Translations under genes and position numbers: made by a program
Shown here: piece after piece, positions 1-64,000 of the stretch
Layout: each line of letters begins with the position of its first letter
How positions within the stretch are numbered: the first letter of the stretch is position 1
The notes under the pieces: generated by a model
The model's database searches: none
Seen by the model: only the letters and a program-made list of their open reading frames with translations
What the model was told of the DNA's origin: nothing
NCBI GenBank assembly: GCA_964356795.1
Contig: CAYHIK010000001.1
Span: 3,111 to 67,110 of the forward strand
DNA from: an uncultured Candidatus Saccharibacteria bacterium
GTDB lineage: Bacteria; Patescibacteriota; Minisyncoccia; 2-02-FULL-40-12; GWA2-44-9
Direction of reading: 5' to 3'
Length of the DNA stretch: 64,000 nucleotides

Positions 1-736
1 GCGAACGCTCGAGTCGCATGTGAATCCACGCGAGCCACCAGAGCGCCTGCTCCCGCGCATTGTCGCTTCCAGCTACTTCTTTTGCGAGGAGCAACCGTTC
101 AGTGATTCCACCCGACAATGTTTTTGAAAATGCATCAATACTCGCCGCAATCTGATTGCGAACCTCAGTATTCGACATCTGAACAACCACACCAGGTCTT
201 CCATCGGAAATAGCGCGTACAAGCGCAGCGTCGGCAGGAGTGAGGGGTGTGCGACTAATGATGACGTCGAGCTCATCGGGGGCGAGTCCGTGGAATGCAA
301 TATGCATGCATCGACTCGCGATTGTGGGGAGTACCTGCGAGGGTAGCGCTGTGATAAAAAAGAACACCACAAATGCGGGTGGCTCCTCGAGCACCTTGAG
401 AATCGTGTTCGCGGCATCCGCGCTCATGAGTTCAGCGTGGTCGATGACGACAACCTTATGCGCTCCATAGAGCGGTCGCTGATACGCCCACTCTCGAACC
501 CTTCGAACATCCTCCACCGCGATAGCGGTTATTTTTTGACTCTCGTCGCTTATACCAGGCTCGAGAACGCGAATATCGGGTACACCCGCAATTGCATGCG
601 CACACTCAAGTGCAAGGAGCTTCTTTCCAATCCCATCGGGACCGTGAAGTGCGTAGGCGTGCGCAAATGCATTGTCACGAATACAACGCTCAAACTCAGC
701 CTTTTGTTCAGTGTGGCCAATGATGTTCCACTGCAT
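1..736 (-). CDS. holB: DNA polymerase III delta' subunit (HolB), 3' end runs off window start
   Basis: Hand translation of the minus strand starting at ATG 736-734. It reads MQWNIIGHTEQKAEFERCIRDNAFAHAYALHGPDGIGKKLL...KVLEEPPAFVVFFFITALPSQVLPTIASRC, the classic delta' AAA+ box plus the LPTIxSRC motif. The ORF track missed this frame, which has no stop before position 1. Confidence 0.7.
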   Translation of the reverse strand, partial: MQWNIIGHTEQKAEFERCIRDNAFAHAYALHGPDGIGKKLLALECAHAIAGVPDIRVLEPGISDESQKITAIAVEDVRRVREWAYQRPLYGAHKVVVIDHAELMSADAANTILKVLEEPPAFVVFFFITALPSQVLPTIASRCMHIAFHGLAPDELDVIISRTPLTPADAALVRAISDGRPGVVVQMSNTEVRNQIAASIDAFSKTLSGGITERLLLAKEVAGSDNAREQALWWLAWIHMRLERS

Positions 737-754
737 GCCAGGACTATAGCACAC

Positions 755-1891
755 CTACCCCGCAAGTATCACCTGGGCAATAGTGTCTGCGGCATCGCTC
801 TTTGCAAATGCACGAATCTTTGTGGAGAGTTCAGCGTATGCCGTTGGCTCAACAATGCGCTCAAGTTGCGAGAGCAACACCTGGACGCTCATATTTGCAC
901 CATCCATCACCACCGCACCGAATCTGCTCATCTCCGCCGCATTCATAACCTGGTGGTCATTTGCGGAACCCGGGAGAGGTACCACAATCATGGGCTTCCC
1001 AGCGTATGCGAGCTCGGTGAGCACTCCTGCAGATGCTCGCGTAACAGCGACGTCGATAGCACCATAGACAGTAGCAAGTTGCGACTGATCGAGGAATGGG
1101 TAGACGCGATACGAGGATGCGATGAGTGGCGCATACGAATCTTTCCCCTCCACCATATATTGCTCAATTGATTTCTTTACAGTTTCGTAGTTTTTCTCGC
1201 CGGTCTGATGGATAACTTGGTATCCCTTTTGAAGAATTTGAACGAGACCGTTGAGCACTACGTCATTGAGCTGTTGCGCACCCAGTGAACCGCCGATAAC
1301 CAGAAGCGTCTTACGCGCGGGATTGAGCTTGAGAGCCTCGTGCGCCGCGCCACGCTCAACGCAACAGAGTTCGGGTCGAAATGGATTACCCGTCAGCATT
1401 GTGGTGCGCCCCGCGCGCTTAAAGAATTCATCCGCAGTCGCAAATGACGTGAAGATGAGTTTACTTCGCTTCGCGAGGATGCGATTGGCGAGCCCAGGCA
1501 CCGAGTCTGACTCGTGCAAAAAGACGGGAATCATATAAAACCTCGCGGCGAGCGTGGGGAACGCGCACGTGTACCCTCCCTTCGCAAATACTGCGTCGGG
1601 CATAAAGAAGAATACTTTTGCGAGTGACTGAACAAGTGCGAGTGGAATTTTGAATATATCAGTGATATTTCCTGCACTTGCGTATCTCCGCAACTTTGGA
1701 GCGATGATGGTGGAATACGGGATACCGTTTTCTTTTGCGGCACGTTCAAAAATCGGACCATCCCCCATCATGCGCAATTGGAGAGCGATCCCGCTCTTCT
1801 GCGCGGCAACTTGAAGTGCGTGCGCAACCGCAATGAGCGGGTACACATGCCCGCCACTCCCGCCACCAACGAGTAAGACTCGAAAAGCCAT
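755..1891 (-). CDS. murG: UDP-GlcNAc:undecaprenyl-PP-MurNAc-pentapeptide GlcNAc transferase MurG
   Basis: N-terminus MAFRVLLVGGGSGGHVYPLIAVA (the GGSGGH motif) and a GT28 C-terminal domain; 378 aa. Confidence 0.85.
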   Translation of the reverse strand: MAFRVLLVGGGSGGHVYPLIAVAHALQVAAQKSGIALQLRMMGDGPIFERAAKENGIPYSTIIAPKLRRYASAGNITDIFKIPLALVQSLAKVFFFMPDAVFAKGGYTCAFPTLAARFYMIPVFLHESDSVPGLANRILAKRSKLIFTSFATADEFFKRAGRTTMLTGNPFRPELCCVERGAAHEALKLNPARKTLLVIGGSLGAQQLNDVVLNGLVQILQKGYQVIHQTGEKNYETVKKSIEQYMVEGKDSYAPLIASSYRVYPFLDQSQLATVYGAIDVAVTRASAGVLTELAYAGKPMIVVPLPGSANDHQVMNAAEMSRFGAVVMDGANMSVQVLLSQLERIVEPTAYAELSTKIRAFAKSDAADTIAQVILAG

Positions 1892-1894
1892 GCC

Positions 1895-2200
1895 TCAAGT
1901 ATACACCACCACACCCTCTTTGAGCAGATGCTCCTTCTTTGCGCGTATGCCCAGCGCGAATCCTCCTAACGTTCCATCGGAGCGAATCACTCGATGACAC
2001 GGCACGTCAGGAGCAAATGGATTCACGTGAAGTGCGCGACCTACGGCACGGGCGGCCTTCGGATTCCCTACGCGACGCGCGACCTCTGCGTACGTCATCA
2101 CATGTCCACGCGGAATACAGGCAACGACGCGATACACGGATTGCGCAAATAAGCTCAAGCCTGGATGTTGTCGTATGCGCTGGTCAATGCTCGGCTTCAT
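1895..2200 (-). CDS. methylated-DNA-protein-cysteine methyltransferase family protein (DNA-binding/active-site domain only)
   Basis: A PCHRV active-site motif (VPCHRVIRSDGTLGGF) sits within a ~100 aa MGMT C-terminal domain. There is no N-terminal domain. Confidence 0.65.
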   Translation of the reverse strand: MKPSIDQRIRQHPGLSLFAQSVYRVVACIPRGHVMTYAEVARRVGNPKAARAVGRALHVNPFAPDVPCHRVIRSDGTLGGFALGIRAKKEHLLKEGVVVYT

Positions 2201-2224
2201 ACGCGGAGCATAGCACGTACAGCG

Positions 2225-2884
2225 CTAGACCGTCGACTGACGATCAGGAAGGGGTTTCACCTGTTGGCGCCCCACGAATCCACGGAGATCGGAATAAATA
2301 CGAATTTGCATAATAGCGCCAAGCACTGCAAAGACACCGCCAATAAGAAACGCGGCTCGAAATCCATAATTCGTTACAATAATTCCTGATAATGCGGCCG
2401 CACCAGCACCGCTAATGCCGATCGCAACCGATTCAAGTGACCACTCGATATTTTCTTTCATCTTATCGATATGGCGCGTAAAGATTGCATACCACGGAGG
2501 GACCGCGAGCGCAGCTCCTACTCCAAACCATGCCTGTATCGCGTAGATGTGCCATGAGGTCGTAGCAAAAAGATATAGAAAAGGAGTCGATGCGATAACG
2601 ATACTGCCTGATACCATGCTATAAAAATCGTCGTACTCGCCGTGATTCTTGTCGAGCCAACGAGCGACGGGAATCTGGAGCGACGCCTTCACGAGTTGCG
2701 CGATAGCAACAGCAAACCCGACAACCTCGATGGTGCCGTCGGTAATTTGATTTGTTACGAATACTGCAAATACGGGCGCAAACACAGAAAGCCCAGAATT
2801 AATTAAAAAGTCGCTCGTAATGAGGACACGAATTGCATGACTGATACGCATGTTATCAGTATACCAAAAAGAGCCGCCCTGCAC
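2225..2884 (-). CDS. 6-TM MFS-like membrane protein (half-size, possibly truncated or split transporter)
   Basis: A hydrophobic 219 aa protein with about six predicted TM segments. Its sequence looks like the C-terminal half of an MFS transporter, and no N-terminal half is encoded upstream. Confidence 0.35.
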   Translation of the reverse strand: MQGGSFWYTDNMRISHAIRVLITSDFLINSGLSVFAPVFAVFVTNQITDGTIEVVGFAVAIAQLVKASLQIPVARWLDKNHGEYDDFYSMVSGSIVIASTPFLYLFATTSWHIYAIQAWFGVGAALAVPPWYAIFTRHIDKMKENIEWSLESVAIGISGAGAAALSGIIVTNYGFRAAFLIGGVFAVLGAIMQIRIYSDLRGFVGRQQVKPLPDRQSTV

Positions 2885-2913
2885 GGCTCTTCCTGTGTAT
2901 GAACTAAGAATAT

Positions 2914-4119
2914 CTACCGATGCAATATATGTGGCATCCCCCAGCCCGTTGCAGAGTCATCACCTTTTAGGTTGATGTCGGCCGCCATTTCACGAAGCAA
3001 GAACCGCGTGGCCTCGGCGGAATTCTTTGCATCGCTCTGCCAGACAAGCGCAGCAAGACCCGCTACATGCGGGGCCGCCATCGATGAGCCAGACAAGATG
3101 GCGTAGCCACCGCCACGATATGTTGATTCAATATTGATGCCAGGCGCAGCAAACTCAACATCTCCTTCATTACGCTGATAGGCACGCGTTGAATCGTTTA
3201 ATCCGCGCGAAGAAAATTCGGCAGGGGCTTGCGCGTTATCAAGAGCACCGACCGACACGACACGCTCGCTTCGCGCAGGCCAATCCAAGCTGTCGTCATA
3301 TGGGCCGTCGTTTCCGGCGGCGGCGATGACGAGCACATCGTGCTCCATCGCGTACACCAACGCGTCATCAATGAACGAGCTCTCCGATTCACCACCAAAT
3401 CCGAGCACGATAATCTGTGCACCATCATCAACTGCGCGCATCATTGCGGCGCCGATGTCGTCGGAGTAGCAGAGGCCATCGCCGTCGCATACGCGATATG
3501 CGGAAATACTTGCCGATGGAGCAAATCCGTAAATACCTTCGCCAAACACTCCGCCGTCAGCTGCGATAATGCCTGCCATGTGCGTACCGTGACCATTTGC
3601 GTCATCGCAAGAATCTTCAACGATGGGCTTTGCACCGTCAGAGAATGAGACGCATCCTACGATTCGGCGGGCCAAGTCGGGATGCTCCCGATCAACGCCG
3701 GTATCCAGCACTGCAACCGTCACACCAGAGCCTCCCGCTGTTTCCTTTGCCTGCGGGTCGTCGAGCATCTCACGAATCCCCCATGACACGAGCTGTGAGG
3801 GTATTGCCTGGGGCGTTGGAGAACTTAATGCGATTGTCTCGGCTAGTATGTTGAACTTTTTCACAGGAATTGGTCGGAGCCCTGCAAGCCGAACAAGTTT
3901 GAGCTGTAAATCGCTCAGCGTTGCGGTAAATCCGTCCTCGAACACATGGCGAGCACCAATAGCGTTCTTCCAGAAAGAACGTGTTGTGGGTATGAAATAG
4001 CGACCGTCAGCATTGACGGAAGCAGCATGAGTCGATGGGGAGCTGGCTAAAACAAACGAAAAAACAAGGAAAATAGCCGCGAATATTGGTTTCATAATTG
4101 CATGGCAAGTATAGCACAT
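2914..4119 (-). CDS. secreted subtilisin-like serine peptidase (S8 family)
   Basis: N-terminal signal peptide. It carries the S8 catalytic triad motifs DTGVD, GHGTHMAGIIAA and GSSMAAPHVAG. Confidence 0.85.
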   Translation of the reverse strand: MCYTCHAIMKPIFAAIFLVFSFVLASSPSTHAASVNADGRYFIPTTRSFWKNAIGARHVFEDGFTATLSDLQLKLVRLAGLRPIPVKKFNILAETIALSSPTPQAIPSQLVSWGIREMLDDPQAKETAGGSGVTVAVLDTGVDREHPDLARRIVGCVSFSDGAKPIVEDSCDDANGHGTHMAGIIAADGGVFGEGIYGFAPSASISAYRVCDGDGLCYSDDIGAAMMRAVDDGAQIIVLGFGGESESSFIDDALVYAMEHDVLVIAAAGNDGPYDDSLDWPARSERVVSVGALDNAQAPAEFSSRGLNDSTRAYQRNEGDVEFAAPGINIESTYRGGGYAILSGSSMAAPHVAGLAALVWQSDAKNSAEATRFLLREMAADINLKGDDSATGWGMPHILHR

Positions 4120-4140
4120 TCAACCCTTGGAAACAATCAA

Positions 4141-4788
4141 TTATTCGCCCGAAATTGCGCCATCTGACACGAGCATTTTCGGCTGAATATTCAGCGTTTT
4201 TAATACCGCAAAGTCGCGTATGAGCGTCTCCTTTGTGGATGCGTTATACACAGCCACGGCGGGGTGGTACAGCGGCACGATTGTAATTGGCCCGTAGGAG
4301 GCTTTCGTCGCAATGACCGTTCCGTGAAGAGCGCTAATTGGGGCGAGTTTATCCTTGCACCCAAAATGCTCCATGAGATATGCAGCAGCATATCTCCCAA
4401 GCGGAATAAGTACCTCGGGTTGAATTAATTGAATCTGTCGATCAAGAAAGGGGCCGTATGATGCAATCTCTTCTGGAAATGGATCGCGATTCGACGGTGG
4501 TCGGTCTTTTACGATATTCGTGATATAGACCGAAGAGCGATCGATATCGATTGACGCAAAGAGTTGGTCTAAAATCTTTCCCGTCGCACCGACGAATGGG
4601 CGACCCGTTGCCGCCTCGTTCCGACCAGGAGCCTCTCCGATAAACATCGCCCGCGCACCATGATGCCCTTCGCCGATGACAGGGTGCGCGCCATTCTTGA
4701 TGCGGTCTTCGTAGAGAGGCGACGTTGTGAGCGCAAGCACTTCATCGCGAATCGCGCGAAGCTGCTCAGTGATGGGAGATGTTTGCAT
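4141..4788 (-). CDS. uracil-DNA glycosylase, family 4
   Basis: GEAPGRNEAATGRPFVGATG motif and a C-terminal HPA motif. The start is likely the internal ATG at 4788 (MQTSPITEQ...). The longer track ORF to 4911 overlaps the upstream gene. Confidence 0.7.
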   Translation of the reverse strand: MQTSPITEQLRAIRDEVLALTTSPLYEDRIKNGAHPVIGEGHHGARAMFIGEAPGRNEAATGRPFVGATGKILDQLFASIDIDRSSVYITNIVKDRPPSNRDPFPEEIASYGPFLDRQIQLIQPEVLIPLGRYAAAYLMEHFGCKDKLAPISALHGTVIATKASYGPITIVPLYHPAVAVYNASTKETLIRDFAVLKTLNIQPKMLVSDGAISGE

Positions 4789-6142
4789 GACGCTTATTGT
4801 ACGGAACCGATGCACGTCCTGCAATGCCAGCGATGAGCGCCCACACTCCCCACCACAATAATCTGCCCTGCTGGAGCGTCCACGTGAAATGATCAAAGAG
4901 CACGATGGCACTCATCGAAAGCGCGAGCATGATAAGCGCAAAACGAACGAGTGGCTCACCCCGCTTCCGCATACGCTCCCGAATGCAGTACGCCATCCAC
5001 GCGATGAATGCAACAACACCGATAATACCTATTTCCGAATACATCAGGAGATACACGTTGTGCGCGGGCTGATACATATACCTGGGCAGGCCTGGATTGT
5101 AGTGGAAGAGCCACATTGGGAAATTACCAATACCGACGCCGAACCAATTAATATTCAACAGCGCCCGCGACCCGCTCGCGAGGGCGTCGATATTATATTG
5201 CACCCGATATCGCACCGCCTCATCAGATGATGAAATAGAAATGCGCGCGACAATGAGCGAAGAGAGCGCGAGACAGATGATTGCGCTCGAAATCGTGAGC
5301 GCAGCAAAGAGCCGTAAAAATCGCGCGCGAATTGTACGCCACCACGAGGCGCCCCGATACGCCTGATATGCGACGTATCCGAGCGTCACCATCAAAGCCG
5401 TCACATGCATTGCAATGATGGTACGGGAAAAAGTAACTACCAGACCCAGCGTAATAATTCCCATCGTGGCAGAATAAATTCCCATCGTGAGGGGCGATTC
5501 GTCGTCGTGCCTCATCCAGAACCACGACCACACCCACAGCGCCACCATCAATACGGCTGCGAGAATATTGGGATGTGGCAGGGTACCGTATGCGCGCAAC
5601 ACCTTCACCTTCGATAAATCATAAAACACTGCGACTCCCCTCATATCTGGGTTCAGGAGCGTCTCTCCAAGCCATCGGAGACCAACGTCGTGCTGGAGAA
5701 CAAACTGAGCAATACCGAGAGACGCTTGCACGAGCGCGCCCACCACAAACGCGAGCGCTGAAGCATCAGCTCGAAATACATACCAGGCATAGTGGCGAAG
5801 ATAGAGGTACAACAGCACACCCTCGATAAGCCGAGCGATAGAGTAGAGCGCAATAGGAAGTTCTTGAGCGTATATCAATGAACCAAGGGACATAGCCAGC
5901 ACGACTCCGAGGCTCCAATCCCACGCATCGAGGCGCCCCACGAACCACGCGCGCAGTCGTATACATGCAATCGTGAACAGGGCGAGCAGTAATACATCAG
6001 ACACATACAGCGCCATGGAGTTCCATTCACTAAATTGCAGGTCGTGCGTCCAGAATATCCAACGCGTTTGCCACGTACACAAACCTAAAAAAACATACCA
6101 CACGCCCTGCTCGAGAGACGGTAGCCACGATGAAGTCTTCAT
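4766..6142 (-). CDS. O-antigen ligase family (Wzy_C) polytopic membrane protein
   Basis: Multi-TM protein with Wzy_C-like FSRT...AHNVYLLMYSEIGIIG motifs. The start is probably ATG 6142 (MKTSSW), giving an ATGA overlap with the upstream permease stop. Confidence 0.55.
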   Translation of the reverse strand: MKTSSWLPSLEQGVWYVFLGLCTWQTRWIFWTHDLQFSEWNSMALYVSDVLLLALFTIACIRLRAWFVGRLDAWDWSLGVVLAMSLGSLIYAQELPIALYSIARLIEGVLLYLYLRHYAWYVFRADASALAFVVGALVQASLGIAQFVLQHDVGLRWLGETLLNPDMRGVAVFYDLSKVKVLRAYGTLPHPNILAAVLMVALWVWSWFWMRHDDESPLTMGIYSATMGIITLGLVVTFSRTIIAMHVTALMVTLGYVAYQAYRGASWWRTIRARFLRLFAALTISSAIICLALSSLIVARISISSSDEAVRYRVQYNIDALASGSRALLNINWFGVGIGNFPMWLFHYNPGLPRYMYQPAHNVYLLMYSEIGIIGVVAFIAWMAYCIRERMRKRGEPLVRFALIMLALSMSAIVLFDHFTWTLQQGRLLWWGVWALIAGIAGRASVPYNKRHANISHH

Positions 6143-7284
6143 CGCAACATGAGTTCGAACACAACCCCCGCAAGGAATATCAACGCGAGGCACCAGACGA
6201 GAAGTGACGGGATTGGAATATTAAACTCTGGTGTCCGCAAACGATTCTTGCGCGAGCGAACATACGCAATCAACACCAGCACCGACTGAAACCCGATAGC
6301 AACCGCGCCCACCAATCCAATGACATCGATAAAATTCCGAAGACCGCTCACGAACATGAGCAATGGCGGTACGAGGGTTAACATCCACGCGTGAATCGGT
6401 CGAATACGGTAATCGCGATGAAATGTTTCAAAGAGTGCAGTACCTAATAATATGTAGGACGTTGTCATGGTCAGCAGTCCAAGACATGAGCCGAGGATGA
6501 TAACCGGCATCCCAAATGTCCCAAAAAGTCCTGCGAATGATTCGGGCGATGTGATGTCGCCACTAATACCCACAATCGTAAATGCGAAGATAAGGTACAA
6601 CACTGCAACAATCGAAACTGCCGTGATAATCGCGGGTCGCATTAAACGCTCACGACCAGAAAGCAACTCGCGCTGCAATGGAATAGCCGACATGCCTGCA
6701 AATGCAAACAGGAGCACGCCATACGGAAGATGCCAATACTCTGGCGTCCACGCAGTGATGTGATCCCACTGGATATGCGGGAATCCAATCCCGGCAATCA
6801 CTGCAATGATAGACGCATACAGTCCAACCAGCACAATCTCAAACACCGCCATCGTGCGAAGGCGTATAAACCACATCAGCGACAACATGGATGCGAAGCC
6901 GATGCTGTACCACTGGGGATTAACTGCGAGAAACTGGGAAAGCACGTTGTGGAGAAATTCTCCTGAGACAATCATGTATGCGAGGAGCGCCCCGTACATA
7001 CTGATAAGAAGCGCGCACGTCATGAGCGCGCGGCCAAGAGGACCAAGCCAAATATTGATATATCCCACGACCTGATGGGTACCGGGCGATGATAGCACCA
7101 GCTCTGCAAACACAAGATCGAATAAAATCACGATAAGGGCCAATCCGACGAGCCAGGCGGTACCAACCCAAAAACCGGCCTTTGCAAATGCGAATGGAAT
7201 TCCAAAGATTCCAACGCCAACCATCGTGCCCACGAGCACGGCAGTCGCATACACAAACTTTCCATCACGTAGGATGCCTCGCAT
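6139..7284 (-). CDS. amino acid permease (Trp/Tyr/Ser-type HAAAP/AAT family)
   Basis: N-terminus MRGILRDGKFVYATAVLVGTMVGVGIFGIPFAFAKAGF, and about 11 TM segments. The track ORF begins at TTG 7314; an ATG at 7284 is preferred. Confidence 0.5.
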   Translation of the reverse strand: MRGILRDGKFVYATAVLVGTMVGVGIFGIPFAFAKAGFWVGTAWLVGLALIVILFDLVFAELVLSSPGTHQVVGYINIWLGPLGRALMTCALLISMYGALLAYMIVSGEFLHNVLSQFLAVNPQWYSIGFASMLSLMWFIRLRTMAVFEIVLVGLYASIIAVIAGIGFPHIQWDHITAWTPEYWHLPYGVLLFAFAGMSAIPLQRELLSGRERLMRPAIITAVSIVAVLYLIFAFTIVGISGDITSPESFAGLFGTFGMPVIILGSCLGLLTMTTSYILLGTALFETFHRDYRIRPIHAWMLTLVPPLLMFVSGLRNFIDVIGLVGAVAIGFQSVLVLIAYVRSRKNRLRTPEFNIPIPSLLVWCLALIFLAGVVFELMLR

Positions 7285-7327
7285 TCTGCTATTGTACCCC
7301 GCGCATTCGTACAATACAAAAGAGTCG

Positions 7328-9685
7328 CTACTTCTTACGAGTTACTGAACTCTTCAGTGCGTGCTTTAGCACATCATCCATGGTAGACACGGGAATGAAG
7401 GTCAGTTTTTGCTTTGCCTCCTTTGGCATATCCACGAGATCCCGCACATTGTCGGCAGGAATAAGAATAGTAGAGATACCCGCACGTAATGCCGCAAGCG
7501 ACTTTTCCTTTAATCCTCCGATAATCGTAACCTTTCCACGAAGGGTAACCTCACCTGTCATAGCAACTTTGCGATGTACGGGAGTTTTCGTAAACAATGA
7601 AATAAGCGCGGTCGTGAGGGCGATGCCAGCTGAAGGACCATCCTTCTTAATCGCGCCCGAAGGCAAGTGAATATGGAGATCCTCCTTGCCCATATCCACC
7701 TCGATACCCTGCTTTGCCACGTATGCACGAGCATAGGAAAGCGCTGCTTGAGCTGACTCTCGCATTACATCGCCAAGTTGACCTGTGAGGATGAGTTTTC
7801 CCTTACCTGGCATGCGAGCGACTTCAATAGGAAGGAGCTCTCCTCCCACGGGTGTCCACGCGAGACCCATAGCCATACCGACTTGGTCTTTCGATTCAGC
7901 AGCATCGTGGACAACTTTTTCAGGTCCGAGCATCCGCTCAACATCACGCACAGTCATCTTCACCTTTGTGGTCGGCGTGTTCGTCTCCACGAGCTTACGT
8001 GTGACCTTACGAGCAAGCGTCCCAATGAGGCGCGCCAACTCGCGCACACCCGCTTCGCGTGTATACTCGCGAATCACCGCGAGCAACACCGAGTCAGCGA
8101 AACGAACTTGGCCCTTCTTGAATCCGTGGTCAGCGAGAGCGCGAGGGACGAGAAATCCTTTTGCGATGGAAAGTTTTTCAGATTCGGTATATCCAGGAAA
8201 ACCAATAATCTCTAAGCGATCGCGGAGTGCGGGCGGAATAGTCTCAAGTGAGTTTGCGGTTGCAACGAACAGTACATCGGAAAGATCCAGTGGCATCTCG
8301 AGGTAATGATCGGAGAACGCGTGGTTCTGCTGTGGGTCGAGCGCCTCAAGAAGTGCGGAGCTTGGATCGCCACGAAAATCCATACCAAGCTTATCGATTT
8401 CATCCAGCAAGAACACGGGGTTCTTCACCTTGGCCGTGTGAATACCCTGCACGATTCGTCCCGGCATTGCGCCGACGTACGTCCTTCGGTGTCCCCGAAT
8501 CTCTGCCTCGTCACGCATACCACCAAGCGATACACGCACAAACTTTCTGCCCAATGCACGAGCAATGCTTTGCCCAATACTCGTCTTCCCTGTTCCGGGA
8601 GGTCCATAAAAACAAAGGATGGGTCCCTTTAATTTGCCGACCTGTTTTTGAACAGCAAGGTACTCGAGAATGCGGTCCTTTACCTTTTCCAATCCTGCAT
8701 GATCTTCGTCTAGGATTTTCTTGGCGCGCTTGAGTTCGATGACATCTTTCGTTGACGTCGTCCAGGGCAATTCAACAAGCCAGTCGAGATAGGTGCGTAC
8801 ATAGGAAACCTCTGGGCTCATTGGTGGCATCTTGGTGAGCCGATTGAATTCTTTCATCGCCTTTGCGTGCACCGATTCGGGCATCTTCGCATCATCAATT
8901 TTCTGCTTGAGCACATCGAACTCCTCGCGCTCATCATCAACACCGAGCTCCTTTTCGATGCTCTTGAGTTGCTCGCGGAGGAAGAACTCTTTTTGCATGC
9001 GTCCAATTTTCTTTTTGGTTTCTCGGGCAAGATCTTTTTCCGCTTCGAGCACTTCCATTTCACGAGAAAGGTGCACGTTGAGTTGACGCAATGCGTCACC
9101 ATGATCGCGCATCTCCAAGATATCCTGCTGTTGGCGGACGTCGAGATTTAAATTTGCCGCCACCAAGCCAATCACCTGCTCGGTGTCGCGGAGCTGTGTC
9201 ATAAGATATACCACCTCCGGCAAAATCGCGGGGAATGAACGTACATCGGCAATGTGTTTGAATTGTTCTAAGACACGACGAAGAAGCGCCGCATTCTCCG
9301 CGCTATCCATACGATCATTTGCAATAATCGCCTCCGCCTGTACCTGGATGTAGGGCACAAATCCGAGGTATTTTGTAATGCGGGCGCGACTCACGCCTTC
9401 GACATCAACCTTGGCACCACCGTCAGGTAAGCGAAATACTGAGATGATCTTGCCCACGGTGCCGACTGAAAAGAGGTCATCTTCACCAATTTCATCCTCT
9501 ATGTTCTTTTGCGTCACAAAAAGCACCATGCGGTCGCCCGCAAGGGCTGCCTCCATAGCGGCAATCGATTTTGATCGTTGCACAATCAATGGAATCACCA
9601 CTTTTGAGAACAACACCGTGTTCTTAAGGGCGATAAGGGGAAGCTGTTCGGATGAGGAATGTTGTGTTGGTTGTGGTTCGTTCAT
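7328..9685 (-). CDS. lon: ATP-dependent Lon protease
   Basis: Lon N-terminal domain, an AAA+ Walker A (GPPGTGKTS) and Walker B (DEIDKLG). The S16 domain carries the catalytic Ser in PKDGPSAGIAL. 785 aa. Confidence 0.9.
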   Translation of the reverse strand: MNEPQPTQHSSSEQLPLIALKNTVLFSKVVIPLIVQRSKSIAAMEAALAGDRMVLFVTQKNIEDEIGEDDLFSVGTVGKIISVFRLPDGGAKVDVEGVSRARITKYLGFVPYIQVQAEAIIANDRMDSAENAALLRRVLEQFKHIADVRSFPAILPEVVYLMTQLRDTEQVIGLVAANLNLDVRQQQDILEMRDHGDALRQLNVHLSREMEVLEAEKDLARETKKKIGRMQKEFFLREQLKSIEKELGVDDEREEFDVLKQKIDDAKMPESVHAKAMKEFNRLTKMPPMSPEVSYVRTYLDWLVELPWTTSTKDVIELKRAKKILDEDHAGLEKVKDRILEYLAVQKQVGKLKGPILCFYGPPGTGKTSIGQSIARALGRKFVRVSLGGMRDEAEIRGHRRTYVGAMPGRIVQGIHTAKVKNPVFLLDEIDKLGMDFRGDPSSALLEALDPQQNHAFSDHYLEMPLDLSDVLFVATANSLETIPPALRDRLEIIGFPGYTESEKLSIAKGFLVPRALADHGFKKGQVRFADSVLLAVIREYTREAGVRELARLIGTLARKVTRKLVETNTPTTKVKMTVRDVERMLGPEKVVHDAAESKDQVGMAMGLAWTPVGGELLPIEVARMPGKGKLILTGQLGDVMRESAQAALSYARAYVAKQGIEVDMGKEDLHIHLPSGAIKKDGPSAGIALTTALISLFTKTPVHRKVAMTGEVTLRGKVTIIGGLKEKSLAALRAGISTILIPADNVRDLVDMPKEAKQKLTFIPVSTMDDVLKHALKSSVTRKK

Positions 9686-9711
9686 ACAAATAAGGTGACG
9701 TTCTAGCGTGT

Positions 9712-9740
9712 CACTATACCATATTTCTCATATTTTGCAA
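9712..9740 (-). promoter_or_regulatory. sigma70-like promoter upstream of lon (TTGCAA-N17-TATAGT on minus strand)
   Basis: Reverse complement of 9712-9740 reads TTGCAA-17 nt-TATAGT, about 25 nt upstream of the lon ATG. Confidence 0.4.
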
Positions 9741-9751
9741 TGATTTCATCT

Positions 9752-9784
9752 AAAAAAGCCCTGTGCGTTATTCACGCACAGGGC
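9752..9784 (-). terminator. rho-independent terminator for the GC-rich gene 9807-10253
   Basis: Perfect 10-bp stem (gccctgtgcg / cgcacagggc) with a 7-nt loop, followed on the minus strand by a U6 run. Confidence 0.65.
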
Positions 9785-9806
9785 ACCAGAGATGGAGTCG
9801 AGGAAC

Positions 9807-10253
9807 CTAACTTGCACGCGCCAGGGCGGGGTCGTTGGGACCGAAGTCGTAGCCCAGCCAGCCGTAGTTCGCGCGCCACCTGCCGCCGCTCCAGTACAGA
9901 CACCGGACGCACGGGTCGCCATCGGAATCGCGGTAGATGGTGCCCCAGAAGAACACCGCCTTGCCCTTCCAGTCATCGGGGACGAGCTTGGGATGAGCCA
10001 GCAGGTAGTCTAGAGCGTTAGCGGGGAGGATGGGCTGGGACTTGAGCTCACGACGGAGGTTGTTGCCCACGACGAGCCTACTGCCCCGCTGCTTCTTGGA
10101 CAGGCGGAGCTTCACCCTGGTGGGGTCCCAGGTGAAGATGCCCTTCACTCGATTGGGGAGCTGGTCCTCTTCGTGATAGCTCCAGCCGTTGGGAATGAAG
10201 GGAAGGGCGTCGCAGTCAATGGCGTACCCACCATCGAACATCAAATCGCTCAT
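9807..10253 (-). CDS. hypothetical protein, compositionally atypical (high GC, Trp-rich C-terminus)
   Basis: ATG at 10253 (MSDLMFDGGYAIDCDALPF...) with an AAGGAG SD 7 nt upstream. The gene is clearly more GC-rich than the flanking genes, with GC-ending codons, and has its own terminator. No recognisable family. Confidence 0.5.
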   Translation of the reverse strand: MSDLMFDGGYAIDCDALPFIPNGWSYHEEDQLPNRVKGIFTWDPTRVKLRLSKKQRGSRLVVGNNLRRELKSQPILPANALDYLLAHPKLVPDDWKGKAVFFWGTIYRDSDGDPCVRCLYWSGGRWRANYGWLGYDFGPNDPALARAS

Positions 10254-10324
10254 AGTCAACTCCTTGGAACGAACACACCTACGCGATGTATTATGCCACA
10301 AATAATGTAGATGTACAAGAATCG

Positions 10325-11692
10325 CTACAGCTCAAATGATTGGCCCATATGGGGCACGATTGCGTCGACGCCAAGCTCCTGATGGGCGCGGTCCGCGAGT
10401 GCTTGGGAAGCTTCTGCCTCACCTTGGACGACAAAGCACTTCTTGAGCGTATTCCCTTGGTTTGCCTGTCGAATGTACTCCATGAGACCGTTTTGATCGG
10501 CATGCGCGGAGTATGCCCCAATCGAGGCGACATGGGCGCGGACCGGGACCTGCTCTCCAAGAATGCTCACCACCTTCTCACCGTCTTTGATTCTGCGTCC
10601 AAGCGAACCTTTTACCTGGTATCCGATAAACAAAATTGTATTTCGATTATCAGGAAGGTATCGACGCTCGTGATGCACGATACGACCACCCTGGCTCATA
10701 CCTGCGCCCGCGATAATAATCTTTGGAGCGGGAATACTATTAATTCCCTTTGATTGTGCGACCGCGGGAGTAAACGTGAGCCATGGGAACTGGAAGATTC
10801 CCCTGTTGTCACTGAGGAGCTCGCGAGCTTCTTCATTGAAGTACCGAGAAAATTTTCCATACTCTTTGGTAATCTCAATCGCAAGCGGACTATCAACGAA
10901 TACGGGCATGCGCGGAAGCTGTCCGGCTTCGAAGAGTGTGTCGAGCTCGAGCATCAGCTCTTGGGTTCGCTCAATAGCAAACGATGGAATCATCAGCACT
11001 CCCCCTCGTTCGTATGTTTGTAGAATTGTGTCGAGAAGTATCTGCCGCCGCTCACCGCGCGCCTCATGGAGACGATTGCCGTAGGCAGATTCAACGAGCG
11101 CATAGTCAACACCGCGCACGTAATCGATGTCGTGCAGGAGTGTGGATGGCGGATTTCCAATATCTCCCGAGAATAAAATTCGCTGTGCACGACCCTGCTC
11201 TTCGACGATGAACTCCCATGCGGTTGAGCCAAGCACATGGCCCGTGTCGTGCCCAATCATGGTCACCGCATGGTTGAGTTTTATTTTTTGACGATACGGG
11301 ACACCACGGAAAAGACTCACCGCGCCATCAAGGTCGTTGCGATCATAGAGCGGAGGCACTCCATGTGAACGCGCCTCAGATACAATCTTATCCAGCGTAT
11401 CGGGAAGCGCGGCAGCAACGATACCAGCGGTGGGCTCTGATGTGTAGATAACCCCACGGAATCCCTCACGATACAATTTTGGAATGCGACCCGTGTGATC
11501 GACGTGACTGTGTGTAATACACACATAGTCGATGGTCGCCGGATCGTACCCGAACTCATCGTAGTTCATCTCATCGTTATACCGAGAACCCTGAATCATC
11601 CCGCAATCAACGATGATGCGAAGCCCACCCGCTTCGAGTAAATAATTTGCTCCTGTCACGTATGCTGCGCCGCCAAAAAATGTAAGCTTCAT
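10325..11692 (-). CDS. MBL-fold beta-CASP family RNA-metabolising hydrolase (COG1236/RNase J-like)
   Basis: HSHVDHTG (the HxHxDH motif) in an N-terminal MBL domain, followed by a beta-CASP/RMMBL-like C-terminus. 455 aa. Confidence 0.65.
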   Translation of the reverse strand: MKLTFFGGAAYVTGANYLLEAGGLRIIVDCGMIQGSRYNDEMNYDEFGYDPATIDYVCITHSHVDHTGRIPKLYREGFRGVIYTSEPTAGIVAAALPDTLDKIVSEARSHGVPPLYDRNDLDGAVSLFRGVPYRQKIKLNHAVTMIGHDTGHVLGSTAWEFIVEEQGRAQRILFSGDIGNPPSTLLHDIDYVRGVDYALVESAYGNRLHEARGERRQILLDTILQTYERGGVLMIPSFAIERTQELMLELDTLFEAGQLPRMPVFVDSPLAIEITKEYGKFSRYFNEEARELLSDNRGIFQFPWLTFTPAVAQSKGINSIPAPKIIIAGAGMSQGGRIVHHERRYLPDNRNTILFIGYQVKGSLGRRIKDGEKVVSILGEQVPVRAHVASIGAYSAHADQNGLMEYIRQANQGNTLKKCFVVQGEAEASQALADRAHQELGVDAIVPHMGQSFEL

Positions 11693-11722
11693 CTCTTCTA
11701 GTATATACCATCCAGCGCAACA

Positions 11723-12556
11723 CTATATCCCCAGGGAGATTGCAAGCGCATACCCGAGAATTGCGGAAACGGCGATGGGAGGAAGGGCCGCCATGGGCGC
11801 AGTGCGCTCTTGGCGCGAGAATAGCCAGTGCATCACCGAGACGCCCACGAGCGAGAAGCCCGAAATCATCAATGCGGCGCCCACCGACTGACTCAATGCT
11901 GACACAGCAAGAATAAGCGGGAGGCCGATATCACCCGAACCAAGCACCATAACGTTCCGCTCCTGAATAGCGACAGAGCGCTTCTTAAAAAATGTGCGAA
12001 TACGTGCAGGAACGAGGAAACCAAATACTGCCCCACTCTGCATCATGCGCCCCGCCATCACTACCATGTGGCGAGAGCGATACACTGAGTAGATGTCATA
12101 TATTGAAAGAAGCGCGAGGAATGCGGACGCGATGAGCGGTGTAAGCGAGAGGCCAATGATTCCAGAGATACCGCCAATACCGAATATGATGGCGATGTTG
12201 TGAATAATTACCAAGGGAACCCGCCACGCGAGAAATGCGATAAGCACACCAGCGAGAAGGCTGTAGGGCATAGGAGTAATAGCTGCAAACACAAACTGCG
12301 CCCCCGCAATCAGCGCGACCATGAGAAAGAACGCGAGCGAGTAGCGTGCCACGCGCGCAAAGCGAACCATGACGTAGGTAAACACCGCAAATACCGCAAT
12401 GAAGATGAATGCACTCTGCATGCTCAGCTCGAGCGCGCCCAATCCTCCGCCAAGCCCCGGGGTTACGATATGCTTCCATGCCGCACACAGCGCAACAGCA
12501 ATCGTGCCAACGTAGAGCACGATCATAGACATAAACACGCGTATCGAATTACTCAT
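11723..12556 (-). CDS. presenilin/signal-peptide-peptidase-like intramembrane aspartyl protease (A22-like)
   Basis: Polytopic membrane protein with a YD motif in one TM (SIYDIYSVY), a GxGD-like motif in another (LGSGDIGLPL) and a PAL-like motif (AALPPIA). Confidence 0.4.
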   Translation of the reverse strand: MSNSIRVFMSMIVLYVGTIAVALCAAWKHIVTPGLGGGLGALELSMQSAFIFIAVFAVFTYVMVRFARVARYSLAFFLMVALIAGAQFVFAAITPMPYSLLAGVLIAFLAWRVPLVIIHNIAIIFGIGGISGIIGLSLTPLIASAFLALLSIYDIYSVYRSRHMVVMAGRMMQSGAVFGFLVPARIRTFFKKRSVAIQERNVMVLGSGDIGLPLILAVSALSQSVGAALMISGFSLVGVSVMHWLFSRQERTAPMAALPPIAVSAILGYALAISLGI

Positions 12557-13008
12557 TCACGAACAATTATAACACCTGCCTCATTTGTATTCGAGGCGTT
12601 CGTATATGCGTAGGTCCCAACAATAGAAAACGTATACGCGTAGTAGCCATTAGGATACACCGTACCAACACTATCAAACTCGGGAGTCCGCTGACCCGGT
12701 TGAAGCTGGGCAGTAATGCGGATAGGAAGTGGGCTTTCGTTTTTCCAGCGTACGGTATCCCCTGCATGAATGCGCAAGTTCGTAGGACTAAACACTCCGA
12801 AACGATAGCTCACATTATAGATACGCGCGTCGCGCTCCGCAGTAGAGGTTGGTGTTGGTTCAGGATTGTATTCAGGAGGACTTCCGAGCATCACCACCGC
12901 ACCAGTCATCATGAGGAGCACGAGCAGAATGAGCGGCCACAAATGAGGCCGTCCAAATGATGGTTCAGGTTCGGTACGACGTACTGCAAGAATAGCCGAT
13001 GTATCCAT
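12553..13008 (-). CDS. membrane-anchored hypothetical protein with cupredoxin-like beta domain (no Cu ligands)
   Basis: N-terminal TM segment, then a beta-rich domain (IHAGDTVRWKN...GVIIV) that resembles a plastocyanin-like fold but lacks the His/Cys/Met copper ligands. Confidence 0.35.
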   Translation of the reverse strand: MDTSAILAVRRTEPEPSFGRPHLWPLILLVLLMMTGAVVMLGSPPEYNPEPTPTSTAERDARIYNVSYRFGVFSPTNLRIHAGDTVRWKNESPLPIRITAQLQPGQRTPEFDSVGTVYPNGYYAYTFSIVGTYAYTNASNTNEAGVIIVRE

Positions 13009-13068
13009 GGCGAATAATCGTGATTGTATACTATTGATCGAATAAAAGCCACGAAGAAAAACCCGATC

Positions 13069-13743
13069 CTAATGGATCGGGAATGCGTTCGCGCGGGTGC
13101 GGATACTTCGAATCATCCTCTTCACAGCGCGGAGCGATGCAGTCTGTGGCATTAGTTGAAAGCATGCGCGGAACGCCCATGCCCGCTCCGGCTCATCGCG
13201 ATACAATCCTTGAATCATCGCACGGAGACTATCGCTATTGAACACCTCGTGAGAGTCATCGGCGTGACGACCAAACACCATGAATAGCGTCATATACCGG
13301 AGCAGACGCTGTGCATGCACGAGATCGGCGCTCCAAAAACAAGTCGCCCATGCCGCGCGCAGGTCTTCAACCGACTGCGCACTCGCCATGTATCGCCGTT
13401 CACATGGCTCAACGTGAAATCGAAATGGAAGGCACCACTCTCGCACGATGTGCGTATCCGTCGAATTGAATACGACGAGATGTACATCAGCGATAACTGC
13501 CCACACCTCACGAATCGTCATGTGGGGAAACAACACGTGGTATGCAGTATGAGCCCTCTCATTCCATGGGAACAAGTTGAACTCACGATCTGGACCATTC
13601 CGACTCCTAGGCTCCATGTGGTGCATCCTAGCATTCGGGTACTTCAGCTTGTACGGCTCTCGGGCTGTCGCATACGCTTGGTGCGGGTCGCCACTGGTAT
13701 GCCTCACGCGAGAAACCTCCTTGCATGAAACGAACTCAAGCAC
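13069..13743 (-). CDS. hypothetical protein
   Basis: 224-codon ORF inside the GC-rich block; no recognisable motifs. Confidence 0.35.
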   Translation of the reverse strand: MLEFVSCKEVSRVRHTSGDPHQAYATAREPYKLKYPNARMHHMEPRSRNGPDREFNLFPWNERAHTAYHVLFPHMTIREVWAVIADVHLVVFNSTDTHIVREWCLPFRFHVEPCERRYMASAQSVEDLRAAWATCFWSADLVHAQRLLRYMTLFMVFGRHADDSHEVFNSDSLRAMIQGLYRDEPERAWAFRACFQLMPQTASLRAVKRMIRSIRTRANAFPIH

Positions 13744-13815
13744 ACGGTATCATGCATACGTATTGTGTCAAAAAAACAGCCCAATCTTGGAGATTGAGCT
13801 GTAACCGAACAAATA

Positions 13816-15543
13816 CTAGGCGAGTACCACGGGATTCACCCCACGCGCGAACACGTAGTGTGGGGTCATGTCGGCGCGAGAGATGCGCGCCCACCACGGA
13901 TAGAACGTTCGAAGCCAGTGCTCGAGCGACAAGAATCGCTGACGCACCTCATCGTTGACGCCCCACTTGGTTCGTTGCCATGCGCAGAATTCGGCCTGAC
14001 GAAGATCAGATGTCATTTGGTACATCACCAAGTTGCCCATCGCCAGCGGGTACTCCGAAATTTCCGCAGGCACATGCGCCTGCACGAACGATGCATAGCA
14101 CTCCGCATCTCGCGCACGAGCGCTCGTACACGCCCGCGTGAACGCCTCGCTCTGAAACTTAGGATACGTGTAGAATCCGAGCAACGGTGTTACCCGGCTC
14201 CGTGCATGGACACTCAAGCTTTGACGCTGAAGGTCGCGCCATCCACGAAACGACATCGCATTCTGCACCATCACCGATGCAACTCGGAACAACTCCGGAA
14301 GTTTATCGTATTCACCACGTGGAACATCCTGGAGCGACGAGATGAAACGCTCAAACTCCTGCTCAATCTTATTCGCGAAGTCGATACCCCCGTAGATACG
14401 ACCATCGCGTGCCAAGAGGAGTCGCTCCATCACGCGACGTTCGTCGAACAAATCGAACACGAGTTCTTCCGTCGTCTCGATATACCGTGGCATGCTCCGC
14501 TCCCACGGAGTCGGATCGCAGTGCCGAAGGAAGTATCCGTGTCCTGCGCGCACCGTTTCATCCTGAATCATCTGTGCGACTGCGACGCACTCGGGAGAGT
14601 TCTCCAGTCGCAAGTGCTTCAAGAGCTCGCCCATTGCCTCGCCTGAAACGGCAAGTCCGAGTTCGGTCAGCGTAGCGCACGGCAACAGATTGCCCAGCAC
14701 GTCGCACGACTCACCAATAACGCCGGCGTTCAAATCTTTCTGATCTGTGACGCGCGACGAAGCCCACTCGCGCACTTCGTTCGGAAACGGTCCATCAAAG
14801 TTCGCACCGATGAGTTCTCGGTACGCTTCAACCGAAGCCTCAATGGTAACCTTGGCTCGGCGTTCGTATGCTTCACCGAAAACGCCAAGCTCGTTCCAGA
14901 TGGGGTACTGGCTCTTTCCCGAGAAGTCGACGTATCGCGTCGAAAGCTCGATGAATGCCGTCCCCGGCCAGGTCCTCTCGATAATCTTTGCGACCAGAAT
15001 CGAAACCTGCTCAACGCACAGAATGAGCCGGGCGGGTCGGATAATCGAGTTGTGGCCATACCGATCCAGGTGCTCATTCTTGAAGTCCTGGATACGCTTC
15101 GATGTGGCGATGTGGCGCCAGTACTCGGGATCGCCTGCAGCACTCACGAAAGACTCGAAGAGCGAGTCGAACGCAGGCGAATGATTACAAACGGCGTCGA
15201 GACCAGAGATGCTGAGCGTTCGGAACATCTTCTGGAGATCACGCCAATCCAGGTGCTGCGCACCTCCTTCGCCCTCACGAATCCCCGCAAACATCAGGAC
15301 GGGAATGAGGTTGTCCACGATATGCCCGCGAAGACCCCGCGAATTCTTGAGTCGCGAGTACATCGCAAGCACCGTCGCAATGACTGACTCGGGAAGCCCC
15401 GACAAGAAGAAAATCTTCCGATCGATGTTCGAACAAATCGCGGCCAATGCTCGCTTTTCGCGATTCGTAAACGTATAACTCACCGGCGCATTCACAAACT
15501 CTCGCGCCGCCGCATCCATCTCCGCCCGCATACTCGCGTCCAT
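13816..15543 (-). CDS. hypothetical protein (575 aa), GC-rich
   Basis: Long uninterrupted ORF with GC-ending codons. No confident family assignment. Confidence 0.45.
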   Translation of the reverse strand: MDASMRAEMDAAAREFVNAPVSYTFTNREKRALAAICSNIDRKIFFLSGLPESVIATVLAMYSRLKNSRGLRGHIVDNLIPVLMFAGIREGEGGAQHLDWRDLQKMFRTLSISGLDAVCNHSPAFDSLFESFVSAAGDPEYWRHIATSKRIQDFKNEHLDRYGHNSIIRPARLILCVEQVSILVAKIIERTWPGTAFIELSTRYVDFSGKSQYPIWNELGVFGEAYERRAKVTIEASVEAYRELIGANFDGPFPNEVREWASSRVTDQKDLNAGVIGESCDVLGNLLPCATLTELGLAVSGEAMGELLKHLRLENSPECVAVAQMIQDETVRAGHGYFLRHCDPTPWERSMPRYIETTEELVFDLFDERRVMERLLLARDGRIYGGIDFANKIEQEFERFISSLQDVPRGEYDKLPELFRVASVMVQNAMSFRGWRDLQRQSLSVHARSRVTPLLGFYTYPKFQSEAFTRACTSARARDAECYASFVQAHVPAEISEYPLAMGNLVMYQMTSDLRQAEFCAWQRTKWGVNDEVRQRFLSLEHWLRTFYPWWARISRADMTPHYVFARGVNPVVLA

Positions 15544-15636
15544 GATTTCTACCCCTTGTTAACGTGCCCGCGCACCGTAACAAATAAAAAAGCCCCGCAC
15601 AACGAGTGCGGGGAATCTGCCTGCCGAGAAGCGCGA

Positions 15637-16020
15637 CTAGAACACGAACGAGGCGAGAATCGACAGAACCGCGACGAGGGCAAGTAGTCCCGCCGACACC
15701 GAAAGGTGACTCATCCCCTCGGGATCCTGCTCAATCGTTGCGTACACCAGAGATGCGTTCACTCCAAATACCAGAGCGCACAGACCAAAGAGAGGTCCGT
15801 ACCACGGATTCCCCGTGAACCCCGTCGTAACACATAGGACTCCGCCAGAAGACATCGCAAGCACACCAAGAAATCGCACCCGTGAAAATTCACCGAGAAC
15901 GGTGTCGAGAAAATACTGCCGCCGAAAATCCCATACACCGAGCGCCACGAGTACAAGCCCGACAATTCCTAGAACCAGCACGACGCACCTCCTACAGAAG
16001 ACTTCGGACGACATCCGCAT
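15637..16020 (-). CDS. small membrane protein
   Basis: 127 aa with 3-4 hydrophobic segments. It overlaps the start of the Mur ligase gene by about 29 nt. Confidence 0.35.
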   Translation of the reverse strand: MRMSSEVFCRRCVVLVLGIVGLVLVALGVWDFRRQYFLDTVLGEFSRVRFLGVLAMSSGGVLCVTTGFTGNPWYGPLFGLCALVFGVNASLVYATIEQDPEGMSHLSVSAGLLALVAVLSILASFVF

Positions 16021-17290
16021 CTGACCAAGGAATCTTGCGCCCTCCAGCCAGTGCGATGCTTGTCTCCGAGCCTTTGCCTGTGATAATTACTATATCTCCT
16101 TTTTTCGCATCAGTCAATGCCTGTGCGATTGCCTCACGACGGTCCATGATGCGTTTTGTTTTTGTGCGACCAGATTCAGAGATGCCCTCCGCCACATCGT
16201 CGAGAATGCGCTTGGGATTTTCATCATAGGGGTCTTCGTTCGTGAGAATAATATTGTCGCAATACTTCTCTGCAAGTGCTCCAAACTTCGGTCGCTTCCA
16301 TGTATCACGTCCGCCCCCTGCAGCACCCAGCACTGCGATAAGGTTCTTAGCATTCGGCCGAAGCGTTGCATACACCGCCTCGAGGGATTCGGGCGTATGA
16401 GCATAATCTACCACCACGCCAAATGGTTCTTTCTGAATCCACTGCAACCGCCCCGGAATTTCCGCGATACTCTCAATAATTGGCTGTGCCGTTGGCAGGT
16501 CTACTCCATACATTGAAGCAGTCGATAGCGCGGCAAGAATATTGAGTACATTAAAATGACCGCCCAAGCGCGCCTCAAAGCGCGTGCCATACACATTGAA
16601 CGCAACGCAGTCTTCATGCACATCGAGCTGACTCGCGCGCATCTCACCACCCTCGACGCCGAAGAATAATTTCTTTTGTGCGGGGAATGATGCAAAGTAA
16701 TGCACCTCGGGATCATCGGCGTTCATGATGTGCACGTGCTGAGTGGTGGTAAATAATTTCCCCTTTGATGCACGATACTGCTCGTACCCTCCATGCGCCT
16801 CAATATGCTCGGGATGGAGATTCGTCCATACGGCACAATCAAACGTGACACCGATGTGACGCCCCTGCGCCAAACCTTCTGACGGAACTTCCATCACTAC
16901 ATGCGTGCAACCCGCAGACACCGCTTCGCGTAAAAACTTTTGAATCTTCCAGCGCCCTGGCATCGTCATCTTGAGTGTATTAGGCCACTCACGCTCTCGA
17001 ATCTTGTATCCAAGCGAACCAATCGCAGCAACTTTGACGCCAGCACCCTCGAGGAGTTTTGTGGTCAGATACACAACCGTGCTCTTCCCCTTAGTACCGG
17101 TGACGCCAATAACCTTGAGTTTCTGCGAGGGGAAGCCATAGCGAAGCGCCCCCGTCCACGCAAGCACTGGATGATACACACGCGCGGCAACACCAAACAC
17201 ACGCTTTGGGATAAAGCGCTTGATAAACCGCAGTGATGCATCAAGAATTCCCTCTTTAAACATGAGCCCAAGGATACTAGCGCGGAGCAA
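15992..17290 (-). CDS. murE: Mur ligase family, MurE-like UDP-MurNAc-tripeptide synthetase (short N-terminus)
   Basis: P-loop VIGVTGTKGKST. The central domain has TNLHPEHIEAHGGYEQYRASKGKLF. The C-terminal domain has DYAHTP...GAAGGGRDTWKRP...NEDPYDENP...GKGSE, matching the MurE DNPR-type signature. Confidence 0.6.
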   Translation of the reverse strand: MLRASILGLMFKEGILDASLRFIKRFIPKRVFGVAARVYHPVLAWTGALRYGFPSQKLKVIGVTGTKGKSTVVYLTTKLLEGAGVKVAAIGSLGYKIREREWPNTLKMTMPGRWKIQKFLREAVSAGCTHVVMEVPSEGLAQGRHIGVTFDCAVWTNLHPEHIEAHGGYEQYRASKGKLFTTTQHVHIMNADDPEVHYFASFPAQKKLFFGVEGGEMRASQLDVHEDCVAFNVYGTRFEARLGGHFNVLNILAALSTASMYGVDLPTAQPIIESIAEIPGRLQWIQKEPFGVVVDYAHTPESLEAVYATLRPNAKNLIAVLGAAGGGRDTWKRPKFGALAEKYCDNIILTNEDPYDENPKRILDDVAEGISESGRTKTKRIMDRREAIAQALTDAKKGDIVIITGKGSETSIALAGGRKIPWSDADVVRSLL

Positions 17291-18197
17291 TCTTGTACAG
17301 CCACGACCAGAATCGCTTGAATGTCATATCAAATGCACCGGGATACTCGATGGTGCGCGCGCCGAAGCCAAGCTTGAATCGCGTAACGCCGGGGTATTGG
17401 TCGGCATCGATTCCCCAGAAGTCATACCACGCGTATCCACGCTGTTTGTATTGCTGCATGAGCGTCCAGTGGAGAAGATGGGGCGCCATCAATGCACGAT
17501 GCTCGCGATCCATTGCACCGTGGAGATAGGTGACGGTCTTGCCGTGTTCAATCATAATTGCGGCGGCAATCGGTGCGCCACCGTAGCGCGCAACGTAGAG
17601 CACCGCACGAACCGCTGAATCAGAAGATGAAAAGTAGCGGAGTAACTTCTTGTAGTAGAGCATCCCGTGCGTACGGAAATCATCGTGCTCTGCGGTTTGC
17701 TGAAGGAGTTTCCAAAAAATATCGATGTCGGAAGATTGCTCGATCGTCACCCCTTTTCGTTCCGCGAGATTTATATTGTAACGATGCTTGTGGTGGAGCT
17801 TGTTGAGGAGTTCGTCATCGGAAAGCGTTAAGTCGGCGACGACCGTGCGTTTCGGCTGCATGTGTCGATACGAATGGCGTAATCGCATGCCGTTGCGAAT
17901 GAGAAGCTCGGGAACCATATCGTGCAGTGGCTCCATCTTGATAAACATACTCCCCTCGCGATGCGCGAGATCTTTGAGGTAGTGCGTAAAATGCGCTACC
18001 TCGTTGCGTAGGCCATCGCGCGCAAGCTCAAGATTCAATTCTGGTCCATAGGGAATATAGAGGAAGTTCTGCCCCATGCGAACATCGTGCCGTATAATAT
18101 TTGCCTTGAGGAATCCATCATCAAGACGCCACACGGGACGACCCAGATGCTTCTGAAATGCGAGCCACTCGATAGACTGTAGAAATGGACGATCCAT
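17277..18197 (-). CDS. FemAB-family aminoacyl-tRNA-dependent peptidoglycan bridge transferase
   Basis: 306 aa with FemAB-like YLHGAMD...WYDFWGI motifs, inside the cell-wall cluster. Confidence 0.6.
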   Translation of the reverse strand: MDRPFLQSIEWLAFQKHLGRPVWRLDDGFLKANIIRHDVRMGQNFLYIPYGPELNLELARDGLRNEVAHFTHYLKDLAHREGSMFIKMEPLHDMVPELLIRNGMRLRHSYRHMQPKRTVVADLTLSDDELLNKLHHKHRYNINLAERKGVTIEQSSDIDIFWKLLQQTAEHDDFRTHGMLYYKKLLRYFSSSDSAVRAVLYVARYGGAPIAAAIMIEHGKTVTYLHGAMDREHRALMAPHLLHWTLMQQYKQRGYAWYDFWGIDADQYPGVTRFKLGFGARTIEYPGAFDMTFKRFWSWLYKIAPR

Positions 18198-18217
18198 AGC
18201 GGTAGTATACCACGCGC

Positions 18218-19297
18218 CTAGCCAGTGCGCTCAGCAACGTTAAGCACCATCCCGAGCCCCGACAGCATGGCGACCATCGAAGTTCCTCCATAGCTAATGA
18301 ACGGCAGTGGAACCCCCGTCAGTGGGCCCAGGCCGGTCACAGCAGTAATATTCACCACCGCCTGAGTCATTACCCATATACACATCCCTGTACACAATAG
18401 CGCCCCAAAACCATCGTGCGCTCGCTGTGCAGTCATCATCAAGAGCGTTGCGAGAAATGCGAATAATGAAAGCGTGACAATACCACCCACAAGACCGAGC
18501 TCCTCCATGAGAATTGCAAAAATAGAATCTCCGATTGGCTCCGGCAAGAATCCTAGTTTTTGCGTACTCTGGCTCAGCCCCACACCCCACACCCCACCCG
18601 AACCAATCGCAATCAGCGATTGGTTTAATTGCCAGCCAGTTCCGCGAACATCCGCCTGCGGATTAAAGATTGTAGTAATACGAGCGAGGCGGAGCGGCGA
18701 CACAAATGCCGCAATGCCAATCATCGCCACTACCGCAATAACAACGGCGACGGAATGACGAATCGGGGTGCCCGCAAAAAAGTAAATACTTCCCGCGATA
18801 ATTGAAATAATGCCCAACGTTCCAAGGTCAGGCTGGAGCAGCAAGAGAAACGCCACAAAACCGGTCACAAGCGCGAAGGGTAAGAAGCCAAGTTGCCAGC
18901 TCTTGATTCGCTCGGAGCGCTCGCCAAGCCATGCCGCCAAATACACAATGAGCGCAAGCTTGAGAAACTCAGCAGGCTGGAATGTGAAGACGCCCAAGCT
19001 CAACCAACTCGTCGCGCCCTTCAGGTGCACACCAATACTCGGAACGAATACCAAAATCATTGCGACCAACGCAACGGCGAGAAACGGAAACGCGAGCACA
19101 CGAAGCTTGCGATAATCAAAACGCCAGAAAAAATAAAGCCCGAGGAGCCCGGGTAATATTCCGTATAACAACTGGTGGCGCCAATAATACGCAGAGGACC
19201 CGAATTGCTTCTCCGCTTGCACAGAGCTCGCGGACGACAACACAATAAGGCCAAAGACGAGCAAGATGAGAACTACCCCGAATATACGTCGAGCCAT
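18218..19297 (-). CDS. ftsW: SEDS-family peptidoglycan glycosyltransferase FtsW/RodA
   Basis: A 10-TM protein with the SEDS QPAEFLKLALIV motif and a SYGGTSM-type C-terminus. Confidence 0.85.
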   Translation of the reverse strand: MARRIFGVVLILLVFGLIVLSSASSVQAEKQFGSSAYYWRHQLLYGILPGLLGLYFFWRFDYRKLRVLAFPFLAVALVAMILVFVPSIGVHLKGATSWLSLGVFTFQPAEFLKLALIVYLAAWLGERSERIKSWQLGFLPFALVTGFVAFLLLLQPDLGTLGIISIIAGSIYFFAGTPIRHSVAVVIAVVAMIGIAAFVSPLRLARITTIFNPQADVRGTGWQLNQSLIAIGSGGVWGVGLSQSTQKLGFLPEPIGDSIFAILMEELGLVGGIVTLSLFAFLATLLMMTAQRAHDGFGALLCTGMCIWVMTQAVVNITAVTGLGPLTGVPLPFISYGGTSMVAMLSGLGMVLNVAERTG

Positions 19298-19318
19298 ACC
19301 GATAGTGTATCACACTCG

Positions 19319-20416
19319 CTATCGGAAAATGGTGCGCATCAAATCCTGAAGAACGGCACCGTTGAGCGGCGGGAGAATGGAGTCGGTGAGAAACAGCGCA
19401 AGCCCAACAATGGAGCCAATTGCACTCACCATCCAGAAACGCATCGTAATTTGGGTCTCATGCCATCCAAGCGCTTCGAAGTGATGGTGAATCGGCGTCG
19501 AAATGAAAATCTTCTTTCCACGAAGCTTCTTGCTCGTCATCTGCACAATGACTGAAAGCGACTCCATAACCAACACAATACCGATGACCGGTAAGAGGAG
19601 CGGAGTATTGGTAAGCATCGCAACAACGCCAACAGTGAAGCCAAGCGCCATCACGCCGGTATCCCCCATGAAAAACCGAGCTGGGTAAATGTTGAACCAC
19701 AAAAATGCAATCAGCGCCCCAATGAGGGCAGCGAGGAATACAACCAAATCCATATGCCCCTGATCAAATGCGATACCCGCGTACGCGGCGAGCATCGTCA
19801 TCAACGTGCCACCTACAAGCCCATCGAGGCCATCGGTTTCATTGCTCGAAAACGCAGTAGCAACAATCACAAAAACAAAGAAGAGTCCGTACCACAGTGG
19901 GCCGATAACCACATCTCCCATGAATGGGATATTGATAGCATCGTATCCGAGCTTTACCACGAACCACCACGCGCCAATCAGTGCGACAAGCGTGTACAAC
20001 AGCATGCGTTGCTTCATGCCAAATCCACCCCTGCGTCGAATGCCGATAATGTCGTCGGCCATTCCCACGAGCCCGGCGACAATCAAAAATCCGAGTGGCA
20101 AATACGTCTCGGAGCGTACGAGGAAATTCATACGACTCCAGAATCCATCAACGGTAAAATGAAGCCCCCAGAACAGGAGCGTGATAGCGACTGCAGTGAA
20201 CCACACCACAAACCCACCCATAGTGGGCGTGCCCTCTTTCTTTGAGTGGAGTGCATTAAATACGGGAGCTCCCTCGCGAGAAATCTGCTTGCCCCGCGCA
20301 AAGTATTTCTGCAACACCTTCATCCAGAGCGGTGTGAGAATTGATGCAACAAAAAACGACAGTGTCGCCACGGTCAGGATTCGCACCACATTAAATATCG
20401 TAAACGTCTCGTCCAT
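19319..20416 (-). CDS. mraY: phospho-N-acetylmuramoyl-pentapeptide transferase MraY
   Basis: MGDTGVMALGFTVG and HHHFE motifs in a polytopic membrane protein of 365 aa. Confidence 0.85.
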   Translation of the reverse strand: MDETFTIFNVVRILTVATLSFFVASILTPLWMKVLQKYFARGKQISREGAPVFNALHSKKEGTPTMGGFVVWFTAVAITLLFWGLHFTVDGFWSRMNFLVRSETYLPLGFLIVAGLVGMADDIIGIRRRGGFGMKQRMLLYTLVALIGAWWFVVKLGYDAINIPFMGDVVIGPLWYGLFFVFVIVATAFSSNETDGLDGLVGGTLMTMLAAYAGIAFDQGHMDLVVFLAALIGALIAFLWFNIYPARFFMGDTGVMALGFTVGVVAMLTNTPLLLPVIGIVLVMESLSVIVQMTSKKLRGKKIFISTPIHHHFEALGWHETQITMRFWMVSAIGSIVGLALFLTDSILPPLNGAVLQDLMRTIFR

Positions 20417-20419
20417 ATA

Positions 20420-21355
20420 TTATTCCCACCGATACGCGACCTGCGCCCACGAAATCAGGGCCCGTGTATCTGCAAATCTTCCACGCGAACCAAGAACAAT
20501 CGATACAAGTGTATCATTCTTTTCGGGTAATTTCACTACAAGCACCAAACACCCGAGCGCCTCATCGGTATAGCCTGTTTTGCCACCAACGATGCCAGGA
20601 ATCTGCCCAAGAAGCTCGTTGGTACTCACTACTTCATGCACGATTTTTCCATCAGCAGACGTCACCGCAATCCGTGATTGCGCCATAATGGGCCATAACT
20701 CCGGCGCCGAATGAAGCGTATCGCGCACCAAGCGAAGCAAGTCCTGAGCGGTACAGAGCGCCGCATCATCAAGCCCTGCGGGATCTATGAACGTACAATT
20801 ATACATTCCAAGTGAGTATGCCTTGCGGTTCATCTGCGCGACGAAATCAATACCACGCTCGCCCGCATATGCCGCGAGTGCGTATGCCGCATCATTACTT
20901 GATTCAACAAGCATCATCTGCACTAAATCACGAACCATGATGCGTTCGCCAAGATAGAGCGTCTGCTTCTGACCATCGACACGAACCGATTGCGAGGCAA
21001 TTGTGACGATTTCTTGTGAGTCAAAAAGGTCGCGGACCACAAGCGCAGTGAGTAACTTCGTAAGCGATGCGATGGGCACTTGAAGATTTGCATTCTTCTC
21101 AAATAATATCCGCCCGCTATCGAGGTGCGCGAGAAGTGCCGCGTTTGCATCGGGGATTGGCTCGACAATATTTGTGTCCCTGCGCGGAGCGTATGCAGGC
21201 TCAGCGATAGGCAGGAGAAAGGCTTGCGCCGCTCGGAGCTGTGGTGTCGCACCAGAAATATACGAGTATGGCTCAGGGTCGGGCGTCTTGAAGACGATCA
21301 CAACCACGGTGAGTCCAGCCAATATGAGCATTGGAAGAATCAATACACGCCGCAT
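20420..21355 (-). CDS. D-alanyl-D-alanine carboxypeptidase (S11, PBP5/6-like)
   Basis: Signal/TM N-terminus with the ASLTK (SxxK), SSND (SxN) and KTGYT (KTG) motifs. Confidence 0.8.
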   Translation of the reverse strand: MRRVLILPMLILAGLTVVVIVFKTPDPEPYSYISGATPQLRAAQAFLLPIAEPAYAPRRDTNIVEPIPDANAALLAHLDSGRILFEKNANLQVPIASLTKLLTALVVRDLFDSQEIVTIASQSVRVDGQKQTLYLGERIMVRDLVQMMLVESSNDAAYALAAYAGERGIDFVAQMNRKAYSLGMYNCTFIDPAGLDDAALCTAQDLLRLVRDTLHSAPELWPIMAQSRIAVTSADGKIVHEVVSTNELLGQIPGIVGGKTGYTDEALGCLVLVVKLPEKNDTLVSIVLGSRGRFADTRALISWAQVAYRWE

Positions 21356-21365
21356 GGGGCAATAA

Positions 21366-22781
21366 TTACTTTTCTATCGTTACGTGCAGCTCACGCAGCT
21401 GTCGGGAAGAAATCGGAGACGGAGAATGCATCATGAGATCGCGCGCGTCTCCTGTCTTTGGAAATGCGAGCACTTCGCGAATGTTTGGCTCATTATGCAA
21501 GAGCGCAATCAAGCGATCCCATCCCCACGCGATACCACCATGCGGAGGCGCACCGTGTTCGAATGCAGTGAGCATGTGACCGAAGTTTTCATCGATGCGC
21601 GCATCCTCAAAGCCCATGATACGAAAGACCGCGCGAAGACCTTCTGCGGTGTGGTTGCGAATTGAACCGCCACCAATCTCCCACCCGTTGAGCACGATGT
21701 CGTATTGGGTTGTGAGAATTTCTCCCACTCGTTCAGCACTGAGGAGTAACGGCATATGCTCTGGCTTGGGAGCCGAGAACGGGTTGTGAGTAAACGTCCA
21801 TCCACCACCATCCTCTTCAGTTTTCTCAAAGAATGGAAAATCAATAACCCAGCAGAACGCCAAGAGATTCTGGTCGTTTTTATCTTCGCGTAAATCGGGA
21901 CGATCGGTGCCGTATTTCTCTATTGCATCCGCATAGCTGATGCGCGGGAATGGAACTTGTTGAATCTTCTTTTCAGGATAGCGCTTCGTCACCAAATCAA
22001 TCAGGAGTGCTTCATTGAGCGCCATCACATCTTCTCGGTTCACAAAGCTCATCTCCATATCGAGCTGTGTAAATTCGGGCTGACGGTCACCGCGCGTGTC
22101 TTCATCGCGGAAGCATCGAGCAAATTGGAAATAGCGCTCCATACCAGCCACCATGAGGAGTTGCTTGTACTGCTGTGGCGACTGAGGAAGCGCATAAAAT
22201 GAGCCCGCGTAGAGACGACTTGGCACCACGTAGTCACGCGCGCCTTCGGGAGTGCTCTTAGTGAGCATAGGCGTCTCAATTTCGATAAACTCATGGGCGT
22301 CGAGCCAATTTCGTACAAATAATTGCCCATCGTGACGCGCCTGCATGTTGCGTGCAAGCCGTGGGCGTCGCAAGTCGAGGTAGCGCCACTCATGGCGAGT
22401 GTCTTCTCCAATCTCGTATCCATCGGTGTCGAGTGGCATCGGAGGAGTTGCCGACATGTTGAGCACTTCGAGCTCGTGCGGCTCGAGTTCGATAGAGCCA
22501 GTTTCGATTTCTGAATTTCGCATCTTCTCGGGACGCTCTTTGATGAGCCCCTTAATGCGCACCACCCATTCACTACGCAGTGTCTGCGCTACCTCGTAGC
22601 AGTCGGGCGTAAACGGACCGAATACCACCTGAATTACTCCGGTGCGGTCACGTAAATCAACGAATACAAGCTTGCCGTGGTCGCGACGATTCGCAACCCA
22701 CCCAAAAAGTTCCACCTCGCTCCCCGCCATGTCCTTGGTCTTGATAATAGATAATTCCTTCATGCCCTCGCATCGTATCAT
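21366..22781 (-). CDS. aspS: aspartate--tRNA ligase (class II, short archaeal/CPR-type; could be non-discriminating)
   Basis: OB anticodon-binding N-terminus (ELFGWVANRRDHGKLVFVDLRDRTG), plus class II motifs FRDEDTRGDRQPEFTQLD and GGSIRNH. 471 aa. Confidence 0.65.
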   Translation of the reverse strand: MIRCEGMKELSIIKTKDMAGSEVELFGWVANRRDHGKLVFVDLRDRTGVIQVVFGPFTPDCYEVAQTLRSEWVVRIKGLIKERPEKMRNSEIETGSIELEPHELEVLNMSATPPMPLDTDGYEIGEDTRHEWRYLDLRRPRLARNMQARHDGQLFVRNWLDAHEFIEIETPMLTKSTPEGARDYVVPSRLYAGSFYALPQSPQQYKQLLMVAGMERYFQFARCFRDEDTRGDRQPEFTQLDMEMSFVNREDVMALNEALLIDLVTKRYPEKKIQQVPFPRISYADAIEKYGTDRPDLREDKNDQNLLAFCWVIDFPFFEKTEEDGGGWTFTHNPFSAPKPEHMPLLLSAERVGEILTTQYDIVLNGWEIGGGSIRNHTAEGLRAVFRIMGFEDARIDENFGHMLTAFEHGAPPHGGIAWGWDRLIALLHNEPNIREVLAFPKTGDARDLMMHSPSPISSRQLRELHVTIEK

Positions 22782-22800
22782 ACGATTTGACGGGTCGCAA

Positions 22801-22829
22801 TTGAAAATGTTTAGTTTTTAGGGTATGAT
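22801..22829 (+). promoter_or_regulatory. sigma70-like promoter for tRNA-Lys (TTGAAA-N17-TATGAT)
   Basis: TTGAAA at 22801-22806, a 17-nt spacer, TATGAT at 22824-22829, then 12 nt to the mature tRNA 5' end. Confidence 0.5.
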
Positions 22830-22841
22830 ATGCGAGCAAAA

Positions 22842-22914
22842 CCGCCCTTAGCTCAGTTGGTAGAGCTGCTCCCTTTTAAGGAGAAGGTCGCTGGTTCGAA
22901 TCCAGCAGGGCGGA
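22842..22914 (+). tRNA. tRNA-Lys (anticodon UUU)
   Basis: Cloverleaf worked out by hand. Acceptor CCGCCCT/AGGGCGG, D-arm GCTC-AGTTGGTA-GAGC, anticodon arm GCTCC-CTTTTAA-GGAGA with U33 and A37, T-arm GCTGG-TTCGAAT-CCAGC, discriminator A. No encoded CCA. Confidence 0.85.
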
Positions 22915-23092
22915 CTATGAATCAACGGCTAATGCCCCTGCGACATTAGCCGTTGATTTTATGATTCATCCTGCTGGATTCGAAGCCCGGAGCGATGTGG
23001 CCGCACCAGCGGACACCGTGAGGGCCGGAACCCGGAGGCATTGATTCGCGACGGCGAATCAATGACCGGAGGGTGAATCCAGCAGGGCGGAC
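22898..23092. repeat. triplicated tRNA 3'-end segment: direct copies 22898-22915 and 23075-23092 (gaatccagcagggcggac), inverted copy 22967-22985
   Basis: Exact 18-bp direct repeat of the tRNA T-arm/acceptor 3' sequence 177 bp downstream, plus a 14/19 inverted copy. This is an att-site-like architecture. Confidence 0.6.
22921..22961 (+). terminator. rho-independent terminator after tRNA-Lys
   Basis: 14-bp perfect stem atcaacggctaatg / cattagccgttgat with a 9-nt loop, followed by TTTT. Confidence 0.6.
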
Positions 23093-23162
23093 AGACATTG
23101 ACATGCGAGCCTTTCTTGTGCATGATTAAGTGTGCTCGAGATATTTTTTTTGGAGGTAGCCT

Positions 23163-23381
23163 ATGAGCGCTCGGTCCCTCGAAAGGATCCAGGAAAAGCT
23201 GTGTCGCAACGATGCGGAGATACGCGCCCTTCAGGAGAAGAGGGAGCAGCTCCTAAAAGAGCTAAAGGCAGCGTGTAGCCATCCAAAGAACAGACGCCTC
23301 CAAACAGGCACCGGTGAGGTATGCGGCGTCTGCACTAAAGTCCTTGAGTGCTATCTGCCACACATCGGAAACCACATTTAG
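23163..23381 (+). CDS. small hypothetical protein (72 aa), coiled-coil N-terminus, C-terminal CGVC...C motif
   Basis: GGAGGT SD 6 nt before the ATG. A TTGACA -35 box lies at 23098-23103, directly after the tRNA-end repeat. The gene has its own hairpin terminator at 23389-23416. Confidence 0.5.
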   Translation: MSARSLERIQEKLCRNDAEIRALQEKREQLLKELKAACSHPKNRRLQTGTGEVCGVCTKVLECYLPHIGNHI

Positions 23382-23523
23382 AATCCTAGCCGACCACATG
23401 GTCGGCCTTTCCTTTGCTCTCTTATACTCATGTCTTAATGACAAATTTCGGAAGCCCGAGCTCATTGACTTTATACAATTATTATGTTATACTTAATATA
23501 GACGTTTTTCAAAGGAGGATGCC

Positions 23524-23835
23524 GTGAATATCGCAGGTATCGACAAGGCGATCGTATTGGCCGCGTTGTACAATCGCGCCCGTACCATCGGACTGGCGGG
23601 CATGATGGACTTCGACCCCACCCCACTGGACGTGCTGGTGGCGAGGAAGATCATCAAGGAACGGCGCGGTGCCAACCCACTGTACTTCGACTACTTCCAG
23701 GGGCGTTGCATGAAGATCGATCTCTCGAGAGATGAGGTCGACACCACGCTCTTCGACAACGAGTATGGCCCGGGTGCCGCCCAGCGAGCCCTCGACGCGG
23801 CATCTGCTGTCGATGCGGACATGAAGAAGAAGTAG
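23524..23835 (+). CDS. small hypothetical protein (103 aa)
   Basis: GTG start with an AAAGGAGG SD 5 nt upstream. Terminator hairpin at 23847-23884. Confidence 0.45.
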   Translation: MNIAGIDKAIVLAALYNRARTIGLAGMMDFDPTPLDVLVARKIIKERRGANPLYFDYFQGRCMKIDLSRDEVDTTLFDNEYGPGAAQRALDAASAVDADMKKK

Positions 23836-23969
23836 AAACCCCAAACGAACCCCACGCCAAACGGTATGGGGTTCAATCTTTTTAATAAAACCTCCCGAAA
23901 CTTGATTATTATCAATAAATATTGTACAGTATTTATGTCGTTTCATAGCGCAGTTAGGAGCGAGTAATT

Positions 23970-24230
23970 ATGCGCATTGAGATTCATGACTATACGCACA
24001 TCTTCGATAGCTTAACACTCAGGCGTCCGCCGACACACACACCCCTACTTCACTCTTGGGGTGTGGACGACAGTGGATATCCACGCGTCGTTGATATCCC
24101 AGGAGCGGATGTACTCCGAATCGAACGGGCATTTGCAGAATTCAAATGGGCACAGGAACGACTTCGAGGACTCAATCGTGGCCCCGAGCCAAATTCCTGC
24201 CAATGCGGAAACTGCCCAGGGAGTAGCTAG
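23970..24230 (+). CDS. small hypothetical protein (86 aa) with C-terminal CQCGNCPG motif
   Basis: AGGAG SD upstream. Followed by the hairpin agtcgcatt-ccgt-aatgcgact and T5 at 24254-24280. Confidence 0.45.
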   Translation: MRIEIHDYTHIFDSLTLRRPPTHTPLLHSWGVDDSGYPRVVDIPGADVLRIERAFAEFKWAQERLRGLNRGPEPNSCQCGNCPGSS

Positions 24231-24286
24231 GTCGTGGTCATCAAAGTCGCATTCCGTAATGCGACTTTTTCTATCACAACAATCAC

Positions 24287-25936
24287 CTACGACTTCCCGA
24301 GCGCTTTTGCGATGAGCGCGCGAAGCTCTTCATCGCTGGTAGTGCGGAATGATGCGCCCGTTGCTGTGGGGCGACTTGGCTTCTGTTCAAACTCTTCAGC
24401 ATCTGGCTTGTGTTCTATTTTCCTCCCCTTAAAGTCGACTGCTCCTTGCAATAGATTTCCCAGCGAAGCGGGAGGGCGCACCTCGGAAGCTTGTTGTTGT
24501 GGGCGCGACTGTTGCGGACGAGGCTGCTGCGGACGCGCCACTGATTGCGATGGGAATTGACCACGAGCGGGGCGCGGTGATGCTGGCCCATCATCTCGGC
24601 GGGGCGGACGCTCGCGAGCATCATCGCGAGGCGCGTAGCCCGCAGGCACGATTGGTGCGCGCCATGCTGATATGGCAGCTTCGACTTCTGCGCGCGGATG
24701 CGCGTACATCGTGCGCGAGTATTCGATAACCTCATTGCGCGTGCTCTGCGCGAGCTTTGCGGGCGTATCCATGGTCATCGCTGAAAACGCATGACTCGTG
24801 ACACCATCAATCATCAGCTTCAGATAAATCTGACGGAACCCAAGGTTCACAATATCAGTCGCCATAAACTCTGGCGCAAACTCTTTTTCCAAAAATTCGG
24901 CGTCTTCAGCTCCAACACGGAATGAAATAATCGTGCCCACGTTTCCAAATGCCGCTTCGGCAACCTTTTCGTCTAACTGCTTGATATATTGATGCCCAAC
25001 GATAAGGGATAGGTTGAATTTACGCGCTTCGGAAAGAATATTCGCAAACGAAGCCGTCGCAAAGTTTTGGAACTCATCAACGATAAGACAGAAGTCTGCG
25101 CGCTCATGCTTGGGAATATCAACGCGACTCATTGCGGCAAGCTGAACCTTGGTGATAATCATGGCCCCCAGCAAGCGCGATGCGTCCTCCCCAATGCGGC
25201 CCTTGGAAATATCGACAAGAATAATCTTCCGCTGGTCCATCGCCTCTCGCATGTTGAACGTGGATTTCGACTGGCCTACCAGGTTACGAATCAACGAGTT
25301 TGAAACGAATTGTCCGACCTTGTTCTGAATTGCTGCCGTCGCTTCACTCGCGAACTTATCAGTGTACTTTGCAAACTCCTGCGTCCAGAATGCCTTCACC
25401 TCGCTATCGGTCACCTGGTCAACAACGGTCTTCCGGTAGTCCTTTTCTGCCAACATGCGGTTGATGCCGAGCAACGTTGAGCCAGGCGCCTCCAAGAGTG
25501 CGAGGATAGTGTTGTTGAGAATGTACTCCATACGTGCCGACCATGCGTCTTCCCAAATCTTCTTGAACACCGCCATCATACCGTCCGCCACGAGGTGACG
25601 CTGATCAAATCCGACCTGTTCCATCACATTGAACCCAACAGGAAACTGCATATCTGCTGGGTTGATGAAGATCACATCTTTGACGCGCTCGGGTGGGATA
25701 TAGTCGAGGAGATCGAACACCGCATCTCCGTGGGGGTCCATAAAGCAGAGTCCACGACCGTCCTGAATATCCTGAATCGCAAGCGTCTTGAGAAGTTCGG
25801 ACTTGCCCATGCCCGATTTGCCAACCACGTACATGTGGCGGCGACGGTCATCGAGCTTGATGCCGAAATGCGTAACAGAATTTCGAAACTCTGTGTTTCC
25901 AAACAGTACTACATCATTGTCAGAATTGGCGTTCAT
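24287..25936 (-). CDS. VirD4/TraD/TraG-like type IV secretion coupling-protein NTPase (T4SS-DNA_transf domain), no TM segments; P/R/Q-rich C-terminal tail
   Basis: Walker A GKSGMGKS and Walker B LIVDEFQNF in a TrwB/TraD-type ATPase core. The low-complexity tail is RPQQPRPQQSRPQQQ. Confidence 0.65.
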   Translation of the reverse strand: MNANSDNDVVLFGNTEFRNSVTHFGIKLDDRRRHMYVVGKSGMGKSELLKTLAIQDIQDGRGLCFMDPHGDAVFDLLDYIPPERVKDVIFINPADMQFPVGFNVMEQVGFDQRHLVADGMMAVFKKIWEDAWSARMEYILNNTILALLEAPGSTLLGINRMLAEKDYRKTVVDQVTDSEVKAFWTQEFAKYTDKFASEATAAIQNKVGQFVSNSLIRNLVGQSKSTFNMREAMDQRKIILVDISKGRIGEDASRLLGAMIITKVQLAAMSRVDIPKHERADFCLIVDEFQNFATASFANILSEARKFNLSLIVGHQYIKQLDEKVAEAAFGNVGTIISFRVGAEDAEFLEKEFAPEFMATDIVNLGFRQIYLKLMIDGVTSHAFSAMTMDTPAKLAQSTRNEVIEYSRTMYAHPRAEVEAAISAWRAPIVPAGYAPRDDARERPPRRDDGPASPRPARGQFPSQSVARPQQPRPQQSRPQQQASEVRPPASLGNLLQGAVDFKGRKIEHKPDAEEFEQKPSRPTATGASFRTTSDEELRALIAKALGKS

Positions 25937-25939
25937 AGA

Positions 25940-27268
25940 TTAGCGAGTAGGAAGCATCGTGGGTGGCTGACCCTTCTTCGACTGTACGCGTGGAAGAAGT
26001 GGAGCTTTTACATTAAGGCCTGGCATGTGCCACAACGTGGCGAGCTCTTCAACATTGAGGATGAGTGGGAAATCTTTCGGATTTTTTGACGGCTTGGCGA
26101 ACGCGCGCTTTCGATACGAGCCGTACATACCCTTCTTCTTTTTCAGCGTCCCCTCATCGGCACCAAATCCTTTGTCATTCGGGAAGAGCCAGGGGAATGT
26201 GCCCTTGTCCTTAGTGCCCGCTCCCGGCTTGAAGGTGTTCATGTTGTTGTAGAACAACTGCTTAAACATTGCGGTAATACTGGATGGACGCGCGCCATTG
26301 AATGCGTCTTTGCGAGCCACATACAGTACGCGAAGCGTTGTCTTGAATGCAACCAGCGAAAGCTTTCGCTGTATGCCTTCGAGCGCAAGCTTGTCTGCAG
26401 GCGTGAGATTCCCCATCGTGAATGGTTTCTCTTCTTTCTTTTTCTCCTCCGCAGGTGTAATCAAGCCGAACTCTGTGGCGAGAAACCCAAGAAGGGTGAA
26501 TGGAGCAAGCGCAATCGTCTGCACGAGCGGAGCTTCTGGCTTCTTGGGCTCCTTGCCAATCATCTTATCGACAACCGCTTGACCGTCTTTCACCCAATCG
26601 CCACCGGTGGGGCGGAAGATGTACTGCAACCACAAATACTCCCCAGGTCGAAGGGCGCTCATCATTTCAAGCAGTGGCGCGAGTGGATCAAGTCGAGCGT
26701 ACTCATCCTTACCTCCCGCGTCTTCAAATTCAGTCCAACTCCTGATGGGGTATGCGGGTGGCTGGGAGCCGACGAACTCGGTGCCCGACACATCGTATTG
26801 CGTTGAATCAAACTCATCGGGCAAAAGCGAGATGTAATCACCCGTCATCTTAATCTCGGCTTGCGGGTATTGCGCGAACAGAAGCGCCTCAACGGTATTC
26901 CGCTGACCCTCAGTGCATCGAATATAGAAATGAGTCTCTCCCCCATGCGAGACAATCTCGAGCGAGAACCAATCCGGGACTTTGCCCACAAAATATTGAT
27001 CCTTCCACTTAATACCTCCACCGTAGCTCGCATGAAGCCCGGCAAAAAAGTTTTGCGCTGCCATCGGACTGCTATAGAGAATCTCAGGCGGTGGAACAAT
27101 CTCGAGCACCACCCATTTCATACCAGCAAGATACGCGTCTTTGAGGTAATCAAGCCAGAGTGAACGAGCAACCGCTCCAAGAATCAGCGGGAACCACACC
27201 CACCAAAACTCAAACGCGAGCAAAAAGCCCTGTCGTAATACGCTGAGAATTGACGTCGCATCATACAT
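25940..27268 (-). CDS. membrane protein genetically coupled to the VirD4-like ATPase (possible split N-terminal membrane module of coupling protein)
   Basis: Two N-terminal TM helices, then a 400 aa soluble domain with a Lys-rich tail. Its stop lies 4 nt from the ATPase start, so the two are translationally coupled. Confidence 0.45.
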   Translation of the reverse strand: MYDATSILSVLRQGFLLAFEFWWVWFPLILGAVARSLWLDYLKDAYLAGMKWVVLEIVPPPEILYSSPMAAQNFFAGLHASYGGGIKWKDQYFVGKVPDWFSLEIVSHGGETHFYIRCTEGQRNTVEALLFAQYPQAEIKMTGDYISLLPDEFDSTQYDVSGTEFVGSQPPAYPIRSWTEFEDAGGKDEYARLDPLAPLLEMMSALRPGEYLWLQYIFRPTGGDWVKDGQAVVDKMIGKEPKKPEAPLVQTIALAPFTLLGFLATEFGLITPAEEKKKEEKPFTMGNLTPADKLALEGIQRKLSLVAFKTTLRVLYVARKDAFNGARPSSITAMFKQLFYNNMNTFKPGAGTKDKGTFPWLFPNDKGFGADEGTLKKKKGMYGSYRKRAFAKPSKNPKDFPLILNVEELATLWHMPGLNVKAPLLPRVQSKKGQPPTMLPTR

Positions 27269-27359
27269 AGTCTCTTGATAAAGTATACCACATTACGCGC
27301 AAAGGCCCCGTGTATACGGAGCCTTTGCGAACCCGCCGGATTTCTCCCGGACATGTTTT

Positions 27360-28421
27360 CTATTTCTTGCGAAGATGGAAGTGGCCGTTTTCGTCTTTCA
27401 CGAATGTGCCAGAATCCTGGAGATTCAATAGAATCGTATTCTCCTTTACCAAGCGTACCGAGCTCACGCGAGCAACCAACTCCACGCGTGGCAATGGCTT
27501 GCCATGTGAGCGAAGGATATCTACTAGCACATCTTTGACGGTGCCCGATTTATATCCCCACTCGGAGAGCGCATACATACCGCGGCCAACGAGCACAAAT
27601 CGCTTGTCCTTGATGAGCTCATTGTGCACGGTCTGCACGTTCACCTTCTTTGCATCAAATTTTGCCACGTTGATAAGCTTCGCAATCTGGCTGAAGTGCT
27701 GAGGCTTTTCTGCCTGCTTGATCACCAAATACGCCTTATCGCGAACACCCTTGGGACGAATCTGGCTCCAGTGGGTCAATCCCATCTGGCCAAAAATATT
27801 GCATCCGAGGTCCTTGCAAATAGCAGAAATCGTTGCGAGGTGCTTATCGGTAAACTTTGAACCATCGAGTGCGGATACATTATTTTTCGTCGCAAGCTCA
27901 ATGACCTGGCCCACGGGAATAACCGAATTATGAGACTGAAGGGCGGACGTGAGCGCCGCAACCTGCGCGCGGAACGCATCGAGGGTCGCGCGGCTACGCG
28001 TCCAAAACGCGTGGTAGTGGTCGTTGTCCGCCATACGAATCAATTCAGTGTCGAGTGTAAGTGCAAAAATAAGAGAGGCATTGGCGACGGTGTCCTTGTC
28101 GTTTCCTGACACCATTTTGAACAATGCTCGCTCACGAACAACCCCACCCTCCCGAGCAATCAAATCCTTCATACTTGATGTAAATCGAGTCAATTCACGA
28201 ATATCTGAAGCATGCTTTGCGAGCTGAGCAAGCGCGAACTCTTCAATCTGTCGAACGCGTTCACGAGTGATTCCGTACCCCTTACCGATGGATTCGAGCG
28301 TTTCCTTGGTGCCTGTCTTCAAACCAAAGCGCCGTGAGACGATATCACGGTTACGCGGATTGAGCGTTTTGACCAACTGTGCGACTGACTTGGTCAGGGT
28401 TTTTACATCGATAGTTGCCAT
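27360..28421 (-). CDS. sigma-70 region-4-like HTH domain protein
   Basis: N-terminal ...GITRERVRQIEEFALAQL, the sigma r4 HTH signature, followed by a ~300 aa domain of unknown function. Likely ATG at 28421; the track ORF starts at TTG 28487. Confidence 0.45.
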   Translation of the reverse strand: MATIDVKTLTKSVAQLVKTLNPRNRDIVSRRFGLKTGTKETLESIGKGYGITRERVRQIEEFALAQLAKHASDIRELTRFTSSMKDLIAREGGVVRERALFKMVSGNDKDTVANASLIFALTLDTELIRMADNDHYHAFWTRSRATLDAFRAQVAALTSALQSHNSVIPVGQVIELATKNNVSALDGSKFTDKHLATISAICKDLGCNIFGQMGLTHWSQIRPKGVRDKAYLVIKQAEKPQHFSQIAKLINVAKFDAKKVNVQTVHNELIKDKRFVLVGRGMYALSEWGYKSGTVKDVLVDILRSHGKPLPRVELVARVSSVRLVKENTILLNLQDSGTFVKDENGHFHLRKK

Positions 28422-28526
28422 ACGTTTGCATCTGTTATCTAAAGCAATGCCGTCCTCTCGGGGCAGCACGCCTACATACAGTAGCAATTATTATTAAACT
28501 CGTCAAGCCCTCCCGCCAGACACTCC

Positions 28527-29471
28527 CTACCGAGACTTATTTCGACGACTCATCCACACAAGAACCGGTGATGCGATAAAGATTGAGGAATACGCCCCCA
28601 GGCCAATCCCGAGCATAAGCGCAAGGGCAAAATACTTGATACTGTCCCCTCCAAACAAGAACACCGCAAGGGATGACAGGATCACCACGAGCGTATTATT
28701 GATAGAGCGAACCAGCGTTTGCATGACACTTTCGTGTACCAAGTCTGGCAGGGAAAGCTTCGAGCCACGAAGGATATTCTCGCGGACGCGGTCATAGATA
28801 ACCACCTTGTCGGAGACGGTGTAGCCCAAGATGGTCAAGATTGCGGCAACATAGATACCAGTGATTTGGACATCGTAGAAATGCCCAAGTACCGCGAAGA
28901 CGCCCATAGGGATAATGATGTCGTGCGCGAGGCCGAGAAGCGTCCCCGCGGTCATCGCCCACAGCGAGAGTGACCGTGAAAGCGTTCTAAACATCCACGC
29001 GATGTACACGAGCACCGCCGTCAATAAGATAAAAATTGCGAGCTTACTCTTTTGCACAAGCTCGTCTCCAAGCGCAGGTCCGATGGAATCGAATCGCACC
29101 TCGGTGATTGTTGTCGTTGGAAATGCCTTCGTAAGCCCCTCCAGGAGCGCCTGATGTTCAGTCTCGCTCAGTGGACCACTTCGAATAATGGTCTCGGAAT
29201 CGCCCGACGGGCTTACGGTGATATCGAGATACGACTTCCCATCAAGCTGTGCAATCGCCTTGATGACATCGTCATTCGCTGGTCGCTCGCTAAATTGCAC
29301 CTCGAGAATACTCCCGCCCGTGAAGTCAACGCCCCAATTCAAGCCCCATACTTTCAATACGCCAAACGACGCAATGAGTATGATGACCGAAGCCGCGAAC
29401 ATGACAGAATAAAATCGTTTCATGGAATCAAGAGAATAATGCTCGATACTTACCAAGACGGCTCGATGCAA
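28527..29471 (-). CDS. secF: protein translocase subunit SecF
   Basis: GLNWGVDFTGGSILEVQF motif and an RND-like 6-TM topology. The start could instead be ATG at 29423. Confidence 0.8.
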   Translation of the reverse strand: MHRAVLVSIEHYSLDSMKRFYSVMFAASVIILIASFGVLKVWGLNWGVDFTGGSILEVQFSERPANDDVIKAIAQLDGKSYLDITVSPSGDSETIIRSGPLSETEHQALLEGLTKAFPTTTITEVRFDSIGPALGDELVQKSKLAIFILLTAVLVYIAWMFRTLSRSLSLWAMTAGTLLGLAHDIIIPMGVFAVLGHFYDVQITGIYVAAILTILGYTVSDKVVIYDRVRENILRGSKLSLPDLVHESVMQTLVRSINNTLVVILSSLAVFLFGGDSIKYFALALMLGIGLGAYSSIFIASPVLVWMSRRNKSR

Positions 29472-30786
29472 ACACTCGCAAGAATGTACGCGTTACCACG
29501 ATAGAGGTAAACAAGCTTATAATAACGCCCGTCCCCAACGTGAGTGCAAACCCTCGAACAATCGACGCCGTGAATGCATACAGGACCAATGCGCTAATGA
29601 ATGCCGTCACGTGACTGTCGCGAATCGATGGCCACGACCGACGGAATCCCTCTGCCATCGCCGCACTGAGCGAGCGCCCTGCAGAAAGCTCCTCTTTCAT
29701 ACGAGCAAAAATAAGGACATTTGCATCAAGCGCCATGCCCAGCGAAAGAATGAATCCAGCTACACCCGCGAGCGTCAATGTGACGGGTAATGCCTTATAT
29801 ACAGAAAGCGTAATAAGAAGATAGACACCCAATGCAAGAAGCGACGTGACACCGGGAAGACGGTAAAAGGCAATCATGAAGAGGCCCACAAGAATGAGTC
29901 CCCATACTCCCGCATTCATACTATTCTGAAGCGATTCCTGACCCAGCGATGCTCCAATCGTCTGCTGTGAAATAAGCTTGATTGGCACGGGAAGCGCTCC
30001 GCTATTGAGGCGGGTTGCAAGCAACTTCGATTCTGGGGCTGTGAAGTTTCCGCTAATGACGGCGCTTCCATCCACAATCTCACTCTGAACAACAGGGATA
30101 CTAATAGGAACCCCGTCGAGGAAGATCGCGACCGGCTTCCCAAGATTGCGTCGCGTAATATCGGCAAATAACTTTGCGCCTTCATCGTTGAGCTCAAGAC
30201 TCACCTGGGGTCGTCCCGTCTGAGGGTCGAATGACACCAGCGCGCGTTTTAATTGTTTGCCAGAAAGGCCTGTTGAAATCCACGCATTTGGATCGGTAGC
30301 GCTCTGCTCTTTGAATTCCAAGAATGGCGTCTCCCCGATGAGCTTGATTGCCTCGTTCACATCCTTTACACCCGCAATCTCAACAATGAGTCTATCCGAG
30401 CCGCTGATTTGCACGACTGGCTCTGCAACACCAAAGAAGTTCACCCGACGCTCGACGACATCGCGAACACCCTGCATCGCAGAGGCGCGGTCAATATCGG
30501 CGGCAAGGCCTGAGAAGTCCGCCTGATACAGTAAGTGTGCACCTCCGAGTAAATCGAGCCCAAGGGTAAACGGTTGCGCGGGAACACTCGGAATCGGTCC
30601 GAGCCATGAAGGGAGATACTGATTCGTAAATCCAATACCGCGATTTACTGCACTCGGAGACACGTACACAAACAACGCCAACGATATGAGAATTATGCTT
30701 GAGAGAATTTTTGAGTTTCGCGTCATGCGTGGAACATCAATTACGGGCTTCATGATGACAATACTGACCGTTCTTGTCAAATCCAC
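29428..30786 (-). CDS. secD: protein translocase subunit SecD
   Basis: LGLDLLGGAHLLYQAD motif, a periplasmic domain and a C-terminal 6-TM bundle. Start ambiguous between GTG 30786, ATG 30753 and ATG 30726. Confidence 0.8.
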   Translation of the reverse strand: MDLTRTVSIVIMKPVIDVPRMTRNSKILSSIILISLALFVYVSPSAVNRGIGFTNQYLPSWLGPIPSVPAQPFTLGLDLLGGAHLLYQADFSGLAADIDRASAMQGVRDVVERRVNFFGVAEPVVQISGSDRLIVEIAGVKDVNEAIKLIGETPFLEFKEQSATDPNAWISTGLSGKQLKRALVSFDPQTGRPQVSLELNDEGAKLFADITRRNLGKPVAIFLDGVPISIPVVQSEIVDGSAVISGNFTAPESKLLATRLNSGALPVPIKLISQQTIGASLGQESLQNSMNAGVWGLILVGLFMIAFYRLPGVTSLLALGVYLLITLSVYKALPVTLTLAGVAGFILSLGMALDANVLIFARMKEELSAGRSLSAAMAEGFRRSWPSIRDSHVTAFISALVLYAFTASIVRGFALTLGTGVIISLFTSIVVTRTFLRVFASSRLGKYRALFS

Positions 30787-31002
30787 GGCTCTTCATGACG
30801 TCCTCCATATGGGTCCTTCGCCGATAGTCCCTGCTCGGAACTTGGTCACAAAGAACGCTCACCTCGCGAACCGTAGAACATGTTGCAATATTGGGGATGC
30901 AACATTCTGCGGCTCGCCATCAGCTCGCATCTATCATTTCTGCCAAGATTCCTAGGGCAGGGGCTACCGGCTACGGATCACTCGATATATGCTCTTACTA
31001 AT

Positions 31003-31030
31003 GAAAAGGCGGAGATGGTTAGTCTCCGCC
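31003..31030 (-). terminator. rho-independent terminator after small membrane protein gene
   Basis: ggcggaga/tctccgcc stem followed, on the minus strand, by TTTTCATT. Confidence 0.5.
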
Positions 31031-31055
31031 GAGGACGCACTACCGCCGACGCTTT

Positions 31056-31430
31056 CTACGAGATGCCGGCGTTATCTGGCTTCCGCCTGGTGAAGAACCC
31101 GCGGAGATAGTAGTAAGCCACCCCCTGCAAGGAGCCGATGATCATGAAGATCCCCGGGGAAAGGACGTAGAACAAGCGGATGTGCCACTCAAGTCCGCCC
31201 GTCGTGATCGTCCACATGGGAATGCCGCCGATTACGAGACCCAGCGGACCCCATACCAACACCTCCCGAGTGGACAGGTAACCCGAACCACCCGCTCTCT
31301 TCATGTGAATCTTCGCCAGTGTGAACCCGAGGAGCACTGCGCATGGCCACTCAGCCAGCCACACCAGACTACCCACAAACCCGAGCGCCACGAACACTAC
31401 GAGCAACGTAAATTCCATGCAAACCTCCAC
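31056..31430 (-). CDS. small 4-TM membrane protein (hypothetical)
   Basis: 124-codon ORF, four hydrophobic segments; no CrcB or SMR signature. Confidence 0.4.
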   Translation of the reverse strand: MEVCMEFTLLVVFVALGFVGSLVWLAEWPCAVLLGFTLAKIHMKRAGGSGYLSTREVLVWGPLGLVIGGIPMWTITTGGLEWHIRLFYVLSPGIFMIIGSLQGVAYYYLRGFFTRRKPDNAGIS

Positions 31431-31466
31431 TGCACATGATACGCCATAATTTGTATCATGTCAAGT

Positions 31467-31629
31467 TTCCCGCTAACCCATTCCAGCGCAGGGGTCTTGG
31501 CGGAAATAATAGTTGCGAGGCGAAATCAACCGCAGTAGTGTTGCATCTTCAAAACTGCAACATCTACTACGGTCGATAAGCCGAGAACTCCTTACGACCA
31601 AGCCCCGAGCAGGGATGGGTTAGCGGGGA
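31467..31629 (-). other. ~160-nt nested inverted-repeat / structured element in the intergenic region between the nuclease gene and the small membrane protein gene
   Basis: Outer 15-bp inverted repeat ttcccgctaacccat / atgggttagcgggga, and a second tier ggggtcttgg / ccaagcccc. The inner hairpin is ccgcagtag-tgttgca...tgcaaca-tctactacgg. Confidence 0.5.
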
Positions 31630-31635
31630 AGTTGA

Positions 31636-33111
31636 CTACTCTGCCTCATCGAGCTTTTCACGAGACTTGCGGGGCTTCTGGGAGGCGAGCCAATCGCGGA
31701 GGAGCATCGTGGCGCGTACATCGTCTTCGTTGTAGCGAATGATTCTATCAAGCGATGCGCGATCCCCCGTGCGAAGCCACGTGTCGTACCATACGACAGA
31801 CTCCGCTCCGCCCGCCTCCGAATCTGCCCATGCATACCCAAGATACTTTGCCACATCTTTCAATGTATAGAAGTAGAGCGGAAGCACTACGGAATCAATC
31901 GTCTTCTGGTGGAGATCAACCGAGTGTTCGTGGAATTTCTGCACGAGATGCGATGGCGCACCGTGGCGCTGTGCGAGACGGTCAAACACCATCTTTTCAT
32001 AAAACGCATAGTGATAAATCGCAAAATTCTCCCACCCTGCGAGCAGGTCGAGGAATTTGCCCCACATCACGGCTTCATCTTCGGGCTTTTCTGCAATCAG
32101 CGTAGAGTAGGTCACGGCACCAGACGCAGTATCGCGAATCAAAAGCCCAAGCAAATAATCGACGTCGCGCGTCGGATCAGATTCAATATCGAAGAAAATT
32201 TCAGTGGCAACCTCGGGAAATGCCCCCTTTCGGATAATCTTTGGCTCTCCGCTCATGAGGACGCGCGCCTGATTCTGGAAACGGACAATCTTATCGTACG
32301 GCCAATCTTCAAATTTACCACGGAGATCGTCGGCATCGGCTTGTGCAAGGTCGGCAACCGTATGAATCCCAACGCTATACAAACGACGCTGATCGGCCTG
32401 CGAGAGGCGATAGATAAGCGAGACGTCATTGCATCCTTCGGCACCCTCAAGGCAAAGCGAGTACCACGGAGTACGCTTACAGCTCGATTTCAAGAACGGC
32501 GCGGGCTTATCCCCCGATAAGATGCGCTCGATGTCTTCGCGCGTTGTGTGAAATTGCGAAATAAAATCCCCTACCAAAAACGAACGCTCATGGCCCTGTG
32601 GATCAATCACGTATGCCTCGGTCGGCCGCACACCCTGAATCTTCTCTAAAATCAAAGAATAGAACACGAGCGGAAACTTATGCTCATCTTTAAGCTCAAG
32701 ATTTCGCTGTACATCGTACGTGACATATTGAAAGTCCCCCAGCGTACTCTTCCCGGGTCGAGCTTCGAGTAAATCGGGCATCCCCACCCAATCTTCCGTC
32801 ATGAGCACACCGTGGTAAATGTTTTTCCCCTGCTTCATCAGCTCGAGCGTTGCCAAGTAGGCCTCTTCCAAGTCGCGATACTGCTCGGGCTTGAGTTCCT
32901 CGAACTTCTTATGCGCTCCAAGTGAGCCGACGGCATCCTGCATCTTACCTTTGTAGATAATATCCAGGAGTGGGGATGGCTCTTTCTTATGCGCGCTATC
33001 GGCGTAAATGTCGTACCAAATCCAATGCGGGCACTGAAAGAATTTATAGAAGTGCTGAGCGGTTAGTTTCTGTGTTGGTTCCATGGGGGCATTGTACCGT
33101 GCGCGCAGCAA
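31636..33111 (-). CDS. TM0106-family RecB-like nuclease (RNase H-like/YprB-type domain)
   Basis: 491 aa. The C-terminal region EIFFDIESDP...YHYAFYEKMVFDRL...YNEDDVRAT resembles the TM0106 putative RecB-family nuclease. Confidence 0.45.
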   Translation of the reverse strand: MLRARYNAPMEPTQKLTAQHFYKFFQCPHWIWYDIYADSAHKKEPSPLLDIIYKGKMQDAVGSLGAHKKFEELKPEQYRDLEEAYLATLELMKQGKNIYHGVLMTEDWVGMPDLLEARPGKSTLGDFQYVTYDVQRNLELKDEHKFPLVFYSLILEKIQGVRPTEAYVIDPQGHERSFLVGDFISQFHTTREDIERILSGDKPAPFLKSSCKRTPWYSLCLEGAEGCNDVSLIYRLSQADQRRLYSVGIHTVADLAQADADDLRGKFEDWPYDKIVRFQNQARVLMSGEPKIIRKGAFPEVATEIFFDIESDPTRDVDYLLGLLIRDTASGAVTYSTLIAEKPEDEAVMWGKFLDLLAGWENFAIYHYAFYEKMVFDRLAQRHGAPSHLVQKFHEHSVDLHQKTIDSVVLPLYFYTLKDVAKYLGYAWADSEAGGAESVVWYDTWLRTGDRASLDRIIRYNEDDVRATMLLRDWLASQKPRKSREKLDEAE

Positions 33112-33129
33112 AAAAGAAACGACCCGTCC

Positions 33130-34509
33130 TTAGAGGGCGGGTCGAACGACGGAGCACACGAAGCGGTCGCGGTGCAGATACTTCGCAGCAACCGCGCGAA
33201 GCATGCGATGTGTTACGCGTCTAATGTCATCGTAATAGGACGAAAACCGCGAAAGATCTTCATCTCCATTTGCGAGCGACATAAGGATACGGTCAGAGAG
33301 TGCACCCGGTGAGAAGCGATAGTGCTCGAGGAACAGATGCGCGAGGAAGAATGTTGCATCCTCGACATCCTCTTCGAGTTCGGAGCTAGGCCCCGAAACG
33401 ATATCGCTGATCACATCAAGCATTCGCTCGATGAGATACTCACAGTGAGCGCGATCCCCACGAGTTGCGAATTCAACGAGCATCACCCCGTGACTCGACG
33501 AACAGTCCCAGACAACATCGGAATGATAGATGCCACCGGGATGCACGAGGTTCCCCTCTCGAAGCGCCGCATCAATGCGATCCTTCAGGATGCCTTCGAG
33601 CACTTCGAGCGCGAATGCGTCTCTCGTACTAAAGGTCTCGGTCGGCCACAGCATGCACACGTGGTGCATCGTTGCACCGCTGCGGTCTGTAGTGATGCGA
33701 CGGATATCGGTGAGTACGGGCACATCATCCGAACGATTGTAGCTCCACGAAGTTGCGGGCCATGGTGGCAATTCATTCAAACGAGCATCACGCACCATCC
33801 GCACCGCGTCGTGCTGATTGGGGCCGATGAGCACCACACACATCGTCGCGGGCACACAGTTCACCTGCGCCCACTGCTTCATCGTTCCAACCTTCACGCG
33901 CGCCAGCTGTTCGGGATCAGAATCGCCCCAGTGCCGAGCAGGATTCGTCGTGTATAGCGCGCGGAGTGCCGCACGATACCCAGCCATGCCCGGCCATTCG
34001 TCGTTCAAGCCCGTCTCATTGTCGACTGCAGAACGTTCAACCGAAAGTGCACGGGCATTCACAATCGCATCGTCACGATTCCGCATGTCGCGAATATCGT
34101 ACATTGCATCGCGCACCATGCCAGCCATGATTTGGAACACTTCGTTCCGATGGCGTGCATGGAACAAATCCTGATGACCGTATCCCGTATAGCTATGCTC
34201 GGTGTGCACGTTGATGCCCGAACCGCTCGACCCACCGAAGTATCGACGGAACATGCGGTCAGCCTGACGAGCGCTAATCGGTTGCGGTCGTTCCGGGTAT
34301 CGACGCGCCCAGCGCGCAACGACTCGTGGTGACGCGCCACGGCAGAACAAATGCTCAACCGCATGCGCCATCCCGATGAACGACACAGGATCGTTGCGGG
34401 TCCCCCGCAAAAATCCAACCTGTGATGCGCTCAGAAGCCTATTGGAAACATTCACCAGTCTGACGCCGTTTTCGAACAGCGTAATGACGGGCGGGTTCTT
34501 ATCCGCCAT
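33130..34509 (-). CDS. M16-family zinc metallopeptidase (insulinase/pitrilysin-like)
   Basis: Inverted zincin motif HAVEHLFCRG (HxxEH). ATG at 34509 with an AAGGAGGTG SD 7 nt upstream. About 460 aa. Confidence 0.6.
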   Translation of the reverse strand: MADKNPPVITLFENGVRLVNVSNRLLSASQVGFLRGTRNDPVSFIGMAHAVEHLFCRGASPRVVARWARRYPERPQPISARQADRMFRRYFGGSSGSGINVHTEHSYTGYGHQDLFHARHRNEVFQIMAGMVRDAMYDIRDMRNRDDAIVNARALSVERSAVDNETGLNDEWPGMAGYRAALRALYTTNPARHWGDSDPEQLARVKVGTMKQWAQVNCVPATMCVVLIGPNQHDAVRMVRDARLNELPPWPATSWSYNRSDDVPVLTDIRRITTDRSGATMHHVCMLWPTETFSTRDAFALEVLEGILKDRIDAALREGNLVHPGGIYHSDVVWDCSSSHGVMLVEFATRGDRAHCEYLIERMLDVISDIVSGPSSELEEDVEDATFFLAHLFLEHYRFSPGALSDRILMSLANGDEDLSRFSSYYDDIRRVTHRMLRAVAAKYLHRDRFVCSVVRPAL

Positions 34510-34598
34510 AACGCTCACCTCCTTCAGATGAGAAAGAACGATGGAACGACAATAAAGAAAAAACCCATCCGCCACAAGAGCGAATGGGTATCGACTGT

Positions 34599-35186
34599 TT
34601 AGTCGAAGCAGAGATACATGAGGCGATAATTCGAGTACTCCCAATCGCCGTCATCGTAGTCGTAACGGTCGGCGGGTCTCCGATTCGTCGGAACCCAGTA
34701 CCAGCCACATCCGACGTTCGGACGATACCAGTACGGCCAGTAGAAGCTCACCCACGAAGAACGGTCGTAGTGCCAGAGCCGATAGTGCGGACCGAAGTTG
34801 CGTCCGTAGAACCGGGTCCTGCCGTACCAATCGGCGCCACGATACGAGCGAGGGAAGCGATACCAGCGGCCCCGGTCAGGACGCTGATAGTTCCTCCAGT
34901 GATACTGATCATATCGATTGCGATCATCGCGACGGTCGTACTGCCCAGGACGCGGATGACGGTCCTGTGCGCCACGACGGTCTCGCTCGCTCTGTGCGCG
35001 AGGCACTGCACGGTTCGACGGTGGCGCCTCGTGAGCTCGCTCGCGGGGCTGAGCCTTCCGCTCGCGATTGCCATCGCTCGAACGCGGCCTGCCCTGCTGC
35101 TGTGCGTTTGCGGCGGTACCCGTACACCACAGGGCAGTGAGTACCACGAAGAACGCGATGAGCAGAATGCGTGTTCTGCGTCCCAT
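34599..35186 (-). CDS. secreted low-complexity Arg/Asp/Tyr/Trp-rich protein
   Basis: Strong AGGAGG SD 6 nt before the ATG. Sec signal peptide MGRRTRILLIAFFVVLTALWCTGTAANA-QQ. The mature region is dominated by R, D, Y and W in RY/WY-type repeats. Confidence 0.6.
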   Translation of the reverse strand: MGRRTRILLIAFFVVLTALWCTGTAANAQQQGRPRSSDGNRERKAQPRERAHEAPPSNRAVPRAQSERDRRGAQDRHPRPGQYDRRDDRNRYDQYHWRNYQRPDRGRWYRFPRSYRGADWYGRTRFYGRNFGPHYRLWHYDRSSWVSFYWPYWYRPNVGCGWYWVPTNRRPADRYDYDDGDWEYSNYRLMYLCFD

Positions 35187-35236
35187 GCGAATCCTCCTAA
35201 CAAGGAAAAGAACAACGCCTACATTGTAGCACTAAG

Positions 35237-35692
35237 TCAAGCGGTTGCAACACGCCCCGGCACCGAAACGCTTGGGTATCGCTTCACCTCGTGCTTCGGT
35301 ATAAACGACTTCAAATACCTTCGCTGTGAAGCGGAAAACTGCCGGACGAGAATTCCCTCAATAGAAAGGATGGAACGCTCCCCGGCGCGAGGGAGAATGA
35401 CATGCGCAAGCTCATGAATGAGTGTCTCAACCTCGTCATCCCGGCAGCGATGCGTGTTTTTTGCTGGATTTATGAGGATTTGCACCCAATTACCCGATGG
35501 GTGGATATCAGGGTCCATAAGGCCTCGAATGACCTTACGATGTGGGTCGTCGGGGTTCACTAGGCGCTTCTTTCGGGAGATTTTCACACGCTCGCTCCGA
35601 AGTACCACCACGAATTGCCTGAATACCCAGTCAACAAGCGCATCACCGCTTCTCGGTAGACTTGTCATGTATTTTGATGCAGCTCGTTTCAT
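35237..35692 (-). CDS. small putative zincin-like metallopeptidase (HExxH)
   Basis: LIHELAHVILP motif in a 151 aa soluble protein, in the same operon as the M16 peptidase. Confidence 0.35.
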   Translation of the reverse strand: MKRAASKYMTSLPRSGDALVDWVFRQFVVVLRSERVKISRKKRLVNPDDPHRKVIRGLMDPDIHPSGNWVQILINPAKNTHRCRDDEVETLIHELAHVILPRAGERSILSIEGILVRQFSASQRRYLKSFIPKHEVKRYPSVSVPGRVATA

Positions 35693-35815
35693 GGATTTGG
35701 AGGGTGTAGCTGCGGCATGGTATACGGCTCCTGGGTTCTTCGCAACCTTGACCTATAGGCTCGATTTGTGGCATGAAAAAACACCCTCACGGGTGCTTTT
35801 TCATATCCGCCAGAA

Positions 35816-36004
35816 CTACATCTGCATTTTCTTCTGACCCATCACCTGATAAATCGCTGATAATGCCACGAGCGCATACAATACGCGCGCGAGGGTGAGG
35901 CCGAGGTATTGCCCGACACCGAGACCGAACAACACGAGACCCCAGTTGAGGCCACCGATCACCAACAGCCAAAACGTTACTTTATTGAGATTCACATAAA
36001 TCAC
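35816..36004 (-). CDS. DUF378-family small membrane protein
   Basis: LLVIGGLNWGLVLFGL, the DUF378 signature, in a 62 aa two-TM protein. Confidence 0.55.
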   Translation of the reverse strand: MIYVNLNKVTFWLLVIGGLNWGLVLFGLGVGQYLGLTLARVLYALVALSAIYQVMGQKKMQM

Positions 36005-36071
36005 CCCCTCTATGTAGCTCCCCTAATTATCGCATACATCGACAGCGCGTCGAGCAATATTCATCCACACC

Positions 36072-36968
36072 TCACTGCGACTCATAGAGTAACCGATGTA
36101 TAACTTCACGGACATTATGATGATCCACCAGAATCGATTCGAGCGCATTCAGGAGTATTAAATCGGGATGATGGCCAATCATCTGTAGTATCGGCATCAG
36201 CGACGTAATTCCCTCGCACGAGACGTGCGTTACGCCGGACCGCGCAAGCTCAACGCCCGCGGTGTGGTTCTTCGAATGCTTCGAAATACCTGTTGCAACC
36301 AAGTCACCGATGCCCGCAATCGAAAGTATAATCTCACGGTCAATGCGAATATGGCGCGCAATTGCAATCATCTCTCGAACTGCCTGAGAAAAGAGCCAGC
36401 CCCGAGCATTTCCACCCAATGCAAGCCCATCCCCCATACCCATCATGATTGCATAGATGTTTTTAAGTACACCGGCATACGAAACCGAGCGCATATCCGA
36501 CGTTATTTGTGTTCGAAGTGGCGACCCATCAAATACCGAGGAAACTTTGTGTGCGCAGTCATCAGACGATGAAGCAATGAGTGCCATTCCGGGAAGTCCC
36601 GATGCCAACTCATGCGCAAGCATCGCACCACTCATCACCACAATGCAGTGTTTGGGCAGTAGCTCTTCGCACACCTGATACATTGCGAGCCCAGAAGGTG
36701 CTTCAATCCCTTTCGCAAGAGTAACAATAGGGGTCAACGAAGGCACGAGTGCAGAAATACGCGTCACCGCGGTACGCATCGCGCCACTGGGCACACAAAG
36801 AAAAATCACATCTACAGTAGGAACAGTTGATTCAAGCGGAGCACATCCTCCAGGGCACTTGCTTGCATCAATATCCCAATACGAAACTGCGGCATGCTCA
36901 CTCGAGATAATTCCGCCCAGTGACGTGCCAAGCGCCCCTGCGCCAATAATGAGAACGTGTTGTTGCAT
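36072..36968 (-). CDS. gpsA: NAD(P)H-dependent glycerol-3-phosphate dehydrogenase GpsA
   Basis: VLIIGAGALGTSLG Rossmann motif, AKGIE, LKNIYAIMMGMGDGLALGGNA. The preferred start is MQQHV (about 36968), because the TTG at 37001 lies inside the maf terminator U-tract. Confidence 0.65.
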   Translation of the reverse strand: MQQHVLIIGAGALGTSLGGIISSEHAAVSYWDIDASKCPGGCAPLESTVPTVDVIFLCVPSGAMRTAVTRISALVPSLTPIVTLAKGIEAPSGLAMYQVCEELLPKHCIVVMSGAMLAHELASGLPGMALIASSSDDCAHKVSSVFDGSPLRTQITSDMRSVSYAGVLKNIYAIMMGMGDGLALGGNARGWLFSQAVREMIAIARHIRIDREIILSIAGIGDLVATGISKHSKNHTAGVELARSGVTHVSCEGITSLMPILQMIGHHPDLILLNALESILVDHHNVREVIHRLLYESQ

Positions 36969-37000
36969 GTGTTGCACCTCTCTATAAAGTATAGCACGCA

Positions 37001-37028
37001 AAAAAAGACCAACCCACGCGGGTTGGTC
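37001..37028 (-). terminator. rho-independent terminator after maf
   Basis: gaccaaccc-acgc-gggttggtc hairpin, followed on the minus strand by a U7 run. Confidence 0.5.
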
Positions 37029-37035
37029 ACATCCC

Positions 37036-37626
37036 CTAATCCTTCAGCAGATGCAGGGTCAAATGCAGGAACCGACTCGGAAGCCCCTGAATCGTCTCTG
37101 GGTCTCCGGCCACGTCCAAGATGTGGTCGGAAAATAGCGGATGCTCCATCGTGAATGCGCCCGACCACCCCATCGCGGTCCCGTCAGCGATAATCTCGTC
37201 GATGCGCTGTGGCGAAAAGGGAGTGAACGCGATTGAAGCAGTATCTACGACGAGCGCGGAATAGTCCTTTGAAGCTCCGCCATGCCCATCGACACGAAGC
37301 GCATACATCGCGGTCACGCACTCAGGAACAAATCGTCGATACGACCGTAGCCATACACGCGCCTCATTCTCAGATGATGGCTTCTCACGAATACTACCAT
37401 CCATCATCTGAACTACCGTATCGGCAGTGAAGATGAGCGCCGGCTCAGAAAGCATCGCCGCAATCGCCTCTGCCTTCGCACACGCAACCTTGATGGTCAC
37501 GGAGTGCGCCGACGTTCGCGGAAACACGTTCTCGTCGATGTTCGGGGCGATGATGTCAAACTCTGGCACCACCCTCCGCATAATCTCCGCACGTCTCACC
37601 GAACTCGAACCAAGAATGATTCTCAA
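37036..37626 (-). CDS. maf: Maf-like nucleoside triphosphate pyrophosphatase
   Basis: MRIILGSSSVRRAEIM...IFTADTVV is the Maf family signature; 196 aa. Confidence 0.65.
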   Translation of the reverse strand: MRIILGSSSVRRAEIMRRVVPEFDIIAPNIDENVFPRTSAHSVTIKVACAKAEAIAAMLSEPALIFTADTVVQMMDGSIREKPSSENEARVWLRSYRRFVPECVTAMYALRVDGHGGASKDYSALVVDTASIAFTPFSPQRIDEIIADGTAMGWSGAFTMEHPLFSDHILDVAGDPETIQGLPSRFLHLTLHLLKD

Positions 37627-37684
37627 TGCACCCTCCTTGCAAGGGTTTTATTATGACATATTTCGTGATATTTGCAATATCACC

Positions 37685-40372
37685 CTACGCGCCGTGGCAC
37701 TTCTTGTATTTCTTTCCACTACCACAGGGGCAGGGGTCGTTGCGGCCGATGTGCTCGCTGTGAATTTCCGATTCCGATGCGCCCGCATCGCCTGATTGAA
37801 GCGATGCGATTGGCTTCTCGCCAGAAATATCGGGGCGGAGCTCGATAACATTCTTCGGTCGCTCATCGTGCATCACCTGCACACGGAATATGACGCTCGC
37901 AACGCGGGCGGCAACACTTGCGAGCAGTTGCACGTACATCTGCTGAGATTCGATTTTGTATTCAACTAAGGGGTCTCGCTGACCATACGCGCGAAGACGC
38001 ACCGACTCTCGCAAGTATTCCATCGCCTCGATGTGGTCTACCCACACATCATCAATCGTGCGCAAGATGACCGCTGTCTCAATCTGTCGTAGTTGCTCTG
38101 CACCGACGCGCTGTTCGTGGACACCATAGAGACGCTCAATTTCATCCTGCAAAAACGCGATAAGCTCTTCAGGGTCAGCGACACCACTCGAAGTGCAGTC
38201 AAGAAGTAATTGGTGAAGAGAATCCTCAAATGGAGCAACCGCTTTGCACGCTTCGGTAATTTCTTCGGTGTTGACCTCGCCCGTCTCAGCGCTCACATGA
38301 GCGCGCACGACATGCTCAACCTGCGACTGGAGGTAGTCAACGACTCGGTCGCGACTACTCGCACCCATGAGCACCTCGCGACGAAGCGCGTACATCGTCT
38401 CGCGATGCTTGTTCATCACATCGTCATACTCGAGCACGTATTTGCGCATATCGAAGTTGTGTCCCTCGATGCGACTCTGCGCTTGCGCAATTGAGCTTGA
38501 AACAAAACGATTCTCGATGACATCTTCATCGGTCACGCCAAGCGTATTCATCATATTGGTGAGTCGGTCTCCACCGAAGATTCTCACGAGCTCGTCTTGC
38601 GTTGATACGAAGAATTGACTCGCGCCTGGATCCCCTTGTCGGCCCGCACGGCCACGAAGCTGGTCATCAATACGGCGAGCTTCATGACGCTCAGTACCAA
38701 ACACCGCAAGCCCACCGAGCTCGCGTACACGAATAGCTTCTGCCTCATCGACAGGATTTCCACCTAAGATAATATCGACACCACGACCAGCCATGTTGGT
38801 GGCGACCGTGACTGCACCCACCCTGCCTGCCTGCGCAATGATTTCGGCCTCACGCTCGTGGTTCTTTGCATTGAGCATTTGGTGACGCACGCCTGAACGC
38901 GTAAGCAACAACGAGAGCGTCTCGTTCTTTTCGATAGAGACCGTACCTACCAGCACCGGCTGACCGGTTTCATTTCTCTTTTTGATTTCTTCCGCGAGTG
39001 CGCGAAACTTCCCCTCTTCGGTTTTATAAATTCGGTCGGGTAAATCCTTGCGAACCATCGGCTTGTTGGTGGGCACGATGACGACATCAAGCTTATATAC
39101 TTTGTGGAATTCTTCTGCGGATGTGCGGGCGGTTCCCGTCATGCCTGAAAGCTTCGTGTAGAGACGGAAGTAATTCTGGAATGTCACCGTCGCAAGCGTG
39201 CGACTCTCGCGCTGAACCTTGACGCCTTCCTTTGCCTCGATTGCTTGATGAAGTCCATCTGACCAGCGACGGCCCGGCATAAGGCGACCCGTGAACTCAT
39301 CGACGATAATCACCTCGTCATTCTTCACCACGTAGTCGCGGTCGAGCTTGAAGAGCACCTGAGCACGAAGCGCCTGCTCGAGGTGATGCACATACCGAGC
39401 GCCACCCTCTTCATAGATATTGGCGATACCCATACGTCCCTGAACTTTTTCTATTCCTGCATCCGTGATACTGACAGCCTTGAGTTTTTCGTCGATATTG
39501 TAATCTTCGCCCTCTTTCAGGTGTGGTACGACGCGAGAAAATGATGCGTAGAGTTGTCCTGATTCTTCGTCGGGACTTGAGATGATGAGCGGGGTGCGCG
39601 CTTCATCGATAAGAATTGAGTCGACTTCGTCGACGATGGCAAAATGATGAGTATGCTCGGGGCGCTGTGCCATCGCGGACACCTGGCTCGCCATGTTATC
39701 GCGCAGATAATCGAATCCGTATTCGTTATTGGTTCCATAGGTGATATCTGCCTCGTATGCCTGCCTACGCTCTACGGGGCGAAGGAACTCATGCACCACA
39801 CGGAATGAGCCGGTCGCATCGCGCTCTTCATCGAGCGCCTCTTCCTGCTCTGGCTTCACGTGTGACGGATCGTAGAGATAACTCGAATCATGATTAAGGA
39901 CACCGACGCTCATGCCAAGCGCATAATAAATCTGGCCCATCCACGTCGCATCGCGACGACTGAGGTAGTCGTTCACAGTGACCACGTGCACGCCTTTGCC
40001 AGAAAGCGCATTCAGATACGCGGGAAGTGTCGCAACAAGCGTCTTTCCCTCTCCAGTGCCCATCTGCGCGATGGAACCGCGGTGCAACGCGATACCACCC
40101 ATCAACTGCACATCGAAGTGGCGCTTCCCCGATACGCGTCGAGATACCTCGCGCACCGCGGCAAATGCCTCGGGGAGAATATCGTTGAGGGTTTCCCCCT
40201 CGCTGAGGCGTGCCTTAAAAATCTTCGACAACTCTCGAAGCTCGATATCGGTGCGGGCGCGCATACCCTCTTCGTGGCCGTTGATAGCCGCTACGGTGGG
40301 CTGCATCGCTCGAATGGTTCGAGCGTTTGCGTCGGGAAATAGTTTTGAGATGAATTCAAACATGAGATGCAT
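37685..40372 (-). CDS. secA: preprotein translocase ATPase SecA
   Basis: 895 aa with DEAD-motor motifs (MGTGEGKTLVATLPAYLNAL, DEVDSILIDEARTPLIIS) and a C-terminal zinc finger CPCGSGKKYKKCHG. Confidence 0.9.
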   Translation of the reverse strand: MHLMFEFISKLFPDANARTIRAMQPTVAAINGHEEGMRARTDIELRELSKIFKARLSEGETLNDILPEAFAAVREVSRRVSGKRHFDVQLMGGIALHRGSIAQMGTGEGKTLVATLPAYLNALSGKGVHVVTVNDYLSRRDATWMGQIYYALGMSVGVLNHDSSYLYDPSHVKPEQEEALDEERDATGSFRVVHEFLRPVERRQAYEADITYGTNNEYGFDYLRDNMASQVSAMAQRPEHTHHFAIVDEVDSILIDEARTPLIISSPDEESGQLYASFSRVVPHLKEGEDYNIDEKLKAVSITDAGIEKVQGRMGIANIYEEGGARYVHHLEQALRAQVLFKLDRDYVVKNDEVIIVDEFTGRLMPGRRWSDGLHQAIEAKEGVKVQRESRTLATVTFQNYFRLYTKLSGMTGTARTSAEEFHKVYKLDVVIVPTNKPMVRKDLPDRIYKTEEGKFRALAEEIKKRNETGQPVLVGTVSIEKNETLSLLLTRSGVRHQMLNAKNHEREAEIIAQAGRVGAVTVATNMAGRGVDIILGGNPVDEAEAIRVRELGGLAVFGTERHEARRIDDQLRGRAGRQGDPGASQFFVSTQDELVRIFGGDRLTNMMNTLGVTDEDVIENRFVSSSIAQAQSRIEGHNFDMRKYVLEYDDVMNKHRETMYALRREVLMGASSRDRVVDYLQSQVEHVVRAHVSAETGEVNTEEITEACKAVAPFEDSLHQLLLDCTSSGVADPEELIAFLQDEIERLYGVHEQRVGAEQLRQIETAVILRTIDDVWVDHIEAMEYLRESVRLRAYGQRDPLVEYKIESQQMYVQLLASVAARVASVIFRVQVMHDERPKNVIELRPDISGEKPIASLQSGDAGASESEIHSEHIGRNDPCPCGSGKKYKKCHGA

Positions 40373-40399
40373 GTCGCCTGCGGTGCAGGCGACGTATAC

Positions 40400-40732
40400 C
40401 TACTCTTCCGAGGGCTTCCGCTGGGCGTCTGAGTGCTTTTCTTTGACCTTTTTAATCTGCACCTTCATCGCATCCTTGGCATCAACGATTGCTGCATGGA
40501 GGTCGTAGTTATTCGACTCAGTGCGAAGAAGTTGACCTGGAATTGAGATATTGATTTCAGCGTAATAGATGGCTCCACTCTGATGATGATTCGATGGAAT
40601 CGAAACTTCGACACGTGCACTCGCCTCACCCATTTCTCCGATAAGATGCTCGAGATCTGCGACTTTCTCCTCAATAAATGCGCGGAGCGGGGCGTTAAGC
40701 TCGATATTTTTCGCGTGAATATCAATATTCAT
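40400..40732 (-). CDS. hpf: ribosome hibernation promoting factor (short HPF/RaiA)
   Basis: MNIDIHAKNIELNAPLRAFIEEKV, an S30AE-family N-terminus; 110 aa. Confidence 0.7.
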   Translation of the reverse strand: MNIDIHAKNIELNAPLRAFIEEKVADLEHLIGEMGEASARVEVSIPSNHHQSGAIYYAEINISIPGQLLRTESNNYDLHAAIVDAKDAMKVQIKKVKEKHSDAQRKPSEE

Positions 40733-40773
40733 AGTATCTATATTATACGCTTTTTCCTTTGATTTTTCAACCG

Positions 40774-42525
40774 CTACCGCAGGATATCAGCACCCGTCGC
40801 ATACCATGAAACCTCTGCATCGTTCACCGTGAATATCGCTCCCCAGTCTCGACCTGAGGCGTCCCACTGGGTTGCAGTGATGTTCATCCAGTGCTTCGTG
40901 CCATCCGGCCACACCGCATATACTTTTTTCTGGCTTTGCGCACGCACGTAGTTGCTCGTGGTGTATCGGGCGAAGATATCGTCAGGCACTTCTATTACCG
41001 GCCTCGACTCAAATCCATACAACTCAAGCACGCCCCTCGGAAGATAGCGCCGATACGCGCCCCACACGACATAAACCTCATCCTGCCCCGCACGACGAAT
41101 TAAATCACCATCAGAAAGTTGCACGTATTGTGGGGCGGGCACATTTGGAGTCGGAGTCGGACTCTGCGCTATATTCGTCGACACCAACGAAGCGTCACCT
41201 ATACCGACAGAGACTGACACCGCCCGCACATCAACACTCCGCGTCCCAACGGGTTGCATCGAACCATAGGATATCGCGACCGCGACGGATGTGAGCGGGA
41301 CTCCGCTTCGTTGAGCGGGTATGGGCACATCTGCTATACCCCCAACTGATACAAATGGCACTATCGAAATCTGCGAATTCTGATAGGTCCCAATCACAGC
41401 GCCACGCCACGCCACATCTGAAGCTCCCTGGATACGAATGCGAGCATCAGGATGAGATGCTGTGGTGTTCGTCATTATCGCCTTGAACCAAAGAGGCTGC
41501 CACTCTCGAACTGAATACGTGAAGTTTGCGCGCGTCGAAACATCGATAGTTGCCTGTAATGTCGGCGGAACATGAAGCGCCTGCAATCCACTTCGGATGT
41601 AGCCGTACTTTGAATTGGTTGTTCGATCGTTGAGATATGATGCAACCATCCAGTCGACAAACACGTCACCAAATGAGCGAGCCTCCCCGCCTTGGCGAAG
41701 CGCCGACTCCACCGCCGAAACTCCTGCCATATCGTTGTGCATCGAATTCGCAATGACATCGGCTCCATAGTGATCCACAATATAATGCGCAAAGAGCGAA
41801 GCGACGGCATAATCATTCGACGTGTTGGGCCACTCTACGAGCGAGTCGGAAGGTGACTGCGCAAACGTATCCATCCGACGCTGAAGCGTACTTCCTCCAA
41901 ATGGCTCGCTGTACCCGGCCAGCGTGATTGCGTATTCACTGCGCGCCTCGTTGAGCCACACGTCATCCATGACATCACGCAAAAGTTCTTTCTGATTAAA
42001 TGAGATGAGATGCTGGAACTCATGCACGAGAAATGTCTTCGCATTCCCCGTGAGCGCGCTCTCTGCGCTGACAAATATCATCTCGCGCGCATTACTCGCC
42101 GATGCCCGCTCTTGTGAGTAGTTGTGGATCGTCTCAAAGTACCCACCGCTCCCGCCCACAAGGCGCTCGAGGAGAATGACTACGTGCGGATCTCCGTCAA
42201 CGCCAGGGTTTGCCTCTTTACCCCAAAATTCCGTGGAGCGAGGATAGATGACAGCATCGAATTCATTCGCAAGCGTTGTAAGATTCGCCGCGTAGCGTTG
42301 CTGCTGATCAAATGGGAGCGATGACCAATATCGATCGTCAACATAAAAATATGCGTGCTGGCTCACGTTCCGAAGCGTGGCAGAAAGAGTGTTCGCGCCG
42401 CTCGCATCGTAGAGTACGTTTACTCGAAATGTCTGAATTTGACCAAGTGTATCGGCATACACAGCCCGAGCGCCACTCAAAAAGAGCGTAAGTATGAGGC
42501 CGGTAGCAACAACGTATCGCTTCAT
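40774..42525 (-). CDS. secreted zincin-like metallopeptidase (HExxH), 583 aa
   Basis: Signal peptide MKRYVVATGLILTLFLSGARAVYA and an FLVHEFQHLISF motif. The C-terminal region is beta-rich. Confidence 0.4.
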   Translation of the reverse strand: MKRYVVATGLILTLFLSGARAVYADTLGQIQTFRVNVLYDASGANTLSATLRNVSQHAYFYVDDRYWSSLPFDQQQRYAANLTTLANEFDAVIYPRSTEFWGKEANPGVDGDPHVVILLERLVGGSGGYFETIHNYSQERASASNAREMIFVSAESALTGNAKTFLVHEFQHLISFNQKELLRDVMDDVWLNEARSEYAITLAGYSEPFGGSTLQRRMDTFAQSPSDSLVEWPNTSNDYAVASLFAHYIVDHYGADVIANSMHNDMAGVSAVESALRQGGEARSFGDVFVDWMVASYLNDRTTNSKYGYIRSGLQALHVPPTLQATIDVSTRANFTYSVREWQPLWFKAIMTNTTASHPDARIRIQGASDVAWRGAVIGTYQNSQISIVPFVSVGGIADVPIPAQRSGVPLTSVAVAISYGSMQPVGTRSVDVRAVSVSVGIGDASLVSTNIAQSPTPTPNVPAPQYVQLSDGDLIRRAGQDEVYVVWGAYRRYLPRGVLELYGFESRPVIEVPDDIFARYTTSNYVRAQSQKKVYAVWPDGTKHWMNITATQWDASGRDWGAIFTVNDAEVSWYATGADILR

Positions 42526-42581
42526 GCGTACAGCATAGCAAAATAGCCATCCCCGTTCGAGCTTCTTTCCACAGGCAGAGT

Positions 42582-42610
42582 TTGACTAATTAGCAGTTTA
42601 TCTATATAAT
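42582..42610 (+). promoter_or_regulatory. consensus sigma70 promoter TTGACT-N17-TATAAT giving a (near-)leaderless transcript of the sugar transferase gene
   Basis: TTGACT at 42582-42587, a 17-nt spacer, TATAAT at 42605-42610. The ATG at 42621 lies only about 3-4 nt from the predicted +1. Confidence 0.55.
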
Positions 42611-42620
42611 ATAGTATCCT

Positions 42621-43985
42621 ATGAGGAAGATTTCCCTCTTATTTTCTGACTTTTTGGCATTTTATGGGGCTCTAGCGCTCATACTTTTGGCACGATATGG
42701 CGCCTCCCAATGGTCTAACCAGTGGGATGTCCACGTCGCGCCATTCTCGATTTTGCTCGTGGTATGGATTTTTGCACTCTACATCGCAAATCTCTATGAA
42801 CAGCGCACCATGCGTAATGACCGTGCGTTCTTCGAGCGACTCGCCCAGGCAATGACCGTTGCAACCATTGCGTCGATTATCTTCTTCTATCTTATCCCTA
42901 CGTTCGGCATCGCCCCAAAGCTAAACCTATTCTTGTTCCTCATCACACTCGCCGCGCTCATGTGGGCGATCCGACTCGGCTACAACCGCGTACTCGCATC
43001 GGGCTCAAAGAAAAACATCCTCGTCGTTGGCCATAATCAAGAATCACTTGAGCTTGTTCAGTTCATTTCCGAAAATCCCCAGTTCGGATACCGTGTTGCG
43101 GGAATCCTCCGCATCGGCCAGCATGAGCTCCCACTCGATGAACGCCCCATCTTGTGCCCCATCATCGAATCTCTCCAGGACGCGCCTGCGTTCATCGACA
43201 CAGAAGATATTGCGCTTGTCGTCATTAGCCCGTCAGCGTATGCGATGCGGGAAGTGGTAGACCTCTTCTTTGGCACGCTTTCCCAGCGCGTCGACTTCAC
43301 GAAGCTCGCCACATTCACCGAGACACTCACCGGCACCGTGCCATTGGGAGCCATCGACCAAACATGGTTCCTCGACAATATCTCGCAACACTCTCGTCGT
43401 GCATTCGACGTCATCAAGCGCGCCACGGATATCGCAGCCGTCGTCGTGCTTGGAATTCCAACGCTCGCGATACTACCATTCGTAGCGCTTGCAATTTATG
43501 CCGAATCCCCGGGCCCCATCTTCTTCACCAATCGACGCACTGGCCGAGGCGGTAAGCCGTTTGATATGTTGAAGTTCCGCTCCATGCGACCCGACGCTGA
43601 ACGCACCACCGGTGCTGTGTGGGCATCACAGAACGACCCCCGCGTAACCCGCGTCGGCAAATTCCTTCGCACCACTCGAATTGATGAACTCCCTCAACTC
43701 GTCAACATTCTCCGCGGAGAAATGTCCCTTGTTGGTCCGCGAGCAGAACGCCCAGAATTCGACTCTCAACTCGCTACCCAAATCCCCTTCTATCGAGAGC
43801 GCTATCTCATCAAACCAGGACTCTCAGGTTGGGCACAAATTAACTACCCGTATGGGTCTTCCGTGCAGGACGCGGAGCATAAGCTCGAGTACGATCTCTA
43901 CTATATCAAGCATCGTTCACTCGTGCTTGATGTCGAGATTATCCTCAAAACAATCAATATCTCGATTCGACGGGCGGGGCGCTAG
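42621..43985 (+). CDS. polyprenyl-phosphate sugar phosphotransferase (bacterial sugar transferase/WbaP family)
   Basis: N-terminal TM helices and a C-terminal DELPQLVNILRGEMSLVGPR...PGLSGWAQ signature. Confidence 0.8.
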   Translation: MRKISLLFSDFLAFYGALALILLARYGASQWSNQWDVHVAPFSILLVVWIFALYIANLYEQRTMRNDRAFFERLAQAMTVATIASIIFFYLIPTFGIAPKLNLFLFLITLAALMWAIRLGYNRVLASGSKKNILVVGHNQESLELVQFISENPQFGYRVAGILRIGQHELPLDERPILCPIIESLQDAPAFIDTEDIALVVISPSAYAMREVVDLFFGTLSQRVDFTKLATFTETLTGTVPLGAIDQTWFLDNISQHSRRAFDVIKRATDIAAVVVLGIPTLAILPFVALAIYAESPGPIFFTNRRTGRGGKPFDMLKFRSMRPDAERTTGAVWASQNDPRVTRVGKFLRTTRIDELPQLVNILRGEMSLVGPRAERPEFDSQLATQIPFYRERYLIKPGLSGWAQINYPYGSSVQDAEHKLEYDLYYIKHRSLVLDVEIILKTINISIRRAGR

Positions 43986-46255
43986 GGGCGACCGCCAAGA
44001 GAAATGATGAATTGCGTTGCTGCGTCAATCACCGCCTGATCACCATTCGCCAGCTCAATCACCTTACGCGCCGCAGTAATCGCATCTTGAACCCTACCAA
44101 GATTGGCATAGGTATCTGCGAGTAACCTCATATACTCAAGATTCGCGGGGAAATTTTTCACCATGAGCTCAAGTACTTGGGCCGCGTTTGCCATATCGTT
44201 GAGTCGAAGATGAGTATCGAGCAGCCGCTGCGCATCCTCCTCGCTCATTGCGTATCCCTTGTTCACGGCCATCGTCATTAATTTTGCAGCATCCTTGAGA
44301 ATCACCGGGTCATTCCCCTTGCCCGCCATCGCAAGCCGTACGGAACCAAGATACCAATATGAAACTCCCACCTCTGGTTGTAGGTCTACTGCTTTCTTGA
44401 ACCACTGGTATGCCGAGAGATAGTCGGCCTTGTTGAGATACACCTGCGCAATTTCATAATACGTGCGCACAAAGGTTGGGCTAATATCGAGCGCCTTCAT
44501 AGATTGCTCGAGTGCCATGTCGTTGTACGGACTCTTAGAGCTTGTGGAGCCCAGCGTACTATACACGCGCGAGAGGTAGAGGTAGGGCAAGTAGTCGAGC
44601 GGATTCTCCTGGATATTCTTTTTTACATCCTCCGCGACGCGCAGAGAAACTTTCTCAAAATCTGGAATCTTGGAAATATCAGTTGTAGAACCAAGTTCGA
44701 GCAAGTACTGCGCGAAGCGATGGCGATATTCGTATCGTCCAGGCACATCGTACTCAATCGCTTCTCGGTATTTATTCACCGCGCCAACCCAATCGCCGTC
44801 CCAACTCGCAACAATCGCGCGAGTTGAGGCATAGTTCGCAAACGATGGCCGCACATTTGTGCCATACACGAATAGCGCCGTAACGATAGCCAGGAGTCCC
44901 GCAACGAATATCTGCGGAGCGGACCACGACACACGCCGAGCAATCTTGAGCGGGGCAGCATCGACGGAGCGCCACGCAACGTGAATGACGTACCCAAGCA
45001 ACGTGAAGAACGTGATGAAATTGGCGCTCGTATCGAAGATAAAGGAATTGTGCACGACGTAGGCAATCGTCATCGCAGTAAATCCAATACCAAGCACACG
45101 CTCATCGCCACCACGCTTCATCATGTGAGCCAACGCGATAAAGAGCATCGCAAACATCGAGAGATATGAGAGCAACCCCACCAGACCCATCGTCACGAGC
45201 ACCTCCATAAACATATTATGGGCGCGATCAAAGAAAGTCTCCGATCCTGGTCCATTGAAGAACTTCGGATTGAAGTGCTTGCTAAACGGTATATTGAAGT
45301 TTTCCGGACCCCAGCCGACGAGCATCGTCTTCGGGCTTTCGCTCCATCCCTTAAGCCCCGCTGACCATGCCCAAAAACGAGTTTGCACGGTAAAGGTACT
45401 CGAAGAGAAATCGGTTACACGACGCAAGTACGGCGAATTCTGTACGAGTGAGGTCGGGCGAAGTGCAAGCCCGAGGAATACGAACACGATAACGCTCGTC
45501 AATCCTCCGAGAAGCAACTTCTTCGCAAGCTTGCTCCGATTGAGTACACTCCAGAGAAGGGCCCAGCTAATACCACCCAAGACAATACCAATGAGCGATC
45601 CGCGGACAGCGGTCGAAATAACCGCTCCAAGCATGAGGGCGGCCGCGCCTCGATACCATATCCTCCAATTCTTCGTCGTGCGACTCATGAATGACATCGT
45701 GAGCGCTAAAAATGCAACAAGAATCTGATATCCCGCAAAGAGCGCCGTGTTCCCAATAGTTCCGAAAATTCTCGCTCTTCCCCCGCCACCCATAATAAAG
45801 CTCAAGTCGGTCTTCTGGAGCACGCCGTACATTGCTGAAAGAAAACCAACGCCCACAAAAAGATTCAAAAGAATATCCCAATCATTGCGCGTTCGCACCA
45901 CAGAAACGAGCATCACTAGGTACGCCACATAGTGCCAAAAAGTGAACAGGCCACCCATACGCTCGAGCGTGCCCCAGAAACTCTGGAGAAATGCCACAGA
46001 TGTTGCGGTGGTGAGCGAGAATGCGGCCGCAAATGCAAGGAACGCCCACAGAATCGGGTGGCCTTTCGGTAAATAGCTCCGATCACGCCATACCAGCAAG
46101 GCGTAGAGCGGAATCATGATTTGAACGATGCTTCGAAATATAACCACCTTTCCGAAATGGAACGGCGAAACGTACTGACTAAAAATAATCAGCGGTACAA
46201 ACGCGATTGCGTAGATTGCATAGCGCAAGCACCGAGAGAGGAATGATTCGTTCAT
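43982..46255 (-). CDS. Wzy/O-antigen-ligase-like polytopic membrane protein with C-terminal TPR repeats
   Basis: About 12 TM segments with a Wzy_C-like region, then a ~250 aa TPR-like helical repeat domain. Probable ATG at 46255 (MNESFLSR). Confidence 0.5.
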   Translation of the reverse strand: MNESFLSRCLRYAIYAIAFVPLIIFSQYVSPFHFGKVVIFRSIVQIMIPLYALLVWRDRSYLPKGHPILWAFLAFAAAFSLTTATSVAFLQSFWGTLERMGGLFTFWHYVAYLVMLVSVVRTRNDWDILLNLFVGVGFLSAMYGVLQKTDLSFIMGGGGRARIFGTIGNTALFAGYQILVAFLALTMSFMSRTTKNWRIWYRGAAALMLGAVISTAVRGSLIGIVLGGISWALLWSVLNRSKLAKKLLLGGLTSVIVFVFLGLALRPTSLVQNSPYLRRVTDFSSSTFTVQTRFWAWSAGLKGWSESPKTMLVGWGPENFNIPFSKHFNPKFFNGPGSETFFDRAHNMFMEVLVTMGLVGLLSYLSMFAMLFIALAHMMKRGGDERVLGIGFTAMTIAYVVHNSFIFDTSANFITFFTLLGYVIHVAWRSVDAAPLKIARRVSWSAPQIFVAGLLAIVTALFVYGTNVRPSFANYASTRAIVASWDGDWVGAVNKYREAIEYDVPGRYEYRHRFAQYLLELGSTTDISKIPDFEKVSLRVAEDVKKNIQENPLDYLPYLYLSRVYSTLGSTSSKSPYNDMALEQSMKALDISPTFVRTYYEIAQVYLNKADYLSAYQWFKKAVDLQPEVGVSYWYLGSVRLAMAGKGNDPVILKDAAKLMTMAVNKGYAMSEEDAQRLLDTHLRLNDMANAAQVLELMVKNFPANLEYMRLLADTYANLGRVQDAITAARKVIELANGDQAVIDAATQFIISLGGRP

Positions 46256-46271
46256 AGTGATATATTCTATT

Positions 46272-47537
46272 TTATTTGCACCCCCGAAGCAACGCACGCT
46301 CATACCACTCAAGTGCGCGTTGCGTGTGAATTGCTCGAGTAAAATGCGCTTCGACACGCTCGCGACCAGCAACGCCCATACGCTGTCGAAGCTCGTCATC
46401 GCCTAAGAGTTTCGAAATTGTTTCCGCCATTCCGTCGGCATCAAATGGATTCACCACAAAACCCGTAACACCATCGGCAATAATCTCCGGAGTCCCTCCA
46501 AAGCGTGTACCAACAACGGGCTTTCCCGCAGACATCGCTTGCATGACCATGAGCGGAGCTGGGTCGAAATAAATCGACGGCACCACAACAATGGTTGCAG
46601 CTGAAAACAATGCGGCACGCTCCCTTTCGTGGAGGAGATCGATGCAACGCAGGGCGTGAGATGCGCCCTTCTGTTCTGCGTAACGAATCAGGGAATCCCG
46701 ATACCCACCACGTTCAATTGCCATCACCACGAGAGCGCCTGGGTGAGACTTAAGCACCTGGGGAAGCGTATTGATGAGCACCTCGGACCCCTTATCCTGC
46801 ATGGCACGCCCTCCAAATAGCACGATGGGGCGATTCCCAAAACCAAGCCGCTCACGCAAAGCTACAACCTCGCTATCTGACGCCTGAAACTCAAGCGGCT
46901 CGACACCATTGTAGAGTGTCGTGACGTTCTGAATACCATTTTGGCGAAGCGCATTCCCCAGCGCATCCGAGACGGAAAAAATTGCATGCGCGCTTCGGAG
47001 CGACCGCCGGATACTCCACCTTCGAAATGGATTAAAGGCCTTCCCAACTTGGCGGATAGTAAACAGTATTGGGACGCGATAATCAAACGGACCACGCTGA
47101 TGCGCATTGCTCGAATCAATAAAGTGATAGAGACGCGTATACGCAAAACTCAACGTGTCATGCAGTGTAATGAACACGGGAATGCCAATCGCGTGAATCC
47201 ATCGAAGCGCCGCAAATGAAAAATGCTCGTGCACATTGTGGGCGTGCACAATATCCGGTTTGAGTTTTTGTATAATTGAAAGAGTCGCTGAGCGTATAAA
47301 TGGATTGTTTGCGGAAAGATACGAACGCACAAACTGTGATGTTCGTGGGGCATAGATTCGATGCACCGATATGCCCGCATACGTCGAAACGCCCTCGCCT
47401 TCCTTGTTCTGCGTCGTGGTAATCACATCTATGCTATGCCCGCGCGCCATCATGCCCGATGCCATGTCGAGGGCAACCTGTCCCGCGCCTCCCACACTTT
47501 CAGGCGCAAACGAATCGGTAATATATACAATCTTCAT
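46272..47537 (-). CDS. glycosyltransferase family 4
   Basis: MKIVYITDSFAPESVGGAGQV N-terminus and a GT4 C-terminal EX7E region (...FGGTPEII...). ATG at 47537. Confidence 0.75.
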   Translation of the reverse strand: MKIVYITDSFAPESVGGAGQVALDMASGMMARGHSIDVITTTQNKEGEGVSTYAGISVHRIYAPRTSQFVRSYLSANNPFIRSATLSIIQKLKPDIVHAHNVHEHFSFAALRWIHAIGIPVFITLHDTLSFAYTRLYHFIDSSNAHQRGPFDYRVPILFTIRQVGKAFNPFRRWSIRRSLRSAHAIFSVSDALGNALRQNGIQNVTTLYNGVEPLEFQASDSEVVALRERLGFGNRPIVLFGGRAMQDKGSEVLINTLPQVLKSHPGALVVMAIERGGYRDSLIRYAEQKGASHALRCIDLLHERERAALFSAATIVVVPSIYFDPAPLMVMQAMSAGKPVVGTRFGGTPEIIADGVTGFVVNPFDADGMAETISKLLGDDELRQRMGVAGRERVEAHFTRAIHTQRALEWYERALLRGCK

Positions 47538-48154
47538 TATTTCTTTTTCACAATGATGAAGCTGTCCGAAAACACCTTCCGGGGATGCGACCACTGATCA
47601 AACCAGAGAAGCGCGCCGTCGATTCGCCGCATTAACCCCTTTCGTATGCGCGACTGCTTCTTGTAGGGATCAAAGACGAGAAACTTCAGATATGAAGACA
47701 GAAGTGCCCATATGCCGCCATACACCCCCCTCTCTACAACATCGCACTGATGGCGCCGAGCGATAGCGCTCAATCCTTCGGGGGTGTACCGGAAAAAGTC
47801 GCCCGGATCTGCGTGCACAGGCTGGGTGAATGGCGCAGTAATAATCGCATGACCGCCAGAGCGCACCACGCGCGAAATCTCACTCATGAGCTGTTCGGGA
47901 TGAGGAACGTGTTCAAATACTTGATTACAAATGACCGTATCAAATTCCCCCTCTCCGAATGGCATATGCAAAACATCGCCCACGACGTCGACGCCGCCGC
48001 CTGCGGATGTATCGATGCATGTGTACGACGTGGCATGTTGAAGGATAAACGATTTGTATTTTGTCGCTGAGCCGCCACCCGCATCAAGTACCCGCCCAGA
48101 GATATATGCGCTTGCATGCACTAATACATCTCGCGTTGTGTGAATATTTTTCAT
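47537..48154 (-). CDS. class I SAM-dependent methyltransferase (type 11)
   Basis: VLDAGGGSATKY motif I and DTVICNQVFEHVPHPEQ. It is a paralogue of the MTs at 48151-48795 and 58314-58973. Confidence 0.7.
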   Translation of the reverse strand: MKNIHTTRDVLVHASAYISGRVLDAGGGSATKYKSFILQHATSYTCIDTSAGGGVDVVGDVLHMPFGEGEFDTVICNQVFEHVPHPEQLMSEISRVVRSGGHAIITAPFTQPVHADPGDFFRYTPEGLSAIARRHQCDVVERGVYGGIWALLSSYLKFLVFDPYKKQSRIRKGLMRRIDGALLWFDQWSHPRKVFSDSFIIVKKK

Positions 48155-48795
48155 TTCTTGAGAATGGCAAGCCAGCCCATAGTATGCTTTTTATTTGCGG
48201 CGCTCGTATCAATCCTGTCTAAGAATATCGCGCAACGCCCTACAATGGAAAAACATCGGCTCGCGATGGCGCCAATAATTCTATGTCGGTAGAGTCCACC
48301 ACGATCAATGAAGTATCTGATGCAGAATTGCGTCATCATAGAGAACATCCCGCCACGGGGAACGAATCGCACAACCGAAAGACCACACTCGCCCGCGATA
48401 CTCTCAATCCAATACTTTGTGAACCGAGAAAAATCATACGGCTCTTCATGTAGTTCGCACGCCTGCGGAACCGTTAGCAAGATCGTACCCCTAGGTCGAA
48501 GCACCCTGCTCATTTCGTGCATTGCCTGCTCAGGATGCACAACATGTTCGAGCACCTGTGTGCACACAATTCCATCGAATGACGCATCGGGAAATGGAAT
48601 GTGTTCGGCCGAACCGACGACATCAATGCCGTCCTCCTTTCGGATATCCATTCGAACATATGAATCAAATGTAAAGTAGTGTCGGTAACGCGCGACCGAA
48701 CCAGCCCCAACATCAAGCACCGCGCCTCCGATGTGCGATGCATGTTCTTTGATGTGCCGGTCAAGCAACATGCGATCAATTTGGAAGATTTGCAT
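48151..48795 (-). CDS. class I SAM-dependent methyltransferase (type 11), tandem paralogue
   Basis: VLDVGAGSVARY and DGIVCTQVLEHVVHPEQ. ATG at 48795, 4 nt from the flippase stop. Confidence 0.7.
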   Translation of the reverse strand: MQIFQIDRMLLDRHIKEHASHIGGAVLDVGAGSVARYRHYFTFDSYVRMDIRKEDGIDVVGSAEHIPFPDASFDGIVCTQVLEHVVHPEQAMHEMSRVLRPRGTILLTVPQACELHEEPYDFSRFTKYWIESIAGECGLSVVRFVPRGGMFSMMTQFCIRYFIDRGGLYRHRIIGAIASRCFSIVGRCAIFLDRIDTSAANKKHTMGWLAILKK

Positions 48796-48799
48796 AGCG

Positions 48800-50131
48800 T
48801 TATGCTGCTGACGCCGTACGTAGATAGCGCCGCGTATACAAGAATATCGTAGCGTGAGCAATGACATACCATGCCGTCACAATTCCAATCGTACCCCACG
48901 CGCCAAAGTGTTTTATCGCAAACAACGCAAGAGGTACGCCGACTCCTAGGTTCACCGTGTGCATTATGATAGAAACATGAACCTTATTGAGCGCTCTCAA
49001 AATTGAACCAAGACCTACGCCAAGACCCATGAGCGCACCGTAGGGAACAAGCGCGTACACATAGCGCACGCTCTGCGCAAATTCAGGGCCATAGAATATC
49101 TTAAACGCTATCGGGGCCACAAGCGCGGCCCCAAGAGTGAGCCCCGTCGAGATGCCGACCGCATACATAGTGACGCGGACAAAGTTTCTCGAGAGTCGCG
49201 CAACTCCCTGTACTTTCATTTTTGGAAATTCAACATTGAGGAGCATTCCTATGGGACCGAGAAATCCAAGCGCCAGGTTAATGTACGCAAATGCGAGTTT
49301 GAAAAACGTAACTTCCGACGGTGATACATAAATACCCGTGAGAAGGATGGGGAGGATGTTGTAGAGATTCGAGAGATTCCTATCAACGGCAATCCAGAAG
49401 CTATATCGCAAATATTTCTGAATAGAAGCTTCGCGCGCATACGCAAGCAAATCTCGAATCCTCGGAAGTATCGAAAAATCTCGCTGTAATCTCTTCCACA
49501 CAACGACTGACGCGATGCAGAGAATGCTTGCACCAACAAAATGACCAGACACGATACCGCCCACACCAAACCCCGCTATCACAAACGAGAGAGCAAACGT
49601 GGTGCGCAACATCTGATCACTCAATCCAAGTATCGTCATCTGGCGAATGCGCCCCACAACCTGGGAGCCAATCGTCGAAAAAGAATACGCCGTCGTCGAG
49701 ACGATCGATGCACAGATAACAACCGCCGCGAACCATCCAATCGCGGTCGTGCCATAGAGCTGATACGAGATAAGTGGTGCCAGCGCCGCACCAAAGAGCG
49801 TTACAAAACTCATGATAACGGTAATCTTCACAAGAAACGCCAGCGCGTCACGGATTTCTCGCGCATCTTTCCGCGCATACGCCTCGCCCAGAATCGTCGT
49901 CACTGCATCCTGCGCTCCTACGCCAAGAAAAATTGAAATGAACCCCGCGAGACTGAATGTAAGCGCGTATACGCCAAATGCTTCGGGCTGAAGCACGCGA
50001 GCCATAATAATACCCGCAATAGCTTGGAATACGTTTCCAAACATGCTCCCCGCCTGAAGAATGGCAGTATTTCGGACAAATGTATGGGTGCGAAAATACT
50101 CGATTTTCTCTCGAATCTGCGCGATTGACAT
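48800..50131 (-). CDS. Wzx-type oligosaccharide flippase (MOP/polysaccharide biosynthesis protein family)
   Basis: 443 aa with about 12 TM segments and a typical PST-family N-terminus. Confidence 0.6.
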   Translation of the reverse strand: MSIAQIREKIEYFRTHTFVRNTAILQAGSMFGNVFQAIAGIIMARVLQPEAFGVYALTFSLAGFISIFLGVGAQDAVTTILGEAYARKDAREIRDALAFLVKITVIMSFVTLFGAALAPLISYQLYGTTAIGWFAAVVICASIVSTTAYSFSTIGSQVVGRIRQMTILGLSDQMLRTTFALSFVIAGFGVGGIVSGHFVGASILCIASVVVWKRLQRDFSILPRIRDLLAYAREASIQKYLRYSFWIAVDRNLSNLYNILPILLTGIYVSPSEVTFFKLAFAYINLALGFLGPIGMLLNVEFPKMKVQGVARLSRNFVRVTMYAVGISTGLTLGAALVAPIAFKIFYGPEFAQSVRYVYALVPYGALMGLGVGLGSILRALNKVHVSIIMHTVNLGVGVPLALFAIKHFGAWGTIGIVTAWYVIAHATIFLYTRRYLRTASAA

Positions 50132-50166
50132 GCGCGCATACTAGCACGGAATGACGCGAAAATAAA

Positions 50167-53100
50167 CTAAAATAGCGACTTTATATATTCTTGCGTCAGC
50201 ACCCCCGCATACTCAAATAGCACCGTGTGCTCCCCTGCAGGGATGGGGAGACCGTGGAAGAGGTAGTTTGCCATGTAGGATTGTGTGGGGGCGCCGTCGA
50301 TGGTGATACGCCATCCGGGGAGATTTGATTCGGAGAAGACGAGCCAGCGATCATGATTTGTTTTTGTCATGAGGCGAAGGTATCCGTCACGGTATGCTTC
50401 GATGGTAATGGAGTCGGATGAGGTGTGTTGATTCTTGATTGCTCCACAATCTGCGCATTCGATGAATGTGGTGTTTGCGAAGTTTGCATTTGATTCGATG
50501 ATTGTTTTGAAATTCTTCTCTTCATCAGTCTCGGATACATGCGTAATGCCCCGTGCAAAGTAGATGCGGGGCATGACAGTCGTGTTCTCGTAGAGATAGA
50601 TGGGGATGTTGAATCGCGTAGATGATGCCTCTTCGAGTAGCTGCAGACCAGAGGTTGCGGGGAGCTCATACGCGGAGATGAGGTACTTCACGTTCAGCAT
50701 GGAGAGGACGGGGAGGCGGTGTGAGAAAAGAGATAGTTTTTCGGGTAGCGAAATGCTTTCATTTGCGAGCGATGCAAACCGCTGGTTCGATTCACTCCCC
50801 ACAAATGCCAGAACTCGCTGCCCCCTTCGTGGCGCCATCGGCTCATAGCCGTCGATGGTCGCAATGCCTCGCAGAAGGCCGGTATTGGGCATGAGCGAAT
50901 CAATGCCATACATCATCGCATCTCTGGATGCACCCTCATTGATTGCGGATATGCGCTGAGATCCTGCAGAACCATAGAGGAAGCTAAACGTACGAAAACT
51001 CATCGCATCATCGCCTCTCGAAAGAATCGCATCCGCGATTGGGGGCGACGAAGAGAGCGTATCAGACCGCGCAAACGTGTGCCCCATCATTCCCGATACA
51101 CCAAGCAACACACACGAAGTAACCACGGACGCCACGGCAAATGCCTTCGCATCTCTCGCATATTGGGCCACCAGATAGACCGCAGCGATAGATGCTAGAG
51201 CGATCAAGAAACTTGCATCTCCGAGCGAAAAATTATCGAAAGAATTTTTCACGATTCGCTCGATGAGTGCGTGGTAGTACTCAAGAGGAAGCCCCGTCGT
51301 GCCCTGATACATTTTCTCTGTGAATTGATGCTGAACGTATCGGATAATGCTCTCGCCCGCCACTGCAAATACCAGAGTTGCTGTCGTGGCAATGCCAAGC
51401 ACGCTAATAAACGCACGTCTTGAATATAGCTGGATACTCGCCCTCACACCCTCCCAATGCTCTATCGTCCACTTCATGCCATAGCCCGCCAGAATTGCCA
51501 TCGAAAAATTAAGAACAAACGTCCATCGAGCTGGCCCACGGAAATACTCCAACACGGGGAGCTGATGGAGTACCCAAAATATGGGGGAGTATTTAAATGA
51601 AGCAATAATCACACCAGCGCTCAGCAAGGCAAAGAATCTAACACTGGATTCGCTCTTGTACATCTTTGCCACCGCAATGAATGCAAATACGAGACCAAAG
51701 ATACCGATATACGGCAAAAATTCGGCGGACACACCGTATCGAAATGAAAAATACGGAAATACAAACTTTATCAAATCCAATGGCGTCGCCGCATCGACAC
51801 TTGCCTGCGCAAGAGTAAGACCGCCGACTCTCGTTGAAAGCGGAGTAAATACCGCCACATATATAAACTGCGGGAGTCCAATAATAAACGCCACGAGAAG
51901 CGCACCAATTGCACGCCCACTATCCCAGATGATGCCCCTCAGGCTCTTTCCCGCCTTGCGCGCCGCAGACTCAAGCCACAGCCAATAGAGCGCAGCGACC
52001 ATGAGCGCCATAATCACGAACTGTTGATGCGACCCCAAGAACGAGAGTCCAACGAGTGCCGAGTAAAACAGCGCCGCCCACCGTGACCCCCTCACCATAC
52101 TCCGCGCCATGAGCAATGATGCGGGCAACACATACACTGCGGAAACAACAGCGATATTTCCAAGCCAATGCGCGGTGAATTGGCCCAGTGTAAACGTAAT
52201 CGCGACAAAAAAGCTTACGAGCCGACTTGAGAATAATTGCCGAGCAAGTGCGTAGCTTAAATATCCCGCAAGGAGAGCAAAGAATACTACGAGTGCATTA
52301 TAACTTCCAGAAAAAGCGCGATAGATTGGATGAAAGAACCCCCACTGAAATGACGATGGAATCGGAAATCCCGAAAGAATCCCAGAAGTCCACTGAGTTC
52401 CCATGATTGAGCTATCCGGATAAAATACCCCAACCGCGTCTCCATCAAAGAAGATATATCTCTGCCCAAAGAATACGCCGAGACAAATGAGCGCAAATAC
52501 ACCAAGCAGTATAAATCTTCGACGCAACGGATTCTCATCATACGCGCCAAAAAAGCGCCGAGTCCAAACTTGAAGAAGTTCCCAGAGCGTGTAGACGTAT
52601 GATCCAATCGATATTCGAGATATAATTGGCGCCGTATACGTAATAGGTATCTCACGAATATCTAAGCCTCGAGCATTTGCAATTGCGAGCATCTCTATAT
52701 CAAACCCCCAACGCATGAGCGAAAGCCGCGAGAATAGTTCATGCGCCAAACTCCCACGAATCATTTTCAAGCCACGTTGAGTGTCGATGATATTCCAACC
52801 CATAACGAATCGGATTAATCGCTTTGCAAGAAGCCCCAATACGCCTCTTTTCCAAAATTGACCGCCAGGGGCGATGCCGGGAGCGGACGCGATTAATACA
52901 TCCGCGCCGTCACAGCATTGAGGCCAGAACTTATCCAGCTCTAAAACACTAATCTGCAAATCTGCATCTATGAAGAGTCGGCAGTCTCCCTGTGCCGCCA
53001 GCATTCCCGTTTTTACAGCTGCTCCCTTTCCTCGGTTTCGCTCATGCGACTTGATTTGGACATGTGAAAGATGGAGCCCTTCAACTACAGACCTCGTATC

Positions 53101-53253
53101 GTCCATAGATCCATCATCAACAACAATAATCTCACACGCCATATTCTTTGCATTGAAATAATCCGTAATCGTTTGAATGGTGCGAATAATACCCCTCCCC
53201 TCATTAAAGGCGGGTATAATAACTGACGTCAGTGTGGGTAGCGCTGATTTCAT
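50167..53253 (-). CDS. fusion protein: N-terminal GT2 (DPM1-like polyprenyl-P glycosyltransferase) + C-terminal YfhO-like GT-C polytopic membrane glycosyltransferase
   Basis: N-terminus SVIIPAFNEG...VVDDGSMDDT...DADLQ (the GT2 DxD motif). The remaining ~800 aa have more than 10 TM segments and a YfhO-like C-terminus. 1028 aa. Confidence 0.6.
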   Translation of the reverse strand: MKSALPTLTSVIIPAFNEGRGIIRTIQTITDYFNAKNMACEIIVVDDGSMDDTRSVVEGLHLSHVQIKSHERNRGKGAAVKTGMLAAQGDCRLFIDADLQISVLELDKFWPQCCDGADVLIASAPGIAPGGQFWKRGVLGLLAKRLIRFVMGWNIIDTQRGLKMIRGSLAHELFSRLSLMRWGFDIEMLAIANARGLDIREIPITYTAPIISRISIGSYVYTLWELLQVWTRRFFGAYDENPLRRRFILLGVFALICLGVFFGQRYIFFDGDAVGVFYPDSSIMGTQWTSGILSGFPIPSSFQWGFFHPIYRAFSGSYNALVVFFALLAGYLSYALARQLFSSRLVSFFVAITFTLGQFTAHWLGNIAVVSAVYVLPASLLMARSMVRGSRWAALFYSALVGLSFLGSHQQFVIMALMVAALYWLWLESAARKAGKSLRGIIWDSGRAIGALLVAFIIGLPQFIYVAVFTPLSTRVGGLTLAQASVDAATPLDLIKFVFPYFSFRYGVSAEFLPYIGIFGLVFAFIAVAKMYKSESSVRFFALLSAGVIIASFKYSPIFWVLHQLPVLEYFRGPARWTFVLNFSMAILAGYGMKWTIEHWEGVRASIQLYSRRAFISVLGIATTATLVFAVAGESIIRYVQHQFTEKMYQGTTGLPLEYYHALIERIVKNSFDNFSLGDASFLIALASIAAVYLVAQYARDAKAFAVASVVTSCVLLGVSGMMGHTFARSDTLSSSPPIADAILSRGDDAMSFRTFSFLYGSAGSQRISAINEGASRDAMMYGIDSLMPNTGLLRGIATIDGYEPMAPRRGQRVLAFVGSESNQRFASLANESISLPEKLSLFSHRLPVLSMLNVKYLISAYELPATSGLQLLEEASSTRFNIPIYLYENTTVMPRIYFARGITHVSETDEEKNFKTIIESNANFANTTFIECADCGAIKNQHTSSDSITIEAYRDGYLRLMTKTNHDRWLVFSESNLPGWRITIDGAPTQSYMANYLFHGLPIPAGEHTVLFEYAGVLTQEYIKSLF
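50193..50716. repeat. ~524-bp direct repeat, copy 1 (identical to 53255-53778)
   Basis: The two copies are offset by 3062 bp. The encoded C-terminal ~174 aa of both YfhO-like proteins are identical. The antisense 100-aa ORFs at 50367-50669 and 53429-53731 are also identical in the track. Confidence 0.85.
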
Positions 53254-55643
53254 CGCGTCAGCACCCCCGCATACTCAAATAGCACCGTGTGCTCCCCTGC
53301 AGGGATGGGGAGACCGTGGAAGAGGTAGTTTGCCATGTAGGATTGTGTGGGGGCGCCGTCGATGGTGATACGCCATCCGGGGAGATTTGATTCGGAGAAG
53401 ACGAGCCAGCGATCATGATTTGTTTTTGTCATGAGGCGAAGGTATCCGTCACGGTATGCTTCGATGGTAATGGAGTCGGATGAGGTGTGTTGATTCTTGA
53501 TTGCTCCACAATCTGCGCATTCGATGAATGTGGTGTTTGCGAAGTTTGCATTTGATTCGATGATTGTTTTGAAATTCTTCTCTTCATCAGTCTCGGATAC
53601 ATGCGTAATGCCCCGTGCAAAGTAGATGCGGGGCATGACAGTCGTGTTCTCGTAGAGATAGATGGGGATGTTGAATCGCGTAGATGATGCCTCTTCGAGT
53701 AGCTGCAGACCAGAGGTTGCGGGGAGCTCATACGCGGAGATGAGGTACTTCACGTTCAGCATGGAGAGGACGGGGAGGTGGCGTGAGAATATTTGTAATT
53801 TCTCTTGCAGAGGCATCGAGGCATACGCCAATGAAGCACCCGTCGTAGCTCGCTCACTTCCAAGAAGCGCTATCGTTCGCGCAATGCGCCGCGTCATAAT
53901 ATTGGAAAAACCATCAATACTCAAAGCTCCGTACTGAATGCCAATATTGGGCACCATGAGGTCTCGCTGAAATTCAATAGAATCCGAGATTGAATACGTT
54001 CCCGAAAATGGCTGGTTCAATTTCTGATCTACAGCCGAGCCCGAAAGAACACTCAAATATCTGCCATCAGCGCCCTGCATACGCTCAGAGAATACTGGAG
54101 ATTTAGCAATGACTGATGCAGGAATAATTTGCGTTATATTGGGGTGCACAAAGAAAAGCGAGCACGCTGTGAGCGCAATCGTCGCACCACGTGCATAGCC
54201 GTCAAAGCCACGAACCGCCACCCGTCGAGCAATGAGAATTGCGACTCCGATAGATGCGAATCCAACGAAAAACACGGGATTGAATATGTCAGCATTGGAG
54301 ATAAGAGTATTGAAGAGCGATGAGATTGCGTTGTGGTAATGCTCCGCCGAGAGCCCACCCGTACGCGATGCGAGAAAATGCTCATCAAAATATGCATAGG
54401 CATATGAGAGGATGTGTGGACGAAGCGGAATAATAATCAAGCGCACAACAAGCGCGATAATAGCCAATCCCCCGAACATCCAGCGAAGCACTCGTTGAGC
54501 CCTACCCCATACAGAGTGCGCACCATGCGCTCTCGCGAAATCAAAGCCGATACCAGCCATAATCGCTAATCCAAAATTTCCGATATACATCCACCGATTT
54601 GAGCCACGGAATAGTTCGAGCACGGGAAGTTGATGCATGAGCCAGAACAAGGGGGAAAAGCGGAGTGCTGATAGTATCCCAAATCCAAACAAAAGCAGCA
54701 TCGGTAAAACACGTGAATCTAATCTACGAATCGTATACGCCACGCACGCCAGTATGACGGCAATAATCCCGATATAGAGCGTTGGCTCGGGTGCGTTTAG
54801 CTTGAGAAGTTGCACCCCTGGCATCACATACCACACCCAATCAAATGGGGTCAGAGAAGATATCTGCGCATCCTGAAAGCTCAGCCCCTGCGAGCGAGCG
54901 CTCAGCTCGGTGAATATTTGGGATGGAGAGATTTGGGGCCATGCAAGCAGAAAACCAAGACCCGCGCAGACACATATCAGTGCGAGTGATTTGAGTATGT
55001 TGCGCCTCATAAGCCTATCACTCTTCGCGCGCAAGAACTCAAAGACAGCGAGCAAGCCGACTCCGATATACGCCAAAACAACCCACTGAGGCTGGCCCGC
55101 GATAAGCGCATACCAGGTTGCAAGGAGCGCGATAATCGAAAATGCATAACGCCCGCTCATCCCCCTCCGAAGCGCGATAACGAGAATCGGGAGAAGATAT
55201 ATGGAATTCGCAACGGTTATATTATTGCTCCAATTCGCATTATGAGATCCGAATGAATACGCGATTGCAGTAAAGAGTGATGCCTGTCGAGATAGCGCAT
55301 AGCTTCGCGCGGCTCCAAATGACGCGACGAAAAGGACAGCCAGCGAAATAAATATCTCGATATTGTACGCCCCAACAACGTCAAACGTCCGAAATAGAAA
55401 TTGCGTTAGCGGAGATTCGAGACCACCGATGAGATCGATAAACATGGGGAACCCGCCCAGCATACCAGACGACCACAGAAACGAATTACCATCGCGCAAC
55501 TGCTCCGCAAAAAAAGTAAGACCTGGATAAAAAGACTGAATAGCATCGCCATTTGAATACGCGTAGCCAAATATCTGCGGAATAAAAAAGAGAATCATGA
55601 CTGCGCCAAGCGAAGCAATAGTTAAAATCTTTTTACTCTTCAT
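53250..55643 (-). CDS. YfhO-like GT-C family polytopic membrane glycosyltransferase
   Basis: 797 aa with more than 12 TM segments. Its C-terminal domain is identical to that of the upstream fusion protein. Confidence 0.55.
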   Translation of the reverse strand: MKSKKILTIASLGAVMILFFIPQIFGYAYSNGDAIQSFYPGLTFFAEQLRDGNSFLWSSGMLGGFPMFIDLIGGLESPLTQFLFRTFDVVGAYNIEIFISLAVLFVASFGAARSYALSRQASLFTAIAYSFGSHNANWSNNITVANSIYLLPILVIALRRGMSGRYAFSIIALLATWYALIAGQPQWVVLAYIGVGLLAVFEFLRAKSDRLMRRNILKSLALICVCAGLGFLLAWPQISPSQIFTELSARSQGLSFQDAQISSLTPFDWVWYVMPGVQLLKLNAPEPTLYIGIIAVILACVAYTIRRLDSRVLPMLLLFGFGILSALRFSPLFWLMHQLPVLELFRGSNRWMYIGNFGLAIMAGIGFDFARAHGAHSVWGRAQRVLRWMFGGLAIIALVVRLIIIPLRPHILSYAYAYFDEHFLASRTGGLSAEHYHNAISSLFNTLISNADIFNPVFFVGFASIGVAILIARRVAVRGFDGYARGATIALTACSLFFVHPNITQIIPASVIAKSPVFSERMQGADGRYLSVLSGSAVDQKLNQPFSGTYSISDSIEFQRDLMVPNIGIQYGALSIDGFSNIMTRRIARTIALLGSERATTGASLAYASMPLQEKLQIFSRHLPVLSMLNVKYLISAYELPATSGLQLLEEASSTRFNIPIYLYENTTVMPRIYFARGITHVSETDEEKNFKTIIESNANFANTTFIECADCGAIKNQHTSSDSITIEAYRDGYLRLMTKTNHDRWLVFSESNLPGWRITIDGAPTQSYMANYLFHGLPIPAGEHTVLFEYAGVLTR
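53255..53778. repeat. ~524-bp direct repeat, copy 2
   Basis: See copy 1; sequence identity is inferred from identical translations in two frames and from visual comparison. Confidence 0.85.
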
Positions 55644-57193
55644 GATTTCTTTGCAATCACGAACACGTTGTCATACAGATTAATAGGGATGCTAAGCGAT
55701 GCGAGCCACGACCGCTCGATGACGCGCGCAAAACGACGCACCACAGCAATGCCAGACCAAGAAGCAAGTATCGAGAAGACATACGGAACTGAAAATGATT
55801 TACCAATTGCACCCATTGAGATAACGGTAAAGCCAGCGCGCTCTAGAGCCGTACGCAGTCCAGTCCTAGAAAAAAGCACGAGATGCTCGGGTGGCACGAT
55901 GAGGTGCCAGTGAACACCCCATAATCGAGCCCAAACGCTTCCACTATCCGGCGTGTTTATTGCGATAACTCCATCAGAATTCAAAAGCTTATGCGCAGCA
56001 GCAAGCGCATCGTGTGCGCTCGGCACGTGCTCAAGCACGTCCCACATAGTTACCACTTCGTAGCGCTCACCGGAATCACCCATTGACTCAATCGTTCCCT
56101 GTCGAATATCGAGACCTCTCTCGCGACCCTCCCCAGATGCAGACTCAGATATCTCCACTCCACGAGCGCGCATACCGTATCGATTCGCAAGCGCCACAAA
56201 ATATCCATTCGCCGCTCCAACGTCAAGAAGTGTAGCATCCAACTTCACGCGCTCCTGAATCGCACGAATATATGCGACAAATGTCGATTCTTGGGATTGC
56301 TTGTCACGCTCATAGTCCGCATATCCAAAGCCACCGCCCGCCCCGTGAAAATAGTCCTCTCCATACACGTAGCTCGTGTTGTGAGGTATGGGAAATACAA
56401 ATACCGATCCGCACCTCTTTGATCGATACACCGAGTGTCCATTTCGTCGGCCCATCAATTGGCCATCGCGCTCATCACAAACAGGACATGTAACTTTTTG
56501 TGCCCGTATCTTCCATGGCCCCATAATTCCCTCCCGAATTATGAATCCCGAAATTTTTGATTCGCCCTCTCGACGAGCTTGGAAAATGATGGGGGTCTCG
56601 CGAAATGTAGCACCAGATGACACCAGGGCATATTTAAGCTCCTGAAGAAATGCGTAGCCGGATAAATCGATAGCATCGAGGTCGATGGCGCGAAGGGCAC
56701 GAGTAGTGATGCATTGGTATCCTGTCGTCCAATCTCGAATTGGGTAGCGTAAAATCGTCCGCACGTATAGGTTGGCCCAATAGCTTAATTGCCGACGCCA
56801 TAATTCCCACTTCGCAATTCCCCCTCCCTTCACATAGCGAGAACCTATCGCAAGATCAACGTTCTTCGCTGTTGAAATGAGCTCTGGCAGATATTTGGGA
56901 TGATGCGAAAAATCAGCGTCCATCGTTACAACTCGCTCGACTGATCCATCCTTGAGCACCTCTTTGAATGCTGAAATGTAGGCAGCGCCGAGCCCTTGCT
57001 TGCCAGGGCGAGACATTAATCGAACCGATGCGTGCTTCTGCATACTCGCCCGAACCGCATCAGCGGTACCATCAGGAGAATTATCATCAACCACCAAGAC
57101 GCCCACATCGGGCGCACTCCGAAGAATCTCCTCAATCAGAGATGAGATGTTTCCTCTTTCGTTATATGTGGGCAGAATGACGACCGTTTTCAT
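55640..57193 (-). CDS. fusion protein: GT2 polyprenyl-phosphate glycosyltransferase + class I SAM methyltransferase
   Basis: N-terminus VVILPTYNERGNI...VVDDNSPDGT...DADFS (GT2). C-terminus TLLDVGAANGYF...VVTMWDVLEHV (methyltransferase motifs I and post-I). Confidence 0.65.
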   Translation of the reverse strand: MKTVVILPTYNERGNISSLIEEILRSAPDVGVLVVDDNSPDGTADAVRASMQKHASVRLMSRPGKQGLGAAYISAFKEVLKDGSVERVVTMDADFSHHPKYLPELISTAKNVDLAIGSRYVKGGGIAKWELWRRQLSYWANLYVRTILRYPIRDWTTGYQCITTRALRAIDLDAIDLSGYAFLQELKYALVSSGATFRETPIIFQARREGESKISGFIIREGIMGPWKIRAQKVTCPVCDERDGQLMGRRNGHSVYRSKRCGSVFVFPIPHNTSYVYGEDYFHGAGGGFGYADYERDKQSQESTFVAYIRAIQERVKLDATLLDVGAANGYFVALANRYGMRARGVEISESASGEGRERGLDIRQGTIESMGDSGERYEVVTMWDVLEHVPSAHDALAAAHKLLNSDGVIAINTPDSGSVWARLWGVHWHLIVPPEHLVLFSRTGLRTALERAGFTVISMGAIGKSFSVPYVFSILASWSGIAVVRRFARVIERSWLASLSIPINLYDNVFVIAKKS

Positions 57194-57196
57194 GCG

Positions 57197-58321
57197 CTAC
57201 TTCATTAATGAATCAAATGCCGCGCACACATCTTCAACCGTAATGCGCTCAACCTGACGGCGCGCTTCGGTATAATCATAGATGCGCGCGTTCATAATAT
57301 GCACCACTGGCTCCTTTCGCTCTTTCCAGAGCACCACTACGTGCCCCCGGCCCCGCGGAGGCTGCTCGCGCTCATCAACAGGCCCCACAATATCAACGGT
57401 CTTCACTCCGAATGCTTCGGCAATGTATACAGGACCCGTATCAACAGCAACAAAGACCTGCATTCGAGCCATGAGCGCTTTTAGTGCATCGAGGGAGAGC
57501 GCATGTGATGCATCAATGATTGGCGTACCGCTTGAAACAGCACCCTTGAACGCGATAACTTCTTCCGTGTCAGCTGGCCCACCGATGAGAATAATGCGCG
57601 CCGCATAGTGCGCATAGATATAATCGGCAACTCGCGCAAATCGATCAGCTCCCCAATTTTTTATTTTATTTCCGCTCGATACCGAAATACCAACGACAAC
57701 GTCATTCTCGCTGATAGAATTCTTTTGGAAAAAATTATCAATCTCCTCTCCTGCTTCGGAGGAAAATCCGAGATGCTTCTGCGTGTCGTCTGTAGTGATT
57801 CCAAGCGGCTCAAGAAGTCGTAAATACTCAGCCGGAGCATACGACCCCATGCGATGAGGTCGTGTGATCGCCACGATACTTAATAGTCGATACATCCGCG
57901 TATCGTTTGGGCTAAAGCCATTTTCAACGCGTGGAACCATAATCGCTTTTGCACCACCAAGATACGCGATAGCGAGCGCGGTAAAACTCGGAGCAACCGA
58001 AATGGCCACATCTACTGATAGTTGAGAAAAGCGCGCAAGAACCTCATCGAATTCTGTGAACGGTATATATTCATCAACGTCCTGATTATGACGAAGCAGT
58101 TCTTGATACTGTGGCTGGCCAACTACATACAGTTGAGATTTGGGATATGCCGACTTGAGCGCTCGGAACACGGGAGTCGTGCACACCATATCGCCAAGCT
58201 GCGCCATCTGAAATACAACAATGACTTTTGGGTTCTTTGGAGGCGTCTTTGCGAATCCGTGCAGCACGGCGTGGGCAACACCTCGAAGTAATATCGAGAA
58301 ATACGAGATTTTTTTATGCAT
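57197..58321 (-). CDS. glycosyltransferase family 9 (heptosyltransferase-like)
   Basis: QLGDMVCTTPVFRALK and DTGPVYIAEAFG, the GT9 signatures. Confidence 0.55.
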   Translation of the reverse strand: MHKKISYFSILLRGVAHAVLHGFAKTPPKNPKVIVVFQMAQLGDMVCTTPVFRALKSAYPKSQLYVVGQPQYQELLRHNQDVDEYIPFTEFDEVLARFSQLSVDVAISVAPSFTALAIAYLGGAKAIMVPRVENGFSPNDTRMYRLLSIVAITRPHRMGSYAPAEYLRLLEPLGITTDDTQKHLGFSSEAGEEIDNFFQKNSISENDVVVGISVSSGNKIKNWGADRFARVADYIYAHYAARIILIGGPADTEEVIAFKGAVSSGTPIIDASHALSLDALKALMARMQVFVAVDTGPVYIAEAFGVKTVDIVGPVDEREQPPRGRGHVVVLWKERKEPVVHIMNARIYDYTEARRQVERITVEDVCAAFDSLMK

Positions 58322-58973
58322 GATCGTGCTTGCTTGCTACGAGAAAAAAGGCGCTCGCAAACGCATCCTTTTCTTTTATCGATTTCTTGATGTCGCCATA
58401 GATAGCTCGAAACATCGAGGGCATCTTCTGTAGTATTTTCGCAAATGCAAAAAGTAAGAATTTACTCACCGCATTGAATCGCATACGACTTTGATATCCA
58501 GCTCGCTGTGCAAGAATGGCAAATGATGTTTGTGCGTCAGCCTCTGCTTCGAGTTTTTCTATTGTCCATCCTGAATGAAAAAGCTCTTGAAGTCCGTACT
58601 TTGTAAATCTCCAAAAATCTCCCGGGGCATCGTGTATGGGAAAGAGAAATGGAACGGAAACAATAATACGGCCACCCGCCTTCAGGCATCGACGCATCTC
58701 TGTGATAGCTCGGGCGGGTTCTTTGAGGTGCTCGAGAACCGACATGCATAGAACGACGTCGAATTCCCCATCTTGGAATGGAAGATCGTACACACTAGCT
58801 ACGATGTCTACGCCTGGGCCCGGCTTAATATCGATTCCCGTTCGGTGTTGGAAATACGAGCCATAGCTGGGCTTCCCATAGGAGCCAACCTCCAGCACCC
58901 GCGCATCCGAAGCGTACGGGGCAATGAGTGTGTCGAGCCTTTTTCTGCTTATTTTGTCTGTGAGAAAGCTCAT
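58314..58973 (-). CDS. class I SAM-dependent methyltransferase (type 11)
   Basis: RVLEVGSYG and DVVLCMSVLEHLKEP. Paralogous to the two MTs at 47.5-48.8 kb. Confidence 0.7.
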   Translation of the reverse strand: MSFLTDKISRKRLDTLIAPYASDARVLEVGSYGKPSYGSYFQHRTGIDIKPGPGVDIVASVYDLPFQDGEFDVVLCMSVLEHLKEPARAITEMRRCLKAGGRIIVSVPFLFPIHDAPGDFWRFTKYGLQELFHSGWTIEKLEAEADAQTSFAILAQRAGYQSRMRFNAVSKFLLFAFAKILQKMPSMFRAIYGDIKKSIKEKDAFASAFFLVASKHDHA

Positions 58974-59054
58974 TTTTGCTAGACTTTACGATACCACGCT
59001 CGCACAAAAACAAAAAGCCTTGTATTTACTACTGTATACTATTAAGATTTCTCC

Positions 59055-59828
59055 ATGGAACAGAAGAGTGAAGCATATTATTACGACCTATCCCATAAGG
59101 AGGAACGCTGGGATCAGGGCGATAATAAGCGATTTATTACCCTCATCAACGAAACCGCCAAAGACGTACTCGAAATTGGGTGCGGCACCGCCAGTATCGT
59201 GCCATGGCTCAAGAAAGAGATTACCTATACAGGCGTGGACATTTCCGCGCTCGCTATTCAGCGAGCAAAGCAATTCCATGCAGGACGAGAGCGCACATCT
59301 TTTATTTGCGAATCAGTTGATTCGCTTAATCTTCGACCTGAAAGCTACGACGTCGTTGCAGCGTTCAACTCCCTTGAGCATGTGCGAAATCCCAAAAAAA
59401 TGCTGACACTTATACTGCGCGCATTAAAACCAAATGGCCACATCATACTCACAGGCCCAAATCTAGATTTACCGTGGAGCACACCGAATGGCATACGTCA
59501 TTATAAGGCTCATCAAATCTTCTTCTTTCGATTACTAAGAATGGGCGATTATATAAAAAGGATATTTGGATTTCTTCCTTTTCGCACGATTCCTGAAAAT
59601 TACACGGAATCAACAGGGAAATATGAGAAGCCAGACGATGATTTACGGCACGTACTATCCTCTTTTGAAGTTATCACATGGCTCACACGCAATCACATTG
59701 AAATAACATACACCCCTCAATTCCCTGCGTGCAGGAGCTACAAAGACTACATCAAGCGCGCAATCACATTTCTCCCAGGAATGCGCTACTACGGACGACA
59801 TTTTACTGTTATCGGAAAGAAGAAGTAA
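59055..59828 (+). CDS. class I SAM-dependent methyltransferase
   Basis: [12 protein letters not shown] motif I and [12 protein letters not shown]. It is the only plus-strand gene in the locus and overlaps the GT4 gene convergently by about 20 nt. Confidence 0.65.
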
Positions 59829-60942
59829 ATTCTTGTATGCTACGAGCTCGCTTCGTCCAAGAATATTTCTGAACTTCCTCGCGAGCGCGGACTGCTCGCT
59901 GGGCACCATCAGTCATCGCAGTGCGAATGCCCTGCGCCATTGATTCGCTGTCATCAGGAGTCACGAACACCGCACACTCATCGGATAACACCTCGCGCAA
60001 TGAAGGCAAATCAGATGCGACAATGGGCGTGCCCGACGCCATGTATTCGAATAACTTCAGAGGAGATGTGTAGCGACTCGATATTTTTTCCTTCTGTGAA
60101 TTCGGTAGCGCCACGACATCACCCGCCGACAAATACAACGGCACCTGCTGATGCGGAACAAACCCCCTGAATATAACGTTGGCGCTACCCCCATGCTTCA
60201 TTTTATATACTTGTATATCTTCTGGCGTTCCACCGACAAATACAAAAAGCATATCGGGCAGTGTTACCGCCGCCCCCAAGAGCGTGTCGACTCCCTTCCA
60301 TCCATAGAGATGGCCCGCGTATACGACTATTTTTTTATCCTGCGGCAAATCGAGCATAGTCCGAGCATCGGCACGATGTGGAACATTCTTAAACATCTCG
60401 AGGTCCACACCGTCGGGAGCCACCAGCACCCGCCCCATGTACACCCTCTCAATATCCTCGCACAACCCATTCGATATGGTGATAATCCCGCGAATTGCGT
60501 GGAGCACCTTTCTATATATATAGGACTGAATATTCTTAGGCATTGAATGCATCTCCCAATACATAGGAAGCTTGAGCGACCGAAGCACGAAAAGCGAAAA
60601 TGGGTCGCGCGAATAAATCACGCCTTGCGCGTGAGCGAGGTGTCGGCGTACGGCAAACCCAAATGCTAATTGCTGAAGCCAAAAAAAGAATTTCGCCAGT
60701 GGCGCGAACGTGGTCACCGTAATGAAATCGGCGGAGGATAATTTCGTTATTTTGAATCCATGCTTTATTCCATAATATTTGATTGGATCTTTTTCGGTGA
60801 TTGATGGGTATGTGCGCCTATCAGGAATGATGAGCTCACACTCAACACCAAGCGATGCAAACGCTTCGCACGTCTTCATAATCTGAAGGCCGTGCGCCTT
60901 TGGTGTGGGGAGTTGATTATTCGCGACGTAGTAGAGCTTCAT
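59809..60942 (-). CDS. glycosyltransferase family 4
   Basis: GT-B fold with a C-terminal EX7E motif ([19 protein letters not shown]). Confidence 0.75.
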
Positions 60943-61967
60943 ATGCTTAGTCCCGTTATTCGGAGCACCTCGGACATTCTATCGAGATACGTATGCGAAG
61001 CTCGCGTGCGCTCAAATCCCGCCCGCGCAATTCGCATGCGCTCTTCATCGTGGGCGAGGTAGTGTGCAACTTTTTCTCGTATATCGTGCTTGTCGTGAAA
61101 TGGAATAAATTCTTCGCCCTCCCTGAAGAGATTAAAAATCTCCTTCTTATCGTCTCGATTCAGTAAGAATCCGCCCGCACCCGTGATTTCAAATGGGCGC
61201 ACATTCACGCCCGTGCCGAGCACGTCGGATACATGCATACTAATCACCACCTTACTGCGAGCGTAGATACTCGCCATCTCCGAGCTCGAAGGATACCCAT
61301 GGTATACATCGTAGAGACTCGTATCCTTCCAGGCCTTGTTTCCCCATACGTGCAGACCCAAGTCTTTCACGCACGCGAGAATGTGCTCACGATCCGCATA
61401 TCGCACGCGGTCATACGACCCGATAAATGAAATGGGATATTCGTAGTTGGTATCGGGAAATGCCATATCCTTGGCAATATCGGCACAGAATGGAAGATAG
61501 TGGGCGTGCTGATATCCAGAATCAGCGAGCGTGGACACAACCAGCGGGTCAAAGTTAAAAAAATGAGAATAGTGCGGTGCGATTCGGAGCATCCGCTGGA
61601 GGTGGTCCATCGTTTCCGGATACCAGTTCACGACAACCGACCTCTGGCGAAGCTCGTCGAGCATATCGAGTCCGAGCGTCTTCCCCTTTGATACGAAGAC
61701 GAGGTCGGGCTGGAAACGACGAGCAACATCGAGAATATGGCGGTCTACTTTCCGAAGCTCTCTTCGGTGAAGTGGCTCGCGGATTACGCTCGGGAGCTTA
61801 TCGAATACTCGCTGAGGCAACGTATTCGTCATCAACAGCGTTGTCCCTAAATAATCAGCAAACTGAACCTCGCACCCGAGCTGTTGGAATGCTCGCGTGA
61901 TTGGTTCGGTGAAGATTGAATATCGCTGACTAATGAGGAGTACCTTTTTCATGAGATGGCTCGCCAA
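60939..61967 (-). CDS. CgeB-like / DUF3880 glycosyltransferase family protein
   Basis: The C-terminal third (...[13 protein letters not shown]...) resembles the GT1-like domain of the CgeB family; 342 aa. Confidence 0.4.
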
Positions 61968-62802
61968 GTAATGCGATACGAATTCTGAATTTTACAGAGC
62001 CGTACAGAAGTAGCCACTTATACTGAATGCGGCGAAATTCGTACATAGGCGGAAGTGTCTCCGAAAAACCGTGACGCGCATACATCCACGCAATACGAAA
62101 CAGTGTCCGCACTAATCCGCCAACATTCCGATATACAATCCAATACATAAACGTGCCGAGTGGAATTTTCACCGCTTCACGGATCTGAATTTGAATATGC
62201 CCACGATTCAAATTTGGCTCATAGGGCGGAATCCCGCCGTTCGGCTCCACGATAACGAACCACGGATTCTTCATAGTCCCTACGGGAAACTTCTTTGCAT
62301 CAAATGCTAGTCGAGAATGAGGCGTCCGCTCGTGTCGTATTCCTGACGCCCGATTCATGAGTCTCATCTGGTATCCGGGATATGCCGTTGAATGTCTAAT
62401 CTCCCGACCATTGTAATTAATGTGCCCAGGCAATTGGTAGATGTAGTGCTTGATGGGGGTCGTCGTAACGATTGCGCGAATTTCTTCGGCAGTTCTTGCG
62501 GGAAGCTCCTCGTCTGTATCAAGGTAAAAATTCCAATCATAGCGCCCCCCCTCGATGGCCTTGTTCCGAAGTGCCGCAACGTCTTTGAGTCGATAATTCG
62601 GCTGGTCAGTATCGGCTTGCTTCACGATGTGATTCGTATACTCCCGAGCAATCGCGAGCGTATCATCGGTGCTATTGCCATCGAGAATGAGAATATCATC
62701 GAACTCTTTCAGGCTCTCAAGGCATCGACGAAGCACGCGACCCGAATTGAGCGTAAACACCTGCGCAGTACACGGTATCTTGTTGTTATCGCTTGGCGAC
62801 AT
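61930..62802 (-). CDS. glycosyltransferase family 2
   Basis: ATG at 62802 (MSPSDNNKIPCTAQVFTLNSG...) with ILDGNSTDDT and DTDEEL (DxD). The longer track ORF, reaching 62997, overlaps the downstream GT4. Confidence 0.6.
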   Translation of the reverse strand: MSPSDNNKIPCTAQVFTLNSGRVLRRCLESLKEFDDILILDGNSTDDTLAIAREYTNHIVKQADTDQPNYRLKDVAALRNKAIEGGRYDWNFYLDTDEELPARTAEEIRAIVTTTPIKHYIYQLPGHINYNGREIRHSTAYPGYQMRLMNRASGIRHERTPHSRLAFDAKKFPVGTMKNPWFVIVEPNGGIPPYEPNLNRGHIQIQIREAVKIPLGTFMYWIVYRNVGGLVRTLFRIAWMYARHGFSETLPPMYEFRRIQYKWLLLYGSVKFRIRIALLGEPSHEKGTPH

Positions 62803-63970
62803 CGTGAAATAATGAAAACATTTTCTTACTAATGACCTCATTGCTGAAGTGGGAGACAATGTATTCTCGCCCATTCGCTCCATACTGCCGTGCTCTTTCC
62901 GGATTCTGCACCAATGCAACCATTGCCGCGTAGAGCGCATCCTCATCGTTGGGTGGAACCATGATGCCCGTCTTCTGATCAAGCAGAACCTCATCAATGG
63001 ATCCCGTATGGGTTGAAATCACAGGAACACCGCACAGTGAGGCCTCGGCAATTGAGTATCCAAACTGCTCCTCCCACCCGTCGAGCGGAATGCTGGGATA
63101 GAGAAATACATCCGCTGCATTATACAGTGCTGGCAATTTCTCATTTTCGGTAATCCAGGGCACAAATATAACTTCAGACTGTAATCCAAGACTATCTACG
63201 AGTGCTCGCAGTTCCGACTCATACTCTCCGCTCCCTACAATCAAGAATTTTACAGCATACTCGCCCTTCATGCGCGCCAGAGCACGCAATGCAATATGAA
63301 TTCCCTTGCGCTTTCCGAGGGCGCCGATAAAGAGAAACACCTTACTCCCCGTCAAACCGTACTGCCGAGAGACGTCTTCATGATTGATGCCTGGACGGAA
63401 TCGTTGCACATCAAATCCTGCGTGCAAAAATGTGCCTATCGCTATGTCTGACCCAAATGACTTCAGAATGCGCTCAGCTTTATGCATACCGCAAATCGCA
63501 CCATCCGACAGGGCGAGCGTTGCGCGTATAATCCATTGCTTCAGCCGATACCTTAGGCCTCTATCCTTCTCTTTATAGGGAATATTCTCCCAGTAGTGGA
63601 ATACATGCTTCATGCCAAACAACTTCGCCCAGAAGGCATTATAGAGCGTTGAGAGCACATTGGGCTCTCCTGTAGTGAAGAGGATATCTACTCCCTTCGT
63701 GAATCGAATCCACGCGAGCCGAACGACAAAAAATGGCATCCATCCCTTCAGGAGTCCGCCAATCACTGGGTACTGAGAATGCGTGAAGAATGCCGGCGAG
63801 TGGAAGATGTGAAACCCCTTTCGCGTGAACGGCTTGAACACGACTTTTCCATGCTTTGCCGTCCAGTTACTCGGCAAAATAAAGAAGAGGTGCTCCCGCT
63901 CGGGATACGACTCGAATACATCAAAGAGATTCTGACGTGTGTAGGTGTAGCCTGAAACGACGATATTCAT
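62786..63970 (-). CDS. glycosyltransferase family 4
   Basis: LFIGALGKRKG and the EX7E region FGYSIAEASLCGVPVISTHTGS. Confidence 0.75.
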   Translation of the reverse strand: MNIVVSGYTYTRQNLFDVFESYPEREHLFFILPSNWTAKHGKVVFKPFTRKGFHIFHSPAFFTHSQYPVIGGLLKGWMPFFVVRLAWIRFTKGVDILFTTGEPNVLSTLYNAFWAKLFGMKHVFHYWENIPYKEKDRGLRYRLKQWIIRATLALSDGAICGMHKAERILKSFGSDIAIGTFLHAGFDVQRFRPGINHEDVSRQYGLTGSKVFLFIGALGKRKGIHIALRALARMKGEYAVKFLIVGSGEYESELRALVDSLGLQSEVIFVPWITENEKLPALYNAADVFLYPSIPLDGWEEQFGYSIAEASLCGVPVISTHTGSIDEVLLDQKTGIMVPPNDEDALYAAMVALVQNPERARQYGANGREYIVSHFSNEVISKKMFSLFHDVAKR

Positions 63971-64000
63971 GGGCGCTCGCAGAGTGTGTTTATCGATGAA

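Follow-up and report, generated by a model that had tools for sequence, protein, structure and literature searches.

A shortened orphan DGR variable-protein gene between an RNase gene and lon in a Patescibacteria genome: probably a lectin-like binder with a fixed variable repeat

DGRs are retroelements in which a reverse transcriptase (RT) and the Avd protein copy the RNA of a template copy (TR) into cDNA, misincorporating nucleotides opposite adenines. The resulting cDNA then replaces the variable repeat (VR), which encodes the C-terminal binding face of a target protein (also called the variable protein). Mismatches between VR and TR that are confined to template adenines are the defining signature of these elements. 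Efficient homing of the Bordetella and Legionella elements further needs an inverted repeat or hairpin next to the IMH, although such a structure is not universal. Among the variable proteins that have been characterised structurally are Mtd of Bordetella phage BPP-1 and TvpA of Treponema denticola, both of which have a C-type-lectin fold; TaqVP and AvpA are further variable proteins with this fold.

The DGRs of Patescibacteria (CPR) form a cellular clade of their own (DGR clade 2, Roux et al. 2021), with target proteins that contain neither transmembrane segments nor known domains (PMC8144416). In the Wu et al. 2018 survey, the VRs of the CPR set were left as unclassified classes (PMC5758913). 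Non-adjacent target genes are also covered there, an example being the seven extra targets of the Treponema element (PMC5758913). Here, we will describe a small GC-rich gene that lies between the lon gene and the gene of a beta-CASP RNase (metallo-beta-lactamase), compare it with these systems, and discuss how it may have come to its present position and state.

The gene was found in a 64,000-nt stretch of DNA from an uncultured Candidatus Saccharibacteria bacterium, hereafter the window. The source of the window is the 0.1-um fraction of Hainich groundwater. The features of the locus, in the direction of transcription, are as follows (L102, L004, L005 and L009 are loci of relatives that are introduced below; A1, A4 and A5 are alignments).

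9741..10324, minus strand: inserted segment of 584 nt, a promoter-to-terminator unit with 58.2% GC, seen as a gap in the blastn alignment with L102
10290..10317, minus strand: promoter-like site, TGTACA, 16 nt, CATAAT, with TG ahead of the -10 (extended -10)
10260..10265, minus strand: Shine-Dalgarno sequence AAGGAG, read from the sequence, with the ATG 6 nt further on
9807..10253, minus strand: ORF of 148 aa with an ATG start, a homologue of the Patescibacteria DGR variable (target) protein
10224..10232, minus strand: junction of an in-frame deletion of ~132 nt (protein alignment A1, DNA alignment A4)
9812..9943, minus strand: VR-homologous region (residues ~104-147), gap-free against the L004 VR (3483-3614) and TR (3971-4102)
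9812..9831, minus strand: GC-rich, IMH-like 3′ end of the VR, CCCCGCCCTGGCGCGTGCAA, aligned with CCCCGCCGTGGTGCGCGCAA at the end of the L004 VR
9785..9806, minus strand: remnant of a nested hairpin with 47 nt missing (alignment A5 with L004, L005 and L009)
9752..9784, minus strand: intrinsic terminator, an 11-bp stem followed by T6, homologous to the terminator of the L004/L005/L009 target-gene unit

The original prediction, which was made from this DNA alone, had described the ORF as a GC-rich, monocistronic island with its own Shine-Dalgarno sequence and a strong terminator, and these elements were recovered where it had placed them. The terminator hairpin (9784-9758) has 11 pairs, eight of them G-C, with a loop of 5 nt followed by TTTTTT and a folding z-score of -3.9. 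The putative promoter is a match in a sigma-70-like consensus scan (9 of 12 positions), and the same kind of scan gives lon a promoter-like site of its own at 9740-9713. With a promoter-like site on the unit and a separate one for lon, a monocistronic unit is plausible. The C-terminus of the encoded protein reads ...WSGGRWRANYGWLGYDFGPNDPALARAS and is Trp/Gly-rich, as quoted; a hydrophobic N-terminus was not found in the 148 aa and the protein is without a signal peptide.

The described CPR targets are the closest known counterparts of this gene. Like the window protein, they are small and soluble and are devoid of signal peptides, transmembrane segments and known domains (PMC8144416). The likeness extends to a protein that is homologous along all of its 148 aa (65% identity to the family member P0002), a C-terminal VR that can be aligned at the DNA level, the 5′UTR and the terminator. 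Unlike them, the window copy is not accompanied by a TR, Avd or RT anywhere in the 64 kb, and it lacks both the N-terminal domain and the hairpin adjacent to the VR. In addition, it is a recent insertion between two housekeeping genes, whereas CPR targets usually sit in a cassette. The window gene shares its position away from any RT with the remote DGR targets, for example those of Treponema; however, the known remote targets have a matching TR in the same genome, while the window copy has no TR in the 64 kb and has lost the cis element next to its VR. The resemblance to Mtd and TvpA lies in the predicted structure, in which the C-terminal VR would likewise form the last beta-strands and loops of a domain of two helices and an antiparallel sheet, and in the TRs of window-homologous loci, which are rich in AAC codons. 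In contrast, sequence similarity between these proteins and the window protein is undetectable in a Pfam scan and in a profile search of PDB sequences, they are longer (381 and about 280 aa versus 148), and the window protein is neither a phage tail protein nor a surface lipoprotein.

The original prediction had left the gene without a known function. An indexed search returned homologues in 938 clusters, and the gene belongs to a very large family of DGR targets with 2696 representatives at 50% identity (E <= 0.001). Wherever the sources of these proteins are named, they are Patescibacteria (Yanofskybacteria, Parcubacteria, Sungiibacteriota, Moranbacteria, 'Patescibacteria group' and others); judged by these names, the family does not extend beyond this phylum-level group. 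The best named homologue, P0002, is encoded at locus L004 of a Yanofskybacteria MAG and is 65% identical over 94% of the query (E = 5e-58). Its gene lies directly upstream of genes for bAvd (42.6 bits, cutoff 40) and a reverse transcriptase (RVT_1, 79.3 bits, cutoff 29.6). The last 132 nt of the P0002 gene (3483-3614) are repeated with 84% identity 488 nt downstream (3971-4102), and within the 123-nt core of this repeat 17 of 17 mismatches are located at adenines of the downstream copy. Because the mismatches occur solely at these adenines, the P0002 gene is a DGR target whose C-terminus is the VR, and the downstream copy is the TR.

This arrangement recurs throughout the family. We compared 80 family loci, taken from GTDB species-representative genomes, and in 43 of them an adenine-biased TR follows the target gene at a distance of up to ~1.5 kb, usually a few hundred nt; Avd is likewise present in 43 of the 80. 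Loci with a TR nearly always have Avd on the opposite (minus) strand and mostly, where the contig is long enough, an RT on the plus strand. In tblastn searches, the L004 RT matched 37 of the 80 homologous loci at E <= 1e-43. The annotated neighbours of the family's cassettes are housekeeping genes, such as those for YchF, PGM and TyrRS, and several genomes contain multiple copies. Orphans are frequent: in ~19 of the 80 loci, at least 4.8 kb of downstream sequence is available and TR, Avd and RT are all missing. At the locus L009, the gene order of L004 (YchF, target gene, PGM) is kept and exactly the TR-Avd-RT block is missing. The window protein has the conserved scaffold residues of the family (FFWGTIYR...VRCLYW...W...PA..AS; alignments A1 and A2) and retains all 25 invariant columns of alignment A1. 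On these sequence comparisons, the ORF almost certainly belongs to the Patescibacteria DGR variable-protein family.

The C-terminal region of the window protein can be assigned by comparison with L004. In a gap-free alignment, the window region differs from the L004 TR at 30 positions, which are unevenly distributed: 18 of the 35 TR adenine sites are changed versus 12 of the 88 non-A sites (Fisher p = 3e-5). The gap-free alignment to both L004 repeats, together with the concentration of differences on TR adenines, identifies the Trp/Gly-rich C-terminus as a VR. Homology between TR and VR in L004 stops at CCCCGCCGTGGTGCGCGCAA, and the aligned GC-rich tract of the window (9812-9831) may, judging from its sequence, act as an IMH. 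Some of the changes in the window VR are of another type. Residue 114 is Pro (CTG to CCG), where at least 90% of the relatives have Leu, and an Ala (GCG) replaces the Trp (TGG) of most aligned members at a position where a few others vary too. Three replicate assemblies agree at every position of a 640-nt interval; since the coverage is 2-5x, this identity says little about low-frequency variants. Two further family genes from the window's metagenome, P0010 and P0029, have a VR backbone and IMH in common that are distinct from those of the window gene. We considered these genes as possible evidence for a TR shared with the window copy and rejected this, as their VR backbone differs from that of the window.

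The original prediction had also called the gene a recent foreign insertion. The insertion part of this claim stands, on grounds of synteny. The Logan contig L102, which encodes near-identical Lon and RNase proteins, is collinear with window positions 1415-18211 at 85-90% nucleotide identity. In L102, the RNase stop codon and the lon start are only 61 nt apart, positions 9741-10324 of the window have no counterpart, and the blastn alignment breaks at window positions 10340 and 9740. In six more distant relatives (L093, L096-L100), lon likewise directly follows the RNase gene, in the order cupredoxin-like gene, signal-peptide peptidase, RNase, lon and permease. By parsimony over L102 and these six relatives, the 584-nt segment was inserted in the window lineage after its split from L102, and we hold with high confidence, from this comparison of sequences, that the gene is an insertion at the RNase/lon site.

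The inserted segment would comprise the target-gene unit alone (promoter, 5′UTR with Shine-Dalgarno sequence, ORF and terminator; 9741-10324), with the retroelement left behind. The unit is homologous from 5′UTR to terminator with L004, L005 and L009, of which the latter two are from the window's metagenome. The Shine-Dalgarno sequence, its spacer and the first eight codons are identical to those of the L004 target gene at 33 of 35 nt, while the gene body is 76% identical. The terminator has the loop TGAATAA in common with all three loci, with compensatory changes in the stem. We also examined whether the strong hairpin behind the ORF could be a DGR cruciform. This was rejected, because the target-gene units of L004, L005 and L009 have this hairpin too, as their ordinary terminator; the VR-adjacent hairpin of the clade is a separate element, which is deleted in the window. 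No integrase or transposase was found among the neighbouring genes, no target-site duplication or flanking direct repeat is visible at the junctions of the insert, and no tRNA lies at the insertion site, the sole tRNA detected being at 22842. A simple mRNA retrocopy is unlikely, since the insert includes the promoter region. The nearest database relative is only 65% identical, and the donor may be either another genome or a paralogue in the same genome.

The foreignness part of the claim had been read from base composition, which does not by itself show it. The ORF does deviate from its surroundings, just as predicted: it has 62.4% GC and 82.6% GC3, versus 50.9% and 53.1% for lon, 52.3% and 53.5% for the RNase gene and 51.8% GC for the whole window. 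In 447-nt sliding windows across the 64 kb, the ORF region reaches z = 3.6 for GC, a level found in 0.33% of such windows and in a single other region (~34620-35222), and its GC3 has z = 4.1 relative to the 44 long ORFs of the window. However, in 77 of 80 loci the family gene has a higher GC content than the flanking DNA, and the mean difference is 11.7 points. In the complete cassettes, the offsets from the flanks are distributed as follows.

Gene body: GC offset +7.8 points
VR: GC offset +19.9 points
TR: GC offset +9.4 points
Avd: GC offset -2.1 points
RT: GC offset -3.3 points

With offsets of +8.4 (body) and +16.5 (VR), the window copy is in line with the family. Replacement of template adenines accounts for the higher GC content of the VR compared with the TR. 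The contrast is also seen in GC3, which is 69.8% in target bodies versus 48.4% in the adjoining RT (higher in the body in 33 of 36 loci), and the codon bias of the target genes is mainly toward C-ending codons. As the contrast is family-wide and occurs beside RT and Avd genes of host-like composition, it is not diagnostic of a foreign donor; the high GC and GC3 belong to the gene family and cannot be read as a donor signature. The correct conclusion of an insertion rested on evidence that is non-discriminating in this DGR target family, and deviating GC content has previously been taken as evidence of DGR transfer (PMC5758913). The stronger C-ending bias of target genes, compared with the RT and Avd genes of their cassettes, could stem from a DGR-linked process, for example repeated conversion by cDNA or selection that disfavours adenines near the homing tract. 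Alternatively, gene transfer or expression level could be responsible.

Compared with its relatives, the window copy has lost sequences both around and within the unit. With the L004 proteins as tblastn queries, no RT (best E = 1.0) and no Avd (zero matches) were found in the 64-kb window, and a blastn search of the window with positions 9740-10300 returned no TR, second VR copy or paralogue. The RT, Avd and TR searches reached 9.8 kb on one side of the gene and 54 kb on the other, and thus covered 64 kb of a contig of about 165 kb. Within the ORF, an N-terminal helical domain of ~44-45 aa that is kept by most family members is absent. At the deletion junction, the window protein reads MSDLMFDG|GYAIDCD versus MSDLMLDV...(44 aa)...HAIDCD in L004. 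Short family members of 143-148 aa, such as P0008, P0063, P0133 and P0186, also do without this domain, which is therefore not obligatory. The second deletion affects the nested hairpin, which is located 3′ of the stop codon and VR in most family loci, whether a TR is present or not, and of which the window copy has kept a remnant. RNAalifold recovered the inner helix alone of this nested hairpin from a crude alignment, and Rfam gave zero matches for the window region and for the spacer between VR and TR in L004. By analogy with the Bordetella and Legionella elements, the nested hairpin may have a role in retrohoming. Neither deletion breaks the functional form of the unit: the first preserves the reading frame, and the second, beyond the ORF, has spared the terminator.

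The protein itself gave zero matches in Pfam, PHROGs and PADLOC scans (PADLOC none at E <= 1). When 68 family members were scanned with Pfam, the sole matches were weak ones to ScsC_N, located in the N-terminal domain and seen in 13 members (best E = 0.006). An AlphaFold2 model built with a 68-sequence alignment (pLDDT 95, pTM 0.89) has two helices packed on antiparallel strands, with the VR as the C-terminal strands and loops. Foldseek searches of the model against the PDB and viral structures returned nothing at E < 0.1, and a profile search against PDB sequences gave chance-level matches only. The model is consistent with a divergent C-type-lectin-like scaffold.

We consider it probable that the ORF is a shortened, orphan variable-protein gene of the DGR clade specific to Patescibacteria that now encodes a cytoplasmic lectin-like binder with a fixed VR. 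Stand-alone and independently transcribed, the gene would give rise to a small cytoplasmic protein with a distant C-type-lectin-like fold, on which the former VR (...RDSDGDPCVRCLYWSGGRWRANYGWLGYDFGPND...) would serve as a ligand-binding surface of now fixed specificity. Such a protein can be thought of as a 'frozen' variable protein, for which diversification would be over. For the frozen state of the window copy taken by itself, we lean only somewhat towards this interpretation.

The frozen state competes with a reading in which the gene is a live remote target, rewritten in trans at its VR by a DGR elsewhere in the same genome and still hypervariable in the population. This is unlikely in our view, but it does have points in its favour: non-adjacent DGR targets are documented (PMC5758913), many family members have no adjacent RT, several genomes are multi-copy, and the window copy keeps a GC-rich, IMH-like VR end along with typical changes at template-adenine positions. 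These must be set against the absence of TR, RT and Avd within 9.8 kb and 54 kb on either side and the deletion of the conserved IMH-adjacent hairpin. The VR is, moreover, the same in the three replicate assemblies (at 2-5x coverage), it has changes of the non-adenine type at near-invariant positions (Leu114 to Pro and Trp to Ala), and the other VR backbone and IMH found in this metagenome, those of P0010 and P0029, are different. Decay is a further reading, in which a former or transferred DGR cassette would have left the gene behind as a fragment that has no function and is heading for loss. The two internal deletions relative to full-length relatives, the loss of TR, Avd and RT, and the Pro at residue 114 would fit such a relic, yet the frame is intact and accompanied by a promoter-like site, a strong Shine-Dalgarno sequence and a terminator, 25 of 25 invariant residues of A1 are kept, and the fold is predicted with very high confidence (pLDDT 95). 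Natural members of 143-148 aa without the N-terminal domain (e.g. P0008, P0063, P0133 and P0186), and the fact that both deletions leave the unit functional in form (one in frame, one outside the ORF), also speak against a relic, which we find highly improbable.

Equally little probability attaches to the suggestion of the original prediction that the gene is a recently acquired foreign toxin, immunity protein or single-gene anti-phage defence system. The insertion is real and its composition is atypical for the host, and in other bacteria lectin-like domains diversified by DGRs are putative sensors in conflict systems (PMC10907252). However, the scans of PADLOC, Pfam and PHROGs gave zero matches, the gene comes without a partner gene, effector domain or mobility gene, and the annotated cassette neighbours of the family are housekeeping genes (YchF, PGM, TyrRS). 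An atypical composition is found throughout the family, whatever the context, and the family is native to Patescibacteria. A broader reading would be that target genes of Patescibacteria are mobilised alone, as complete promoter-to-terminator units, and that loss of the retroelement and of the VR-adjacent hairpin then turns their hypervariable products into fixed binders; a separate part of it is that their C-ending bias is DGR-linked. We regard this combination as rather improbable, if less so than a relic or a defence gene.

The gene between RNase and lon is an orphan member of the already known CPR DGR target family. Three points are of modest interest: a bare target-gene unit was inserted between two housekeeping genes in an event that can be dated, this unit has a pair of deletions, and throughout the family the target genes contrast in codon composition with the RT and Avd genes beside them. 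What looked like a gene without a known function becomes interpretable as a DGR target gene soon after a move in which the retroelement stayed behind. The result also calls for caution, as high GC and GC3 in a small gene of a Patescibacteria genome can simply mark a DGR target. If the frozen reading of the shortened orphan gene is true, orphan copies would be natural experiments on which binding specificities a symbiotic, ultra-small bacterium retains. If the mobilisation and later fixation of target-gene units are true as well, DGRs would in this way supply genomes with new lectin-like proteins dedicated to binding.

In a relative (L091) with an RNase of 77% identity, the RNase gene is not followed by lon. 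Instead, an IS200-like transposase ORF comes next and the gene order differs (holB-like, frr, M50 protease, proS), which makes the 3′ side of the RNase gene a point of recurrent rearrangement. In a second relative (L097), a distant homologue of the diversity-generating retroelement (DGR) target proteins lies just downstream of lon, at the position taken by an amino-acid permease in other relatives.

L091 4710-5366, minus strand: IS200-like Y1 transposase ORF (Pfam Y1_Tnp, E = 7.5e-10), after the RNase gene
L097 10514-10897: distant family homologue (28% identity, E = 5e-9), near the contig end

Only one other region of the window, at 61% GC, matches the GC richness of the orphan target gene, and its ORF has no Pfam match. 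Two further window ORFs have weak domain matches, and both are conserved in L102, a collinear close relative.

Window 34599-35186, minus strand: 195-aa ORF whose hydrophobic N-terminus precedes low-complexity sequence extremely rich in Arg, Asp, Tyr and Trp
Window 13069-13743, minus strand: 224-aa ORF, its sole match weak and HNH-like
Window 13816-15543, minus strand: 575-aa ORF weakly matching Thy1 (ThyX-like)

Codon composition was compared at 36 of the 80 GTDB family loci (L010-L089), those with a target gene, Avd and a reverse transcriptase (RT) gene. Third positions are 12% A, 40% C, 30% G and 18% T in the target genes, versus 21% A, 25% C, 24% G and 30% T in the adjoining RT genes. GC3 of the target-gene body is 21 points above that of the RT (higher in 33/36 loci), and tracks flank GC only weakly (r = 0.39).

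The N-terminal domain that is absent from the window copy might be an oligomerisation module, because the N-terminal ~45 aa of 13 of the 68 aligned family members weakly match ScsC_N (best E = 0.006), a helical trimerisation stalk. Some members (P0121, 481 aa; P0122, 804 aa; P0123; P0124) contain whole-domain tandem repeats, with three or four copies per protein.

The gene order YchF, target gene, phosphoglucomutase is common to L009 (1090-1733), a Hainich contig, and L004 (3041-6125), the Yanofskybacteria locus with a complete DGR. L009 lacks precisely the block of template repeat (TR), Avd and RT, a clean case in which the retroelement part was either lost or never acquired. Nevertheless, it retains two hairpins, the nested one and one resembling a terminator, the tail of the latter lying beyond the aligned stretch.

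This nested hairpin is a conserved, three-tier structure abutting the 3′ side of the variable repeat in the Patescibacteria DGR clade, and is located just 3′ of the stop codon of the family gene, also in most of L010-L089.

L004 3620-3690: nested hairpin
L005 (Hainich family locus) 8727-8800: nested hairpin
L009 1669-1735: nested hairpin

Its pattern is GGAC..GGTTCC..GGTC-loop-GACC..GAACC..GTCC, with internal loops CTTTG/CTTAG and compensatory changes in the inner helix; Rfam holds no match to it. The hairpin is carried by TR-bearing and TR-less family loci alike. It may be the target-recognition element of this DGR clade.

Follow-up and report, generated by a model that had tools for sequence, protein, structure and literature searches.

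A repeated tRNA-Lys 3′ end in a Patescibacterial chromosome as the possible terminus of a structured, tRNA-linked-repeat-like trailer element

Why should the 3′ end of a tRNA gene recur a short distance downstream of that gene? In the 64-kb stretch of DNA analyzed here (the window), the initial annotation had reported that the last 18 nucleotides of tRNA-Lys are repeated 177 bp on, and it had taken this repeat for the footprint of an integrated element. The observation itself is confirmed, and the interpretation as a whole is partly supported. The sequence GAATCCAGCAGGGCGGAC occurs at exactly two sites in the window, 22898-22915 and 23075-23092 (177 nt from start to start), a number of hits that was reached in none of 100 shuffled sequences. 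Further copies, for which a genome-wide search had been suggested, do not occur within the 64-kb window, where no third site was found with up to three mismatches allowed. The first copy represents the 3′ part of the T-loop, the 3′ strands of the T-stem and the acceptor stem, the discriminator, and one additional nucleotide. An inverted partial copy had been placed between the two repeats at 22967-22985; it is present, but the exact match is the 15-mer at 22970-22984 (Table 1). The tRNA itself is identical at 74 of 74 positions in the related loci L083, L194, and L206/L209, and the leader 'agcaaaa' that abuts its 5′ end is also present in L206 and L209.

Table 1. Features of the tRNA-Lys to secDF interval, with positions as numbered in the window.
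Feature	Position	Strand	Remarks
tRNA-Lys promoter-like site, TTGAAA-17-TATGAT	22801-22829	+	
tRNA-Lys(UUU) gene	22842-22915	+	ARAGORN and Rfam; CCA not encoded
Direct-repeat copy 1	22898-22915	+	tRNA positions 57-74
tRNA-linked repeat unit, 177 nt	22916-23092	+	Hairpin H plus element E
Post-tRNA hairpin H	22920-22958	+	Arms of 15 bp around a 9-nt loop; U tract weak
Structured element E, ~130 nt, three-way junction	22964-23092	+	Fold and two-lineage alignment
Inverted 15-mer	22970-22984	+	Exact reverse complement of tRNA positions 54-68 (22895-22909)
Hairpin P2 of E	22985-23025	+	Stem sequence altered in L084/L206 with compensatory changes
Hairpin P3 of E	23030-23074	+	11-bp stem; symmetric GGA/GGA internal loop
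Direct-repeat copy 2, 3′ end of E	23075-23092	+	23075-23086 is the 3′ strand of P1
Promoter-like site of first small ORF, TTGACA-17-CATGAT	23098-23126	+	5 nt past copy 2
Orphan ORF, 72 aa	23163-23381	+	GGAGG ribosome-binding site; terminator 23389-23406
ORF103, 103 aa	23524-23835	+	Own promoter 23465-23493
Orphan ORF, 86 aa	23970-24230	+	Followed by hairpin ~24245-24266
VirD4/TrwB-like ATPase (T4CP homologue), 549 aa	24287-25936	-	TrwB_AAD_bind, TraG-D_C, DUF87
DUF8128 membrane partner, 442 aa	25940-27268	-	Conserved together with ATPase
Sigma70_r4 + HARE-HTH protein, 375 aa	27360-28487	-	Conserved between SecF and DUF8128

The repeats had been described as flanking a 5.5-kb accessory module, a description that fails on geometry: both copies lie at the tRNA-proximal edge of this stretch with only 159 nt between them, and no copy of the 18-mer is found near secF. 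Part of the enclosed DNA, moreover, resembles the flank seen in relatives. Hairpin H has a homologue in the hairpin that follows the tRNA in the element-free loci L088 and L044 (34 of 54 positions match, a score reached by none of 300 shuffles), and the flank after copy 2 shows no homology to the L088/L044 post-tRNA flank. Judging from these sequence comparisons, hairpin H is native flank and lies outside the conserved element E that follows it. Because the hairpin is native, the 18-mer belongs to element E rather than to an attL/attR pair placed round foreign DNA. A U tract is missing from the post-tRNA hairpin in L084/L206 and in L193, the one indirect hint of read-through. In the window the tract is partial, and hairpin H could stop transcription here.

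The VirD4-like ATPase, its membrane partner, and the sigma-r4 protein that had been named as parts of the module are indeed present, as domain matches show, and SecF and SecD come after the sigma-r4 gene. The order SecD-SecF-sigma-r4-DUF8128-ATPase-tRNA-Lys-AspRS-DacC-MraY recurs in relatives whose ATPases are 67-98% identical, the SecDF-sigma-r4-DUF8128-ATPase block is kept down to ~60% identity, and dozens of loci show synteny of the ATPase and DUF8128 genes with SecDF. The sigma-r4, DUF8128, and ATPase genes were found in all relatives compared, and over 7,900 proteins match the ATPase at E <= 1e-100. Patescibacteria chromosomes often carry VirD4-like T4CP homologues (5,713 in 2,918 genomes), which are mostly unlinked to virB4 (PMC12102498). 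Neither a relaxase nor VirB4 was found among the window ORFs tested, and the GC content is flat, at 0.48-0.56 over 22-29 kb, as in the surroundings. Conserved gene order in relatives covers ~4.2 of the 5.5 kb, an outcome that the initial annotation had itself named as arguing against a mobile origin, and the proposal of a 5.5-kb accessory or mobile module is not upheld. An ICE or IME marked by a VirD4-type coupling protein was rejected as a candidate because the ATPase is syntenic with SecDF and its presence is not variable. The sigma-r4/DUF8128/ATPase block is conserved, non-mobile chromosome of these groundwater Patescibacteria and lies outside element E.

The lineage-specific part of the tRNA-Lys-secDF interval amounts to only ~1.2 kb with three ORFs (23163-24230). 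To the question of whether the interval is empty elsewhere, the relatives give a divided answer: L083, L086, and L196 have nothing in the slot between tRNA-Lys and the ATPase gene, and further loci have other small ORFs there, whereas the sigma-r4, DUF8128, and ATPase genes are retained. The TTGACA box noticed directly after copy 2 has a CATGAT partner at a 17-nt spacing (Table 1), and an equivalent box is located after E in L206 and straight after the hairpin in the element-free L193. The coding status of the 72-aa ORF is uncertain, as a gene caller applied to the identical contig preferred an ORF of 45 aa that runs the other way. Searches for families and phage homologues returned no match for this ORF or for the 86-aa ORF, whose downstream hairpin is common to it and the convergent ATPase gene. 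A comparison of all three small proteins with phages and plasmids had been suggested, and one of them has a phage homologue: ORF103 shares 48% identity (E = 8e-18) with a hypothetical protein that Dulem virus 39 encodes in its early region. ORF103 belongs to an uncharacterised domain family with phage members; at E <= 1e-3 the family comprises 1,404 cluster representatives, and those tested have no Pfam domain. We regard the three small ORFs as separate cargo that turns over quickly in the variable slot by the tRNA.

The second copy of the 18-mer takes its place in a predicted structure. Element E starts 49 nt downstream of the tRNA-Lys end (22915) on the same strand (+). The first 12 nt of the inverted 15-mer exactly complement copy 2 to give the closing helix P1, and the last six nucleotides of the element, GCGGAC, are single-stranded in the fold. 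The segment 22960-23100 reaches -73.4 kcal/mol, whereas its shuffled versions average -46 (z = -8), and in each of the two lineages that carry E the + strand gives a slightly more stable fold than the - strand.

Element E is found at the same place in the sister lineage L084/L206-L209. When the window is aligned with this lineage, 42 of 42 pairs are kept, 7 of them through compensatory changes and with none broken, and this covariation comes from one pairwise alignment because there are only two independent sequences of E. The same degree of pairing was reached by none of 500 shuffles, and slid controls fall to 25-45% paired. In the P3 stem alone, four pairs are changed on both sides in L084/L206, and every pair is retained. 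Identity between the lineages is 80-87% for E, versus 48% for ATPase synonymous third positions, 39% for hairpin H and its L206 counterpart, and 32% for the promoter region; by comparison with E, its flanks (32-39%) and the synonymous sites are saturated. These values bear on the idea that slippage or template switching merely copied pieces of the tRNA, or that chance produced them, with nothing selected. The shortness of the tRNA fragments speaks for this idea, as does an extra 12-nt inverted tRNA match at 23241-23252 that is at chance level. However, the exact 18-mer pair never arose in the shuffled sequences, E is conserved far above neutral sites with every base pair kept, and independent TLR-like arrangements exist in the Patescibacterial locus L162 and in E. 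coli. A functionless local duplication is therefore disfavoured, and we consider it very improbable.

A recombinational origin is harder to set aside. A tyrosine-integrase element might once have integrated in the T-loop-to-3′-end region of tRNA-Lys and since lost its integrase by deletion, in which case the 18-mer at 23075-23092 would be a displaced attR-type fragment, E a surviving attachment-site arm, and the ORFs leftovers of the cargo. Such an origin is plausible because the 18-mer starts in the T-loop, a canonical sublocation for integrase crossover: the T-loop is among the known integrase sublocations (bioRxiv 10.1101/2020.11.02.365908), in line with the Islander principle for tRNA-gene integration (PMC4383910). 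The identity block is exact and sharp-edged from the T-loop through the 3′ end, and, as in integration scars, an intact tRNA is accompanied by a displaced, directly repeated 3′ fragment at a variable locus. In L206, the tRNA fragments t[1-16], t[36-74], and t[57-74] start in the D-loop, anticodon loop, and T-loop, respectively, and the insertion that bears them is the difference between L206 and the 99.88% identical L209. The changing content of the slot, the phage homologue of ORF103, and the flips in tRNA orientation among relatives are also consistent with past recombination.

Other observations fit a scar poorly. No integrase or excisionase was found among the window ORFs tested, and, in agreement with the initial annotation, no ORF tested carries an integrase domain (the set includes part of the ORFs beyond ~36 kb). 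The repeats bracket 159 nt that include the native hairpin, whereas a simple attL/attR pair predicts native flank after copy 2. The cargo is not enclosed by the repeats and is uncoupled from E, being common to L193 and L206 while E is in L206 only, and the element junction sequences are on no viral contig. Furthermore, a neutral scar would not hold 80-87% identity with compensatory stems beside saturated neutral sites. Unlike integrated islands, the locus shows no compositional shift, and structural constraint adjoins the tRNA fragment. A tRNA-integrated island or prophage was rejected, since the repeats do not bracket DNA missing from the virgin site of relatives and only E and the ~1.2 kb of ORFs vary. 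The nested att scar suggested earlier gains some support from the L206 fragments at integrase sublocations, but copy 2 is not the cargo's attR, since it ends a structured element that is conserved in its own right. On balance, we view a recombination scar as possible but rather unlikely.

A closer parallel is provided by the tRNA-linked repeats (TLRs) of E. coli, which were reportedly described by Egan and Landy in 1978. TLRs directly follow a gene of a tRNA or rRNA operon and lie on the same strand, with 18-19 nt of 3′ identity to it, and they are co-transcribed via terminator read-through and then processed to a discrete RNA; those of E. coli have no function known (PMC8144298). The examples compared here are RtT/RttR of the tyrT-tyrV operon (Rfam RF00391) and rrA, rrB, and rrF after 5S rRNA genes. 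In E. coli, the last 19 nt of tRNA-Tyr repeat with a 178-nt period, and the Rfam RtT model spans 130 nt, with an upstream complement that closes on the tRNA-derived segment, two hairpins inside, and the last 9 nt free. The rrB element after its 5S gene comprises a terminator hairpin and a branched domain closed by a copy of the 5S 3′ end, for a total of 168 nt.

Element E resembles these RNAs in many respects. It directly follows a tRNA gene and shares its orientation, and 18 of 18 nt at its 3′ end match the upstream gene, starting in the T-loop (18-19 nt match in E. coli). Its unit length is 177 nt, versus 178 nt for tyrT and 168 nt for rrB, and its core is ~130 nt, versus 130 nt in the RtT model. 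As in RtT, the tRNA-derived segment pairs with a complement upstream to form a closing helix with two hairpins inside and unpaired 3′ nucleotides. The inverted 10-mer of RtT is 90 nt upstream of the direct copy, and the window copies are also 90 nt apart. A hairpin stands between gene and element in the window, as does rrnB T1 in E. coli. Thus, E and the E. coli RtT/TLRs have a common architecture without sequence homology. A second Patescibacterial TLR-like case involves tRNA-Ile in L162. The reading that we favor, at about even odds, is that the repeated tRNA-Lys tail ends an RtT-type, TLR-like tRNA-trailer element and is not an island boundary.

There are also differences. No RtT match at E <= 1 was found in positions 20000-32000 or in L206, and no other Rfam family fits E; the positive control in E. 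coli gave 4 RtT hits of 133-137 bits. Local alignments between E and the E. coli TLRs score within the shuffle range (z < 2), and so E differs from TLRs in having no detectable sequence similarity to them as well as in its host phylum, Patescibacteria. It is present in single copy versus a tandem array in E. coli, its inverted copy is perfect over 12-15 nt versus 10 nt, CCA is not encoded, and it is positioned directly upstream of a promoter driving variable small ORFs. Element E is a candidate RtT-type element on its position and predicted fold, and its RNA is putative.

The distribution of E is narrow. Covariance model R1 matches only the window, the duplicate contig L081, and L084/L206-209, and a search of the 64-kb window plus ~1.1 Mb of related loci found no further copy. 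Because E is missing from the nearest relatives L193 and L083, both of which are nearer to L206 than the window is, and from most others, it is dispensable, and at least two gain or loss events have occurred. This patchiness also fits selfish or mobile DNA, and stem conservation fits RNA and folded single-stranded DNA alike. Perhaps the 130-nt E is a non-autonomous mobile unit that was inserted beside tRNA-Lys by a recombinase acting in trans. In folded single-stranded DNA, its 12-bp terminal inverted repeats would restore the T-arm duplex of the tRNA gene and so form a folded attachment site. Folded single-stranded attachment sites are used by the CTX phage (attP) and by integrons (attC). E would resemble these sites and MITEs in having inverted arms ~90 nt apart that fold to restore the same duplex as in the chromosomal target.

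The occurrence of E in the window and L206 with its absence from the two nearer relatives is in keeping with mobility, and so are its termini (12 bp paired without mismatch, with the same sequence as tRNA gene positions 57-68), its stems that keep structure more than sequence, and its constant location at one site. On the other hand, E is single-copy across all the DNA searched, it has no target-site duplication, and no recombinase was found near it. It is also Y-shaped, unlike the simple hairpins of attP and attC, and neither a recombinase nor an XerCD-type site was found to go with it. A MITE was rejected because the 12-bp terminal inverted repeat is present but target-site duplication and dispersed copies are not. 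Moreover, we know of no demonstration that E. coli TLRs with the same architecture are mobile. A miniature mobile DNA accordingly seems to us improbable.

If the repeated tRNA-Lys tail does end a TLR-like trailer, its biogenesis might follow that proposed for rrA, rrB, rrF, and RttR in E. coli. RNA polymerase would pass the leaky post-tRNA hairpin, and because of this proposed read-through, E would be made as the 3′ trailer of the tRNA-Lys transcript. Processing of the tRNA 3′ end would then free the 5′ side of E, and the tRNA-like 3′ end together with the closing helix may set and protect the 3′ end of the RNA. By analogy, the product would be a stable small RNA of ~130-177 nt that presents unpaired and conserved junction nucleotides, including several GGA motifs.

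The 3′ end of tRNA-Lys is repeated a short distance downstream of the gene. A second, exact copy of the final 18 nt (GAATCCAGCAGGGCGGAC; tRNA positions 57-74) is present, and a shorter inverted copy lies between the two direct copies, as the initial annotation had described. Two exact matches to this 18-mer occurred in none of 100 shuffles, and no further copy exists in the 64 kb, even at three mismatches. Also borne out were the TTGACA box after the second copy, the neighboring genes named there, and the lack of an integrase domain among the ORFs tested. The claim that the repeats flank a 5.5-kb stretch was wrong, because both copies are located where that stretch meets the tRNA, with no more than 159 nt between them. 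A third copy near secF was sought, and none was found within three mismatches. Two other inverted matches to the tRNA, one in ORF72 (29 nt at 76%) and a 12-mer at 23241-23252, are at chance level, and an Rfam scan of 20-32 kb at E <= 1 returned only the tRNA. Across the window (1-64000), nearly all long ORFs are on the - strand, and tRNA-Lys and the three small ORFs are rare + strand features.

Features of the tRNA-Lys locus (window positions)
Feature	Position	Strand	Remark
tRNA-Lys(UUU)	22842-22915	+	Sole tRNA gene of the window
Copy 1	22898-22915		3′ end of tRNA-Lys
Post-tRNA hairpin	22920-22958		
Element E	22964-23092	+	~130 nt
Inverted copy	22970-22984		Exact 15 nt, tRNA positions 54-68
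Closing helix P1 of E	22970-22981 with 23075-23086		Inverted copy paired with copy 2
Hairpins within E	22985-23025; 23030-23074		
Copy 2	23075-23092		Exact 18-nt repeat
Promoter-like site	Begins 5 nt past copy 2		TTGACA-17-CATGAT
Three small ORFs		+	72, 86, and 103 aa
103-aa ORF	23524-23835	+	
TrwB/TraG-type (VirD4-like) ATPase, DUF8128 membrane protein, Sigma70_r4/HARE-HTH protein	24287-28487	-	
SecF, SecD		-	Follow the Sigma70_r4/HARE-HTH gene

The genes beside tRNA-Lys belong to the conserved chromosome. Using the ATPase and AspRS as synteny anchors across public genomes, metagenomes, and assemblies, we found the order SecD-SecF-sigma-r4-DUF8128-ATPase-tRNA-Lys-AspRS-DacC-MraY in L083, L086, L088, L090/91, L194, L196-L201, L206, L213, and L214 (L-numbers denote loci or contigs used for comparison). 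These relatives are labeled Paceibacterota, Yanofskybacteria, or Patescibacteria, and a Hainich groundwater contig (L081) is 99.98% identical to the window. The SecDF-sigma-r4-DUF8128-ATPase block is kept in relatives to ~60% ATPase identity, the ATPase has >7,900 homologs at E <= 1e-100, and GC content is flat over the region. The order from tRNA-Lys to secDF is conserved in relatives, the very outcome that the initial annotation had named as speaking against a mobile origin, and its mobile 5.5-kb accessory module has to be abandoned; the sigma-r4/DUF8128/ATPase stretch is conserved core synteny of Paceibacteria and not an island. A survey of Patescibacteria counted 5,713 VirD4-type T4CP homologs in 2,918 genomes; most are unlinked to virB4, and exaptation is considered possible (PMC12102498). 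The combination of a VirD4-like ATPase and a neighboring tRNA whose end is repeated resembles a decayed island, and this false positive is now removed.

The sigma-r4/HARE-HTH, DUF8128, and ATPase genes form a conserved triad beside SecDF across Paceibacteria. One phage profile, PHROG 5156 (824 positions), spans the DUF8128 protein and the ATPase together, so phages carry a fused version. The AspRS of the window has no exact protein on record. Among GTDB representatives, no genome exceeds 65% AspRS identity at full length (the best value, 77%, is a partial match to L044), and thus the species of the window is not represented there. AspRS is 75-77% identical in other relatives and only 61% in L083 (3571-4953), where DacC and MraY are 70-71% and tRNA-Lys 100% identical; the L083 AspRS could be replaced or fast-evolving.

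What varies is the short interval from the tRNA to the ATPase stop. The initial annotation asked whether the tRNA-Lys to secF interval is empty elsewhere, and this holds for its tRNA-proximal part: tRNA end and ATPase stop are 5-24 nt apart in L083, L086, and L194, but the ATPase, DUF8128, and sigma-r4 genes are present. The tRNA-Lys of L083 and L194 is identical to that of the window. This slot holds a single 174-aa ORF in L044 and L088, a 110-aa ORF in L193 and L206, and other ORFs with an inverted tRNA in L213 and L214. In the window it comprises 1,371 nt, made up of the repeat structure and three ORFs, all of which have a promoter or terminator of their own. Relatives exist for the 103-aa ORF alone, including a protein of 48% identity encoded among the early genes of a temperate phage. 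It belongs to an uncharacterized ~90-aa domain family, which at E <= 1e-3 comprises 1,404 cluster representatives (protein lengths 90-340 aa), with weak links to PHROGs 12532 and 1828 and a Pfam match in none of the representatives tested. The 72-aa and 86-aa ORFs and the cargo ORFs of relatives gave nothing significant in Pfam, NCBIfam, or PHROGs. Of the three small proteins, one has a phage homolog.

The surroundings of the tRNA are often rearranged, with flanking genes fixed. Slot ORFs lie downstream of the tRNA or upstream of it (two ORFs each in L194 and L200), and the tRNA-Lys gene between ATPase and AspRS is inverted relative to the window in L087, L090/L091, L203, L213, and L214. Assembly breaks fall in or beside tRNA-Lys at the end of L081 (window position 23010) and at the ends of L192, L195, L193, L203, and L207. 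We rejected these ends as a sign of heterogeneity at the locus. Logan contigs stop at exact 30-nt (k-1) overlaps, at tRNA-Lys positions 1-30 or 45-74, which suggest instead that these genomes encode, at another location, a second tRNA-Lys isoacceptor whose arms are identical.

The tRNA-derived sequences are the termini of a discrete structured element, which we call E. The region 22960-23100 is predicted to fold as a three-way junction (-73.4 kcal/mol, z = -8) in which helix P1 encloses two hairpins and GCGGAC is unpaired. A sister lineage (L084, L206-L209) has the same element in the same position. All 42 predicted pairs hold in both lineages. At seven of them, including 4 of the 11 pairs in the main stem of hairpin P3, both sides have changed, and the junction nucleotides are invariant. 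These pair-conservation values were reached by none of 500 shuffles, and slid controls drop to 25-45% paired. Identity in E is 80-87%, compared with 48% at synonymous third positions of the adjacent ATPase, 39% in the post-tRNA hairpin, and 32% in the promoter region. Since the pairs and identity of E are kept where neighboring sites have diverged, E is constrained for structure. A peptide conserved across E (compare tpr in E. coli) was rejected because the lineages differ by a 2-nt indel that puts them out of frame and leaves the N-terminal halves unrelated. The interior of E as a decayed inverted tRNA was likewise dismissed, its similarity being no higher than that of shuffles.

The distribution of E is patchy. 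The post-tRNA hairpin is homologous to that of the element-free loci L088 and L044 (34 of 54 matches, reached in 0 of 300 shuffles), and the flank after copy 2 has no such homology. Window and L206 cannot be aligned over this hairpin, though E is conserved. The hairpin thus represents native flank, and E is a discrete unit that was inserted or deleted between it and the promoter downstream. L193 and L206 have cargo ORF, promoter, and hairpin in common, yet E is found only in L206, and in the window it is present alongside different cargo; E does not travel with the cargo. A simple attL/attR pair does not fit, because native hairpin lies inside the repeats and the cargo does not covary with E. 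The ATPases of L206, L193, and L083 form a cluster with 89-90% identity, to which the window is 83-87% identical, and the distribution of E over these loci requires at least two gains or losses.

Of the nested att scar envisaged in the initial annotation, this much survives: a recombinational origin of the tRNA fragments is plausible. The 18-mer begins in the T-loop, and fragment boundaries in L206 match the D-loop, anticodon-loop, and T-loop sublocations at which integrases act in tRNA genes (bioRxiv 10.1101/2020.11.02.365908). However, the conservation of E is not accounted for by a neutral scar, the ORFs tested include no integrase, and no viral partner was found. In IMG/VR, matches to the 18-mer were confined to tRNA-Leu genes of phages and a single coding region, a 16-mer from the core of E gave 25 chance matches with the other motifs missing, and a viral search with both junction patterns of E gave 0 matches. 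Less probably, E is itself a miniature mobile element whose attachment site is folded, which fits the patchiness. However, E lacks a known recombinase and is single-copy, its covariance model having no further match within the window or across ~1.1 Mb of related loci.

The locus has been rebuilt in L206 (Hainich H52), which is 99.88% identical to L209 (H41) over 4.9 kb (intervals compared, L206:6535-6239 on the - strand and L209:5042-4940). The order in L206 is promoter, tRNA[1-16], 57 nt, full tRNA-Lys, 112 nt, tRNA[36-74], hairpin, and element, and the full tRNA-Lys has a perfect 17-nt inverted repeat on both sides. This rebuilding must be very recent. Between two identical 74-nt tRNA copies in L206, a larger element may have been collapsed by the assembler, since 74 nt is above the usual maximum k of 55 in metaSPAdes, the program to which the contig naming style points.

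The architecture of E is that of the tRNA-linked repeats (TLRs) of E. coli, which have reportedly been known since 1978 and to our knowledge are still without known function or origin. There are 22 copies over ten loci, with no known function (PMC8144298). In tyrT-tyrV, 19 nt from the 3′ end of tRNA-Tyr, likewise starting in the T-loop, recur with a 178-nt period; the unit in the window is 177 nt and has the same layout. The RtT model of Rfam spans 130 nt and consists of a helix between an upstream complement and a tRNA-derived segment, two enclosed hairpins, and 9 free nucleotides at the end; in RtT and in the window alike, 90 nt separate the complement from the direct copy that follows it. 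After the 5S gene, rrB has a terminator hairpin and a branched domain closed by a copy of the 5S end (168 nt total). The RtT model has no match in the window or L206, and local alignments to E. coli TLRs do not rise above shuffles. Definition and architecture, not descent, place E among the TLRs. It is best read as a TLR-like element in a new phylum, beside a small slot of fast-turnover ORFs.

A second, unrelated TLR-like arrangement is present in another Patescibacterium (L162:3280-3560). Its tRNA-Ile(GAT), located downstream of the 16S rRNA gene in an rRNA operon, is followed after 26 nt by an inverted T-arm copy, and a 58-nt direct repeat with a 134-nt period starts with the last 11 nt of the tRNA. 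In E itself, the motif CC(C/G)GGAG occurs three times (22986-23075), each time with GGA predicted to be unpaired. Similar motifs, CCGGGAGCGGAT and CCCGGAGGGTG, occur in the same order in rrB (L215:549-590), a TLR reported to bind CsrA; the overall similarity of E and rrB is not significant. We do not claim that E is a CsrA sponge, given that GGA is only mildly enriched (7 observed versus 3.7 expected in the window, 4 versus 3.6 in L206). Neither CsrA nor Hfq was found in the sequences examined.

By inference, E would be transcribed as a trailer behind tRNA-Lys, from which trimming would release a stable RNA. A U tract is missing from the post-tRNA hairpin in L084/L206 and L193 and is only partial in the window, and the + strand of the E region folds slightly better than the - strand. 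In a competing fold of the 253-nt full transcript, the 3′ half of the tRNA pairs with the inverted copy and the 5′ half with copy 2; in silico, this is 9 kcal/mol more stable than cloverleaf plus element.

An ultrasmall groundwater bacterium thus has an element of identical layout but no homology, with signs of structural selection and with variable presence in close relatives, which suggests that it is the architecture that matters. It is rather improbable, in our judgment, that RtT/TLR-type elements are a cross-phylum class and not an enterobacterial oddity, with structured ~130-nt modules built repeatedly on a copy and anti-copy of the stretch from T-arm to 3′ end of the preceding tRNA. If this were true, a general mechanism would stand behind such modules in unrelated bacteria, possibly an RNA that exploits the tRNA 3′-end processing or CCA-addition machinery, or perhaps a miniature element for which a folded mimic of the tRNA gene serves as attachment site. 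Polymorphism between strains in the Hainich aquifer populations would then make that mechanism observable, and covariation, gain and loss, and metatranscriptomes offer a comparative handle on the purpose and origin of TLRs.

Follow-up and report, generated by a model that had tools for sequence, protein, structure and literature searches.

Three short open reading frames (ORF1, ORF2 and ORF3) were located on the forward strand between a tRNA-Lys gene and a convergent gene for a VirD4/TrwB-like ATPase. The window, that is, the whole 64 kb stretch of DNA analyzed here, belongs to a host genome of Patescibacteria (Paceibacteria-type) with Hainich groundwater as its source. In public assemblies of the locus the same three genes were called, with products of 72, 103 and 86 aa, and all copies of the three-ORF locus were identical. 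A sequence-only reading of this DNA had placed the three ORFs and quoted cysteine motifs for two of them, and both the positions and the motifs were reproduced. The features of the locus are the following:

22801-22829, + strand, promoter-like site of tRNA-Lys (promoter scan)
22842-22915, + strand, tRNA-Lys (UUU), left anchor of the variable slot (ARAGORN; Rfam tRNA, 69.2 bits)
22921-22957, + strand, tRNA-Lys terminator hairpin, TTTTAT after the stem (terminator scan and fold)
22963-23096, + strand, structured element of about 130 nt, three-way junction (fold z -8.3, covariation)
23098-23126, + strand, promoter-like site of ORF1, TTGACA, 17 nt, CATGAT (sigma-70-like, 10/12 matches)
23152-23157, + strand, Shine-Dalgarno of ORF1, GGAGGT, 5 nt before ATG
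23163-23381, + strand, ORF1, 72 aa, orphan (ORF listing; gene call in public assembly)
23389-23416, + strand, intrinsic terminator of ORF1, GCCGACC-ACAT-GGTCGGC followed by CTTTCCTTTG, hairpin 23389-23406 (fold, scan)
23465-23493, + strand, promoter-like site of ORF2, TTGACT, 17 nt, TG-TATACT (sigma-70-like, 10/12, extended -10)
23511-23518, + strand, Shine-Dalgarno of ORF2, AAAGGAGG (AAGGAGG), 5 nt before GTG
23524-23835, + strand, ORF2, 103 aa, GTG start, phrog_12532-like family (homologues, profile search, AlphaFold)
23847-23884, + strand, intrinsic terminator of ORF2, GAACCCCA...TGGGGTTC followed by AATCTTTTT, hairpin 23847-23874 (fold, scan)
23902-23930, + strand, weak promoter-like site of ORF3, TTGATT, 17 nt, TACAGT (8/12, by eye, under scan threshold)
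23956-23960, + strand, Shine-Dalgarno of ORF3, AGGAG, 9 nt before ATG
23970-24230, + strand, ORF3, 86 aa, orphan (ORF listing)
24244-24275, + strand, intrinsic terminator of ORF3, AAAGTCGCATT-CCGT-AATGCGACTTT followed by TTCT, hairpin 24244-24267 (fold, scan)
24287-25936, - strand, VirD4/TrwB-like ATPase, 549 aa, convergent, right anchor of the slot (Pfam TrwB_AAD_bind, 1e-10)

Expression signals of the three ORFs

A Shine-Dalgarno (SD) of 5-7 nt was present before all three starts, in agreement with the strong ribosome-binding sites described earlier. Of the 145 spurious small ORFs counted in the 64 kb window, a single one had an SD of at least 5 nt; among 52 likely host genes, 36 had none. 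Likewise, the rho-independent terminator attributed to each ORF was recovered as a hairpin and T-tract shortly after each stop, the stems beginning 8, 12 and 14 nt after the stops of ORF1, ORF2 and ORF3 and being followed by at least five T in 8 nt. The three hairpins folded at -13.4 to -18.8 kcal/mol with z from -3.4 to -4.3, values equalled by 0 of 200 shuffles; that of ORF1 reached -13.9 kcal/mol (z -3.4), that of ORF2 -18.8 kcal/mol (z -4.3), and that of ORF3 (z -3.7) was 20 nt away from the point where the convergent VirD4-like gene stops. All three units thus carried the GC-rich hairpin and T/U-rich tract just past the stop by which an intrinsic terminator is defined. A uniform scan returned 8 terminator motifs on the + strand of the entire 64 kb, 4 of which fell within 22921-24267, following tRNA-Lys and the three ORFs in turn.

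Five promoter-like sites were found in the region against 1.4 ± 1.2 expected, and three of them were correctly placed, before the tRNA, ORF1 and ORF2. The spacers between the ORFs were AT-rich, with 37-39% GC compared with 52% in the window. With an SD and a terminator for each ORF and a promoter-like site for two of them, a combination well in excess of chance, the proposal of three separate units instead of one operon is the best reading of these signals, and ORF1, ORF2 and ORF3 would be transcribed separately.

Coding evidence and relatives of the three proteins

The codon score was 0.29 ± 0.09 for host genes and -0.09 ± 0.13 for spurious ORFs. Coding evidence, named in the sequence-only reading as a check on the genes, was divided: ORF2 was conserved and had host-like codons (0.24), whereas ORF1 and ORF3 had atypical codons and no homologues. 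The score of ORF1 (-0.13) was a mid-range value for spurious ORFs and was exceeded by one antisense frame, and that of ORF3 (0.00) was reached or undercut by 0.2% of real gene chunks. Neither protein had a homologue beyond itself among 5.8 billion proteins, in a word-index search that may miss remote relatives of short proteins, nor in the syntenic or element-bearing loci; the four ORF3 contigs examined came without exception from Hainich H41 assemblies or a Logan run. These results would fit the explanation that ORF2 alone is a protein gene and that ORF1 and ORF3 are chance ORFs in sRNAs or in decaying foreign DNA. Nevertheless, both ORFs have an SD well spaced from the ATG, a feature of fewer than 1% of the spurious ORFs and of fewer than half of the host genes, and each ORF exactly fills the space from SD to terminator. 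The frame of ORF3 is the best of six, atypical codon usage is expected of recent imports, and the lack of homologues has to be read with the blind spot of the search for short proteins. This explanation is therefore regarded as unlikely, and ORF1 and ORF3 would be translated.

Residues 1-38 of ORF1 (pI 9.0, basic) formed an amphipathic, coiled-coil-like N-terminus with hydrophobic residues at 8 of 11 heptad a/d positions. They were followed by a C-terminal Cys/His cluster (C38-x-H40, C54-x2-C57, C63, H67 and H71), in which CGVCTKVLEC occupies residues 54-63 and which offers enough candidate ligands for zinc. The ORF1 product would probably be a dimeric coiled coil whose C-terminal Cys/His residues form a metal site. 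It may resemble the TraR/DksA-type zinc-finger regulators of plasmids and phages, to which it is similar in size and in having an N-terminal helix and a C-terminal Cys cluster. ORF1 could then be a small zinc-binding regulator that binds RNA polymerase, and the islet mainly regulatory. Additionally, the same layout was seen in a 111-aa protein encoded downstream of a sister of the structured element at locus L172 (L006-L013, L172 and L186 denote loci compared with this one), in which a coiled coil precedes a C-terminal CKHP-x5-CQLC. However, the ligands of ORF1 are CxH...CxxC and not CxxC-x17-CxxC, and no match to zf-dskA_traR (PF01258, CxxC-x17-CxxC) or to any other zinc-finger Pfam model was obtained for ORF1 at E <= 0.1. 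Zinc-ribbon Pfam models did not match ORF1 either, and a PDB sequence search gave no match. Homology between ORF1 and the L172 protein was not significant in BLASTP and was rejected, and the motif would turn up by chance about 3 times when 1.7 Mb is translated in six frames. A TraR/DksA-like role for ORF1 is accordingly given little credence.

The cysteines of ORF3 are confined to the extreme C-terminus (C77-x-C79-x2-C82, within CQCGNCPG at residues 77-84), and the nearest histidine is residue 28. The zinc-ribbon-like fold suggested earlier did not stand for ORF3: because it has only three cysteines, in one cluster and without two knuckles, ORF3 is not a classical zinc ribbon. The only Pfam hint was zf-Paramyx-P (E 0.01, 15.7 bits against a cut-off of 25). 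ORF3 is predicted to encode a small protein that bears a CxCxxC cluster near its C-terminus.

Searches of the three proteins against Pfam, PHROGs, NCBIfam, PADLOC and PDB sequences gave nothing above threshold except a weak match of ORF2 to phrog_12532 (E 0.0025, residues 54-76). The statement that none of the three belongs to a recognisable family held for the orphans ORF1 and ORF3 but failed for ORF2, which belongs to a large unnamed family overlapping phrog_12532. Homologues of ORF2 were found at 49% and 38% identity, and a profile built from ORF2 and two homologues retrieved 2,360 representatives of 50% identity clusters at E <= 1e-3, including 1,006 at E <= 1e-10. Among 85 ORF2 relatives, 46 matched phrog_12532, the best at 1.3e-8. 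The GTG start of ORF2 was confirmed by the N-terminal MNIAG, which shares in the conservation of the protein across thousands of relatives. The conserved core of the family, LAALYN...G.G...FDY..GR.MK.DL...D..NG.GAA, is present in ORF2, and most of the near-invariant residues, namely Y16, N17, G23, G26, F55, D56, Y57, G60, R61, K64 and G82, are kept. An alpha/beta fold was predicted by AlphaFold (pLDDT 94.2); it resembled two viral proteins of BFVD (TM 0.71-0.78), and no solved fold in the PDB was matched with Foldseek (best E 5).

The family was confirmed at 171 loci in IMG/VR and occurs in cultured phages of Streptomyces, Xanthomonas, Xylella and Caulobacter, and its named carriers include Dulem virus 39 (XCD07496.1), Streptomyces phage Gilgamesh (gp28), Xanthomonas phage Olaya (QTZ82375.1) and phiCbK-like phages. 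Hence the check for homologues that accompany mobile elements came out positive for ORF2, whose family is common in phage contigs. No family member of assigned function was found, the 10 family clusters looked up had no name in any source, no paper on phrog_12532 was found, and no fused domain was found in the longer members. A connection with modules for phage recombination, to which the cases of Xanthomonas phage Olaya and Dulem virus 39 had pointed, was rejected as unsupported; a RecT, exonuclease or SSB gene lay within 4 kb in only 12 of 85 family loci, which is near chance by a rough estimate of chance.

It was also considered that the three genes form one system, such as a defence, toxin-antitoxin or regulatory module, as their adjacency on the same strand in one variable slot and the Cys clusters in both ORF1 and ORF3 would allow. 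Set against it are the separate terminator of each gene and the difference in GC3 (0.64, 0.79 and 0.48 for ORF1, ORF2 and ORF3, compared with 0.56 ± 0.07 in the host). The relatives of ORF2 in 83 phage and plasmid loci had neither ORF1- or ORF3-like neighbours nor a conserved partner gene, and no other genome has so far been found to combine even two of the three genes. PADLOC provided no match for ORF3, 0 families for ORF2 and 84 relatives, and only a 10.7-bit DruK match (E 0.054) for ORF1. A joint system thus appears very unlikely. The same results divided the earlier picture of a phage or plasmid regulatory and anti-defence locus: the phage and mobile-element link was borne out for ORF2 by its IMG/VR matches, whereas the regulatory and anti-defence part found no match in PADLOC, Pfam, NCBIfam or PDB and no conserved partner in the ORF2 family. 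ORF2 is probably a small alpha/beta protein that works on its own, in line with the absence of a conserved neighbour from the 83 loci, and its conserved polar and aromatic patch (Y16-N17, F55-D56-Y57, R61 and K64) may be a binding site for a small ligand or for a factor of host or phage. For the three genes together only a candidate function is put forward, most likely in phage-host or mobile-element conflict (exclusion, anti-defence or regulation).

The variable slot and the structured element beside tRNA-Lys

The neighbours of the islet are core genes for cell wall, AspRS, the VirD4-like protein and SecDF. The VirD4-like gene is a conserved core gene of the host lineage, with 287 relatives in GTDB species genomes. 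The order DUF8128, VirD4-like gene, slot and AspRS was kept in L007-L012, which are all six insert-bearing relatives with a contig reaching AspRS, and the same DUF8128-VirD4-like-AspRS order was found in L013 with no insert in the slot. The slot itself varied: its small genes differed across L006-L012, and L013 had none there. ORF1, ORF2 and ORF3 were all missing from 80 related syntenic loci in tblastn searches, and identity at related loci was at most 82% for the VirD4-like protein and 88% for AspRS. No integrase or recombinase domain was present in the genes about 10 kb to either side of the islet, and no phage structural gene lay within 10 kb.

Vertical inheritance of ORF1-3 as poorly conserved host genes would agree with the host-like codon score of ORF2 and with the absence of both an integrase and a far-side flanking repeat, but it is highly improbable, given that the genes are missing from 80 of 80 related loci, including those with neighbours 76-82% identical, that slot content changes from lineage to lineage, that the relatives of ORF2 are overwhelmingly phage-borne, and that the GC3 of ORF2 is within the top 2% of host sequence.

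At the left edge of the slot, the tRNA-Lys terminator, whose stem has 13 bp by scan and about 17 pairs by fold, is followed by the structured element. At its 3' end (23075-23092) the element repeats exactly the final 18 nt of tRNA-Lys (22898-22915); 0.04 such exact repeats are expected by chance, and variable cargo starts immediately past the copy. In L006 the element was 81.5% identical over 130 nt with compensatory changes, and the similarity ended past the copy. The element family has 16 further members in metagenomes, 15 of 29 base pairs covary, and the covariance model match was 118.8 bits. At least 11 loci, with 10 distinct sequences among them, show the element closing on an exact repeat of the last 18 nt of the tRNA gene just upstream, which is a tRNA-Lys, -Ser, -Met or -Gln. 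Long hairpins equivalent to the tRNA-Lys terminator follow the tRNA in other element loci, and tandem tRNA 3' fragments were present in the sister locus L186. The tRNA 3'-end copy in the element is regarded as selectively maintained.

Several identities of the element were examined and set aside. Rfam searches of the 64 kb window and of seven sister loci gave nothing overlapping the element at E <= 1, and a known RNA of the twister, tmRNA, SRP or Y-RNA type was rejected for lack of a match. A role as cis leader was rejected because the content downstream of the element varies, with either a tRNA gene or oppositely oriented genes in that position at some loci. As attP in phage contigs, 0 matches were obtained with two patterns, and a paper on Patescibacteria tRNA introns concerns anticodon-loop group I introns and not this element. 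A search that allowed up to 6 mismatches gave no degenerate third copy of the tRNA fragment that would close the islet.

It is a tentative and rather doubtful proposal that the element is a miniature integrative element or a structured RNA of a new, tRNA-linked class, serving in Patescibacteria as a platform for the capture of gene cassettes that has no integrase linked to it. The tRNA-like attachment sequence could make it a landing pad for the uptake and exchange of small foreign cassettes like ORF1-3, and ORF1-like proteins with a coiled coil and CxHP...CxxC might be its protein partner. If it were such an attachment or docking module, the turnover of islets of this kind would be accounted for.

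Origin of the islet and comparison with known systems

On balance, we lean towards the explanation that ORF1-3 are real, separately transcribed small genes, horizontally acquired as moron-like cassettes that make up a lineage-specific accessory islet of about 1.2 kb. Absence from the 80 syntenic loci, divergent GC3 and a phage-borne ORF2 family were all found, as is looked for in horizontal acquisition, and a horizontal origin of the islet genes is suggested by these comparisons. The slot that the islet fills, with tRNA-Lys on one side and the convergent VirD4-like gene on the other, would be prone to recombination, and at its edge tRNA-Lys is followed by the structured element ending in the tRNA 3'-end copy. 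Each cassette would consist of a promoter, a strong SD, a short ORF and an intrinsic terminator. The cassettes would have been gained horizontally, probably in more than one event, and ORF2 would derive from a very large uncharacterised family common in tailed phages. In this way, the three genes would be an ordinary example of how reduced-genome Patescibacteria gain small, independently expressed genes at a tRNA-linked hotspot.

Morons were reportedly first defined by Juhala et al. in 2000. They are independent transcription units spread via horizontal transfer (PMC3594210). Phage morons resemble the ORF1-3 units in having their own SD and terminator, a promoter-like site and a deviant base composition, in being inserted between conserved genes, and in that at least one gene (ORF2) is of a phage-borne family. 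Unlike phage morons, the ORF1-3 cassettes lie outside any recognisable prophage and are three in tandem.

The locus can also be compared with tRNA-integrated islands, as known from the Islander principle (PMC4383910) and from tRNA gene fragments (PMC9897764). In both, a complete tRNA is accompanied by a displaced 3' fragment as a direct repeat, 18 nt long here, and variable foreign cargo adjoins the fragment; as the fragment starts in the T-loop, it corresponds to the T-loop/junction crossover class of such islands. In contrast to them, an integrase is lacking here, the repeat-bounded interval is only about 160 nt and non-coding, and ORF1-3 lie outside it, without a distal repeat.

Compared with the phrog_12532-like proteins of Caudoviricetes, ORF2 has the conserved core in common with them. 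It is short, however, without the extension that many members carry at the C-terminus; Y replaces the nearly invariant N81, and the ORF2 gene sits in a bacterial chromosome and not in a phage. ORF2 thereby links a CPR chromosome to a very large phage family that is without a name, a Pfam model or a solved relative, and that is present in cultured, tractable phages, in which its function could be tested.

Layout and expression signals of the three ORFs

The three ORFs under study were located within 23163-24230, all on the plus strand and without mutual overlap, and were arranged with their neighbours as follows.

21366-22781, minus strand: AspRS gene, left neighbour
22842-22915, plus strand: tRNA-Lys(UUU) gene, left neighbour
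23163-23381, plus strand: ORF1, 72 aa
23524-23835, plus strand: ORF2, 103 aa, GTG start
23970-24230, plus strand: ORF3, 86 aa
Right neighbour, convergent with the three ORFs: VirD4/TrwB-like ATPase gene, 549 aa

Beyond the ATPase gene, a DUF8128 protein was encoded, then a sigma-70 region-4 protein, SecF and SecD. The surroundings of about 10 kb included Mur-ligase, FemAB-family, FtsW/RodA-family, glycosyltransferase-4 and D-Ala-D-Ala carboxypeptidase genes, with an RNase H-like gene and an M16 peptidase gene further along after this group, and no integrase or phage structural gene was detected in them. Identical copies of the locus were found in the Hainich H41 0.1-µm groundwater assemblies and in one 165-kb NCBI contig, and the nearest genomes were Patescibacteria MAGs labelled Paceibacterota/Parcubacteria. 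The ATPase and the adjoining DUF8128 protein formed a conserved pair (24287-27268, minus strand) situated amid core genes and not in a conjugative element; the ATPase had 287 relatives in GTDB species genomes, with DUF8128 adjacent in the close relatives checked, and it matched the PADLOC model mad8 (E 1.8e-19).

The earlier proposal of three units, each with its own Shine-Dalgarno (SD) sequence and terminator, was borne out far beyond chance. The SD sequences were GGAGGT (ORF1) and AAGGAGG (ORF2), both 5 nt upstream of the start, and AGGAG (ORF3), 9 nt upstream. Of the 145 spurious small ORFs in the window, a single one had an SD of at least 5 nt. Since no SD at all was found for 36 of 52 likely host genes, with alternative starts permitted, the translation signals of the three ORFs stood out from the host, and they have the look of imported signals or of signals adjusted to strong expression. 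Hairpins with T-rich tails came 8-14 nt past all three stop codons (-13.4 to -18.8 kcal/mol, fold z -3.4 to -4.3). With a single fixed rule, only 8 terminator motifs were identified on the plus strand of all 64 kb, and four of these were at 22921, after the tRNA, and at 23389, 23847 and 24244, one per ORF. Promoter-like sites with 10/12 matches were present upstream of tRNA-Lys, ORF1 and ORF2, and a weaker one (8/12) preceded ORF3. The GC content of the spacers between the ORFs was 37-39%.

Coding status and families of the encoded proteins

ORF2 was clearly coding. Its codon score (0.24) was inside the host range (0.29 ± 0.09), and the word-indexed search revealed relatives at 49% and 38% identity which share the N-terminus MNIAG and thereby fix the GTG start. 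An antisense ORF of 145 aa (23509-23946, minus strand) spans all of ORF2; because the ORF2 family is conserved, the plus strand is the coding one here, and the antisense frame is probably a shadow of the high GC3 (0.79) of ORF2.

The sequence-only reading had recognised no family for any of the three proteins, which did not hold for ORF2. A profile of ORF2 and these two relatives, searched against 1.84 billion representatives, retrieved 2,360 proteins at E <= 1e-3, of which 1,006 passed E <= 1e-10, so ORF2 belongs to a large unnamed family. Pfam, NCBIfam and PADLOC gave no meaningful match for any of 85 members, 46 of which matched phrog_12532, a PHROG family of unknown function (ORF2 alone, E 0.0025). 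In IMG/VR, 171 loci with the family were confirmed. Carriers included Dulem virus 39, Streptomyces phage Gilgamesh (gp28), a Xanthomonas/Xylella phage group, phiCbK-like Caulobacter phages and two megaplasmids, and the homologues in these named phages and megaplasmids were always annotated as hypothetical or not annotated. The AlphaFold model of ORF2, built with the 85-sequence alignment as input, reached pLDDT 94.2 and pTM 0.86, with the predicted order beta-alpha-beta-alpha-alpha-beta-beta-beta-alpha-alpha, and a BFVD search with it returned only uncharacterised Caudovirales proteins. The nearly invariant residues of the family (L12, A13, L15, Y16, N17, G23, G26, F55, D56, Y57, G60, R61, K64, N81 and G82), all retained in ORF2 except N81 (Y instead), suggest a binding or catalytic patch. 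An association with RecT/exonuclease/SSB modules was seen in two phages and was not general (12 of 85 loci). Given this, and as no conserved neighbour gene was found in 83 loci, the family probably acts alone.

ORF1 and ORF3 are probable genes, judged from the geometry of SD, start and terminator and from independent gene calls. Their codon scores were -0.13 and 0.00, respectively, against -0.09 ± 0.13 for spurious ORFs. Only self-matches were obtained in the word-index protein search, in which remote relatives of short proteins can be missed, and tblastn gave zero matches in the fetched loci. ORF1 is basic (pI 9.0), with hydrophobic residues at 8 of 11 heptad a/d positions in residues 1-38, followed by C38-S-H40-P ... 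C54-G-V-C57 ... C63 ... H67 ... H71, enough ligands for a putative metal site; no zinc-finger model matched it. The zinc-ribbon-like fold proposed for ORF3 had to be abandoned, because its only three cysteines (C77, C79, C82) do not satisfy the two-knuckle definition. At the metagenome locus L172 (854-1189, element-oriented, reverse-complement coordinates), downstream of the structured element described below, lies a protein of 111 aa whose long coiled coil precedes a terminal CKHP-x5-CQLC, a layout that echoes the coiled coil and CSHP-x13-CGVC of ORF1. The BLASTP comparison was not significant and about 3 chance occurrences of this CxHP...CxxC-type motif are expected in 1.7 Mb, so the resemblance is only a lead.

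A variable slot at tRNA-Lys

Of the 80 related loci, seven reach AspRS (L007-L013), and all seven retained the order DUF8128, VirD4-like gene, slot, AspRS; tRNA-Lys was inside the slot in L006-L013, and the contigs of L005 and L006 stop short of AspRS. Identity to the relatives was 70-88% for AspRS, where present, and 65-82% for the VirD4-like protein. Downstream of the VirD4-like stop the sequence was unrelated across all lineages, and every lineage had different content between this gene and AspRS.

Slot cargo of the relatives
L006: a single 110-aa protein
L007-L009: zinc-ribbon-like and coiled-coil small proteins, with an additional 149-aa protein in L007 and L009
L010, L011: one protein of about 175 aa
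L012: two paralogous small proteins
L013: nothing

No Pfam family was found among these cargo proteins. The slot is a hotspot. Relative to the VirD4-like gene and AspRS, tRNA-Lys had a shared orientation in the window, L006, L008 and L011 and the reverse orientation in L005, L007, L009, L010, L012 and L013, and depending on the lineage the cargo was on its 3' or its 5' side, which suggests repeated inversion or rearrangement at tRNA-Lys. The GC3 values of the three ORFs were unlike each other, that of ORF2 being in the top 2% of host 90-codon chunks, and this suggests more than one acquisition.

These results supported the part of the sequence-only reading that described independent cassettes, for which a foreign origin is likely; the anti-defence role is only a guess. 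With moderate confidence, the best explanation is that the three ORFs would be moron-like accessory genes, that is, horizontally spread promoter-gene-terminator cassettes, in a tRNA-linked hotspot.

A structured element carrying a copy of the tRNA end

Of everything seen at the locus, the adjacent element was the most unusual. A strongly folded stretch of about 130 nt (22963-23096) lies between the tRNA-Lys terminator and the ORF1 promoter; the 185 nt of 22916-23100, terminator hairpin included, gave a fold z of -8.3. At its 3' end the element carries an exact copy (23075-23092) of the 18 nt that close tRNA-Lys, from the T-loop GAATCC to the discriminator, and this copy pairs with the 5' strand of the element. 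The L006 element was 81.5% identical over 130 nt, with compensatory changes, and the similarity to the window stopped exactly after the tRNA copy, where the differing cargo starts, so the copy marks the start of variable cargo in both.

A metagenome pattern scan recovered 18 loci, 2 of them chance matches. Fourteen element loci, window included, were compared with a nearby tRNA, and in 11 of them the element reproduced exactly 18 nt or more from the 3' terminus of a same-strand tRNA lying shortly before it; the tRNAs copied were Ser, Met, Gln and Lys. The conserved core began 61-90 nt past the tRNA in 10 of these 11, and the gap in L186 was 166 nt. RNAalifold predicted a three-way junction of 29 pairs, 15 with compensatory changes; 92% of alignment cells could pair, compared with 76% after shuffling and 33-41% after sliding, and the covariation score of 0.426 (versus 0.136) was attained in 0 of 500 shuffles. 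As the copy was identical to its own tRNA while the hairpins had diverged, it is maintained by selection or gene conversion. Downstream of the element were GIY-YIG and Bro-N genes in L178, a gene recognised by eye as DnaG-like in L183, and in other loci small ORFs without known family or another tRNA. In L186 (595-963) an additional partial tRNA-Ser 3' half lay between tRNA and element, giving three tandem 3'-end copies, and in L173 (1449-1629) a second, weak covariance-model match (29.8 bits) lay just downstream of the element; both have the appearance of insertions in tandem.

The element matched no Rfam family, was not found in IMG/VR with two patterns or in the other 78 Paceibacteria loci (about 0.9 Mb), and is probably novel. 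Integration at tRNA genes leaves an intact tRNA and a displaced 3' fragment beginning in the T-loop (PMC4383910, PMC9897764). The window has this layout, but here the unit bounded by the repeats is only about 160 nt, non-coding and without an integrase.
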